Below are positions 1 through 64,000 of a stretch of DNA of 64,000 bases, in pieces. Within the stretch, counting starts at the first letter, position 1, and the number at the start of each line of letters is the position of its first letter. Position numbers and translations under genes: made by a program. Below the pieces are notes generated by a model. The model did not search any database. It saw nothing but the letters and a program-made list of their open reading frames with translations, and was not told where the DNA came from. The stretch spans positions 23,994,001 to 24,058,000 of the forward strand of contig CM060733.1 of assembly GCA_030704615.1 (NCBI GenBank). The letters run 5' to 3'. This DNA comes from Takakia lepidozioides (Eukaryota > Plantae > Bryophyta).

Positions 1-1875
1 GACCAGAAGTGCCAGAAGAGAAATTGTGGACTCCCGCTCTTGGTCCTGTTTCAGAAGCTGTGCTCATGGCCGAGGTGCCTGATTTTATCAACTGTGCCGC
101 CACTGCTGCTGCTTCCAGTTGACCATCTACCCATGCAGGTTTCTTGTAGCAATTGATCCACAGGGAATCATAGGTACTTTTGTGCTTGAAATCCGGCCCT
201 CTTGCATGAATCTGGACCCACACTCTATCCCTGATACTTCGGCTATCCCTGGCTCTGCACAAATCATCTATAGATCCTCGCCTTGCTGATTGCAGCTGAC
301 AAAGACAGCCTAAATTTGTTCTACCACACACCCTGACCCTACTTATCATACACGAGTTTCCGATGCTGAAGTGCTCCCAAGACATTAAGAAGGTGCTAGG
401 AAGAGAGAGGAGGACAGTTTCCAACAAAGCTTTGTATTGCATCTTGTTGTGTGCTTCTCTCTGGAATCTAACAGGCATTCACCTTTTTGCCTTGGTTGTC
501 CCACCATTAACTGGGGTCTGAATCCAATGCTTCTCCTCGTCTCTGTTATCTGTTTCTTGATACTTTCCGGCTGCCACATTGGCAGTAACATGTCAAAGTC
601 ACTCCAAACCACCGTAGATCAACCCAATCATTTGCAGAATTCGACATGAAAATTAGGGACAATTCTGATAAGAGGGTAAAACAGGCTGAAATGTGCTGAA
701 GAAGTGCCCTCACCACATTGTCCTTGACCTTGTGTCTTGAAAGCAGCTAGTTTTTCTTCCGCCCATGAAGGATTCAACCGACCATCAACCCAAAAGGACC
801 TCTCTTGTGTGCTGCTTGTGCCTGTAGTCAGGTGAACTCGGATTGGTCTGTGAGAACCACCACTGTGCAGCTGAGCAGCCATAGATTTAACCTCCGCCTC
901 CTAAGACCAAGCTGACCTTCCCAAGTACCTCATAAACACCACGAAAAATACCAAATCATGCTACGAACAGGAAGAGCCCACATTTGCAGGAATTCTTCAG
1001 ATCATACATGAAGAAAGCCACACCTTGCCATTGCGGCTGTCACACCATTGTGAAGGACATATAAAAAACTCATGCCAGCTCTGCTCCATGCTCCACAGTA
1101 GACCTTCATGCCGGAGAATTCGATAGCATCAACATTTTTGGCAATTGTTTTCTACAGACGAGCTTTCAACAACATTCATGCAAGTCACTTTGGGCTCCAT
1201 TGGACTCTACACAATTGGACACAGAAGAATATGTCGAAACTTACACAGATGCTAAACCACCTTAGTCTGGAGTTTTTGGTGAAAACGACCAGGGAGCAGC
1301 CATAGTCTCAACCCTCCCAAGTACCTCGCAAACTCCAGGGAAAAGACCTTGCGCATCCTACCTTTCATGCCCTGCCCAGGAAGAACAACCGCCGCTATGG
1401 ACAGTAATACCCAGTTTTTGCAGAGCAAAGCGAGATTCTGACTTCACTCAACAACTAGGAGTGCAATCCAATCCACACAACATGATCATACCAGAGTTTA
1501 GTCGAACTCTGTCAGACTCTTCACATCCTACATGAAGAAAGCTCACCTTGCCATTGCTACTGTCCCACCATTGTGAAGAATCTTTAAAGAACTCTTGCCA
1601 GCACTGTTCCATCCTCCAGCGTTGACCTACGCGCCAGATATACCAATTATCGGCCTTGAGATCCCGTGCGCTTTCTTGCTTCTTTGCCCAGAGTACATTC
1701 ATTTCTGCGGAATTGCGCAAAACACAATTCCGAACCTGGATCCCACGGCGCATACATACAACACAGCGACCCCAAAAATGGAAACCGCCAAGTGTTTCGT
1801 GTTCTCACCTAATTTGAATGGCACCCTTGAAGGCGCCATTGCCACCATATGCAAATCACTCCGTCCACTTCGCAT
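1..1875 (-). pseudogene. 5' part of a PDF-motif/PPR paralog (runs off the left edge of the window)
   Basis: 1-225 is the reverse complement of a close homolog of 32497-32710. PDF half-motif exons WQEFFKDSSQWWDSSNGK (~1546-1640), PDYRHK..WVDGRLNPSWAEEKL (~740-840) and S*WWDNQGKK (~480-520). Contains frameshifts and an in-frame TAA. Confidence 0.75.
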
Positions 1876-2639
1876 TGCCCAGAGAGGGATGCCGGCCCGT
1901 CTCCAGAACGCGGGAAGATGCTGAATGCAAATTAGGCCACGCTTTGACGGCCCATGAGCATATTCCAACTCTGGGTCTTTTATACTTACAGAGATGCTTT
2001 TTCTTTTCGGTAGGGCCCCATCTACCCAGCATGGACTCGGATCCGAAGATGTTTGTGAGCTCATGCGAGCCAACGTAACTATGATGCTCCTCTGATACTG
2101 TCGTTGAAGAGGGCCATGGCTTGTGGTTGACAGCCTATGCATTGGCCCTTGTGGGTCTGGAGCTCCATCCTTTGGGCTGTGGGCTCTGTCCACTCTGTAC
2201 TCTGTGGGCACTTTGCCTCTCTATCTCTATGTGAGGGGTGAATGGCATGAGGTATCAAGATCAATAACTGTCCTTTGCAGATTGTCGTTCCTGACACGGA
2301 GGAGGACTCAGGAGCAGAGCGGTGCTGAGCACGTGCTTGAGTGGGGCCCGGAGTCCAACATATACGTGTGTTTGGAGCATATCCAAGGGTGGTAGAGACT
2401 AGAAACAGTAGAAGTGAGGAAAGTAGCTGGATGCCTTCGAATCCTCCGGAGTTATGGTAAAAATTGAGTAGTAAGGAGTAGCGTCTTCGAGAAGCTTTTC
2501 ATGGAAAGTGATGGCCGACAGCGGGCAGAGGCCGATGGTCGACAGCGGGTGGCTAGAGGCGATAAGTAGACACCCCAACCGAGGGTCTAAAAGGGGCACA
2601 ACAGCTGTGCAGGCTAGTGCCGGGCCCGCCCACTCCTCA

Positions 2640-3250
2640 CACACCAGCCTTCAGCGTGATAATGGTGGGCCTTTCTCTGCCACACAAAATAACCCTAGAC
2701 GCCAGGGTGGTCAGCCCCCTTACACTAGGCACATTATGAACAATTGCAATTTCAGGTGCAATCCACCATCTATATGCGAGAGTCTTTATCATCTTCTCTC
2801 TGCTCTCGAAAATATACAACGTGGTTTTTGGGTCATCCGTCGTGGAGGCCATCCCCCAATCGCATACCCCGATGTACACATCTTCAGACCCTTGTGGAAA
2901 ATGCAACAAGATGTTGTGGAGGGACATGTCGTTGTGCAAGAGGTGGTGATTATGGACGTTGAGCATGATGTGCAAAAGCGCCCATGCCAATTGGGTGCGA
3001 TTCTGTCAGAATCGAACCAGTCGGTTGACCTCTTGCATTTCCTGCTCCGTCCTTTGTCATTCCATTAACTCCCTGTTATCCCGATCATTCCCCCATTTCT
3101 TATCAGTACTCAACCATGATCGTATGGTCCCCCCATTCCACCAATGTGTGTAACCTTCATTTCGACGTGGATGCAACGCAAAATATTTTATGATGCCGAA
3201 ATGATGGAACTTTACAGCCAACGCGAAGTCCACGTAATGAGGCCACATCG
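2640..3250 (-). pseudogene. Degenerate Ser/Thr protein kinase domain
   Basis: LLHNDMSLHNILL (catalytic loop), VCDWGMA (DFG equivalent) and WIAPE (APE); interrupted by stop codons. Confidence 0.7.
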
Positions 3251-3962
3251 GTTGTCACGTCGGTTCTCATAGTAAATAGTCAATAGTAAAGTAAAAAAAT
3301 AAACATATTTATGTACAGTAACGTCCGTTTAGGACGTGACGTGACGCACGTCCGTCGCTGACGTCGGACGTGATGCTGACGCGTCAACTCCACGTCACGT
3401 CCAAATTTGCAACTAGGGTCATAAGAACGCTTCCCTCCAAGGCTACGTCCTCCCACAATCCTAAAGGTAAGAATACCCCCCCCTTTAAGGGAATTTGCAG
3501 ACGCATTGTCCGCTGGGTAAACGCCCCCGCCACGTGGCGGGGCGCAGATCCACGCGTAGCGGTCTAAGCCGTGGACCACTGCGGTTAACGCCGGCGTCCG
3601 CTGGTCCGTCTCAGCTTTTAGTTATCCTGCGGGTAAATACCCGCCTTCTGCTCACACGCTTCAGGGGCTCACGCCTGAGCCACGCGGTTGATGTATTTGA
3701 TCTCAGTACGACTTAAGGTCAGCGATGGGCCCCGCTCCTCGTACGTTGTGGCTGGGCCACGGCTGCCTCCACGCTTTTAGTAATCGAGTGCCTACTCTCT
3801 AGGCGCAGCACCCGGGCTCTTCCCGGGCTACTCGCGACCTTGGGGCAGCTGCTGTCAAGCGAAATTAGCCCGCCCAAACCCCAAGACAAAAAAAAAAATA
3901 CAACCCCCCCTCCCCTAGGCCTCCATGGCTTGCTAGTGGGGGGGGGATTAACACATACTGGC

Positions 3963-4047
3963 TGTCGTGCGCATACATATCGCTACACAACTACATCGCT
4001 GTCCAAACCACACCACACATATATGCACAATAAAGTAGTCTAGCACA
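3963..4047 (-). repeat. Terminal repeat Y2 (85 bp, TG...CA), identical to 4398-4482
   Basis: Direct repeat; the match extends over 3961-4048 = 4396-4483. Confidence 0.9.
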
Positions 4048-4048
4048 A

Positions 4049-4395
4049 TGATAAGCAAGCTAAAGTCACACACGATGCAAAGCATGAAAACCAAACCATC
4101 ACTCTTAGAAATAGAAGTCGAGCCAGGGGCACCCCAAGCTATGGGGACTCCACCCCACAACAACCTACACTCCCATCATAAGCACACTCAGATCTAAACG
4201 CATGAAGGAGCTCGGTCGCGCAGGCTCAACTCGAGAGAGATGAGCTGCGCGACTGCCGCTCTCGTGAAGATAAGACAGACCAGGTGTCAAACTAAACTTG
4301 ACACCTGATTTAACACTTGACCTAAATCCAAGTGTTAAATACAAATAACTAGTTTTATTCTAGCTGTTTTCACACTGTGCTTATTTAACTTGACA
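4049..4395 (-). repeat. LTR-like repeat X2 (347 bp, TG...CA)
   Basis: Identical by eye to 15617-15963. Confidence 0.95.
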
Positions 4396-4397
4396 GC

Positions 4398-4482
4398 TGT
4401 CGTGCGCATACATATCGCTACACAACTACATCGCTGTCCAAACCACACCACACATATATGCACAATAAAGTAGTCTAGCACA
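4398..4482 (-). repeat. Terminal repeat Y1 (85 bp), directly after the polypurine tract
   Basis: Copy of 3963-4047; joined to X2 through the palindrome GACAGCTGTC (4392-4401). Confidence 0.9.
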
Positions 4483-4483
4483 A

Positions 4484-4494
4484 TCGCCCCCCTA
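4484..4494 (-). promoter_or_regulatory. Polypurine tract (PPT)
   Basis: Minus strand reads AGGGGGGCGA-T then the TG start of Y1, about 250 bp downstream of the pol stop. Confidence 0.7.
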
Positions 4495-4741
4495 GCTGGT
4501 GGATAGGTCCCTCTACCTCCAGATAGCTACAAGATGTAATAGCCACAGCCGTACTAAGTCCTCTATCACTGTCTTTATCATGCTCAAACTCTATCACCAA
4601 GAGGCCGGGTACAAGAGTAGCCCCATCGTTAGTCGCCGTCTTGCAATCTATGAACTTGAGCCAAGATCTCGTGTGTTCAAGGTCTCCTAGTAGCTGGGCC
4701 TTGCGTTTCTTGTTAGCCTCCCATGGTTGTATCCACTCCCA

Positions 4742-7717
4742 CTATCCAATGCAATGTGGACATAACCAATCCCCATCCGGAACCATCTCAAGAGGTGGAG
4801 TCAAGCATCCCATATGCCAACCTCTAGAGCACCGATCACACACCAGCATGGTGGCTGCCCCTTTAGCAGACCCACACAACATGCACCTCAAACCTGCAGA
4901 TACCACTGCCAGGTTTGGGTCAATCCTGCCATCGACATTCGGAAGGTGACATGGCGCACAATTACGCACATGGTCCTTCCAAGTGATGCCATCCCGACCC
5001 TCCAAGACCAAGACGCCTGAGGGCAAGACCTCTCGAACCCTCAAAATAACACGTCCTGCAGTCACATCCAGGGTCGTAGGAGCAGTCTGCTGCAGATAGA
5101 CATAGTCACCAGGGTTGAATCTCCGAACCCCAGGACGATAGCCCCCACCACGTATGGTAGCATACCTCAACGTATCACGGTGTTGTGCAATGGCAAGGTT
5201 CTCGAAAGCCATGGGCATGACTCTCTTGAACAACTCTGCACGCTGCTCACATGCACGTGCCCACACGTCCGGATCGTCAAGGTTAAGAACTGTAGCAGCT
5301 TCTCTGCGAATGGATGTAGGCAAATCCGGCTCTCGGCCAAAGAGAAGAAAGTATGGTGAGAAGGAGGCAAGTGATGCTTGCTTGCTGAACCTGTAGCCCA
5401 TGGCTAACCAGGGTAACTGAAGGTCCCAATCTCCTAGGTGTCCCTTCTGCAAGCCATACTTGCGCAAACCCCTCTTTACTGTCTGAACAACTCTCTCTGC
5501 CAAGCCATCGGCTTCAGGATGATCCCGAGAAGTGGTGCGGTGGTCTATCAAGGCCTTGTCACACAAAGCCTGAAACTCCCCCAAGAACTCTCTCCCTTGG
5601 TCCGTGAGTACCTCAGCTGGAGCACCGAATCGGCTAAGCACACAATCCAGGAATGCATACGCAGCTCCCTCACTAGCCTTATCAGGCAATGGAACCAATT
5701 CAATCCACTTGGAGAAGTGCTCCACCATCACCAACACGTACTTGTTGTGGCGCATGGTCAGTGGCAACGGCCCTGCGAAGTCAAGACTCCACCTGTAGCC
5801 CAATCCCATGATCGGAAGAGGGTGCAATTGTGGAGTAGGGGCGTTGAATGAAGCACGCACCCTGTCACACACCATGCACCTAGCCACAAATTGTTGCACC
5901 TCTGTGTGCATACCACGCCACCAATACTGCCCCTGCAGTAGACTATGAGTGCGTCGCACCCCAAAATGCCCCAACTCCTCATGGGCATGCCGCACTAACC
6001 GTGCCCGCTGTGTTGGGTGAGGCACAATCCTCACTCGACCATCCTCCCACACTCGGAGCAGGTGTGTCCCCTCCCACCTGAACCTCTTGGCTCGTTGTAG
6101 GATCCGATCCCTCTCCTTGGCAGTCATAGTGGCTGCCGTGTCTCCACTGCGGAGGTAGTCCAACACAACTGAATCCTCATGTATATCTTTGGCGCCACCC
6201 TGCTCATTGCTGGCCTCAGGGTCCTCAGACACTTGATCTACAGTCATCCCTGTTGTAGGTCCAACCTGGCCTTCCGCTGCCAAGATACACAGAAATGCAG
6301 ATGCATGCCATCCGGGCACCATCTCCTCGTCCGTCTCACCATGCCACCGAGCTCCAGTGTCATCCTGCTGGCTCGTGCATGGATTGCGACTCAACCCATC
6401 TGCATTTCGATTGACCAAACCCGGTCGATGCACCACCTGAAAGTCATACTCTTGAAGGATGAGTGCCCACCGTGCAAGCTTCCCCGTAAGCTTGTCTGAC
6501 TCCATCAACCACTTGAGTGGTTGGTGATCCGTGACAAGGGTGAAGAGATTGCCGTATAGATAGCACCTGAAGTGTGCCACGGCCCACACTGCAGCTAAGC
6601 ATTCTCCCTCATATGAGCTATACTTAGACTCTGCAGCATTGTTCGAGCGGCTAGCATAAGCCACTACGAACTCTCTTCCCTCATCATCCACCTGTGTGAG
6701 CACCGCTCCAAGCCCCAGCATGCTCCAATCTGTATGCAGCTGAAAAGGACGCCCCCTGATAGGTCGTCTCAAGATGGGCGCCGAGGTCAACCTCGCCTTG
6801 AGCTCTTGAAAAGCTTGTTCTTGCTCATCTTCCCACTGCCACTCCTGGTCCACCTTGGTCAGCTTGGTTAGAGCCTTTGCAATGGCACTAAATCCCTTAA
6901 CAAACCGTCTGTAATAGTTTGCTAACCCCATGAAAGCTCGAACTCGGCTCACATCCGTGGGGCGTGGAACCTGTGCAATGGACTCTACCTTAGTCTGCTG
7001 TACCCCCAATCCTCCAGGATATATCATGTGACCCAGATACTCAATCTGGTTGTGGAAAAACTTGCACTTGCCCGGATGTAACTTCAATCCGTGCGTCCTC
7101 AAGCGCTCAAATACCCCCTGAAGGTGTCTCTCATGCTCCTCCACCGTAGCACTAAAGATGATGATGTCATCTATGTAGCACCGAGCAAACTCCACCCCTG
7201 CTAGAATCCTGTCCATGACTCTTTGAAACTCAGCGGGAGCGTTTTTAAGCCCAAATGGTAAGAACCGCCACTGGTATAGGCAATCCTTCCCGTGCTCATT
7301 GATCCCCCAGAATGCCGTCTTTTGCTTATCCGCCTCCTTGATCGGCAACTGGTGATATCCGGATCGTAAATCCAACGTGCTAAAGACCTTGGAATGCCCA
7401 ATGGCATCAAAGATCTCCTCTGGTGTTGGCATGGCATACCTATCGGACTTGGTCTGACGATTTACAGGCCGGTAATCACCGCACATACGTCTCTCCGTCC
7501 AATTGCCATAGACATCCTTCTTAGCTGGCATCACTGTGGCTGAAGCATACTCTCCACCAGAGAGCTCCACCAAACCTGCCTCCCAGAGATCTCGAGTCCT
7601 CATCTGAATCAAAGACCTCTCCATGTCACTGTATCTATAGGGTCTCCGAAAGATTGGCGTGTCAGTGGCCAACTCAATACGGATCTCTTGACCCTTCAGT
7701 GCTCCCAAGTCCTTCAA
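4742..7717 (-). CDS. pol: Pol: reverse transcriptase, RNase H, integrase and C-terminal PHD finger
   Basis: RT: CGDYRPVN, LDLRSGYHQ, LPFGLKNAP, YIDD. RH: TDWS..LGAVL, YSSYEGECLA, TDHQPL. IN: HEELGH..CMVC, SLDFAGP, TDQGREF, GLAER. PHD: CMLC...CDRC..GWHMGC...WLCPHC. 991 aa open; probably joined to the upstream ORFs across a frame break. Confidence 0.95.
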   Translation of the reverse strand: MKDLGALKGQEIRIELATDTPIFRRPYRYSDMERSLIQMRTRDLWEAGLVELSGGEYASATVMPAKKDVYGNWTERRMCGDYRPVNRQTKSDRYAMPTPEEIFDAIGHSKVFSTLDLRSGYHQLPIKEADKQKTAFWGINEHGKDCLYQWRFLPFGLKNAPAEFQRVMDRILAGVEFARCYIDDIIIFSATVEEHERHLQGVFERLRTHGLKLHPGKCKFFHNQIEYLGHMIYPGGLGVQQTKVESIAQVPRPTDVSRVRAFMGLANYYRRFVKGFSAIAKALTKLTKVDQEWQWEDEQEQAFQELKARLTSAPILRRPIRGRPFQLHTDWSMLGLGAVLTQVDDEGREFVVAYASRSNNAAESKYSSYEGECLAAVWAVAHFRCYLYGNLFTLVTDHQPLKWLMESDKLTGKLARWALILQEYDFQVVHRPGLVNRNADGLSRNPCTSQQDDTGARWHGETDEEMVPGWHASAFLCILAAEGQVGPTTGMTVDQVSEDPEASNEQGGAKDIHEDSVVLDYLRSGDTAATMTAKERDRILQRAKRFRWEGTHLLRVWEDGRVRIVPHPTQRARLVRHAHEELGHFGVRRTHSLLQGQYWWRGMHTEVQQFVARCMVCDRVRASFNAPTPQLHPLPIMGLGYRWSLDFAGPLPLTMRHNKYVLVMVEHFSKWIELVPLPDKASEGAAYAFLDCVLSRFGAPAEVLTDQGREFLGEFQALCDKALIDHRTTSRDHPEADGLAERVVQTVKRGLRKYGLQKGHLGDWDLQLPWLAMGYRFSKQASLASFSPYFLLFGREPDLPTSIRREAATVLNLDDPDVWARACEQRAELFKRVMPMAFENLAIAQHRDTLRYATIRGGGYRPGVRRFNPGDYVYLQQTAPTTLDVTAGRVILRVREVLPSGVLVLEGRDGITWKDHVRNCAPCHLPNVDGRIDPNLAVVSAGLRCMLCGSAKGAATMLVCDRCSRGWHMGCLTPPLEMVPDGDWLCPHCIG

Positions 7718-8139
7718 ACTGAAGGCAAAGCAATTCCTGTAAGCCCTCAGGAACCGCCGTATACGTCGTCTCTCTCCTCCGGTGACAATGGGTCCAATAT
7801 CAGGCTCCCAATTGTCCTCCGTAACTGCAACCTTAAGTCCAGTGGGCTTAGAGGTAGAGGACGCGTCCCGTGGTTGCTATGCTGCAACCTCTTGAGCAGT
7901 ACCCCCTTCCTGCTCAGTCAATGACAAGGCCTCATCCTGCCCCATCATCTCATCATTGAGAACCTCCTCATCCATCACAGCTGCCTTCGCTGCCAACTCC
8001 CCTGAACCTCGAGCACCTCCCACATGTGCCATGGATGTCTACACCTCGTGGTCCTCACCGGCTCGCCCCCACTCGCTGCCTGTACCGTCTCGGTAGGCAG
8101 AGAGACCATCAAGGGAAGTGCACTCCGCACTCTACGTTG

Positions 8140-9100
8140 CTCAGCCATAGCCAAGCTGACAATCCAGGTCAAGCAATTGAGATCCATTGCTTGCCCCAAC
8201 ACCTGACGACGTGATGCCTCAGAAAGGGAAGGCACCGCCGTGGTCCCAGTGGAAAACCCCATAGCCCGCTCTCGCTCGTCGGCATTAGGCTCCACTAACT
8301 GCTGCAACTGAGCATCCCACAGGAGGCCAGGTCCACCATCCCGAAAAGCATGGGATCCTGGGAAGCTGAGCAGTGTAGGTAATGCTGCTCGTGGTTGACC
8401 CACCCTGTTGACCACTGCCAAAGGCGAACGGTCATCGTGTCTCACACGTTGAGACTGCCTTCCTGTGTCCAAAATGCCATCCACGGTGAGGTGTGCTGGC
8501 CGCTGCACCCCATCAAATGCACGCTTGAGCAGTGCGGGTGGCATCAAGTTAGTCCACCATAGTCGTGGACGATGAGCCCGTGACCCCACTGCAGCTGCAT
8601 CCAGCAATACTGCTGACCCAAGCCACGACCGGACTTGATGCACACTGGCCATCACCCTGGCCCGAGAATCACCCATCAGTGGCACATTCTCCAAGATGTA
8701 TGCCGGAGATACAGCTGATGAAGCTGCAAGTGGCGCAAAATCCGCACCATCTCCCAAAACAGACCCGTCCTCGAGTCTCGCAATCCATTGCCATGCCCGG
8801 CTGATGAATGCCCTTGGCAGGGCCAACCTGCCACTACCAGATCAATGGAGCCAACCCGCTCCAAATCCTGCGCCCCCAGCAACGCAATGTCTGCTGGCAA
8901 GGCCTGCTGATATCCACGAACTGCAGACACCGGCAACAACTCAGGGTGCTGCTGCACCATCTGAGCAACATGGCGCAGTGAGACGCGTCGTGCAGTCTCA
9001 TCCCTCTCCACATACAGGTAACGTCGAACTCGTACACCTGCCTGCAGCACTGCAGCCAATCCAGTGCTGATCCCGCCAAATAAGTCCAGAAGGCATATGC
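8140..9100 (-). CDS. C5 cytosine DNA methyltransferase domain (DNMT3/DRM-like) inside the polyprotein; one frame break near 8720
   Basis: Motif I LLDLFGGISTG, II YVERD, IV DLVVAGWPCQ, VI YILENV, VIII AHRPRLWWTNL, IX ERERAMGF, X RRQVLGQAMDL (ORFs 8676..9500 and 7975..8826). Confidence 0.93.
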
Positions 9101-9499
9101 CTTCATCCGGTCGCTGCCACACAAGAGGTGTGGTGTCCAATGGCGACAACTGAGGTGGCCCTGGTACAATCACCGCACTCTCCTCCTCTCCTGACGGTAC
9201 AAAAGCTTCTACCCAAGCTTGTTGCACCCGTCCATCAGCAGCGTGCTGCAAATCCTTGCTCGTACCCCACAACGGAGTGTGAGCAACCATGGCAGGCAAC
9301 TCCGCCGTACCATGCATGTCATCCTGCTCTGCTGGAGGTGGCACATCCTCTGCATGGGCATTGCCTTCCAGCAACTCTCCAGGCCAACTAATGCAGCTGT
9401 GAAGGCGGCTAGTGTTGGCATCTTGCCCCGCTGAGCAGCTGCAATACCCCCAATGAATGTCACAGGGAGCTGTGCACGGCGACCATCCCCTGACTGCCA

Positions 9500-9840
9500 T
9501 CCAGGCCTGTAGGATGCTGACTCCTCCCAGAAATCCAGGGTGAAGCCCATGGGGTATAACACTGCCCCACCAACGAGGACATCGTAAGAGACCGCGTCTG
9601 TCACAATGGCCTTGGCTCGCATCACTGAGCCATCTACAGGATGATCCGGCTGCAGTCTAATAGCCAACTGATGCCGTGTCATGCCGCGAGCCTGCTCTGA
9701 TCCTCCCAGAGATGTCTGTATCTGGAAAGGACAAGGCTCCATATCCGCCTCCATGAGGCCCAAACAGCTCTGCCCAACATCAGTGGCTGAGCTCCTGAGT
9801 CCAACAAGACCCGCAGTGGCCGGTACTTCTTGCCTGCCGG
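9500..9840 (-). CDS. Retroviral-type aspartic protease (frame break near 9765)
   Basis: RVLLDSGAQ active site and downstream YDVLVGG..LYPMGFTLDF. Confidence 0.85.
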
Positions 9841-10183
9841 TCCACTCAAAGTGAAAATGCCTCCCTGGTTGTCTAACAAGACAACTCCAGGTGTCACCAT
9901 GGCGCGCTCAATGGCTGGCCTAGCTGGCAGCTCCGTCAACCTGGCAGCTGCAACTTGCCATGGCGCAGCCGTGGCAGTCTTGACCCTCAAATCCGAGGAT
10001 CCCTCTGCCACTACACCTTCCACTAACTCCGCAGAAGATGAAGTGACCTCCCCACTCTCACAGAGTGTTGCTGCTAGTCTGAACACTGCAGCTGGTCTCA
10101 CCCCCGGCGTCGCAATCATTGTTGCCGAGAACAGTGGGGCCTGACACACAGAGGTGGCTGCCCCCAATAACACACCGGCCGCA

Positions 10184-11856
10184 CTAGCCTTGGCAGCAGG
10201 TCAATGCTGCACGTGTAGCTCTCCCCAATGGCATAGTAACCTCCGCCTCGGTAACAGTCGGGCGAGAACTAGGTGCCATGGATGGCGTCGACACAGTCTC
10301 CGCCAATGTGAATGACTGAGGAAGCCTTGCCTGACGGCTTGCCTCCCCACGCTGTGGATCCAATTCCACCTCTGCACCTCGTGGCTCAGGAACTCGTGCT
10401 GCTCCTCGAGTCACGGCTGCAGCAGACTCCACCTGCTCTAGTGGTAGTGCTGCTCCGCACATAAATCCCATGCCTCCCATATCTCCTCCCTCAGGAGCAG
10501 GAGGTGGGCCATCCCGCCTGGGAGCCGGTACCGCCTGAGCTATAGCCATGGCAGCGAGCCTCTGCTCTAGCTGCTGAAGCCGATTGGCCATGCCTTGGTC
10601 AACACCCTGACCTCCGCGTCCTTGGCCATGTGGAGCTTGCCCTTGGCCTGCACCTCGTGCCCGACCACCTCGTCCTCTTTGGGCTGGTCCACCTCGCCCC
10701 CGGCCACCATTGTTCCCTTGGAACTGGCCTGGGCGCAACTCAGGATGCAAGTCATAACACTGGGCATCTCCATGCCCATACTTGCCACAATGCCCACACT
10801 GCAACTGTGCAGGCTGTGCTTGTGCCGGCCTTCTGCCACTCTCTGGGCAATCTCTCTTGACATGGGGTCCTCCACATGTCCAACATATCACCCCTGGTTG
10901 CTGTTGGCCTGCAAAAGATGCCACGGGCCTCTGCACCTGAGGTCCCCTGTAAGCTCCATGGAACTTGGGCTGGGCAACCTTGCCCCCCTGACCACGCTGT
11001 TGGGCAGTCCCTTGTGCTTGTGGGCTGACAGCTGTGCCCCGTACAGGCATGTCCTTACCAAATCCAATTGTAACAACTCGCTCCTCCACCATGTTGAGCT
11101 CAATCCGCTCAGCCAGCAGAAACACATCTGCTAATGTGGGTTGGGCTGCTTGTAACAGGGTTGCATCTCGCACCCTTCTCTTGAGCTCCTTGTCCAGAAT
11201 TCCATACCAAAACTGGATTGCCTGAGCTTCAGTAACCCCTTGGGTCACACTTATCAAGCGCCTCATACGAGTGTACGCCTCTCGCAGGCTCTCACTGGGT
11301 TTGCGCTGGAAGTCTTGCAAACTTCGCAGCTTCTCTGTCCGTACACCTTGGTAGTTCTCCGCAACTCCTGGAAGAACTCCACCACCGGGTTGAATCTAGG
11401 CAAATGTGTTGTAGTCGTGGCAGGAGAAGTAGTAGCACCTTTTGAACTGGTACCACCTTCAGAAGTACCAGCACTACTTGCTCCACTACTAGTGCTGGCA
11501 GTGGAAGCTATTGGTACTGATGCAGCTACTGGTCGCGTCGTGCCTCGAGTAATGGAGACGTAGTCAGGTGACCAATACATCCTCCACTCCTCAATCTCTG
11601 CTTCATGTCCTCGCCTGAACTCGTGGTAATCGTCCATAGGCGGGCCTTCCAAATGCTGGAACAGTCCCTTCCACGCCATGAATGGGGTGAATAGCTGTGG
11701 ATTGCGCATCTGCTGCAAATCACACCAGCTGTCGAACTCCTGGATAAAGTCATCCAACTCGATTGTGCCCACAGCTCCAGAGTACCTACGAGGCCCCTTG
11801 GTAGCTCCATACATCTCCTCCATGTCGTCCCACAACAATGGCGAATGAAAGTGCAC
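10184..11856 (-). CDS. gag: Gag with two zinc knuckles (frame break near 11355)
   Basis: PRRYSG..LDDFIQEFDSWC; FQRKPSESLREAYTRM capsid-like segment; CWTCGGPHVKRDC and CGHCGKYGHGDAQC knuckles. Confidence 0.85.
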
Positions 11857-12557
11857 ACCTGTTGATGAAGCCTCCGAGTCTGTGTCTGACGCTACAGTAG
11901 TTGAGGGTGGCGGTGAAGGTGGTCTGAACCGAATACCTCGTCTTGTGACCCCACTCTCACTGTCACTGCTGTAGCCGTACTCCCCTCAAAACCCTTGGGT
12001 AACTCCGTAATGACACTCACAATGTGCACCTCCTCCACGTGACACTATAAGGCTCTAGTACTAATCTAATAGTGACACGGGTGGGCACCTGTTGCAGTCT
12101 AAGGGTCATATCCCAATGGCTCAGGGCACCTGCACCTGCATCCACCGCAAGAACTCCTATGGTTGGCTGGTCATCAACCCAGCCTCACCATAGAAGAAAC
12201 ACTGGTGGTCTTGCTGGTCATCACTCCAGCCTCACCACCGACAGCATACTCTAGGATTGACCGGTGATCAAATCCGGCCTAATCCCTATGAAAGCAAGCG
12301 CCCACACAAAACCAACATGGCGCACAGTCAAGCATGCAGGTGTTGGGGGGGATCCAAACACAAGAAATCAAAACATCAACACCCCCACACCAAAATCCAG
12401 CAGCAACGCTGATCCTGCAGAATATCCCAGCCCAAAACCCCGGACTGACTGGCCTCCACCAAGAGAGGCTTTGGCAACTACAAGTACAAGGTAATGAAAA
12501 TAGTACAGAGATGGAGGGGAAGAATAGAAGCCCGCCCAAGCAAGATCTAATCCTGAT

Positions 12558-13307
12558 CTATGCTATCAACTTCCAGACTTCTCTCAAAGTGCCTCGCTCT
12601 GCTTGATGGTAAGGTGTAGGAGGTATATCTATGTCCAGAAACCTGCCACTAACCTTGTCCCAAGCTACAGTAGCTCGCTCTAACCAACCCTCCTCCTCTT
12701 TCTGCCAGGTAGAGACAAAGCAACACTCTGCTATCTCCCGCTCACTGAACACTAAAGAAAACAAAGGTAGGGTCTGATAGTCTCTCAACTCGAAAGCTTT
12801 GAGACGATTGCGGGTGTCTTCATTGCGAATGACTGCATCGCCTTCAAACAGAACAAACTTGTCCTCGCTAATGAACCCCCGCTCGTGGTTGCCTTGTGCA
12901 GAGCGTGTCCGACTGCAACACTGTCTAATTGCACAAACTTGTGCAGCTCCTGCTCCTCTGCTCCAGTACACCACGGCCTTGTGGCTGAACACCTTGGTCC
13001 CCGGGGCTGTCTTTGGCTGTGTTCCAAGCCTAGCTTTCACCCACTTTGGTATTTCACCTACAGCTGCAGAACTGCTGGCTCCAACAGAGTTCTGACTGTC
13101 CAAGGCGATATTGAGGCCCTCAATGCCAACTACAGCAGTCTGTTGTCTACTGCTAATGCCTGACTCCCAGTATGCAATCAACTCGTCCAACTGTTCTCCA
13201 CTCAAATCAGTCTGAGTTCCTTGGGAAACATAAATCGTGTCCCCTTGTGTGCACAGACTAAGAGAAGAGACCTGCCCTTCAATTACGTCCTCATTTCCCC
13301 CAGCCAT
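12558..13307 (-). CDS. Extra 249-aa ORF of unknown function upstream of gag, inside the retroelement
   Basis: ATG-initiated, uninterrupted, same sense as gag-pol; no recognisable motif. Confidence 0.4.
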   Translation of the reverse strand: MAGGNEDVIEGQVSSLSLCTQGDTIYVSQGTQTDLSGEQLDELIAYWESGISSRQQTAVVGIEGLNIALDSQNSVGASSSAAVGEIPKWVKARLGTQPKTAPGTKVFSHKAVVYWSRGAGAAQVCAIRQCCSRTRSAQGNHERGFISEDKFVLFEGDAVIRNEDTRNRLKAFELRDYQTLPLFSLVFSEREIAECCFVSTWQKEEEGWLERATVAWDKVSGRFLDIDIPPTPYHQAERGTLREVWKLIA

Positions 13308-14219
13308 GCAGGGAGTACATCCACCAATTTGTCTCTCATATAGACCAGCACAGGTTCTAGAGACAGGATTGTGGATCTTTCATGGCACTCTCACACTCTA
13401 AAAATTCCATAGATTTTTAGCAGAGTCCCCAAAGCAGAAACCAGGTTTAGATAGGTAGATTTCCCCTTTCTGCAGCTATCCCCCCAAAAACTGGGTCAAC
13501 CAGAGTCCATTTGACAAAGATATGATGAATTTGGCTCCAAATCATTCAAATTAGATTAAAAAGGGTTTTTTTTTTTTTAAAGTTTTCAAGTTTAACAATT
13601 TAAAGTTACACCCAAAATGTCTGGTAACTGGTTCCCGGTTCCCTAAGTTCTATATGGCATCCTAGGTTCCCTGGCCACGTGCCTGCTGTTCCCCTCCATT
13701 TCATTTGAGTTCAACAGCTCACCATGCTTTGGAATCCCAACCGTCTTCTACCACAAACCATGGTGACGATGGAGGTCGTGGAGCTCATTTCCCCTTAGCA
13801 ACACTTCACCTTGGCACCCTCACAAGTTTCATTGAAGTAAAGTTGGCAAGCAAGTTCCTGCAAAGCCTGCCCCACACACCAGCTTAGCAGTGTCCAAATT
13901 GAGTGATCCCCAGCTGGGACCTTTCTTCAAGCCTGTCGGCTATGTGGAAACCCAGCTGCAGTGCACGGAAGTACGTGTGCCTCGACCACTCGGCAATGTG
14001 CCTGGCTTTGTGGCAGATCTGTCCTCTGATCCTTGCTTACTAGCAGGGGCTCTCAAAACCCCAAAGAACTGTTGTCCACTGGCTTCAAGTCCGAGAGCTA
14101 GCTGATCAATCTGTGTGGCAGTGAGTAGGGCTACGGTTCCAAAGACAATATAGAGAACCGATCACGGAGGATGGCTGTTTAACCATTCTAAGCACCTTGC
14201 CAGCTGCAAGGGAAAAACC

Positions 14220-14650
14220 CCAACTTTCCTCCTTCCCTACCCTGCTTAGAAAGAGCAACCTAAGCTGCTGACAGTAAGAGCCTCTTTCCGAGGAGAAACC
14301 AAGACTCTTACGTCATTCAACCACTAGGGGTACAATCCAGTTCACCATAACAGAGTCAGTGAATATCCTCCCTGACAGACTCCTTCACGTTATACATAAA
14401 GCATATTGCCAAAGCTGCAGTCGCACCATTGTGAAGGATCTTTAAAGAACTCCAGTCAGCGCTGTTCCATGCTCCAGTGCTGACCTACATGCCAGATATT
14501 CAAAAGGGCCCCTTCTTCGACCAGATTACTAGGTGCTGGTCAAGCCAAAAGACCATTCACGGTGCATAGAATACCCGCACACAGAAACAGCGAAGTGTTA
14601 TGACCTAGTCTTGTTGGGATCCCTGAAGGCTTCGTAGGAGGCGTAGCTAC
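14220..14650 (-). pseudogene. Diverged copy of PDF-PPR exon 1 and intron inside the retroelement
   Basis: 14421-14500 aligns with 1561-1640 and translates IWHVGQHWSMEQR*LEFFKDPSQWCDCS; the flanks resemble 1350-1540 and 1780-1835. Confidence 0.7.
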
Positions 14651-15602
14651 CACTTGAAAGGGACTCTGCACTTGGGCCTTGACAAGTAGGATCCCGCTTT
14701 CAACTCCATAACCCAGTCCTTAATCTGGTCAGCAAGCAAGCAGTTAGCAAGCAAGCATCACGCATCAGTGAAAACCATAATCTGCTGCTCCATTTGAGTA
14801 CATCTCTCAACCCCTCTCTACAGTCCCCCAACATTACCAATCACATTCTGCTCGTCCGCTGCCTCCCCAGCACCACAAGATGTGGAAGGCTTGTTCTGCA
14901 CCCTCGGTTCTTGATCCAAACAAAAACAACTGATGAACAAAGTGTTTCCATAAAAACAACGGAACAACAGATGGGAGAGATGGTGCATCCCTGCGCCCCG
15001 CCATCCAGCGCGCTCTGCTTCTCGTTCGACCTTCACTACTCACACCATACACGAGTGCGCAACGCCGAGACCCGTCGACAGCACGTCCGGAAACTCCGCA
15101 CAGGGGCAAACAGCAACACAGATGCAGGCAGACAGTTCAGTGGTCACTGCAAAACCCCATCACCAAGGACTTGGGCCAACTTGACCAATTTCTACACTCA
15201 TGCCAACCTGGTTCTTGACAAGCTACCACTCCCGCCAAGTAAAAACCATCAGCGCTACAGGTCACGGTGAATCCAGCAATATGCCTGCAAGCCAGAATGG
15301 GCTACAAGCCAATGGCCCTTCTTGAGCTGCAACACAACGGACCACACAAGTTGGGCACGACTGGCCTACTGGGTGCTCAGCCTGCCCCAGCGCTCAGGCA
15401 GCAGGCTACTAGGGCCCCCGCGCGCACCCGCCACCACAAAACAGGGATAACTACACCCTGATCACCACCAACGCCCATGTGTAAACAACAAGCGCAAACC
15501 CATGGCAACAGCAGGACTAGATGGGCTCCTGCCCCAAGTTATATATTATAATAGTGTTAAAAGAACATTGTATCTAGCTTAGCACTAGAAAACTAGATAG
15601 GG

Positions 15603-15616
15603 TCATCTCTCTCGAG
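15603..15616 (-). promoter_or_regulatory. Primer-binding site complementary to the element's own LTR (self-priming type)
   Basis: TCATCTCTCTCGAG at 15603-15616 is the exact reverse complement of CTCGAGAGAGATGA at 15798-15811; no TGG tRNA-type start. Confidence 0.8.
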
Positions 15617-15963
15617 TGATAAGCAAGCTAAAGTCACACACGATGCAAAGCATGAAAACCAAACCATCACTCTTAGAAATAGAAGTCGAGCCAGGGGCAC
15701 CCCAAGCTATGGGGACTCCACCCCACAACAACCTACACTCCCATCATAAGCACACTCAGATCTAAACGCATGAAGGAGCTCGGTCGCGCAGGCTCAACTC
15801 GAGAGAGATGAGCTGCGCGACTGCCGCTCTCGTGAAGATAAGACAGACCAGGTGTCAAACTAAACTTGACACCTGATTTAACACTTGACCTAAATCCAAG
15901 TGTTAAATACAAATAACTAGTTTTATTCTAGCTGTTTTCACACTGTGCTTATTTAACTTGACA
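15617..15963 (-). repeat. 5' LTR-like repeat X1 (347 bp)
   Basis: Identical to 4049-4395; TG...CA ends; followed by the PBS on the coding strand. Confidence 0.95.
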
Positions 15964-18900
15964 TGGCCTTATAGTGGCCTTATATCATAGATCCAGCCGA
16001 CTGGCCTGCCGTTGTTAGAGCTGGCTATATTTCAAATTAGTAACCAAACACAAAGATTCATTCTTCAAACAATTCAAATACAAGCCTCTATTGGTACCAT
16101 TTCCAATAGGCTATGGGGTTTTTCCCCTTGTCAATTCTAGACATGAAATAGTGGGATTCCACAATGCACTCACCTCTTTTGAAGAGCCTAAATCAGATTT
16201 TCAACTTTAAGCTTTGCTTGGAAAATAAATGAATCACATACATAAATGGTGAAATGGTAAGATGGGATCAACTTTTCTATGCGAGAGTGATTGGGATGTT
16301 CATCGACTCAAGTAATGGTACTCTATACGGCCTCCACTTGGGCTCTCGTCCATAAGTCCACACCAGCCCCTCTTACTCGTCCTCAAGTCACTTTCCTCTA
16401 CATGAAATTGCCCTCTTCCTTCACAAATGAAATGGCTCAAAGGCCCACAAGCTAGGCCACTTGCCTTAGCTTACAAGAATTCTACCTAACTAGGAAGCTT
16501 CAAGCTCCACTCCCTAGGATCTAGCCTCCTCAAGCCTCAAACTAACAAACACTACAACAACAAGAGAAAACTAAACAAGAGAATAACTAGATGAAGAACA
16601 AGAGAAGCCTTGCCCTTCTTTTATACTGTTTTTGAGCCTAATAAACTAATGGAAAATATTCATTAAACTATTCTTTTCTTGGAGGATCTATAATATAATA
16701 TTCAACATGGATGAAAAGTCTTAGAGGCAAATGAAAGCTGGCTTTTCATCCATCCAATTGGATGACCAGTTGGCGCGAGTTGTCATTTCATCCATCCAGC
16801 TCCTCAAGACGAATTTCAAGATTTTTCATCCATCCAAGAAGTAGAAATGCAAATAATAGGCCCTGTAAGTGCCGTCAACTCAATAATTTGGCCCTGCTAC
16901 TAATCAGCTCCATAAATCACCAAACTTGGTGAAAAACTACAATTATATACCTTGTATCAGCCTGTAAATTCTCAGCTCCATCGGTTGTAAAAAGTTGTGT
17001 TTCTCGCCATTCGTCGTATTTTCGCTACACACAGATTTTGTGGTATTTTTGGAAATCAAATCCCTGGTGATGGTTCTGGGGTCTTTGACCCTGCCACTGA
17101 GTCATAGGTTGTCCGGAGTCCCCTCCAGTTGTCCCGCACCGCTAACAAGTCCACGCTTCGCCGTTTGAAGTCGTCATGACTTGTTGTCATTCCAATGCGG
17201 CCAATTATTTTGTTGCGATATTTCATCGCTGTACATGTCGCTTCCACCAATTGCCAAGCTCCTCGCCATGTGTTCCTACTGGACTTGAAAGGCAGGAGAA
17301 AAGAGGGATTGCAATCTGAGACTGGAACAATCGTCCTGTATTGTTTGAACATGATTAACTTGTCGTTTCTGGTACCGAATTGGCAGCCTAATCTGCAGTC
17401 GATGCAGCTGCCTATGGTCATTTTGACGCCAAAGTTCCACTCCATGGTCGTCGCAGACACTGTCTAATTTCCTACGTGTTTTACCAACGATTTCCAAACA
17501 ACTAACAAACTAACATGTTTTGGCAGTACAATGCCGAAACCGCTTGTCTTATGATCAAAAACGATCCGAAAAGAAAAGTGTACCAATATATGCATCTACA
17601 GTGGGCTGCAATTATAACCTAGCAGCTAGCGGAAAAATGGGATATTGTCCAGGTAAAGAGCTTTTTGGCTAGGCTAGGGTGTGTTGTCCCCTTCGGATAG
17701 CGAGAACGTAGGCGACCCTTTTGCACACACGTGCAATCTAGGGGCGTGTGTTGGTGAAGCAACCCAGACCTAAACGGCTTGCCCTTAACGCTTTTGGTAG
17801 CAGTCAATCCAGGTGAAGAAGATCTTCCGGGGACACCGACAAGCTCCGGGGAAGCTGTGTTAACCGTAATAAAGAAGACTTGGAAGACAATTAGCTAGGA
17901 GTAGATTCCTTAGGAGATAACAAACGAATTATGCCCCGCGAGCGTAGGAGTTGAAACCAGCGTTTGCTGGTAGTTTATGATAGCGAGAGGCAGTTCCCTC
18001 CATCGACCGCTGATCCTCCGCCAAGCTTAGCGACACATTTCACGGGTGGGCAGTTCTTGAGCCCAACCCACCTCATCGCCGGACTCCAGGCTCCGGATCG
18101 ACGTTAGCCTTCATTTTCCCCGCGGATGTTGCGCGCGCGGTGAGGCTCGTCAGGAGGCAACCAGAGAAGTCCTGCAATGAATGTAGCTAATCACGTGGGT
18201 ATCAGTGGTGTTTTTGAAACAGTAGTCTAGTGCGAGGTTCATCTCAAATGATTGTTCAAATGAATGGTCAAATGGTTGTTCACTGGACTTCTGCCAAAAA
18301 CACTTTCAACCCATCATCATTCTTAGTAGTGACAATTTAGGCTTGTGCATGGCCATACTTACATGAAAGCCACGCAAGATTTTAGATTACATCGCCAGTC
18401 TGTAATATAAAGACTTGTGTCGCCCTCTATAAGTATTTGGTTGCACTCCAAATGTCCCGTCATGAATGTTATGGATCACTTGGGTATCAGTAGAGTGTCG
18501 TGCCAGCCAAGTCCTACTCGAGGTTCATCTTGAAATACTTGAATGGTCAATGGACCGGAAGGGAGAAGGTTTCAATGATCCAAATTCTACGAACTGGATA
18601 CAGTGAAAGACACAGATGAACCTGGACAAAGAAGGAAGGGAGGTCTCCCGTAGAAGGAGGTCGAAAAATCGCTTGGAAAATATGGTGACTTCCTACGCAC
18701 ACATTCAACCCATCATCTGAAGCAATATAAGAGCTCTCACAATCTGGGAATTACTTCAAGTTGTCTGTCTGGCCATACTTACCAAGTTAACTACAAGATC
18801 TTATCCAACATGGCCAGTGTTGCATAAAGTCGTGTGGTTTACAAAGTAAGTCTGTTCAGACACTCTTGAAATCCCCGTAATGAATGTGTGGTTAATCACC

Positions 18901-19032
18901 TGGGTATCACTAGTGTCCTGATTGAACTTAATTTACCGCCGGATGTATTCCGCTAAACGAACGACGGGAGATCTCCCGACAAAGGGTCGACGGGAGATCT
19001 CATCACTGGACGAAGCAATTTCACGAAGCAAA

Positions 19033-21140
19033 TTAAGATTTGAGTTTATAGGTTCTTACCAGAAGCGAGTATGTGACAATCCCGCCACAATACACATTGA
19101 CAACGGAAGAGCCCTCCGGACAGAAGGTCTCAACGACCTGGTCGATGGCCGATGATTGGATCTCATTGTTGTAATAGCGAATTTGCAGAGGATTTTCAGA
19201 TTCTTCCGCCTCTGTACGTAGCATTCTTGGGATGTATCGATCGTCGGCTGTGATGCTCCTCCGCACGACCTCGTCCACGTTGTCCCACTCTGCGTCTGCC
19301 ATCGGAAAAACAAAATGGAAATGAATTACTGGAGTCTCAAAATTCCTTGTCTTGAAAAAAATCTCCCTCTTCGATGGAATGTAGAAGCTTGTCTCTATAA
19401 GGAATTTCCCCTTTGTGGATTGAATGTACGCTATCAGCTCACGAGAGCTATCAGTATCGGTGATGACACAGAATACGTTGGTCCTGATTTTTCTTGACCT
19501 CATGCCATTGAAGAGGTCGGCGAACTCATTCTCCATCCAAGGCTCGATCTTGTCTGGACGCTCATTCAATGTGCTGATCATGATGAGCGAAACAACTTCA
19601 AATGTTTTTGTGGCGAACATTGTTACCGTCCCAATCTCCCGAGCCCTGTTTCCAATCTCGCACATACTGTAAACTCTATCAATCAAACCTCGTGGAGTCT
19701 CTGCAAGCGTTTTCACGGCTTGAATTAAATTCAGAAATTGAAGTGGTTGCTTATGCTTTCCCGTCATTGGCTTCATTTTCGCGTCAAGGTAGGGGTTCCC
19801 GAGAGCATTCTTAAAGTGCACAAACTGGGCCTTGTTGATTTCGTGCTTATGTTTGATGGTGGTCCACTCCAACTTTGTGTATGGATGTCGGTTGTCCTTC
19901 GTCGGCTCCTCAAATCCAAAACCGACCATGATATCATCAATAATGTGCCTCCTCAACTTCTTGTCCTTGCAATAATCATCTAGACTCACAACATCGGGGT
20001 TAGGCCCAGTGTATGGATGACGCATCGACACTTTGTTTTTGAGTAACATGTGGGCAACCTTCCAAATCTGGCTATCGTCCAAATCCTGCAGTCAAGCAAC
20101 GCTAGATTTTTTGAGCAATGACTGCTCTTTCATGGGGATATTCCCTTTGGGGTCAATGAGCTCACCCTTCTCCCATTTCATGAACACTCTTGTCCAATAA
20201 TTCCAGGTCCGATCGGAGGTGAACACAAGTGGCATTGCCTCTTTGTTGCTTTTCACATCCAAAATGGTTTGAGCTCCGACCATGAAATCCTACACATACC
20301 AGCAAGTGTAGTTAACTACCACGGGAGGTCTCCCTTGCTAACTTTCACATTCAGACAACACTTCCGGCTGACTTCCAGCTAACTCCAGCACTTCAAACAC
20401 TTCCAGCTATCTTCCTACCAACACCTTCAACTGATGATTTAAACCAACCAAGAGGATGTTGACAATTGGTCACTCTTTCTGGAGTGTCTCCTCCTTTGTA
20501 TTGCGGTGCTTCTCCATTTCCTCTTTCTGGAGACATTCTCGACTTTAACAGAGTCAAACCTGTGTACAGAAACCTTAAGTAACCAAGAGACAATCATGAA
20601 GCATCACATCATGAAGCATCATCCCCAACTTCAATTCTTGATGGTGCGTGGATCTCTTCCAGATCGAGAATGTCACCAGATTGGAGAAAGAGAGAAGCAC
20701 CGCAAAACAAAGCAGAACACATCTCAGCTGACCTCAATGGAACAGAAGGTGCTGGGACTACGAATGTGGTTGCTGGTGTGTGGGCGATGAAATTGGATTT
20801 CGATCGACTATAATGTAGACATCCATTGCATCGTTGTAGTGATAGTTGAGTGGAAAGAAAGGACGGGAGACCTCCCGTGGTCACACTCACCTTCCACTAC
20901 TAAGTCTCGACCCGACGATGCTCATCATACTTCTAGGGCCACTCCTTGTAGTTGTAATATTTTCTACAGTGACGGACCTTCTCATAGAAAGATGGTTCGT
21001 AAAGATTCTCCTTGTTCGGCTTGTTCAGAACCTTGGAGATAGTCACCAGTCGAAGCTCATCCGTCGAGTACACTATCTTAGTAGGCCATGTACGTAGCGA
21101 TTTTTTCATGACATCATTACTCAGTGTCGGATCCTCCAAG
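19033..21140 (-). CDS. Multi-exon gene or pseudogene of unknown function, probably TE cargo
   Basis: 349-aa ORF (19033..20082) plus co-oriented short ORFs 20092..20283 and 20933..21139 bounded by splice-like signals. Confidence 0.45.
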
Positions 21141-21299
21141 AGCTCCTACAATCATCACAGTTCAATTGATTAGAATTAAAAGAGAGACAATCGAAAATGG
21201 ACAGTGGACAAATACATGGACAAATAGTAAGTAGAATTTCTCGAATGTGAGTTAGCACGGGAGACCTCCCCTTACCTGGGCCACGAAGCAGAGCAGCTC

Positions 21300-21650
21300 G
21301 TTCAGGAGGAGGTTAAGTTGAGACCGGGTGCCAAACCCAAACAGATACAGCTCCAAGCCGCCCATAAGATGGCATTGGCCAGAATTATGTCGGAAGACGG
21401 CTCCGATAGAGTTCCTCTCGATGAGAAGGAAATGGAGGCATTGCTAGAGTCGGTGTCCCACGTATGTTCACCGAATGTCCGAAACCACATTGTCTCATGC
21501 AAACAGAAAATTGGGCGTGGCTCGGATATGCACTCCATTCTGGAGGTGAAGCGACGATGTGGATAAGACTACATTCATGGAAGTAGGTTTCCAGGACAAG
21601 GGACTGAGGCAGATCGTTGTTTCGTATTCAAAATGTCCACGTGTGGACCT
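21300..21650 (+). mobile_element. Fragment resembling bryophyte Mutator-like transposases, truncated by a LINE insertion
   Basis: SPNVRNHIVSC..SILEVKR..*DYIHGSRFPGQG...CFVFKMSTCGP; family recognised from memory only. Confidence 0.45.
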
Positions 21651-23331
21651 GACAAGACAGTTGTTGGGCCCCACAGCCATGGTATATTCACCAACCCCAT
21701 CATCATGCACATATCCTCAAGTCAACCTAGACAAAGCATGGAAATTGGCGACCCCAAGACCACTCTGGGCACTATTGCCACCAACACACATACTACCGAT
21801 CCCAAACTTTGCAACACCCTCTCCTCTGAAATTCCCACCTCAACAATGCATATATACAGATGGCTCTCTCAAAGAGGCGCAAGCAGGGTATGGAACTTAT
21901 TCTGTTACAGATAACTTGAGATCATACAAAAGACTACCAAGACGCCAAAATGTCCTACGCGCAGAACTCATGGCTATCCATGATGCCATAAAAAATCTAA
22001 GACACCAACCCATAGACTCAACCTTTTACCTATTTACGGACAGTTTAGTCTCTCTCTACCTCCTCACCAATCAAATCCTCAAACCTTCTACACAAATACA
22101 CCATCCAGACCTTAACCTTAAGCAATAATTGATGTTACTTCATCCCTCCCGCTACAAATCCATATACATAAAGTTCGCTCCTATACATGCATATTAGGAA
22201 ATGACATTGCAGACGAGATGGCTCAGCTCGGCTCCATGCAGCCTTCTGTAAATCCCTCAGATGACCCTATTCACTTAGCACACGCACATCCATTATGGCT
22301 CGTCTCAACTACGGCAAGATTCCCTACTATCGCACCTATACGAGATCTATACACACATGTCACAAAGGAAACCAAACAACAAATCCAAGCATCCCGCACT
22401 TATATAAAATCATACATATCAAAATGGATGTCTTCCCCACACCTAATGCATGCCATGTCCAACCACTTTTGGACCTCTCCTATAATTACTGATGCCCAAT
22501 TCAGATAAACACTACGATTTCGATACGGCCAATACATGGATAATCAAAAGAAAAAATCTATACTGGCCTTTATTATACCCTAACAAACATTGCACATTAA
22601 GCCACGCACAACCCCCCAAAGTAGACACATGGCCACACTTGCTTCTCCATTGTAAGCACCCCATACTCCATGGATTATATATAACCAGACACAACCAAGG
22701 AGTTTGGTAACTTCAAAAACTTCTTCTGTCACATCCTAAATCCATATGGTTTAACCTCATCAATGCATGTACGTTTCAAGGTAGACCACCGGACCACACA
22801 ATACCTCCATGGCTTCTACCATGTACATGTCTCTATATGCCATGTCATTTACTAGCAAGGTTATGCGCTGATATTCTACTTATCCATGGACTACCTCTTT
22901 CATCAACAATACCAACAGGTCCACACCCCTCCCTCACCATTCATATAATAGAATTTACATTTTGTCATGATAGGGACCCTAACCAAACAATTATGTTTAA
23001 ACGTGAAAAATATGAACCACTCATCTTAGCCCTTCGTCACCATGGAGGGAACACTGCCCCTTTGACTATCATTACCGTTGGTGTCATAGGGGGAGCACAT
23101 TGCCACAACACTCAGGTTTTCAAATAAAACCTCAAACTTTCGTTAAAATACACCACCCCACTCCTACGCACCCTACACTTCACAGCTATTACGTCACTTA
23201 CAGCCTTAATCCTCAACAAAAGGAAAGATTGAAAGTGGCCAGCTTACCGCTACGTAACTAGTTCTGGAGCCCACCCCCGCAATAATAATTATTATTTTTT
23301 GAGGCTCTTATTTGCGCTAGCTCCGGCTGGC

Positions 23332-23335
<4 letters not shown>
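21650..23335 (+). mobile_element. 5'-truncated non-LTR retrotransposon with RNase H, CCHC and restriction-like endonuclease (Dualen/RandI-like), degenerate
   Basis: RNase H: IYTDGS, RAELMAI, FTDSL, HKVRS...GNDIADEMA. Then DTWPHLLLHC, RHNQGV, ADILL...IHIIEFTFCHD...KREKYEPL. Ends at a (TA)n tract. Confidence 0.7.

Positions 23336-23370
<35 letters not shown>
23335..23370. repeat. (TA)n microsatellite between two convergent LINEs
   Basis: About 18 TA units. Confidence 0.9.
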
Positions 23371-23373
<3 letters not shown>

Positions 23374-23479
23374 TTGTGGTTGGCTTGTGTGCCTTGTTCT
23401 TTGCTTGAATCCTTGCCCATCAAACTAGTGCATTCAAACATAGCAAAATCACTACTCACACAACAAAACCCTGCATAGC

Positions 23480-26400
23480 TTTATAAAAGGACCCAAGTGG
23501 GGTGACTGTACAAATTGGTGTAACTGTCCCTAAGAGGAAACAACCAAAGCTCGTAGAGCTAGATATATTAACACAAAGAAAGAAATCAAACTATTCTAGT
23601 ATCACCTACAGCCTGAAGAAGGTCAGACAACAGGAAAGAAGGTGGATCAGAGAGTGCGGGGAGGCGAGATGAAGCCGCCCCAACAACCTCTGCCCGACGT
23701 AAAATAGATTGAGCTTGAGCCTTTTGCAAAGCAACAGAAACTCGTTGTCTAAAGAAAGCTACAAGAACAGAGGCGTATGGGCTTCCAAGGCTTTTGTTTT
23801 CTGCTGCACGATGGGCACAGGTGCGAAGGAACTCGTTGAACTGATGATGCAAACAACCAAAGATCCGACTGCCAAAGGAAGGAATGTGTCTGTGGAATGA
23901 CGTGCCCGATAGTCATGCTCCTTTCCCTACGTAGGTACTGAAACAACAACTCCCTGTGATGAGGTTGTGCGGGGCAGGAGATCCGACCTAGTAGGATCTG
24001 CGATGACAACGTCCGCCAATGTACGCAGTCCGTCCTGTGAGAGAACAATGTCAACCCGTCGTCGAGTGGAATGGTGATTGTGGGTCGATGGGAGTATGTG
24101 CACCTGCTCTCGAATGACATGTATCCCAGCATCACGAGTAACCACAACTGCTACATCCCGGACGACGTCATGCGTCGCAGTGCGTTCTCCACCGCAGGGG
24201 CAACGAAGAAGACGTACGTCGAGTGATTCGAGAGGATGGCGACAAACACACTGTTGTAGTCCTAACACAGAGGGATGCGGAAGACCCAGTCGAACTCGTA
24301 GGGAGGTGGTAAATACAGCAGAAGACATATGGAAGGGTGCAATGGTTGGTCGTACCGTGAGCCACGCGCCTGCTCCGGGCCCTGCGCACGAGAGAAGTCT
24401 GGCCCAATGTGCATCTGAAGGAGCGTCGGAAAGCATGCTGGAAAATGAGTGTCGGTGCACGCGTTCCATGATGGTATCCTGTAAATGCTCCAGACCTTGA
24501 GTGACCAACTATTCAAAGGGTGACTGACAAGCCCGTGCTGGTGTTGGGATGAGATCCCGCGCTGAACGAAGATGTTGCTAGAAGGACAAAGAGCCATCGT
24601 CGATGTGGGCAACCACCTCCATGAGAAAAGGGCGTTGCTGACACAGAAACCGAGATGCCAAGGCTGGAGCGACTAAAGCCCAATTACCTAGGAAGGCAGC
24701 AGGGGCAGCGACAACTGTGGATAGTAAACCCACTCCTCCAGAAGAGATCAGGAGGGTAGCCTGACGACATGCCAAGGGCCCCTGCTCACTATCAAATGCA
24801 CTTGGGCCTAATAGACGACCAAAAATCCCCAGTTGTATCAAAAGAAGACAGAAGCTCCACAAACTGGGGAGTGGGGGGGAAACAACGCAAAAGATAAGAA
24901 GGTCGCTGTAAAAAGCATTTGGTGAGAATGCCATGGGCTACCTACATATCGCCTAGTTTGGGAAGAAGCTCTATATGGCTTGTATCCTGTAGCAAAGCGT
25001 CTTGGAGGAAAGATGTTGTGTAAGGGGTACTACCAAAGGGAACACCTAACACTCGAATACCCTCAGATGGTGTTAGAAAGTCGACAGGGGGCACGAAATC
25101 TGAAGGCAGACTAAAGGGTGACCAAACTGTGGATTTGCGAGATTGAACAGTGAGCCCAAGAGAGTGAAGTTGGGTAGCAAAGTGATGGAAAGCCAAAAGG
25201 ATATCAGTGGGAGGGCCAGTGATGTGGGTATCATCAGCAATAGAAGGAAATATACAGGATTGGAAGGCTTGCGCAGATGAGCGCAGGGCTCGGAAGTGGG
25301 CAAAAGCAAAAAGAGGTCCCCCTAATGGATCGCCCTGATGGGTTCCTACTTCGGACTGGATTATAGAAAGATCGCCGGTATGGATGTGATGACTTTAAAA
25401 CAAAGGGGTGGAGGAAGCATAAAACAATCTCACAAAGGGAATGAGTTGATGGCAGGTGCCGCCGGCTGATTGCACTTCTTGACATATTGCTGATTTGGAC
25501 ACCGTGTTGAAGGCATTGGTCACATCCACTAGAAGGACGACCCAGTCTGGATGAAGGTCAAGGGAAGCCCGAATCCCATGCACCACCGCTTCACAACCTC
25601 CCGGAGTAGCGACCCCAAACTGATGGGGAGAAAAGTGAGAAGAAAAGACCTCCCGAAACTGGATGCAGATAGAGCGGCTCACCAAACGATACAGAACCTC
25701 CCCTACTGCAATAGGACAAATCCCACCTGTGCTCTTGGACATGGCCAAGAGCCGTGCTACTCCAAGCAAACGTGCTACTCCAAGCAAACGTGCTACTGGG
25801 GTAGGTATATGTCCCATCGCAATGAAAGAGCAAACTTGGAACAGCTGGGAAAAGCCACTAGCAGAGTCATGAGGATTGAGACAGTCATGGAGGTGTTCAT
25901 ACGTGAAGGATGTCGTTCGCACTGGGGTGGAGATTCTCCAAAGCTGTGACAGTATCAGCCATAGGCGGTGCTGGGGTAAGAGGAGCAAGAGCTCAAGCTG
26001 CACGGGAATACTCTCCTGCCCGGCCTAGCATAAGACTCCGACAAAGACGCATGTGGATGGATGGAGTGGCTTGGTGTGGGCAATCATGAGCTATTCGCGC
26101 CGCAAGTGCTTGTGCACGTAGATAATGTTCGTCTTGAAGGGTTTCCCAGTCCCTAGAGAGAAATCTACGAAGACGGGCACGCGTCTCTCGATGTCCGGAT
26201 TCACCACCACGTGGAGGCAAAACTAGACACCATAGAGGAAAAAGCAGAAAAAGGTGCCAAGCAGCAATGTCGTAAGGGTCCCAAGCAAGGCGGTCCAAGG
26301 GTAAGCAAAAAGCATGTTGTACCTCTCTGCGAAGCGCCATTGGGATGCGTGTATAGAGCCGGGGATGGGGCAAACCCAAATGAAATGCTCTCAAAACATC

Positions 26401-27400
26401 AAGGGTCACAATCCAAAGCCATGCCTGGGTAGAAGGAGCTACTAACGGGGTAGGCAAATGACTGTCCGGAGAAGACTGATTGAGTGTAGAACACGTGTGC
26501 CGATGACGTGCAAGCCCCCTGATACGGGCAAACATCCGACCACAGCCTGGACAAGGCACTCGGTCTAGTGAAGAAGATGGTGGTGGTGGTGCTGGTGGGA
26601 GATAAGATGGAGCAAAAGAACGGACGGTCTGATCAGGTGAACCTGTCCGCTGTCTAGGAGGAGGTGGCAAGCCAGGTGGAGAGGTAAGCTCTGTGGGAGG
26701 CCGCCGTGAACCTGAAAGGCGAATCGGGGAAGGGCCACTGGCCCCTTGATTTGGAGTTGTTGTGCCTCGCTTGGGGTTGTCCGGTATCATTCCTGTAGAG
26801 CTGTGACCTTGGGTAGAGTGGGAGGTTTCACCATTAGCAACGCTTCCTCTCCCCCGTGGATGAGGGCTGTTGTGACCGGAGAGGGAGGGTGTAGCACTAC
26901 TCTTGGCCCCATTTCTACTGCTCCTAGGATTGTCTTGCAGTTGTGCCATCAGAGACCTTTGCAATCTTCACCAGTTTGGAAATCATACCCTTCTGCCTTC
27001 AAATGCACCTTTTCTCTACATCTTTCGGATCGTGTTTGAACCATGTTGATTCGGGACAGGTCTCTCTCCTCATTCACCATGTGTCGCTGCTCCTTGCCAA
27101 CCAGCACCCCTCGGCAGATATTCCATGCTGCCATCATGTTGATCCACTTACTCGTATCTTTAGTTGCAATGACAGTGGCTTGGTTCGCCATTGTGTTTGC
27201 AGCCCGAAGGTCATCCCACACCTGCTCACAATGCTCTAATGCCAAATCATCTATTCGTTATCATCCTTGTGCTCTATCTGAAGATGCAAAACTTTCTCTT
27301 GCCTCCCCTTATGAAGGAGCTACGACAAACTTATTGAGATTCTTGTCACTTTGAAAGCACCCACTCGATCGACAATATGCTAAATATAGAGTTATTTAAG
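23480..27400 (-). mobile_element. CRE-clade-like (RLE) non-LTR retrotransposon, degenerate; ends approximate
   Basis: C2H2-like CPGCGRMFARIRGLARHRHTC; RT PIAVGEVLYRL, QFGVATPGGCE, DVTNAFN, QGDPLG, ADD; AGAWL..P; RLE THDVVRD..RVDIV..LADVVIADP; QRVSVALQKAQA. Many frameshifts. Confidence 0.85.
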
Positions 27401-27784
27401 GCTAAGTGGTTAACCAAAGAGAATCTCTCCTTAATATGGTCGATGACATCTTCACTTGACACTCAGCTTGCGTCTCTCACAGGGCCCCTCATTTCTGGAA
27501 TGCACTCACCCTACCATTTCCAAGTGCATTTGCAACCCAAGTGGAGTCAATGCAACTTCATGTGTGCTTACATATGTCCAATTAGTTGCGAGTGCCAGAA
27601 TTTTCCTATAGGGTCATGTGACATAAGGATGTGAAGATGCATAAGAACAATATACGTGGGGCTGAAATGAAGCATGATATGTCATGGCAACAGGAGGATT
27701 TCAACTGTTGGCACCAATGTCATTGTGGTCAAATAAGAAACGGGGGAATGTACACAGAATGCACCTTTCCACAATAACAACTGT

Positions 27785-30605
27785 TCACCGGTAATCCCCA
27801 CAAGAACAAACCCCATCTTCAAAGTGATGAAAGCGGTTAGCTTCCCGTACAACAATTGCTCGGCCAAAAATCTTTGAGATGAATTTGGTGGAGGTGTGCC
27901 AGTCACCACACACCCAAAGATTGTTGATGAGACGGAGAGGCGTCCTAGGGGTCGTGCTGATGAGCCCAAAACCAATGACCAGCTTCTCACTGTGGTGACA
28001 AAGAGAAAATTCATTTTGCTCCACGTAATACAAAGTGTGTAAGGCGCATACCCTGCCTCCACCTGCCAACTGCAGCATAGATGTTTGATAGCAACACATA
28101 AGTCACAGCATCTTGGCCATCCACTTAGAATAGATGTTGCCGCAGGTTCAACCATCTCCACATTGCCATGGCTTCTGCAGGCACCAAGCAAGGCTATCCA
28201 CACCACAACATCTGGTTCCATTCGCATTTTAGTATTGAGGTCCTCTGCTTCATCCAATTGCCCGCACGTCCAAGAAGGTCCACCATGCAGCCAAAGTGCT
28301 TTACCGTCGGAGTCACACCGTGATCTGGACTCAGGGAATCGAAGTAGCATCTTCCTTCATCCAGTAGGCCAGCATGGCTGCATGCAGATAGAAACATAGA
28401 GAATAGTTGCAGGACCTCCCTATGACAACCATGCTGGGCATATCCTACGATCATCGCCCTCCACGACAGCATACCTCATTCAACCATATTGTCAGATACT
28501 CCCTTTGCATCCTCAATGCTGACATTTGGCATACATGTCCACCAGGGCAGTGTCCAGAATGACATCTGGTACAATTCCGGCTTTGATGATGTCACCATGG
28601 ACCTCTTTGCCATTTTCTAGGCCTGCCAGGCTTGCACAAGTACACCGCAAGCACTGGGGTCAGAAAAGTATTCACTCCACAGCTTTTCCTCATCTCTGTT
28701 ACCTGTTTCTGGATACTTTCCTATTGTCACATTGGCACATTTGGCATACATGTCCACGAGGGTATTGCTCAGAATCACATCTTGTACAATTCCAGCTTTG
28801 GCGATGGAACCATGCACCTCTTTGCCCTTCTCCAGGGCCGTCAGGCTTGCACACGCATACCCTGCAAGCATCGCGTTCCACGACACCACATCTCGTTCAA
28901 CCATACTGTCGATCACTCCCTTCATACATGTCCACGAGGGTATTGTTCAGAATGACATGTGGTACAATTGCAGTTCTGACAATGTCGCCATGGAGCTCTT
29001 TGCCCTTCTCTAGAGCTGCCAGGCTTGCACACGCATTGCAAACTATCAAAGGTTCACTCAACCAGTAACTTGCAGAAATCAACATGAAAACTTAAGGCCG
29101 ATTTCGATAAGAGGGAAAAACAGGGTGAAATGTTTTGAAGAAGGTGCCTTCATTAGCAGTGCCTGATTTTATCAATTGTGCCGCTGCTGTTGCTGATAAC
29201 AACACATAAGTCGCGACATCTTGTTCATCCCACTTGAGAGTAGATGTTGCAGCACGTTCAGCCATCTCCACATTGCCATGGATTCTGCAGGCACCAAGCA
29301 AGGCCCTCCAAACCATAGCATTTGGTTTCATTGGCATTTTGTTAATAAGCTCCTCTGCCTCATCCAATTGCCCCACGTGTCCAGTACTAGACTGTCGGAG
29401 AGACACCATAATCTTGATTCATGGAATCAAAGTGACGTCTGCCTTCATCTAGTAGGCCAGTGTGGCTAACATGAACCCTGAAGAAAACCAGTAGGCCTGC
29501 AGTTCATGGCAGATCTGAGCTGCCTCCTTCTAAACCGTGATCTCATTACAAAAAGGGGCTTCCGAAGAGAACACATATAAAGGTGATACTGTCCGGCTTC
29601 AAGCTTTCCGTTTGCATTCCTTCAAATAGTTGCAGGGCTTCCCTATGACGACCATGTTGGGCATATCCTACAATCATAGCATTCCAGGACGCCACATCTC
29701 ATTAGGCCATATTGTTGAACATTCCCTTTGCATCCTCCATGCTCCCACATTTGGCATGCATGTCCACGAGGGCATTGTTCAGAGTAACATTTGGTAGAAT
29801 ACCGGCTCTGACAATGTCACCATGGACCTCTTTGCCCTTTTCCAAGGCTGCCAGGCTTGCACATGCATTGCAAACACAAACAAACGTGATATGGTTGGGG
29901 CTTCATCTCTTCCTCCATCATTTTCTCATATGTCTGCAAAAGCCTCAATCCCGCGCCCCTGTTGTGCATATCCTGCAATCATGACACCACATCGCCTTCA
30001 GCCATAGTGTCGAACACTCCCTTTGAATATTCAATGCTCCCACATTTGGCATACATGTCCCCAAGGGTACTGTGCAAAATAACATCTGGTACACTTCCAG
30101 CTTTGACGATGTCACCATGGACCTCTTTGCCCTTTTCGAGAGTTGCCAAGCTTGCACATGCTTTGCAAACACAACCAAACGTGATGCCGTTGGGCTTCAC
30201 CCCTTGCCACATCATCTGCTCAAAGGTCTCCAAAGCCTCCATCCCGCGTCCTTGATGTGCATATCCTGCAATCATCGCGTTCCATGACACCACAATTTGT
30301 TCAGCCATATTGTCAACAACCCCTGTGCATCTTCAATGCTCCCACATTTGGCATACACGTCCACCAGGGCAGTGTTCAGAATGACGTCTAGTACTATTCC
30401 AGCTTTGACGATATCACCATGGACCTCTTTGCCCTTTTCCAAGGCTTCCGGGCTCGCACATGCAAACGCAAACAAACGTGATATGGTTGGGCTTCACCCC
30501 TCCGCGCATCATTTGCTCATAGGTCTCCAAAGCCTCCATCCCACACCCGTGCTGTGCATATCTTGCGATCATCGCGTTCCATGACACCACATTTCGTTCA
30601 GCCAA
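27785..30605 (-). pseudogene. Rearranged PLS-PPR-E-DYW pseudogene(s), head-to-head with the intact copy
   Basis: Frameshifted P-L-S repeats (VVSWNAMIAGYA, LEKGKEVHGDIVK, VDMYAKCGSIE); two E-region copies; PDF linker remnant at ~29060-29190; DYW decayed (CGDC to CGDW, DYW to DYR). Confidence 0.9.
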
Positions 30606-30963
30606 ACTTCTTCACCTCATACATTAAGAGATGGGATACCATGTAAGGTATGCATGGGGGATGGAGGGCGATGCCATGCATGAGGGCAGGATGGGAGGAG
30701 GGATGGGGATGCGGGAGAGGGCACGTCTCATGTCCTGGCAGCGGGAACATGAGGCGCGGGAGGGCGTGCCGCGCGGCAGCGGCCGCGCGGTGTGCGGGCG
30801 ATGGAGGCGGGGGTGGGCGTGGGGTGGCGGGGGGTCCACGCTGGCTGAACCGGCTCCCTCGCATTCAACTCCAGGGCCCCATCTAATGCTTGGCGAAGGA
30901 AAGAGTATGATAGTTCACACTTCACAGCTGTGCTTGATCCTTGGAGCTGGATGATCGTTTCCC

Positions 30964-33900
30964 ATGTATAGAGCTGAAAGCGGCATCCCCTTGGCAATGC
31001 GCAGAGGACGGAGTCGCTTGCATAGGGTGGCTATGGCGCCTTCAGGGATGCCATTCAAATTAGGTGAGAACACGAGACACTTTACCTTTTCTGGGGTCGC
31101 TGGTGTTGTATGTGTGCGCCGTCGGGAATTGTCTTTTGCGCAATTCAGCAGTAACGAATGTACTCCGGGCACAGAAGCAAGAAAGCGCACGGGATCGTTA
31201 GACAAGGCTGATAATTGGTATATCTGGCGCGTAGTTGCCTGGCGCACGGAACAGCGCTGGCAGGAGTTCTTTAATAAGGAGCCTTTACATTGGTGGGACA
31301 GTAGCATTGACAAGGTGAGATTTCTCCATGTAGGATGAGGAGGAGTCTGAGGGAGATTGACTGAGCTCTCGTATGATCGGATTGTGTGGTCTGGATTGTA
31401 CCCCTAGTTGTTGAGTGAAGTTAGAATCTCGTTTTGCTCTGCAAAAACTGCTTTTACCGTCCATATCGCAGGTCGTTCTTCTGAGCAGGGCATGAAAGTA
31501 GGATGCACAAGGAGACGAGGAGAAGGAGACGAGGAGAAGCCTTGGAAGGAATATCAGTCAATGGGTTTAGAACTCAGTCAATGGTTGGACAATCGAGGGA
31601 AACAGGTGAATGCCTGTTAGATTACCGAGAGAAGCACACAGCAAGATGCTTCGAAAATCTTTCCTGGAAACTGTGATCCCCTCTTCCCCAAGCACATTGT
31701 TAAAGTCTTGGGAGCAATTCAGCATAGGAACTAGTGTGTGATAGGTAGGGTGGGGATGTTTGCTAGAACAAATCTGGCTGTCTTTGTCAGTGGCAAGGCT
31801 AGGGTCTATACATGATTGGTGCAGAGGCAGGGCTAGCTAAAGGAGCAGGGATGGAGTGTCATCCTAGAGGGCCAGATTTCAAGCATAAAATTAATTATGA
31901 TTCCGTGTGGATCGATAGCTACAAGAAACCTGCATGGGTAGATGGTCAACTGGAAGCAGCAGCAGCAGCAGCACAATGGATAAATTCAGGCACTGCTGAT
32001 GAGGCACCTTCTTCAACACATTTCAGCCTGTGTTGCGCTCTTATCAGAGTCGTCCCTAATTTTTCATGTTGAATACTGCAAGTCATTGGGTGGATCTATG
32101 GTGGTTTAGAGTGATTTGCTTACAAGTTACTGCCAATGTGGCAACAGGAATGTATCCAAAAACTGATAACAGAGAGAAGGAGAAGCGTTCGAACGATTAT
32201 TTTTCACACTCCAGTCAATGGTGGGACAATCGAGGCAAAAAGGTGACGCCTGTTAGATAGCAGAGAGAATCAGAAAACAAGATACAATGCAAAGTTTCGC
32301 TAGATATTGTCATCCTCTCTCTCCCCAGCTCATTTTTAAAGTTGTGAGCAATTCAGCATAGGAGCTAGTGTGCAATAAGTAGGGCTTGGGTGTTTGCTCA
32401 AACAAATTCGGCTGTCTTTGCCAGCTGCTAGCAGCAAGGCAAGGATCTATACATCATTTGTGCAGAGGCAGGGATAGCTGACGGAGCAGGGATAGAGTGT
32501 GGGTCCAGATTCATTCAAGAGGGCCGGAATTCAAGCACAAAGTTAACTATGGTTCCCTGTGGATCAATTGCTACAAGAAACCTGCATGGGTAGATGGTCA
32601 ACTGGAAGCAGCAGCACAATTTATAAAATCAGGCACCTCGACCATGAGCACAGCTTCCAAAAGAGGAACAAGAGAGGTCTACAATGCCTCTTCTGGCACT
32701 TCTGGGCATGTGAGGATGCTATGTGAGGCAGGGCGACTGAAAGAGGCTCTACAGACTTTAAACCAAGGAGGCATTTCAGCAGATTCAGATACTTATGTCT
32801 GTCTCTTGCAGAAGTGCATCAAGATGAAAGGCCTGGAATACGGGAAGCAGGTGCACGCTCACATTATCCAGCGGGGATTGAAGCCAAACATTTTTCTCCA
32901 CAACACCCTTGTCAACATGTATGTGAAGTGCGGGAGCATCGTGAATGCACACCAAGTGTTCAACAGAATGCCTGAACGAGGTTTGATCACGTGGAATATA
33001 ATGATGGCAGGATTCACCAAGCATGGGTGTGGTAGGAATGCTTTAGAGACATATGAGCAAATGATGCGGGAAGGGGTGAAGCCTGACCGGGTCACATTCG
33101 TTTGTGTTTGCAATGCGTGTGCGCAATTGGCAGCCCTGGAAAAGGGCAAAGTGGTCCATGGAGACATTGTCAAAGCTGGAATCGCACCAGATGCCATTCT
33201 GAACACTGCCCTGATGAACATGTATGCCAAATGTGGGAGCATCGAGGCTGCAAAGGGAGTGTTCGATAATATGGCTGAACGAGATGTGGTGTCCTGGAGT
33301 GCTATGATTGCAGGATATGGGCAGCATGGGTATGGGATGGAGGCTTTGGAGGTCTATGAGCAAATGATGCGGGAGGGGGTGAACCCCGACCATATCACGT
33401 TTGTTTGCGTTTGCAACGCATGTGCAAGCCTGGCAGCCCTGGAAAAGGGCAAAGAGGTCCATGGTGACATCATCAAATCTGGAATTGTACCAGATGTTGT
33501 TCTGAACACGGCTCTGATGAACATGTATGCCAAATGTGGGAACATCAAGGATGCAAAGGGAGTGTTTGACCATATGGCCAAACGAGATGTGGTGTCATGG
33601 AACACAATGATCACAGGATATGTGCAGCATGGGTGTGGGATGGAGGCTTTGGAGACCTATGAGCAAATGATGCAGGAAGGGGTGAAGCCCAACCAGATCA
33701 CATTTGTTTGCATTTGCAATGCTTGTGCGAGCTTGGCAGCCCTGGAAAAGGGCAAAGGGGTCCATGGTGACATCATCAAAGCTGGAATTGTCCCAGATAT
33801 CATTCTGAACACTGCCTTGGTGGACATGTATGCCAAATGTGGGAGCATTGAAGACGGCAAAGAGGTCCATGGTGACATCATCAAAGCTGGAATTGTACCA

Positions 33901-35223
33901 GATGTTGTTCTGAGCACTGCTCTGATGGACATGTACGCCAAATGTGGCAGCATCGAGGATGCTAAGGGAGTGCTTGACCACATGGCCAAACGAGATGTGG
34001 TGTCCTGGAGTGCTATGATTGCAGGATATGCGCAGCATGGGTGTGGGATGGAGGCTTTGGAGACCTATGAGCAAATGATGCAGGAAGGAGTGAAGCCCAA
34101 CCACATCACGTTCATTTGCGTTTGCAATGCATGTGCGAGCTTGGCAGCCCTGGAAAAAGGCAAAGAGGTCCATGATCAAATGGTCAATGCTGGAATTGTA
34201 CCGGATGTCAATCTGAACACTGCCCTGGTGGACATGTATGCCAAATGTGGGTGCATCGAGGATGCAAAGGGAGTGTTCAACAATATGGCTGAACGAGATG
34301 TGGTGTCATGGAATGCAATGATCGCAGGATATGCACAGCATGGTTATCATATGGAGGCCCTGCAACTATTAGAAGAGATGCAAGTGGAAGGCTTGAAGCT
34401 GGACAGTATCACTTTTCTATGTGTTCTCTCTGCATGTAGCCATGCTGGCCTAGTGGATGAAGGCAAATACTACTTTGACTCTCTGAGTCAAGACCATGGC
34501 ATCGCTCCAGCAGTGGAGCACTTTGGCTCCATGGTGGACCTGTTTGGCCGTGCGGGGCGATTGGATGAGGCAGAGGACTTCATTAAGAAAATGCCAATGA
34601 AGCCAACTGCTGTGGTTTGGAGGGCCTTGCTCGGTGCCTGCAGAATCCATGGCAATGTGGAGATGGCTGAACGTGCAGCAACATCTATTTTCAAGTGGGA
34701 TGAACAGGACGCCACAACTTATGTGTTGCTATCAAACATCTACGCTACAGCTGGCAGGTGGGAGGATAGTGAAAAGGTGAGGAAAATGATGAAGGTCAGA
34801 GGGGTTCGAAGGGAGCCAGGTCGCTGCTGCATTGAGGTCGGCAACAGGGTGCACAGCTTTGTTGTAGATGACAAATTGCATCCAAAAATTGGGGAAATCC
34901 ATGCTGAGCTGAGAAGATTGTCTGGGCAGATGGAGGCGGCGGGGTATGTGCCCGACACGCGCTTTGTATTTCATGATGTGGGGGAGGAGCAAAAGGAATT
35001 TTCTCGTTGTCACCACAGTGAGAAGCTGGCCATTGCTTTTGGGCTAATCAGCACAGCCCCTAGTACACCTCTCCGTCTCATCAAGAGTCTTCGGGTATGT
35101 GGTGACTGCCACACCTCCACCAAGTTCATCTCAAAGATTGTTGGCCGAGCAATTGTTGTGCGGGATGCTAACCGCTTGCACCACTTTGAAGAGGGGGTTT
35201 GTTCTTGTGGGGATTACTGGTGA
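30964..35223 (+). CDS. PDF-motif + PLS-class PPR-E1-E2-DYW C-to-U RNA-editing factor (exon 1 30964-31314; last exon 32509-35223; optional PDF exons between)
   Basis: 908-aa open frame with P-L-S triplets, P2-L2-S2, E1, E2, PG box, HSEKLA, CGDCH and terminal DYW. N-terminal GPEFKHK..LWI..KPAWVDGQL. Phase-0 donors at 31314, 31605 and 32242; phase-0 acceptor at 32508. Exon 1 is Arg/Ser/Ala-rich like a transit peptide. The splicing model is inferred. Confidence 0.88.
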
Positions 35224-36832
35224 AACGATGTTTTTCTGGAAAGGTGACTTGCTTCATTCCTCGGTTATTTGATGAAATACTAAGAGAATACTTGTGTAAC
35301 CTTAGCAACAGCTCACTATAACTTAAAGAGAGGTACTTCCCATAATAACATTACACCGAGTTGTAAAACAACAAAGGTTGTAAAATACATGTAAGAAAGC
35401 AACACTCACATGAGATAGAGAGAAAAGCAAAAAGCAAAAAGCATAGTAGAAAGCATGAGGCAGGGCATAAAAAATACCAAATGTGTATTATAAAAAGTTC
35501 CAAACATGTTTCACTCCGCGAAGGAGATCATCATTGGAATGCTTCAAGTGAGTACAAATGGGGGTATATATATACCCAAACTATCATGCCTCGATAGGTG
35601 GAAAGAAGGAAAAAAGCCTCGGTAGGTGGTAAAAGATTGCTAGGATCTTTTGGGGTATGGGGTTTAGGATACCCGTCCGGTAATTCAAAAGAATATTCCA
35701 TATGGAGTCCTAATAAGATTGCTAGTCTCAATGGGAGGTGATATAGAAAACCACGCCTGGTAGAAAGTGGAAGTGTTAGCCATGGTGGGCTAGAGAAAAA
35801 TCATGATTTGAGGCTATGCCACATTAGGCTACAATCATGGTACATAGTGTTAAAACTAACCTTGTTAGCTAGAATAATATACTAGGTACAAGAAACATGA
35901 AAGTATTCATGTCTCCTTGTAAGCCGATGTGCTCCACTCGATCGGTGAAGAACTCGCAACCTCTGAAGATGGAGTTGCGGCCGCATAGTGTTGTGCCTCA
36001 ATAACATATAGTGTCACCTTGTAGACATGAGGTCTCTCAATAGATTATAAGGATCTTTGAGGCATGGGATTTAGTGCCCTTAAGGTAATCCAAAAAGAAT
36101 AATCCATTAGGGGTCCAAAAAACCTTGTGAAAGGGGATGAGTTTATTGCTTAAGGTCTCTTGATGGTAATTCGAAAGAATATTCCAAAAGGAGTCTAAAT
36201 AAACTTCATAAGGACATAGAAGAAGTATATACCTATGAAATGTGGTGTAAAAGAGCAAGAAAATTCAAAAATTCTTATGATAAAAGAATGTGGAATGATT
36301 GTTCTTGATGGTATGTCTTGGCGTTGATCCTCCTGTAGGCCTCATGGCCCATAAATGAAAGGGGGTTAATTTTTCCCCCTCCTCAAGGGCCTGAATGGTG
36401 GGCTGTCGCTGCCAGGTTTTCTTTTCCTTCTTTTTTTTCTTTTTTTTTTTTTTTTTTTTTCAAAGGTGGAATTTAGCTCTGACAACAGTTTGACCAGTTT
36501 GGTATTTTAGTCAATAATCTCATCATGAATTTACCATTTATTCAATATCATGATTTACCATTTGAATTTACCATTTATTCATTGGTTGAATTATTCATGA
36601 AATTACCTCATCCAACTTATCATTGGTTTATAAAACACTTTAGAGAACTCAGGGTTGTTGGAGATGTCCTCATGGAGTTAAATCTACTTCAAGACATCTC
36701 CTAATGCCAAAGTTTGTGTATAAGGGGAATACACTAGCTTTAGAACGTTAGGAACATGAGAATCTATAGGTTTGATAATAATGGATTCATCTATTTAAGG
36801 ATGAGGTAAAAGTGTGGTAAATCGAGCGCGTA

Positions 36833-36968
36833 CTTGATCTCCGTTAGCAAGCTGCCCCCAATTACCGAAGCCTCCTTCCCCCAACTTGTTGTCGTAGTTG
36901 AAGTTGTTTGTGGCTGTAGCTCTCTCAACGAAAATATGCACCACGTGCTGCTCTTCTTCCCTTCAACT
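36833..36968 (-). pseudogene. Receptor-like cytoplasmic kinase exon fragment
   Basis: WCIFSLREL..ATNNFNYDNKLGEGGFG (kinase subdomain I), with frameshifts. Confidence 0.7.
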
Positions 36969-37619
36969 GGCCTACATACAAGACCACATTTGCATAAACA
37001 AAGGCTCAGTTAGTGAGAAGTAAGAGTTTTCAGATCACAAAGGATTGTGGCAGAGTTCAGACGTTTTAACAAACCACTACAAGATCCTTTTTGGAGAGGG
37101 ACTGATACTAGACTAAACAGGAAAAAGAAGGGGTTGACAAATTTGAACACCACGGCCAGCACAAGGGTAGGTTTTCAGCTCATTATTGGTGAAGCACACC
37201 ACTCAATGCAGAGGTCTGTCAGTGGGAGGCCCACATTCTACTGGCCATCTGAATGTGGGTTGATTACAGCTCCAGATCACAACGTTCCCTGAAGATGATA
37301 ATCAAGGTTAGATGCATACTTCAAATAAATAAGCTTGAAACGTGTATGAGAAAGAAGGACGGAAACTTTCTACAGTCATGAAATATATTTCAAGTTCAAA
37401 CCCATGGCAGTGCATGACCCTTCTGATAGCGTTAAACTGACTTTCCCCTCTCAACTAGAAGTTAATCTGATGAAGGCCCCATGGTATGTTAAGAGTATAA
37501 GAATCTCAATAGCTTGTAAGCTTTACTTTCTAAGCTTCTTGGGCTTTGACCAACAAGAATTTGACCCAGTAGTTTGTTAGCATTATTTTCGTGGATGGCA
37601 AGTGCTCAAGTCCTATGCC

Positions 37620-38050
37620 CTCATGAGGGGATGATACAGGAAGGGACAAAACCCAACGAGGTCACTTTTGTTTGCATTCTTAATTGTGCCAGCCTAGCAA
37701 CCCTGGAGAAGGGCAAACAGGTCTATTATGAGATCATGAAATCTGGAATTATGCCAGATGTCAAAACAAAACATTTCGAAGAATTTGTCAACTTCCAATG
37801 TGGAAGAATTGCTTGTCTTAGCAACATGAATGACTCTAGTTGACTGCTTTGATGTAGACTGTACTTGAGACATGGCAAGTCTGCGGAACAACTCACCTTA
37901 TGACGAACTGACAGCATAGTGAGCAAGTATTGGGAGTGACAAAGGCCAAGTCACAATTGCAAGCCCAATATTGAGGGATTTCAAACACCTATTTTCTCGA
38001 ACAATCGCATGCATACTGAGAAGTTGGCCATTGCTTTTCAGCTGATCAGA
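37620..38050 (+). pseudogene. PPR and DYW fragments
   Basis: EGTKPNEVTFVCILNCASLATLEKGKQV and HTEKLAIAFQLI. Confidence 0.7.
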
Positions 38051-40839
38051 CTAGGGAAACCTCGAAATCCCGGGTTCGTGGCACACTCATATATTTATCT
38101 TTGTATGGTGTTTCAAAGACCGGGACTCTGCAGTGGAAGGTTTGCTGCAACACCATCTACACAATTTCTCTTTTTGTTGCAAGTGGGGCTGTATGGCAGC
38201 CCCTCCCCCATGCATAGGAAGCCTGGTGATGCTTCTCATAGGCCTAGACGCCATCGTCCCACCTACACTTCCCTTCTTTTCATAGGAGGTACTACAATGT
38301 CCCTATTTTACATTATGTATTTGATTTGTCTCTCCCTGACACACCCAATACATAAACAGAGTATATAAGTTTCCCACTACCCCAAGGATGCTCTGAAAGA
38401 CTGAGTCTTCCTCCCACCAATAGAAATTCAAATTATTTCAAAAGCGGCAACACGATACAAAATCAGAATAGGCTTGTCAAAACAAGCGAGAAGAAAATGT
38501 GGGTGTGTGGTGTGAAAGGACGGGCCTACACAAAAGCCCTAGTTACTAACTTTCTTACCCTCTCTCATTCCCCGACACCTGCTACCCTGCAGCGGAAGAG
38601 AAAAGGAAACAGGCGCGGGTCGCCTTACGTCGACGAGATAAACAATTGCATATGTCAGGGGTATGTCGTTGTTGTAGCGGAAGCATCAAGGTAGGGTGAC
38701 AGGCCTATGGGGTTGTCCTCAGATGCTAGGACCCAGTATTTCACCATTTCATTATGAGGCCACTGGCTTCAATCAGCCCTTATCCACCTCTCATTCGTTT
38801 CTTTTTCCTCTCTCTCTCAATCATTTTATCCTTCCCTCATTGCTTTGTCCTGCAAGTAATCCAACAGGAACCAGACCAGCACCCTAACGTCACCACATTG
38901 GCTGATCGTGCACCCAAGAATGTCATGGAATTCCGAACAACACCTGCTGTCCAAGAGAATAACAAGTACCCATTCACCAACAGCTCTAAGATACGAGCTT
39001 ACAAGCACCTAATGCATGATGCAACGATGGAAATAAGAAAAAAACCAGAGAATGCCTAAGTGTGCATGAATTGGAAACTCAAAAGTAGAGAGCGAATGCC
39101 CATTGCCTAGCGCAGTGGGTTACAAATCCAGGTCCAACCATCATGATCATCCTCCTCTCAGAGTTGGGCAAATGCCGCCATCCTACATCTTCACATCTCT
39201 CATGCATCACCACTAAAGGTCTGAACTACCACAGTACAGCTCCCTCACATCCCCAAAAACGGAACAGTATGGAAGGGAATTCTCCTTCAACTACATCAGA
39301 ATCAAGCCTCCTCCATGCTGGGCCTCCTCATTGTCACCCACAACTCATGAAAAAAGTGTTATTAGTAACTCGATAAAGTATATAAAACTCAATTTAATGA
39401 ATGAAAATGTTTAAAAACTCTCATTCTAGCTTCTCCATCATAAGAGCAACGGAGGCTCAAGTCCCTTACTCCAATTATGTTGAAAAATCTAGAAAACAAT
39501 GAATCCATAACACTACTTTTTATGGACTAAAATAAAAACTACGAACTTTTTCAATAAGTCCATCACCTCTAAAGGTAACAATTTTTGGTGGCAAGTCTTG
39601 GAAGGTAAATACCAGTGTTGGGCGGTTACCAGCTTGGACCCCAGTTAACCGCCGGTTCAGGTTCAGGTTAACCGGAACCAGACCCATCCCTCTGAAGGAC
39701 CGGACCTGGAACCGGAACCGGCCAATAGGCAGAACCGAACTGGCGGTTCCTGCTGGGATTCACACGTGCAACAACCGGTGCCTGGGGTCATCCCTCATCT
39801 CCATCTCTACCTTCCAAGGAAAGTCTGGTGGAGTCGCAAAAGCTACTATCCGGTGCCACCACTTCGCATATATCCTAGGAGCCTTGTCACGCTCATAAAA
39901 CCTCGCCGCCCTTTCCTGCTGCTCAATGCTCCTGCCTCAGCTCTGCTGATTCCCGTCAGACACCATGCTGACACAAAAACAGGATGCAGCCTCTTGGGCT
40001 GTAAATACTAACTGCCGAATATAAAGAAAGCGCCACAACACCTCCTTCAAAACCCTTACGCATACACCTCATGCTTGAAGCCCTGGTATGATCACTCCCC
40101 CTCTTGCGTAGCCCGCGTCTATGCTAGAAACAACTAGACTGATAGCCCGAACGTCGCATAGAGATGCGGAATTCATCCACGGTATTTCTCATCCGGCAAG
40201 GTTATGCAAGATGATAACCCGCAATTTCATCCATAGAAATCAACCAACAGATTCCATCAAGGGACTTAGCCAAAAACGCACCCAGGCTACTAACCCTTAA
40301 GTGCATTAAAAAAATAAAAAATAAAAAACATGACACAAGAATTTGCACCACAGGTGCGTAAGGCCAGATGACTTACATTTGGCAAGCAACATTGAGAAGA
40401 TGAAGGACAATGTTCTGAAAATGAACTCCACGCTTCTTTGACAGTTCGATGACTAAAAGCTGAAGACTACTACCTCAGATGGTTTTTGAGGTTTGGTACA
40501 ACCCATAAGCTACCATTACTCTGAAGTTGTGGAACTCATGTCGGACAGGAAGTATTCTGTGATTGGAAAGCACTTTGTAGGCATGTCTGTCAAGCTTGCA
40601 GGGTCAGATGTTCTACTTCCTTGGGTAGGGATGTCCAAGAATCTGGGACACCAAATGACAGCAGCTTTGTCTTGACCAAAGACTGTTGGTGTGCAGGCAA
40701 CCTCTGAGCTCAAGATGATGCAATCATGAGCTATTCAAGGAGATGCAGTCCATGAGTCTGGCAGCCTTGGACAAGGGCAAAGAGGTGCATGGGGATATCA
40801 TCAAAGCTGGAATTGTACCAGATGTCATTCTTCACACAA

Positions 40840-41060
40840 CCGATAACCAATCCATTCATTGGTTGCATTGTTGGGAAAGTCCATGCGTAGACTAGAATCC
40901 ACATGTTCAATGTTGGCCAGGGAAAACTGTTATTGCTGCCCAAAGCATCTGATAGTCACAAGCCCAACAATTGTCTCTGAAAAGTGATGGATGACTGGTG
41001 CCTTTGTTATACCATCCACCCTTGTCAACTCTCTTGATGTTGCAATGAAATATACCTGCA
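40840..41060 (-). pseudogene. ABCC/MRP transporter exon fragment
   Basis: [37 protein letters not shown]...LRMDFPNNATNEWIGYR is typical of TMD2 of plant ABCC proteins. Confidence 0.8.
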
Positions 41061-41119
41061 ATAGGCATTGATAAGAAGTTAGCTTTACTTCCATGTCAGT
41101 TGCTAACAACAAGACAATG

Positions 41120-41670
41120 ATGTATGCATGATTTATGCAGAGGCATGGACAGCTGAAGGAGTAGGGATAGAGGGGAGGTCCAGATTCATCTAAGAGGGTC
41201 GGGTTTCAAGCTCCAGATTACGTATCATTCCCTGTGGAAGGACAAGTACAAGAAACAGATGGTCAACTGGAAGCCGCATCAGCAGTGGCACAAATGATAA
41301 AATCACGCATTGCTAATGAAGGCACCTTCTTCAACACATTTCACCCTGTTTTTCCCTCTTAACAGAGTCAGTCCTAAATTTTCATGTTGAATTCTGCAAG
41401 TTAGCTAGTTGACTGAACCATTGATAGTTTGGAGTAATTGACATGATACTGCCAATGTGACAACAAGAAAATATCCAAAAACATGTAATATTGACGAGGG
41501 GAACTGTGGAATGAATACTTTTCTGACTCCAGTTAATGGTGGGACAATCGAGGCAAAAAGGTGAATGCCTGTTGGATTACAGAGAGTAGCATATGCAATT
41601 GAGCATAAGAACTAGTGTGATAAGTTGAGTTCCATGTTCAATTCTGCAAGTTAGCTGGTTGAGCGAATCT
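41120..41670 (+). pseudogene. Decayed PDF-motif exons of the PDF-PPR family (a PPR piece lies at 40745-40830)
   Basis: Aligns with 32450-32640 and 31990-32260; includes S*WWDNRGKK followed by a GT donor. Confidence 0.75.
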
Positions 41671-44138
41671 AGTTTATAGGCCCCCCCCCCCCGAAAGGAG
41701 GCAGTAGCCGCAGGGCGAAGTGGCTTTTAGTTACACCGGCTTCGGCCGGAGTCTTCTCTCTCTAGTCTAGAGGGGGGCGGATAACTCGTGAACGTGAGCG
41801 GTGAGCAGCTGGCTCGGGTCGGGCTCGGTTCCGAGAATATTCTGAGAATATTTATTGGAATATCTTAATAATACTAACAAAAATATTCAAATATGCCAGA
41901 AACATCCTATAAATATTCTGAAAATATGCCAAGAATACCCTAAGAATATATGAATATACCTATAATATACCTACAATATTCGAATATGCCAAGAATACCT
42001 TTTCTGGCATTGAGTGTTTGGGCTGCATCTTTGAATATTTCTGTGGCAATTTTGTATGCTTTATTTCCGTGGATTCAACATTTTCTATATGAATTCGTAG
42101 TTCAGCGCAGAACTACGAGGTTCGGGTTTTCCTTCGGTTTAGGTTCGGGTTAGGTTCTTGTGCATTATGAGGATCAGAAATGCTTGGCAGCTTACCTGCA
42201 CAAGGCCTTGACCCTTAGGCAATCCCCAAAGAAGTAGTAGGTTTTGGGTTGTTTTTTTACTTTGGTCTTGTCACATCTCTCTTGTTTTTTTCCATTTTGT
42301 CCCATAATTTTTTTGAGCTTTCCGCAGACTAAATAAAGTACCATTTTGTTTCATGGCATGTCTTTCATCGTTTTTGCATTTCTACTGACATGATTAGTTC
42401 TCTTGTATGGCATTACATGCGTATGTACTAGTCTGCTCACAATAAACACCAAAACTTCAAAGCATGAACCACTATGAATGATTGCTCAAGTAATTTCGTG
42501 TACTTCATTTAAAGTAGTAAACCAATGGTTGCGTCGTCTTCCACAGTCGCAGTTGCCACTGGGCATGTAGCACTGCAAGTTATATGTGGTCGACTACCAC
42601 GTGGCGCCCCGGGCCCGTGGCGATGTGGCAGCAATGCTGCTCGTCGCGGCGCTGCCACGTCGTCGTCCACGTGTCACCGCGGTCCGGTGAGTCAATCCAC
42701 TCATCCGGAGGAAAAGGTCAAAGTCAGCCCAAAAGGTGGTCCGGTTCCGGATCGAACTTTTAAACATAGGGGCGGTTCCGGTTACCGGTTAGTTGCTGAA
42801 AAAATCCACCAATTCACAGTTAGATTCCGGTTCTAATTTTTTTAAATAATTTAATTAGATTTAAAATATTTTATCAGTCTGGGAGATTAGTTGGTACATT
42901 AAATAAAAGTGTATTAAAATCCATGGATTCTATTAGTTTTCATTAAAACAAAAAATAAATAAAAAATAAAATCAAACAAAATACTCTAAACAAACCTGTA
43001 GAAGAAAATGGATAAATTGAAACTACTAATATAATTGAGCTATCTTAATGTATTGGCATATGCTAACAATTTGATTAATGAACTTAGGACTCTCAAGGAT
43101 TGAACCAGGATTTCATGGAGCTGGAGATTGAACCTAGGATCTAATGGCGTTGAAGCATTGAATAGCATTGAATCGAGCATCTCTGGGAGCTTGAGAGCAT
43201 TAAAGAGGTTTAGCCATGGCCCCTCCAAGTGAGGGATTACTCTATGTTATGCCAAGGGCCGACCAATGGTTTTGGGAGAACCCAAGAACCGGAACCTGTT
43301 TTTACAAGCATATAATTGACTGATTAGTAAAAGCTGTCACTATAGCTAGGGAACATGACTCACCTATACACGTGGCACAATATGAGTGGCTGAAAAATGC
43401 GTGGTACCAGCTACGTGGGATATACAATCATGGACACTTTTTGACTCAATCTCTTCGTCTTTAGTTTAGCGAAGTCCTACATGTGCGAGCTTGCATGATT
43501 ATGTGTAGGAGCTAAGTCCTAAAATGTGTGGTTTGTATTGTGTGTGTGATCTTTGTAGGTGGTTGAGCTAGCTTTTCTCATACATAGAAGAGTCTGTTGT
43601 CACTCACCGCAACATAACTAGGGTTTTGTAGATTTTGAGAGTTGGTGGATAGTGGTGCAACGACTATGTTTGGTCGCGGCTTGATGAGAATATGGTAAGG
43701 CTGAAGGGCAGCGCTTTGGAGTAGAAGACAACTTGTCCATCTTGCAAATGTCGGCTCTTGATCCCGTATCATGGTTTGATATTTTTCTTGGTATTTACAA
43801 GATTCTTGGGAGGGTCAACTTGGTCTTAGGAAGCCGAGTTTCTCTGGCAAATGCCTGCTCAGCTGCACCAAAATTCTTGCGTTTGAAGAACAGTTTTGCT
43901 CCTTTTATTCTCAATAATTCCCCCGTTTATATTTGGGCTATCATTTTTTCGGATTCACTCAGACTTAATGTCTGAAGCCAAAAACACATGGGTCGTGCTA
44001 TGTGCAGATCTTTCCTAATGCAAGGTGATCTGGCGAAGGCAACTTGAGACAACTCGTGGGAAAAAAGCATTTAAATCCTCTTCTCGAGATCAAGCGTCTC
44101 AGGAATTAAATGGAATGACTCCATCCCACCTAGTTGGA

Positions 44139-45050
44139 ATTCTTTGTTTTGTGGATTCGAATATTTTTTGTATTTTTAGATCAACAAATTTAGATTTTTA
44201 GAAGGTTGTTGATCTATGCGGAGATCAAAGTCCTCCACCGGCAACTTTACTACCAACTACTACAACCTGATCTCAATTATATATATGTCTGGGCACTCGA
44301 TGGTTACAATAGAATGCTTCTTCCTGACAACAGCTGTTGGTTTGGTCTATTTAGGGTTGCACTGGATACAAAGCAGGACAAATTTGAGCTCAACTGTGTG
44401 AACCGGAAAGAGCTACTTCAGTTGATTCTTTAAAGAACTTCTCTAAGAAGTTCAACCTTGACATTTTGAAATATTCGAAAGAGTGAGTGCTCGCATGGTT
44501 GCCCAGACGGGGCATGGCTTCCATGGAGAGCCAACGTTAGAGATATTCTCGAGGAAAATGGAGGGGGAGGGGACGCAATTGGGGACCCAGAGTAGAAGGA
44601 ACTCCTACTACTAATGTGGCCTCTGCCATTGAGCATTTTTAATGGTTTTCAGTGACAAAAATCACTTGAAATCCAATATTTCTCTCTCGTTTGGTCCTAA
44701 AATGATAAAACCAATGCGATGCATCCATCCTCATCAAGGGCTTTCCAACAGTACCAAGAGTGCAAGGGGAGGCCCCGTGGTTTGGGAAATCTCTACGTAG
44801 CATAAAAAACAAACAAAACAAACAAACCAGACTATAGTCTTGAGAAATACAGATACATGTATAGTATTCTTTGTTTTGTTGTGGTTTCAAATATTTTTGG
44901 TATTTTTAGATTAACAAAATTAAGATTTTTAGAAGGTTGTTGATTTATGCGGATATCAAAGTTCTCCACCGACAACTTTACTACCAACTACTGCAACCTA
45001 ATCTCAAGTATATATATGTCCCCGCTTGAAGGTTGCAACAGAATCCTTCA
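44139..45050 (+). repeat. Two ~180-bp direct repeats (44139-44320 and 44867-45050); the second lies upstream of the KP4-like gene and contains TATATATA
   Basis: Direct visual alignment. Confidence 0.75.
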
Positions 45051-45118
45051 AACTCGCAACCAAACAACCACATGCGACCTCCTCGTAATACTTCTTTGTT
45101 TTACCATTGCATTTCATC

Positions 45119-45548
45119 ATGGCACTACATTCATCAGTTGTGCTCATTCTCATAGACTTGAGCATTCAAGGCGGTGTTGTGGCACTCGGCATCAATTGCC
45201 GCGGCAGCTCCGATTACAATAATGCGGGGAACCATGGAACACTGCAATAGTTGGTGACCGTCATCAACGATATAAACCCCAATCGCTTTTACAACAATAA
45301 AAAACAAATTACATGCAACGCTTTCGAGGGACAATTCATTGTGTCTTCTGCAAAAGGTCGGGCGGCACTCCTGGCTACTCGATGAAGACCTTGATTCAAC
45401 AACTTGCAGATCACAGTTGTAAGGTCTGTGGAGTATTCCATTTTTCTATCCATAAGACAACATTGTTGCCGACGAGATGCTGACCGTCAACACAATCGAT
45501 TTTGGCTGCAATTATAATGGCAATGCCAATAACGTCGACCTATGCTAA
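45119..45548 (+). pseudogene. KP4 killer-toxin-like secreted protein pseudogene
   Basis: Signal peptide MALHSSVVLILI.., then ALGINCRGSS, INPNRFYNNKKQITC, GYSMKTLIQQLADHSCKVCG and MLTVN; one TAG plus frameshifts. Confidence 0.8.
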
Positions 45549-46649
45549 GTGCAAAGCAAATCTCTTGAAGCGAACACGGTGACAATGATATGAATATAGC
45601 AAAAGTCTTTAGGGGGTGATTGCAGCCTACAGTGTCCATTTTTTGACGTCGCCGTGTCATTTTTCTTATACGTAGTTTATCGGTATTGGTCCATAATCCT
45701 AAATTTAAAAGAGACTCATAATGCTGCACTTAACTACGTGTATTATCTACCTTCCAAGACTTGTCACCAAAAATTGTTACCTTTAGAAGTGATGGACTTA
45801 TTGAAAAAGTTCGTAGCTTTTGTTATAGTCCATAAAAAGTAGTGTTATGGACTCATTATTTTCTAGATTTTTCAACATAATTGGAATAAGGGACTTGACC
45901 CATCCCCTTCGAAATGACAATATCTCACCAATAGACGTTCCACATGATATAATGCAAGTGAATCCACTTTTTGGCTATGTTTTATAATTTATTTATTTTT
46001 AATCTTATGTACTTTTGTATTTTGTATTTTGTATTTTGTATTTTTCTGGAAAATAGCAGGAAATAGCCATATATTCTGTTCATTCATTGAAATTTGGGTA
46101 GGGTCATCCTCATACATACTTTCATCCATTAATATCATCCATATTGCACAAATTCATCCTTTTTTATTTTTTATTTGGAGAAATTTGGAGATTAATTCAT
46201 TCTTGAAATAACAGCATTTGCGACAAAACAATTTATTAATTTATATCCTGCTTCAAGAATACATGCAGTTGGCATCTTTGGTACGTTACCACGGATATCA
46301 ACTTACCGGAGGACTTTTGCTACATTCATCCGTGTTCGTTTGAGAAGATTTCACTACAACAAAATGCGAGATTTTTTACTGTCTGTTTCATTGCCAAAAT
46401 AGTCGAAAGTACCATTTTTACCAAAAAACCAGATAGTGACAAAGGATGAGTCGATTCGATGCAGTGAAGTAGGAAAGACAGTCGAACCGCCCCGATAAAC
46501 AAAGGGAAAACCGGCCAGAAGGCCACCCCGGATATTGGAGAATGAACAGGATGTCACCTTACCACGACAATTGAGAAAGGATCGACGTTAATTACCTCGG
46601 CCAAAGTTGTAGGCGGAATGGCAATACACCTAGGAGGAGCACAACATCA

Positions 46650-46820
46650 CGCTTCAAAACTGACGATGGCAAAGTATAAGGAAGGGGACGACCCCGACTC
46701 ACACATTAGGCTTTTTGAAGCCATCTGTGAGGCAAATGGAGATTGGACGGATCTGGCAAAACTTGCCCTATTTCCTTGTTCATTACGAAAGGGACAGTTT
46801 GATTGGTGGATGCGATTTTG
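46650..46820 (+). mobile_element. Ty3/gypsy gag fragment
   Basis: KYKEGDDPDSHIRLFEAICEANG...LALFPCSLR...WW. Confidence 0.65.
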
Positions 46821-47756
46821 TGTCGGTGCAAATATTTTACCATGGTGGAGCCCACCAAATGTAGATAGATGGGTTAGGGATTGTAAAATGTTTCACTACC
46901 CATATAGTGAACACTTCACTACAAGAGCCACATGTCAGATAATCACATAAATTATGATGGTGATTATCAACACACTGAGTAGTTTATACATTCACTATTC
47001 AGTCAGCACTGAAAATTCATGGATCACTATATAGTGGTATCAAATCACTAGGAATGAAGAATATATTCCACTACTATACGTGAACATATAGTGATGTAGC
47101 CATGTGTCACAATCTTATTTGGTGAGAAAGAATATATGAATACTACAAATAGTGTGTATTTTCACTATGTGGTATAGAGTTGCAGTTTTGTGTAGTACTA
47201 TATAGTGAATTGGGAGTATAGAGTTCTAGTTTTTGTGCAACGGAGTCTAGAGTTCTAGTTTTGTGTAGTACTACAAAGTGAATTTTGGGAGGTTGCACGT
47301 GTAGGGAAAGAACACATCACAATGATTAAGAAAATATTTCACTACACATTAACTGAATAGTGGGAGCTAAACAATAAAGCCGTTTGACCACACATGCATG
47401 GGTGAAACATACAACTGTCCACAATCTATGAGTTTCTCACTATAGCTATATATTTCACTCCATAACACTTATCACAACTTTGCAAATCACTACAATGGAA
47501 GACAATAGTGACAAATGCGACCATGTAGTCGATAATAAAACCGTGTAAATATTTTATTTACAACCATTTTGTAGCAATACTCCGCAAATACAAGAGATCC
47601 CAAATTCCTAAATTTGAACATTCATGCAAGCTCTCTAGGCTTCAAGTCTTGAAGACAGCCGTATGTGGACTAAACCTGGCAAAACCATGGTAGTCTGTAA
47701 CTTCCCATAGATGGTTGGAAAAGAAAAAGCATGGTTAAATATCAGCAAAAATTAAC

Positions 47757-47885
47757 TCACCGCAAAATCACGAAGGTCATAGTGGCATGAAGTGACAATG
47801 TCATCCACGCCCTGTTGTTGCGCGGCCTCTGTGAGCATACGTAGCCGCCCTTCATTTACATCCACTGCTATAACCCCTGCTTGTC
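47757..47885 (-). pseudogene. RsmB/NOL1/Sun RNA m5C methyltransferase exon fragment
   Basis: GVIAVDVNEGRLRMLTEAAQQQGV...DLRDFA followed by a GT donor. Confidence 0.6.
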
Positions 47886-48599
47886 CCACCACATGCCACA
47901 CCATTCTCACTAAGGAATCTTTGCTCCTCATTCTTAAATTGCTTACTAACTCCTTCTTGAAATGACTAGTCAATATATATGATGTTTTGGTGAGCCCATG
48001 TATATAGGCTATGCACATCTTCTGTCACACAAATACTCGGGGGATTGCTATTCCATAAGCCCATGAACGGGCAAGCATGAGTCATGAGCCGGAATGGGAC
48101 ACACTGTTAACCGCTGATTCGTGACTTAGACAAAATGGGCTTTCAAAAGGGCGGCGCACACAATAGAGGTTGTCAGACGGTATATCTTCAGAACGATTAC
48201 GTAGTAATTGTTAGTGCGTGACAGTTCCACGAATCAACGTCCCTGCTGCTATAGTCCTTGGACTGGTCACAATGATAGGAGTTTAGACGAAGCTATATCA
48301 CTATAGCTGCGACTAAGTCCTATCTGTGCATACCTGAAGGTAGTACACTATGCTGCTACTACAACTAAGTTATATTCAGAGATGGTGCATATTCTCTCTA
48401 TCTCACGTTCTCTCTACATAGAAGTACTTGGGAAAACAAGCGTGACATAAAATATGATGAAATTACACCCCATTATAAAAGAAGATCACATGGCTTCAAC
48501 GAATAGGTAGGACTGTCAACTGCTGACCTATGCTGCATATTGCAAACAAGACGACACCATTTTCAGCGGCAATTGCCCAAAAAAAACAAAAAAAACATC

Positions 48600-48940
48600 C
48601 CCGAAAGTGGTGTGCGGCAACGCACAACACTTTCAGTGGCATCTGCGGGCAAAAAACCCCCCCAAAAAACCCTAAAAAAAACCCTTGAAAGTGGTGTGCG
48701 GTGCCGCACACCACTTTCAGTGGCATCTGCCGGGGGGGGGGGGGACCCTAAAAAAACATAAAAAACCCCCAAAAAAGAAAAAAAAACCACTGAAAAGGGG
48801 TGTGCGGCACGGCACACCTCTTTCAGTGGCACCGCTCACTGAAACAAAACCCTAAAATAACCCCAAAAATTGAAAAAACAAATCCTGAAAAGGGGTGTGC
48901 GGTGCCCTAAACCCCTAAACCCTAAACCCTTTCAGTGGCA
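48600..48940. repeat. Four palindromic ~38-bp units with A/C-rich spacers; the last contains CCCTAAA repeats
   Basis: GAAAGTGGTGTGCGG..CGCACACCACTTTCAGTGGC-like units at ~48603, 48687, 48790 and 48887. Confidence 0.75.
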
Positions 48941-50359
48941 CCCTACACTAAAAAAAACCCTAAAAAAAACCCTAATTACCCATCCACTATATCACTTTCC
49001 CCTTAATTACTAATCTTCATTGTACACTGTCAATATCGCAACAATCGGTTGGATTATGGGCAACTGTTCTCTTCATATAACCTTGTCACTGGCATGCCTA
49101 CAGGGACATCCTGCCCGCGGTAATGGGTGCCATCTGCGGAATTGCGTACAGTACTTTTTTTGAAAAATCCTAGGGCAGCACCGCTCATGTGAGCATACGC
49201 TCACCGCTCACAATCTAGCATCCCTCGTTGCTAAGTGCCGAGCACTTAGCCGTTCCACCATCGTGGCCGTGGTAGTGTAAAGTCGATCACTACCCTACGC
49301 TGCCATGGCTTAAGCTGCCCTGCCTTCGTGGCATTGGCATTTAGCCGTTATCATTTATCCCCCCCCCGTCCTTTGAAATTGTGTCCGCACAATTTCAGTG
49401 TTGGCCCTTGTTGTGTTTTCTTGGGTTAATGTATGGTGCTGGCAAACCCGTGAGCAAATCGAGGTCAACGCCCTTTAAGTGCTGGGGTGGCGGCAGCCCG
49501 CCCTCATACCATAGCCAAGCCTAGGCTATTGCCCATCTTATGTCCTTGGGGTGCCTTATTTTTAGGCCGCCATCATCATCATGTCATGGTATATTGCATA
49601 GTACGTAAAAAAAAAGCATCATTGATTAACCCTGGTGGGGTTAGCCTTCTATCCCACATGTTAGTGAGGTCCTCTTAGCTTTTCTAGGCTTGGAGGCCTT
49701 GTAGGACTAAGAAAATAAGCCTGAAAATCAATTTTAGTGAGAAAATAAATTTCCAACAACCTTAAAAAGCTTTTAAAAAAAACACTTACAAGGTGTTAGC
49801 CCATTCCCTCTCCTAAGGCGGGGGGGGGACTAATGCTTAACTACCAAGACAATGTTGAAGACTAAGATGAGCTTGAAAGACACAAAGCCTCACTCACTTG
49901 CTTCCAAAGAAAACAAAAACATGAAAAATAAATGAAGGTTTCCCACCAACTAGACAAGCATCTATCCAAGGGTTAGTTGGTAAGCTTCCATTGCTTTTTG
50001 GTTAGCTTCACACATAAAAAGAAGGCCTAGTGGCCAAAGGAAATGAACACCCACCCAAAACTAGAGACTCCACTGCATGGTTAGTACTTTATGGTTAGAT
50101 CTTTCCTTTCTTAGTCCATCAAGACAAAAAACAAGACTCAGAAAGCAAATGACAACTCCGTGGGCCTCTTGGCCACTATGGAGAGTTAGAAATCCCTCTT
50201 TCCCAAGCTCCCACCACTCCTTTGTTTGTAGGACCAAGCTAGGGTTAGTGCAAAGGACAAAATACAAAGCAAAAATGGACAAAGGTCCAGAGACTCTTTC
50301 TCTCCACTCAAAATGTTTTCAGTTGGCTAAGTGGACTACCAAAACCTAGGGGGAAGGGG

Positions 50360-51320
50360 TAGAGCTGAACTCTCCTATGGGGTTTGTTGCTCCTACCTCC
50401 TCTTCTCACTCTAAGGGCTCGCCACACTCTCAAGTTGAAACACACTCCGCTTTTTGGGGAAGATCTCTCATTTTCCACTTCTTTCTAGCATGCTTTATGT
50501 TGCATCTTCTGATGTGCATCGTGCCATGCTCTTATCTTGCGCAGGACCAGGGGCGGGTGCATGGCTTACAGCACGACCGAATATCACGCCGTTTCGTTTG
50601 TCGTCTCCAATCTTTGCCACGGCTCTCCACATTCGTCTTAGGTTACCACATCCTTCTGCGCTTGGCTTACAGCGCTATGTTTGTCACCAGCCCATTGATC
50701 CACTTGCTGTTCATCTCCTTCGTTGTCTATGTAGAGGAGACCATACAACGACTCATGATGTTGTGACGCCGTCGTTTTGGTTGCTCGAGAGGCTGGATAC
50801 CATGTATTGCGGTAGCAAACTCACATGCTTCCCTCTCGTACGCCTCAGTCCACTCGTCGGTGCGTCGACATCGTCTTATCTCGAGATGGTGTGCGTACCC
50901 TTGTAGATGTTGTCATTGCCGATTATACTCGATCTGACTTACTATCTCGATCGGCCTCTTCCCAAGGCATTGCCACTTTGATTGCTGCACAGACCAAGCA
51001 ACGAGACTATCAAGACCGTCATCCTACAGATGCGTTTCTTTCACTGGCTCTGAAGATCTTTGGATATCTTCACCGTCAGTTCGACGACTTTCTTCGTACT
51101 TGTGTTCATCATGCTGCTTAGAACAAGATCAATGGCATTCCCCATGCTTCCGTCTTCATAGCTTTCTATAGACAATGGGTTTCCGTAGCAGTATAGAGGG
51201 CACATGCTATGTCTATCTTGCATCGGGCCACTGTAGCTGGCATGGCTTCGTCTCATCTTTCTGCTGTTCCCGATGTCACACCCATTTCTTTGTCTGACGT
51301 GATTTTGGCAGTTGGATAGG
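50360..51320 (+). mobile_element. 5'-truncated second copy of the CRE-like LINE
   Basis: LLSCAGPGAGAWLTARP..HLLRC..THDVV..VDIVLSRDGVRTLVDVVIAD, homologous to 23590-24510. Confidence 0.85.
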
Positions 51321-51506
51321 ATGATCAGTTGGTTTGATTCTAGCGATGAGTCATTTCTGTGTGTCGGTTGTAACGGAATTTCGCAGAGACGGCGAGTTTC
51401 AAAGACTCGAGTGAAATTCTTATATTGGTTGAGCTCCTTGTCTTTGCTTTGTAGTTGTGTATGGATTGAATCATGATACCAGTGTTGTTAGAGAGGGGTG
51501 AGTGTA

Positions 51507-52360
51507 CCGTTCCTGGACAACCGTTTAGGCATTTTTGCGCCTAATAATTATTTAAACCAAACAGACTGCTTAGGCACGTTTCTCAAACCATTTCTCACAT
51601 TAGACATCTTCATACTGTAAGTTTTTAGAATTAGGCACATGATAAGAGAAAACATTTATTTTCTTAAGAATAAAATTACAAAATAGAAACCCAATGCCCA
51701 TGGACCCTTCCAGCCTCCAGCTACCCTTCATTTCCTTTGAAACCCTAAAAATGCCCCCACGCGGTGCTCCAAGCTCAAGCTCGTCTACTAGTGCTCACTA
51801 AGTCACTAGTCCGCACGCATATATTTGTATTGATTTTTGTTCAATGAAAATTTTATCTTATTACAAACAACATGAGAAGAGGCTTGAAAGTTTTCTGTTG
51901 GAATTTTTAGGCATTATGCACTTTGGTCCCATAGTTTCTGAACAATTAGGCCAAAATCTGAAAAATTCCCAGAATGCGTTAGGCACTTTCATTTTGGACT
52001 TAGGTAGAATTCGAGAGGAGCCCCTGCTACCGGATATAGCATGGAGCCAGGACCTACCGAGACACGTTAGCGGTGAGATGTCATGGCGACCTGCTATATC
52101 CGGTAGCAAGGGCTCCTCTCTCTGCGCTACCAGACATAACCAGTTTTTAGGGCAGCGAGCCAGTCCTGTTCATACCTACCGCCACGATATAGTAGGGAGC
52201 CAGGACCTACCGAGTCGCGTAGGTAGTTAGAATCTAGCAGGTCGTAGTATACCACATATAGCACCCCTCCTGAAATCCAGTAGAAACACGCCACATCAGC
52301 GAGTCTGCTCTAAAAATCGGTTATGAATTAATTATCGCCTAAATGGTTGTCCAGGCACTG
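51507..52360. mobile_element. Non-autonomous Tc1/mariner-type element (MITE)
   Basis: TA on both sides (51505-51506 and 52361-52362); ~24-bp imperfect TIRs CCGTTCCTGGACAACCGTTTAGGC and GCCTAAATGGTTGTCCAGGCACTG; internal inverted repeat at ~52014-52120. Confidence 0.75.
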
Positions 52361-52419
52361 TATGTGACAAAACAAAAGGGAACAGAAATTACTACAGAAA
52401 GCCTTCACACAAGCAAGCT

Positions 52420-53570
52420 ACCTAAGAGGGCCGGATTTCAAGCTGAAGATTCCCTGTGGATCCATAGTTGCAAGAAACCTGCATGTGTAGATGGTCAACT
52501 GGAAGCCGCAGCACCAGTGGCACAATTGATATACTCAGGCACTGCTAATGAAGGTACCTTCTTCAACACATTTCACCCTTTTTCCCCCTCTTATCAGATT
52601 CGGCCCTAAAATTCCATGTTGAATTCTGCAAATTAGCTGGTTGAGTGGGGAGCCCTGGAAAAGTGCAAAGAGGTGCATGGTGACATCGTCAAATCTGGAA
52701 TTGTACCCGATGTCATTCTGGTGTGAAGCCCAACCACATCACATTTGTTTGTGTTTGCAATGCATGTGCGAGCCTGGCAGCCCTCAAAAAGGGCAAAGAG
52801 GTCCATGGTGACATCATCAAAGCAGGAATTGTACCAGATGTCATTCTGAACAATACCCTGGTGGACATGAATGTTAGATGTGGGTGCATCGAGGATGCCA
52901 ACGGAGTTTTCGACAGTATGGCTGAACGAATGTGGTGTTGTGGAGTGCGATGATTGCAGGATATGCACAGCAAGGGTCAAGGATGGAGGCTTTGGAGACC
53001 TATGAGCAAATGATGTGCGAAGGGGTGAAGCCCAACCACATCACATTTGTTTGTGTTTGCAGTGCGTGTTCAAGCCTGGGAGCCCTGGAAAAGGGGAAAG
53101 AGGTGCATCGTTGCATCGCGAAAGCTGGAATTGTATCAGATGTCATTCTGAACAATACCCTCGTGGACATGTATGCCAAATGTGGGAGGCATTTCAGCAG
53201 ATTCAGATACGGTTGTCTGTCTCTTGCTTAAGTGCATCAAGATGAAAGGTCTGGAATCTAGAAAGCAGGGGCACACTCACATTATCCAAAGTGGATTCAC
53301 GCCAAGGATGCGAAGGGAGTTTTCAACACTATGGCTGAACAAGATGTGGTGTCGTGGCACGCGATGCTTGCAGGGTATGCACAGCAGGGACGTGGGATTA
53401 CATGGCTTTGGAGACCTATGATCAAATGATGGGGGAAGGGGTGAAGCCCAACCACATCACGTTTGTGTGTGATTGCAATGCTTGTGCAAGCCTGGCAGCC
53501 CTGGAAAAGGGTAAAGAGGTCCATGGTGACATTTGCCAAAGCTGGAATTGTACCAGATGTCATTCTGAAC
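52420..53570 (+). pseudogene. Scrambled PDF + PPR pseudogene
   Basis: SLWIHSCKKPACVDGQLEAAA followed by frameshifted P-L-S repeats. Confidence 0.85.
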
Positions 53571-56500
53571 TCTTCGAATGTTGCTACTGCTGTTGAACTG
53601 TCTCGATGGATTTTATCATAGCTCGTTTGAATACTCGGGACTGACAGTATTATCACATTTTATCCACAATCTTGATTTAATCCTGGTCCTTTTATTCATG
53701 ATTGAAATAGAAATTATGTGCTTTCACTCTGCAGTGTACTCCAGAAAATAAAGACGTCAAGATTGGTCTGGTTTCATTTTTCCAGGGTGCTGAGAGAGTA
53801 GCTGATGCCTTGAAGCGGAACAAGTCGATATCCACAATTGACGTAGTAATTTCACACCTGGTGTCCCTGAATGGTGTAGGTTTGTAGGCATGACTTGATC
53901 AAGTGGTCTTTGAAGGAGCAGGGTACTGCGTAGCCTTCTGGCAGTACTACTCTAGGTCTAATGGTATGGGGATGACCCCTATCTGCCCATCAGAAACAAG
54001 ACAATTGCGAAATGACTCGACATTCCAAAAATGTGCTGTCAAGCCGAAAAGCAATGTACTTCTGTTGAAAGCTGTAGGTGTAAGTAGGTCTTTTCAAATG
54101 TACAGTTGCTTGAAGTGTCGTGCTTCAGATGTTTCACAGTTGAACATTGTATGCAGGAAGACATCTATTGGAGGTGCAGCCAGCTCCTGTATCTGAGCGA
54201 ACTCCGATTGAATGAGGTAGTAACAGTCCAAGCCCATCACCAACCAACTGTACTCCCTCTAGAATTGCCTGTCCACTTGAATTGGTTGACCCCAATTCAT
54301 AGCCCTCCCCTGAGCAGGGAATCAACTTCATTCCTAGAGTAGAATGGACTTGGCTGGGCTTGGAGTCCTGTGAATTGCACCCATGGACAATCTCCAGTTC
54401 ATTTTCAGTCAAATTCAATGACTTCAGACATTTGGTGTCTCTATCCGATATAGTGATGTCCTCCCTAATTTCTACTTCACCACTGCTCTTCAGCCTTTGA
54501 AAGCTTCTTCTCTTTGTGGTATAATAGGAACTTCTAGGCAGTTGTGTCAACCGCTCTTGTTCCTTGACTAAACTCAATCGTCTGAGAGCTTCCCTCAATA
54601 GCTGAACTACAACCTTCGGGTCAGATTTATCCAGCAGGGTCAAGACCTGCGACTTGGATTCAGATCCTTCAAAATCTATTCTACCCTATCCTGCCAGGAC
54701 TTAACCTGGGCAAATAGAGTCTTTGTTGTATTGGAGTTTTTTTGTGACAAGCACTTTGCACCTGACTTCCCAGCAAAGCGGTGGAGCATCAACCTCGGTC
54801 TGGTTGGGTTACCTTCACTGATTGACCATGGTTATTGGCTTGTTGCATTGATTGGTCCTCTATCCATGGATGCGATTGGTCTTCACTGTTCTCACACAAC
54901 ATCCTAAATATGAGACGAAATTAAGACTTGCAATTGTTTGTGGTTGATGGCAGGAACCTATTTACTATGGTGCAATAAACACTATGGAAAAGCTTGTGAA
55001 GGAGCTCAAGTTCTCAACCACGACTGTTGAAAGAGCTGTGAAATGCTGTCATAAGTGCCCGCACCCAAAATGGTAATAGCTCAACTTCCACATTCTAAAG
55101 TGAAAACACTAATGTTTAGCATGACATTTGCAGACACCCCAGTGTGGAATGCACAAGAGATCCAAATTGCTGATCTGATAGATTTTCTTCAGGGTCATGG
55201 CGAAGAGTGTTTTTGGGGTTCTACATTATAGTTGTACTTTGTCAAAAGGTTTAAAGACAAATTTTTCTAAGCTCTTAAACATTTGATATACACAAATGAA
55301 ACAACTAAACAGCATGTTGAGAATGATGGATGCTCACAGGTGAAATGAGAGAAAGATTGTCCAAGTTACACATGGAGATCATTGAGGGGAAGACCCTTGC
55401 AGGAGTGCTACGCCGTGCTTTTAAAGTCACAGGTATTTGTTTGAGACTATCCCACGCATATGAGAAACAATTGATTGGTTCCTTTCTATGTTGGGTCTAG
55501 TAGGTGGCATATCTTCTTCAAAACTTAACCTCATCTCACCCAATTATTGCTAGTTTTCAAACACTAGCAAGATAAGGTGTTTGTGAGTTTCTGCAAGCAA
55601 TCATACATCTATGCTAGAAAGCAGGGCTCTAAGATTCAGAGACACTTCTTATTGCCTGTTGACCCCTTATTGGTAACAGTAACTTTCAATGGATTGAATA
55701 CAAAATTGATTAAGAGCCTTCTTGAAGTTGGGAGTGTATGAACAAAGGGAATTGTCATCTAGTAGAGAGAATAGTCAGAGAGCAACTGGATGGCCCCTTG
55801 CTTTGCTTGGGGCGGTTTAGTATTCCACAAGAGGTAGGCGAAAAGGTGAAAAGGTGGGACTCTGTACATAGATTCTGCTTAAAGAATTTGACAATGCTGA
55901 GTCAACAGGTTGTGGATCAATGTTCTGCTGAACTGTGGGATATGTAAATGTCAGATGTGTGTGTGGCCTAAACTGGCAGCCAGTGGGCCGAGATCTCAGA
56001 ACATTGATGGCAGGACCCTATTTACTATGGTGCAATAAACACTGTGGGGTATATCCTGTTGCATATGACCATTTCTAAGGACATAGTAGAGATTGTACTC
56101 ATAAGACGTTGTTTGCCGTAGCCTGGACATAGTAGAGAGACAAGGAAAGAGATGCTACAATGTCTGTAGAGGGCTGTGAGGGCTTACGGGGCTAAGTATA
56201 ACAACAACATAACCACAATAGGAGAGAAGTTGAACTTGATAATGTACACCAGAAGCCCAAAGAGCTTATGGGACAATGAATGCTAAGAATAAGGGAAGAA
56301 GAAGGATATCAATAAAAGGCTTGTATTTCTTGGGTGGCAGAGCAGGGGGTAGGTGGGTTGGGGGAGGTTTGCGTTATGTGGACTGGAGGAGAAGGTTTAG
56401 TTGGGAATCTTGAGTTTTTAGAAGTTTTGAGGGAGGAATGCGATAGAAAATTAAACAAGCATATCAACTAAATGACTTGTTGAAAAATTCAGCAATAATT

Positions 56501-58540
56501 ACAGCAATGCCTATGTTATGCAGATCAAAGTTGACTCTTGTCTCATGGATGCAGATTTTCTACACCATTCGCCTTTACAGTATCACCGATCCAAAAAAGG
56601 AAGTGCTGGTAAGAGAGACATTTTTCTCTCTTATTGTGATTTTTTTCTCTCCAGTCTCTTGTCCATTGCAAACTGGAAAGGCCTAATTGTCATTTAAAGC
56701 TGCACCATGTGGGCTGATTTGAATATTGTCCTCGCAGTGTGCTCATGACTCGCTGCAGATATGAAATGCGTTTGTTATGTACATTTCCGTATTTGTTGTG
56801 AAGATCAGATTTCCTGGCCATAAAGCTACTAAGAAATGAAACTCTCTCTTGGCAAAGTTATGTAATTCATGTAACAAGGCGAGCTCTATAATTCACGTAA
56901 CAATAGGGTAGGATTGGCATATGGGCTGTGTTTGTCATTGTTTATGTCCTCACTTCTCGGAGAGATTCTGTGTTTGGCGAGGAAGTTGTGCCTATCAAGC
57001 ATCCAACATGCATGCATGCATGCATGCATGGTCACGTTGAGGTTCAGAGTTTTGTAGCAGGGGTAAATGTTGTGCTCTAGTCAGATTTGTAAGCTACAGT
57101 GCTAAGGTTAGGATCTATAGATGTCAAGTTAGATGGTGTCATGTCATTTAGGTTTGGCGTCTTCATCTCAAAGTTGACAAAGTTTTTGTTGCGATGTGTA
57201 GGTTACCTTTGACGACATAAGATTCTTGACCCACAAAAGGGGGGGGGAACTGTTCAACATCCCACCGATTTATACTTCCATTTGCCTGTCTCTCTCTCTC
57301 TGTATGGGCGGCAAACAACGTTTTAAAGAGTACATTCTGGCCCTCTCTACCTGCACCATACATATTTTTTTGGATGAATGCCGTTTGGCATTCTTACGAC
57401 ATATTTTATTGGATGAATTTCCGTCACAAAAAACATGGACTTTCATTCCAATTAAAAGGGGTCACATTGTTGGCCAAAGCACCAGAGGAAACAAAGTCGA
57501 ACGAAGACAACTGGAGCATAAGCATAGCTTGGTAGCGCTTAAATCAGACACCTGTAAACGTTTCAAAGCAAATATCCATGTAAGGGCCACTCGTATTTTA
57601 TAAAGACCATCCTTCTTCTCCTCTTCAAAACGTCTTCAATTGTCTTTATTTTGTCCCAATACATGTTCACAACGGATAATCAATAAATACATATTCATCA
57701 TAGTCCAAATGTACTTGTTATACCAAGACGACCCATGGAAAACCCCTTCAACCCCACCCCCCCCCCGGCCCACCAATCAAAACTACGTGATCGAGATTTT
57801 TGCAAGATGCATGATGCGTAGTCTCTCTCATAAAGCACTTTGCATTTTTTCTCTTTGCATTTTTTCTCTTTGTATTTATCGTGCCGTCAAAAACCAGAAT
57901 TCATCGCTTGGCCGGGCGGGGCATTACACTAGCCTGTAATGCATTGGGTAGCGAGGCTGGTGCATTACACGCCTCTCATTTTTGAATAATTGGGAGTTTA
58001 TGTCGCGCGTGTGGGACAGGGCGCGCACGCCCGCACGGACACGGGGTCGCCCTCCCCCGCCCCGCCCACCCCCACGTGCCAGCCGCGCACCGTGGTTGGC
58101 TGCCCCGCAGCCGTCCGCGACCCTGCCCGCACGTCGCCCAGCCCGCCCCCGGACCGCGGCCCCCGCCCGCCCGCCTTCGCCGCTGGATCCGCCCGCCATC
58201 GAGTCCCCAGTGGGTCTGCCCTTGCTGGGGTCTGCCCAAGCTCGGTCCGCGAGGTCTGCCGCCAAGCAGCCCGATCCGGCAGACCCAAACGCACCCTAGA
58301 TGATGTGCCGCCCATCTCACCGTGATGCCGCGCTGCTATCGTAGCCGCCCGGATTTAGGGCATGGCAGCAGCCGCCAATTGTGGGCGAAGACTGTCTCAT
58401 CGATCTTTCCCTCCCTCTGGTCTGTTCCTGCCAACGCGCTTCCGTCCTGCCAAGAACGTGCGTGATGTCGTCCTTCGCTTCCACTTTTCCAGGTCGTATT
58501 GCAGGTGCTTTCGAGTGCGCGAAGGGGTACTGCAGTGTAT

Positions 58541-61500
58541 ATGGCAGCGGTCGTCGATGCCCAACCAGAAAGCTTTCTTATACGTCCACTGCGACAATGT
58601 CTTCAAACACCAAAAGATGAGCCATTTTCCTGCAAAGACCTTTACTGGAAGAACGAGAGTCGCTCTAGATACATGGGCTCTCAAGTGCGGGTCCGCACGG
58701 CCTGTATTCCCTGGCAGAGAGTGCCCGACTTTGTACTTGGAGAGGAGAGTAGAGATGGGTGTTCTACCCAATTTTACATAAATGTGCATGTTAACGCGAA
58801 GCCCGGACCGCGAAGAGCTCCAAGAGCTAACACATATCTAACCTCTGTCATGTCTGTACCATATTCCCGCATTGCCTCTTTGTTCATGCCCTGTGCTTGT
58901 GCTTGCCGGACATGTACATGCATGATATGTAAATAGGGTTTAGGCTGTCCTACATGCTTGCAGAACTCCATAGGTGTCGATGACATACGACCCTGTCCGG
59001 GTATCAGTGTTGCTATGGACTAGAGGACAAGCGCACCAACAATTTGACTGTCACGGATCCTAAAGTCAAGCGAGGAGGTCCGGACGTTGGGGCTGGAAGC
59101 ATTAATCCTCACAAAGGTCCAAGACGAAAGAAAGCCAATATGACAAGTCTTACAAGCGTGGGTGTCTCTGTTGTTTCAAAGTCTCGCAATGTTATCTTGC
59201 TCGAGACATTGGGGTCATCACATATTATAACAACACGCAACACCTAGATGTGTCCGGAAAACCCTCTCATGGCGGATATGCTGAGTTCTAGTTCAGCCGA
59301 TATGCTTATGCTCCACATATTAGCGAGGAGCTCAAAAAGTGGATCATGGAATGCTTGTCTCGAGGCTTGAGTGTCGCCCAAGTCATGATTGAACACAAGG
59401 AGCACGTCTTGCAGAACAGTGGCTTGGGAGACGCATGGACACGCGACGACTTTCTCCTCGAGCAAGATGTCCAAAATCTCGCTGAAAAACGAGCCTGGCA
59501 GACCTTCAAAAAACACGCTGATGACGCACAATCCGTGCGTATGTGGAAAGATCAAAACCCGGACTCGGTCTTCTTCTACCAGGAGGAATCATTGGCACCC
59601 ACATTTCAACATTTTGATGGAGATTTGACCTTCACCATTGGGATTCAGACTCCTTGGCAGCGGCAGAAGATGTTGGACTTGGGCCATGCGCGCATCGTAG
59701 CTTGTGACGCTACATTTGGAACTAACCATCACAAGGTCTGCCATGGACCCTCTCCACGGGCTTCTGCTAGCATGATAGCATACTACAATGGTCTCCCACT
59801 CTTGTGGTGCATTGCTTATTCGTCCTCAATCCCGATAGACCTAACTGTTGTAGACCCTGTCTCGGTACACCCTGTTCCAGCAGACCTTCCACTGCACTCT
59901 GTTTTAGGGCAGACCCTTTTGCGTGTTCACCCTGTTACAGTAGACCCTATGCGTGTTCACCAAGTTGCAATACATCATGTGCGTTTTCACCCTATTGCAG
60001 TAGACCCTGTGCCTGTCGGTACGACACTGGTCTGCTAATTACAAATTGTCATTTCATGCAGTTGCCCTTGTACACGTTGATGGTGTTCAACCAATGGTTG
60101 AACGGAATTCCGGTTGCATACATTTTCTCAGCACGCAATCGAACATCAGACCTTATCCCGTGGATGCTAGCATTGCGTGATGCCCTCCTTCAGGAAAAGC
60201 CCAACTGGCGGCCAAATGCCTTCATTGTCGACGACGCTGAAGCAGAAATCAATGCAATCCGGTATGCCACATCTCAATCTGCCCTATGGTCTGTTGTATG
60301 GTCCGCTGCAAGGTCTGCCATGTTTGGTCTGGTATGCCACATCTCATTCTGCCCTATGGTCCGCTTCAGGGTCTGCTATATGGTCTGCCCTGTTTAATCT
60401 CATGCTTGTGGCAGTGCTGAATACAAATGCCTGGTTCAGGCACTTCTGACTTTGTGGCCGCATGCAGGTCTGTTTTCACAGGAGTATGCATTTTCCTTTG
60501 CCTTTGGCATGTACGGAAGGCATGGGTCAAGCAATCATGCCAGAAAATCAGTGATCCGGGAACATCCACGAAACTATTGGCAGATATGGGCGACCTTATG
60601 TACTGCAGAGGTGGACCGCAGAAAGAAGACAAAGTTGTGAAATGGGTTAAGAAAAAATTGAAGGCAATGAAAAAGAAATATCCGTCTAGTCAGTTGTTCC
60701 TCCACTACATTCATGTGTACTGGGTTCCCAAAATTGCTATGTGGTGTACTGCTGCCCGCAACATTCCACATGCAAGCCAAGATACTAATGCGAGCATTGA
60801 GGCATACCACGGAAACTTAAAGGCGAGACTTAATATGGGCAAAGGCAAAATGACCGGTCGAAGAGCCGATTGGCTCATATGGGAGTTGACTGGGCGTGTA
60901 CAGGTCCACTACTGGTACGGCATTCATCTGAAGATGCATGGGTTTATTCGTAACGATAAACAGGAAAAGCACATTTCCAGTGCAATATGTGCAGCCCGTG
61001 ACATACCTCTTTCACGTGTGACTTTGCCTGCAGCGCCTGGGCAGCCTGCTTACGTCATCAGCTCCTCTGATCCGAATACAACGTACACCGTGTTCAATCT
61101 AGAGTCGCAGTGGGCCTGCTGCACCTGCCCGTGGGCGCTGAAAGGCAATATGTGCAAGCACCAGGTTCGAGTCATAAAGTTGCTAAAACCAGACCTGCAA
61201 GACGGTCTCATTGTCCGGACATGTGGTTCCCACTTCGGTACTGTTCACGGTGGGCTGGAGAATTTGGACGAATACGACGACATGGCAGCATATGACTTCA
61301 AAAGCGGTAACCTGCGTGCAAGTGCAACCCCGAACATGGCAGAGTCATTGCTCACGACAGACCTGTTGGAAGCTATTTTGAAACGGGAGATAACCGACCT
61401 GCTTGACCTTGTACACAACGACGCATACCTTATACACCATTGCTTGTCTGCGGTGCGTGTTTGCCGAGGGCAGATGCAGGACATCCTCGTCAAAAAAGCT

Positions 61501-61731
61501 TCCGACATGTTACACCCGGCTGCAGCACGAGCGTTTAATCGTGTAAAAGACAACAACAACATGTCATTGAAGAGGAAAAAAGATTTTGTGGAACATTTTC
61601 AAGCTCGGCGGAAAATGAAACTAAATGGGGGGAAACGTGTGTCTGCCCTTCCCCCTGTTAGCCATATTTACTCGGCTCTGAGGCGGGTGTCTTATCGTCC
61701 AGAATTGAGAAAGATGGATCAATCTAACTAA
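58541..61731 (+). mobile_element. Mutator-like (MULE) DDE transposase with SWIM zinc finger; intron-containing, probably disabled
   Basis: CDATFGTN, LYTLMVF..GIPVAY, FIVDDAEAE, CLWHV, NASIEAYH and SWIM CTCPWALKGNMCKH. GT-AG introns 59736-60061 and 60262-60467. Stop and frameshift near 59150-59290. Confidence 0.85.
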
Positions 61732-61739
61732 GGAAATGA

Positions 61740-62720
61740 CCTGCAGTTGTCCAATGCGGTAGATCAATTCTCACCTGCAGTAGACCGGATCGGCAGACCA
61801 TTATTGCAGACCACCTGCAGTAGACCAGATCGGCAGACCGTTATCGCATACCGCCTGAAGTAGACCAATTCGGCAGACCATAATCGGACACCACCTGTAG
61901 TAGACTAGATCGGCAGACCATGATTGCACACCACCTGCAGTAGACCAACATTGACTTGTAATAGACCAATGCGGCAGAGCATCTGCGACTCCCTTAATGT
62001 GCGTTTGAAAGGTTTGATGAAGGAGACCATGAAGTCAAAAAATGAGCCAAAGTGAACCAGTAAACGAATGTAGTAAAGTAATGAAGCAAACATAGTTCAT
62101 TGAAGCAGACCAAAGACAGTACACTGGACTAACGATGGGACTGACTTGTGCCCCACATTTGGCCGACCACCGAATTTAGTGGGTCTGTGGTGGTCGGTGG
62201 TCGGTGGACCAGCGAGCAGACCAGCAACCGTGGTCCAAACTCAGTCCACTCCGTGGAGGTAGCAGACCAATAACATTAATTCAGTAGTAGACCACATCCA
62301 GGAGTACTACATACATCGACAGATCAATAACATCGGACCAACACACCACGTGGATCACTACTCTATACAAAACGTCGACCAAAAGTAGAAGTAGTAAACC
62401 ACGACAGCAGACTCATGAAATGTTCCACAGACCATATAAAGCAGACCAATACAATATAGGGGTAGCCCAAGACAGTACACTCGACTAACGATGGGACTAA
62501 CCTGTGCCACCGAATTTGGCATACCACTATTTCATGGAGGAGACCAACAACCGTGGTCCAAATTAAGTCCACTCCGTGGAGATAGCAGACCAATGACTTC
62601 AGAAGCAGACCACGGCCAGGAGTACAACATACATCGGCTCACAAATAGACCACGTGGAGCACAACTCAATACAAAACATCGAACAGAAATGTTTAGCAGT
62701 AGACCACGATAGCAGACTAA
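61740..62720. repeat. Degenerate tandem GTAGACC/GCAGACC-rich repeats downstream of the MULE ORF
   Basis: ~40-bp units at 61770-61950 and longer duplicated blocks at 62100-62720. Confidence 0.6.
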
Positions 62721-64000
62721 TGAAATGTTCCACAAAAGTGTACATCATATATAAAAATGAACAGGTCTGCACAACAGACCACATGAGTGAATTTTCATTT
62801 ATTGCCAGGCCTAGATGAAATAACCCACCTCGGCTTTGCAACAAAATTTTGTCCTGGGGTTTATTAACACTTTGTGGTCCCGTTCTAGACGCTTCATACA
62901 CTCCATGGATCGAACTGGCCCCTACGGTGGGGGTTATCACTACTGGTACACCCTTTGTGCTTGACCGCATGTTGAGCATCTGCGACGGACCACGAGCTGA
63001 GACCTCAGACGCCATAACCTTCACACAAATATCAGACAACAAAACATCAGCAATGACCACCCAAATGCACTGGGGAAAAAAAATGGACTGCAAAAATGCA
63101 ATGGAATCAGACTTTTGTGGGCGCTGTGGGTGTCTGCAATTGCACCACTCTTGTGGCAGGTATATCTTCGACTACAGTGACTGGTTCCACAGAATGAGAA
63201 GGGACAGAAACATGTGCGTGTGTTTCGACAAGGTCTGATGAATGGTCTGCTATGGGGTCGAACATGCGGAGCATATCAACGGATTGGTCTATTGCCAGTA
63301 GTGGGTCTACAGACGAGTCGGGGTCCACAAAAGTAAGCGGCAAAACGGCCAAAGATGCACCCTCATCTACAGTAGACCCTGCCTCTAACAGATGGGGAAG
63401 GTCACCGACCAAACTGTCAGAGTCATAGTCCATTGTTGCAATTGCAGAATTGGTCTGTACTATGGATAAATGAGCACTGACGCCTTCCCGGTTCTATTCA
63501 GGCAGTGCTGTGTCAAAAGGTCTGGTGGCAATGGTAAGGACCACTACCATTCTCTGCTTCTCAGCAGATGTTGCAGTGGGGGGGAAAAGAATTGCTCATC
63601 TCATTTTTGGCAACTCGTATGTGCCAGGGAGGATGGGTGTTGCTTCCTGGGTTATCGCCAAGTCTCCAGATGGTCTGATGTCCTGCACTGGTAAGGTCTG
63701 CTGATGTTGGAATGGTGAGGTGTCGGCGTCCATACCTGCGTCGCGATGCACTTCTGCGGTGCATTTGTCAAGCAATGTACCAGCCAGGGTGTCCTCCGGC
63801 AAGGTCTGATCTTCTCTCCTTTGCTCCAGCAAGGTCTGATCAGGTCTGCACTGGTCGGGAAATGTCTGCTCTGAGATGGTGTGGTGTGGTGTGGTATCCT
63901 CTGGTCTTTTGGGGTATGGTCTGTTGTGCACTCGGATTGTGTGGAGTCCTGCACTGTGGTCTGGTCTGCTGTGGTCTGCTCTTGTCTTGTCTGGTGTGGG

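Follow-up and report, generated by a model that had tools for sequence, protein, structure and literature searches.

Ty3/Gypsy retrotransposons with a DNMT3-like cytosine methyltransferase have been described in streptophytes as KnitGypsy-Dnmt3 (de Mendoza 2018, PMC5890265), and a preprint gives the name Gypsy-DNMT3 (bioRxiv 10.64898/2026.05.21.726589). The K. nitens enzyme showed no activity in yeast, a result its authors call inconclusive, and "PHD" has no match in the text and supplements examined, while Fig. 4c, outside that scope, may show the finger (PMC5890265). According to the same preprint, EpiLTRs likewise join a histone reader to DNA methyltransferases within LTR elements, although their own set is a chromodomain, Dam and an enzyme related to DNMT4. 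PHD-bearing retroelements include CR1, REM1, Chlamys and cnidarian fusions, and these sources present the finger as a common transposon accessory domain and a proposed guide of insertion (PMC6673714, PMC8557442, bioRxiv 10.1101/2021.11.30.470311). Chromoviruses of the Tf1/sushi-Tcn1 branch (PMC6317226) share with the element analyzed here a histone-reader domain at the integrase C-terminus and predicted self-priming, whereas our element has a PHD finger instead of a chromodomain, split repeats and a DNMT; this comparison is one of features. As both transposon PHD fingers and Gypsy elements with a DNMT3 have already been published, the finger taken by itself is unremarkable. Within our literature search (most subscription papers, Repbase and figures being outside its scope), we found no description of a PHD finger or of land-plant members in the Gypsy-DNMT3 family, nor of a readthrough site, a self-priming site or integrase-type ends inside a repeat. 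This anatomy offers a handle on the question of what use a retrotransposon makes of its own cytosine methyltransferase.

In this work, we analyzed a stretch of 64,000 nucleotides from Takakia lepidozioides, hereafter the window, whose element is laid out in the table.

Features of the element in the window (positions are those of the window)
Feature	Position	Strand	Basis and remarks
RT - RNase H - integrase (H2C2, DDE core, SH3-like C-terminal domain) - PHD open frame, 1044 aa	4742..7876	-	Pfam, model
PHD finger (C4-H-C3), integrase C-terminus	4751..4885	-	Pfam PF00628, E 2.5e-10; PDB matches; first Cys at 4885, last Cys ends 4751, stop 4742-4744
In-frame TAG, then CAA CCA (CAR-YYA), candidate programmed readthrough site, DNMT/RT border	7871..7879	-	
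DNMT3-like C5 methyltransferase	8131..9140	-	Pfam PF00145; frame break near 8,710
DNMT motifs	LFGGI 9083-9069; GWPCQG 8828-8811; ENVP 8691-8680; GQAM 8196-8185	-	
Aspartic protease, LLDSGA starting 9807	9455..9954	-	frame broken near 9,765
Gag with CCHC knuckle (10,757-10,798)	10187..11985	-	broken near 11,356 and 10,199
Repeat A1, 347 nt, starts TG, element 5' end	15617..15963	-	100% identical to 4049-4395
Repeat A2	4049..4395	-	
Repeat B1, ends CA, directly after short purine tract (4487-4493)	4398..4484	-	100% identical to B2
Repeat B2, ends CA, element 3' end	3963..4048	-	
Internal B1/A2 junction GACA-GC-TGTC, two integrase-type ends head to head	4392..4401	-	
Candidate primer-binding site	15603..15616	-	14 nt perfectly complementary to 15798-15811 in repeat A
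Target-site duplication GCCA	3959..3962	-	other copy 15964-15967

By its sequence, the element can be placed with the Gypsy-DNMT3 family described from Klebsormidium (PMC5890265). Its order protease-RT-RNase H-DDE integrase is that of Ty3/Gypsy: upstream of the PHD finger and in the same frame Pfam recognizes RVT_1, RT_RNaseH, Integrase_H2C2 and rve, and the integrase model matches foamy virus and Ty3 integrases. The methyltransferase is of the unrearranged DNMT3 type, an assignment made by ranking the PDB matches of the unbroken domain of locus L035, of which the first 29 are DNMT3A/B/C, ahead of HaeIII, HhaI and DRM2, and to which the pieces in the window are 47-54% identical. A FastTree RT clade (local support 0.956) unites the window with all four K. 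nitens proteins, Klebsormidium members of this clade being P0170 with a DNMT and P0175 with a PHD finger; from the DNMT of P0170 we infer that the K. nitens proteins are the elements of PMC5890265. The element thus shares with KnitGypsy-Dnmt3 the Gypsy order, the DNMT3-like domain, the RT clade and the DIRS-like A-coding-B-A-B repeats, the latter being present in the window and complete in L046 and L070. It differs in its land-plant host and in the place of its DNMT, which lies in the gag-protease frame with a conserved stop before RT and not inside the Pol frame. Membership in the DIRS or tyrosine-recombinase elements was rejected, as a DDE integrase is present and recombinase families are absent among the Pfam-scanned frames, and so was membership in Troyka, an animal group with CG...CG ends and 3-bp target duplications (PMC12440569), given the TG...CA ends and 4-bp duplications found here (also at L008, L015 and L070).

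The copy in the window is partly decayed. Its DNMT lies outside the open frame of the PHD finger and is itself divided between two frames. Between it and RT come another frame break (about 7,965-8,001) and an in-frame TAG (7877-7879), and the whole gag-protease-DNMT half is broken, so that the copy as assembled cannot make these proteins. Gag is weakly recognized (Pfam Retrotrans_gag, E 0.07), and Asp_protease_2 matches frame 1 of L035 with E 2e-4, under the curated cut-off. A B-B repeat is seen in 22 of 47 loci, most of which have the same GACA-GC-TGTC junction. The primer site is a candidate for self-priming of the Tf1/sushi type: 12-nt complementarity to it was reached by 0 of 2000 shuffles of repeat A, L008 has a perfect 16-nt pair of different sequence, and 6 of 13 motif-picked primer sites reach 11 of 12 matches. 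A 273-aa frame (12558-13379) has no match in Pfam or in the loci, and a bacterial lead of low recognition, TraN, was not accepted as its identity.

The sequence-only reading held that the integrase ends in a complete C4-H-C3 PHD finger, at the position where chromoviruses have their chromodomain, and our analysis bears this out. The minus-strand frame closes with CMLC-X11-CDRC-X4-H-X2-C-X12-W-L-CPHC-IG-stop, holding all zinc ligands and the conserved Trp, and PF00628 aligns over model positions 1-47 of 47 with 40.7 bits (cut-off 24). Six-frame translation of the window gives a single match to the PHD pattern, 30 base shuffles give none, and the PHD blocks of an AlphaFold2 model reach pLDDT 85-92. 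No chromodomain family was found at E <= 0.1 by Pfam in the frames of the window, nor in the relatives scanned, and the order RT-RNase H-integrase-PHD puts the finger at the chromodomain place. It is a genuine zinc finger, fused to the integrase, unlike that of REM1, which reportedly lies in a separate antisense frame. Its best single-domain PDB matches are PHD1 of KDM5B and KDM5A, and ATXR5; its nearest relatives with a solved structure read the H3 tail in its unmodified form.

That the finger is a functionless passenger, or a domain captured by chance in this copy, is a reading we consider highly improbable. Its loss in a clade of Closterium and two further proteins would fit that reading, and indicates that the finger is dispensable there: seven Closterium proteins stop after the integrase and have no PHD, and a DNMT-like region is present in three of the seven. 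Nevertheless, the finger is carried by 45 of the 57 informative relatives that a search with RT alone retrieved and that align past the integrase end, which makes it the rule in the family, and homologue searches place it family-wide, from Volvox and Haematococcus to Marchantia. All eight zinc ligands are kept in 46 of the 50 loci aligned across it, and its median pN of 0.21 against a pS of 0.59 (pN 0.39 in the RNaseH-integrase linker, 0.11-0.17 in the enzymes) indicates purifying selection; the 80 loci are mostly one close group and non-independent. A first homologue search had the PHD annotated in 117 of 120 listed matches, a figure left out of the claim of frequency because the query itself included the finger. 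Taken together, these results largely refute the passenger reading. In a sister lineage, P0199 pairs its PHD with an adenine methylase (Dam) instead of a DNMT.

What could this finger read? Among 114 family PHDs, the hydrophobic residue of the Ala1 pocket is found in all and the Arg2-binding Asp in 107, whereas the position of the K4me3-cage Trp is Trp in none and Gly in 109 (residue roles as given in bioRxiv 10.1101/715474 and PMC3241642). The finger thus has, by sequence, the traits of the readers of unmodified H3 (KDM5 PHD1, BHC80 and AIRE type), and lacks the aromatic cage with invariant Trp of the BPTF, ING and TAF3 type. K4me3 readers do exist among PHD fingers as a class (PMC3241642); with the cage Trp replaced throughout, targeting of active, H3K4me3-marked chromatin is nonetheless a most improbable role. 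Set beside KDM5A/5B PHD1, BAZ2A, BHC80 and AIRE, the spacing, the Ala1 pocket, the Arg2 Asp and the cageless build are the same, while the acids contacting K4 and R8 are missing in the clade of the window. This clade has no equivalents of KDM5A D292, E305, D306 and D315; the window's finger has no K4-contacting acid, either before Cys1 (where 2 of 14 clade members have one) or before the first strand; and the acidic patch, present in 19 of 20 members of the group with the MTase inside Pol (algal-type), is found in 0 of 14. Since D292A and E305A each cost KDM5A about six-fold, H3 binding could be weak or lost in this clade. This leaves room for a finger that in land plants has ceased to read H3 and has another partner (a host factor, a nucleic acid, either DNA or RNA, or the intasome itself), a reading that would suit the shift in median net charge (+2, compared with -3.5 for algal-type members). 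We regard this as unlikely, as the Ala1 pocket and the Arg2 Asp are kept in 12-14 of the 14 proteins and the nearest solved matches are H3 readers. With both pockets kept, no cage and the K4-reading acids lost, the finger is likely a tether between intasome and H3 tails that discriminates little between K4 states. The earlier proposal of a histone reader is supported as regards the H3 pockets; its suggestion that integration or methylation may be directed to H3K4-defined chromatin is doubtful for this clade.

The stop between DNMT and RT is not a peculiarity of the copy in the window. A stop followed by [CT]AR-YY is found at this junction in 38 of 42 informative loci, spanning five lineages with differing flanks, against 1 in 760 for the CARYY context after other pol stops. 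In L035 and L001 it is the only stop between DNMT and RT-integrase frames that are otherwise unbroken, and nine proteins of the clade in the database begin 2-29 residues downstream of it. The nine junction bases show no listed substitution in 1,138 contig records from a single run, which is weak evidence alone, as just 7 of 121 positions varied. Decay specific to this copy was rejected given the conservation across loci and contig records. Tca2, MuLV and SIRE1 are known cases of an in-frame stop at a gag/pol or pol/env border (PMC2194720, PMC2754532), and about 10% readthrough is given for TMV (PMC2754532). Here, as in these TMV and SIRE1-type cases, an in-frame UAG is followed by CAR-YYA, although our stop has protease and DNMT ahead of it and RT immediately behind it, which would put a DNA methyltransferase among the abundant products. 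The commonest context, CAA-CCC (31/38), is one base off the TMV consensus; an ATG follows it, and reinitiation or an internal promoter is therefore possible. A 3' stem after the stop is hinted at in two of six sequences (z -3.27 in the window and -3.78 in L035), with no significance in L001, L043, L008 and L054 (z -1.83 to +0.10). In all, TAG-CAR-YY appears to be a signal of the TMV type, likely read through part of the time. It is not universal: DNMT and RT share one frame in P0014, within the clade, and in P0149 and P0110, outside it, and a fused reader-writer protein thus exists in parts of the family.

In the ADD of DNMT3, a GATA-like finger and an atypical PHD immediately precede the catalytic domain on the same chain. 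It had been proposed that a reader and a writer in one polyprotein parallel this logic; in such a scheme the PHD would read unmethylated H3K4 and steer or activate the DNMT3, in a fused readthrough protein or a complex. Several observations are compatible with this: (i) a DNMT3-like domain accompanies the PHD in 27 of the 32 loci whose DNA extends far enough to either side, a largely redundant set, and in the single proteins P0014, P0044, P0089, P0114 and P0149, (ii) the DNMT is DNMT3-like and without an ADD of its own by Pfam, and (iii) the algal-type members keep the acidic patch. Against it, the window's element has a single canonical PHD far downstream, across the conserved stop; RT, RNase H and integrase, about 1,080 residues in all, and the expected protease cuts lie in between. 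Moreover, the Closterium DNMTs without a PHD and the Dam partner in P0199 show each domain without the other, and across the family the DNMT occupies two places in Pol while the PHD is always after the integrase. Coupling of the ADD kind is accordingly a poor prospect in our estimation, and reader and writer likely work apart.

The explanation that we favor, with somewhat more confidence than doubt, is that a genuine PHD on a Gypsy-DNMT3 integrase serves as a nucleosome tether through the first residues of H3, apart from the methyltransferase. Most ribosomes would stop after the DNMT, which would be made in Gag-like amounts, and only readthrough would yield the PHD-bearing integrase; the protease would then separate the domains. 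The finger would bind H3 Ala1 through L1011, P1033, G1035 and W1037, and Arg2 through D1014, like their equivalents in KDM5A PHD1; lacking a cage, it would not be drawn to H3K4me3, and the missing K4-contacting acids would make it a weak discriminator of K4 states. The DNMT would likely act on the element's own cDNA or new copy, outside the control of the PHD: the conserved stop predicts a Gag-like level of enzyme uncoupled from the chromatin reader, which favors action on own cDNA over reader-guided methylation of the host.

It is tempting to speculate further, and we do so tentatively, as we hold the following to be possible and rather unlikely: the leaky stop would supply DNMT3 at capsid level, the cDNA would be methylated before integration, and the rarer PHD-integrase would dock on H3 tails and cut a circular, self-primed cDNA at CA-GC-TG, a cut that would explain the A-coding-B-A-B layout. 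A DDE integrase would then have a two-repeat circle as its normal substrate, and new copies would arrive pre-methylated. CpG content gives no clear sign of self-methylation, the observed/expected ratios in coding and spacer stretches of more than 900 nt (0.42-0.60) being slightly lower than those in the flanks (0.58-0.66). On 7.6 kb, 76,820 contig records of one run align, which together with the identical repeats points to a family abundant and recently mobile in its host; with relatives in Marchantia, readthrough, H3 binding and insertion bias would be testable in a model plant.

The minus-strand frame of 1044 aa ends in CMLC-X11-CDRC-X4-H-X2-C-X12-WLCPHC-IG, recognized by Pfam as a PHD finger (residues 998-1042, E 2.5e-10, over the curated cut-off) C-terminal to RT, RNase H, an H2C2 finger and the integrase core. 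No chromodomain was found by Pfam in this frame. The PHD pattern occurred once within the window and in none of 30 shuffles. When AlphaFold2 modelled the integrase together with the PHD from a 73-row alignment, pLDDT was 85-92 across the finger (pTM 0.51 overall), and the model matched foamy virus and Ty3 integrases. Thus, the claim of the sequence-only reading that the integrase ends in a complete PHD finger and lacks a chromodomain stands: the finger is genuine and the element is of a known kind, although the interpretation put on them was half right, as discussed below.

Features of the element and of the surrounding window
Feature	Window position	Strand	Remark
Element, 12.0 kb	3963-15963	-	contains the PHD finger
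Repeat A, 347 nt	15617-15963 and 4049-4395	-	pair 100% identical
Repeat B, about 87 nt	4398-4484 and 3963-4048	-	pair 100% identical
Target duplication GCCA	3959-3962 and 15964-15967		4 bp, flanking the element
Frame ending in the PHD	4742-7876	-	1044 aa
In-frame TAG-CAR-YY, candidate TMV-type readthrough	7871-7879	-	L001 4661-4669; L035 5083-5091
Frame breaks	7,965-11,356		about six
Spacer, A1 to gag	12000-15616		3.6 kb
14 nt directly after A1	15603-15616	-	perfect complement of 15798-15811 inside A
Internal B/A junction	4392-4401		GACA-GC-TGTC
PPR repeat cluster	27685-41400 and 52400-53600		
PPR-E-DYW frame	32482-35220		913 aa
Protein kinase fragment	2637-3005	-	
RNase H fragment of another element	21550-22125	+	
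RT fragment of another element	25398-26024	-	

The PHD proved to be present in most family members, contrary to the outcome that the sequence-only reading had named as a refutation. With an RT-RNaseH-only query, unbiased for the PHD, 120 of 2,732 matches were listed, and among these 57 aligned past the integrase end, 45 of them with a PHD there. The 12 listed matches lacking a PHD at that place were seven from Closterium, two sisters of Closterium proteins, P0110 with a degenerate finger, P0199 with its PHD N-terminal to the integrase, and one outside the clade. Among the best 80 of 149 metagenome loci (one of six seed patterns lay within the PHD), all eight ligands were retained in 46 of the 50 aligning over the finger. 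Co-occurrence of PHD and methyltransferase across relatives, which the earlier reading had proposed to check, was scored by script in 27 of the 32 loci with enough flanking DNA on each side, these loci being mostly close to each other and amounting to few lineages; one locus, L044, was scored PHD-less, yet its finger is present in the alignment of loci. Relative to the window reference, median pN and pS were 0.21 and 0.59 for the finger and 0.39 and 0.61 for the linker.

The element encodes, in this order, gag, protease, DNMT, RT, RNase H, integrase and PHD, and has an A-coding-B-A-B layout with TG...CA ends. The full layout recurs in the loci L046 and L070, 4-bp duplications were also found at three relatives with both ends present (L008, L015 and L070), and a B-B-type repeat was seen in 22 of the 47 loci having 950 nt beyond the PHD, which include old copies and cut contigs. 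The element resembles KnitGypsy-Dnmt3 in its Gypsy type, DNMT3-like domain and repeat layout; passages of de Mendoza et al. (PMC5890265) describe the latter as belonging to Gypsy, having DIRS-like repeats and carrying a DNMT3 domain within Pol. Identity with Troyka, as presented in passages of PMC12440569, was rejected. The DNMT of the relative L035 matched DNMT3A/B/C ahead of any bacterial enzyme or DRM2. A FastTree RT-RNaseH tree was built from the window, 12 of 80 loci and the 137 of 206 proteins whose aligned length was 300 residues or more, using an untrimmed alignment and an animal Gypsy as root. In it, the window grouped with Calypogeia and Marchantia proteins, and the enclosing clade (support 0.956) also contains Klebsormidium, Closterium and Haematococcus members.

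The window copy is disrupted in gag, protease and DNMT, with no stop within the matched pieces; its RT-integrase-PHD part has no frame break, and the repeats are identical despite the breaks elsewhere. Contigs of other copies show indel differences at these sites, so that the breaks would be copy-specific or assembly errors. The spacer of the window copy, longer than the about 0.9-1.2 kb of L008, L046 and L070, contains a 320-nt stretch that is 70% similar to window 1310-1641 and 31220-31503, as well as a 273-aa frame that could be assigned to no known family.

In L035 and L001, the DNMT and RT-integrase-PHD frames are both unbroken and one in-frame stop lies between them; the corresponding sequence in the window is TAG CAA CCA. 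Forty-five loci include the RT start, of which three end too early, and in 38 of the 42 informative ones an in-frame stop is followed by [CT]AR-YY, this being absent in four. The contexts were TAG-CAA-CCC (27), TAA-CAA-CCC (4), TAG-TAA-CCC (2) and, once each, TAG-CAA-TCA, TAG-CAG-TTA, TAG-CAA-CCA, TAG-CAA-CCT and TAA-CAA-CCA. The CARYY context was found at only 1 of 760 other in-frame pol stops, and in five lineages 5 of 9 signal positions were identical versus 6 of 61 flanking ones. According to passages of PMC2194720 and PMC2754532, CAR-YYA after UAG drives readthrough of about 10% in TMV, and Tca2, MuLV and SIRE1 contain in-frame stops. Several points speak against readthrough, however: the commonest context among the loci is one base off UAG-CAR-YYA and is followed by ATG, the homologues P0014, P0110 and P0149 have no stop, and a 3' stem was significant in just two of six sequences. 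Among 1,138 contig records of the sequence run X1, no substitution reached 1% at the nine junction bases and no sense-codon version of the stop was seen; since variation was confined to 7 of 121 positions overall, this invariance taken alone is weak evidence for conservation of the stop. A contig from a separate study covers the nine bases unchanged. The Marchantia protein P0126 passes from the DNMT end straight to RT, skipping the junction. Given the position of the candidate readthrough stop 3' of protease and DNMT, the methyltransferase would be produced alongside Gag, and only readthrough would yield the PHD-integrase.

The sequence-only reading had further drawn a parallel between reader plus writer in one polyprotein and the ADD + MTase logic of animal DNMT3. 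ADD-like coupling is unlikely, since the conserved stop separates the DNMT from RT-integrase-PHD, the DNMT is retained without a PHD in Closterium, P0199 carries a PHD alongside Dam, and the DNMT occupies two different positions in Pol across the family. In one well-supported subclade (P0044, P0089, P0114 and others; Haematococcus members belong to it, and Volvox members probably do), the DNMT lies between RNase H and integrase, and the PHD is followed by 100-450 additional residues, which in some proteins give a weak Tudor-like match and in P0064 a G-patch. A sister lineage comprises P0199 and P0186, where protease and RT flank a Dam adenine methylase; the PHD of P0199 lies between RNase H and integrase.

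The closest single-domain solved structures to the finger were KDM5B and KDM5A PHD1, ATXR5, MLL3, DPF3, BHC80 and BAZ2. In KDM5A PHD1, L309, P331, G333 and W335 form the Ala1 pocket and D312 is the essential Arg2 anchor (passages of bioRxiv 10.1101/715474), and K4me3-reading PHDs have a cage Trp (passages of PMC3241642). By alignment, the pocket residues correspond to L1011, P1033, G1035 and W1037 of the window and the anchor to D1014; at the positions of KDM5A D292, E305, D306 and D315 the window has A, A, A and S. Of the 114 family fingers, 109 have Gly and none has Trp in the column taken to be that of the cage Trp. None of the 14 fingers in the window's clade has the acidic patch, against 19 of 20 algal-type fingers and 42 of the 80 remaining ones. 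With the Ala1 and Arg2 residues kept and the cage Trp absent, the family fingers resemble, in their sequences, domains that read the free N-terminus of H3. In the land-plant clade, the finger likely recognizes Ala1-Arg2 with a weak sense of K4, or has an altered target.

The self-complementarity next to A1 was not reproduced by shuffling (0 of 2000 shuffles attained 12 nt), L008 has a 16-nt complementary pair of a sequence unlike the window's, and at least 11 of 12 matches were found at 6 of 13 motif-picked primer sites in the loci. These pairs likely represent self-priming, which would be shared with Tf1/sushi and Tcn1, of which it is typical (passages of PMC6317226). A purine tract precedes repeat B and the primer site follows repeat A, and at the internal B/A junction integrase-type ends CA and TG stand head to head, an arrangement that fits the simplest model, in which a BA-coding-BA linear cDNA would close to a circle and integrase would cut it at one B/A junction. 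For foamy virus and HIV, integrase has been reported to cleave LTR-LTR junctions (PMC1180852, PMC1905944).

PHD fingers have been described as common or widespread transposon accessory domains (passages of PMC6673714, PMC8557442 and bioRxiv 10.1101/2021.11.30.470311), and LTR elements with a reader and a methyltransferase are described in part of bioRxiv 10.64898/2026.05.21.726589. The interest lies in the candidate readthrough site and the end structure more than in the PHD. Within the paper texts accessible to it, our literature search found nothing on the family's PHD, in-frame stop or land-plant members. According to a passage of PMC6338049, land plants "such as tracheophytes" lack transposon methylases; among the homologue matches listed are liverwort members of the family. 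The Marchantia gene models P0025 (Mp7g09570) and P0125 (Mp2g26090), plus P0126, are pieces of this family, and liverwort host DNMT3 or PHD gene counts may include such pieces.

Thirty-eight viral-collection contigs (L081-L118) code for H3-like proteins with the first ten residues canonical and tails varying after residue 18-28. In the window, the PPR-E-DYW gene, whose N-terminal part matches a transposase-associated domain, points to an RNA-editing land plant, probably a bryophyte, as the host.
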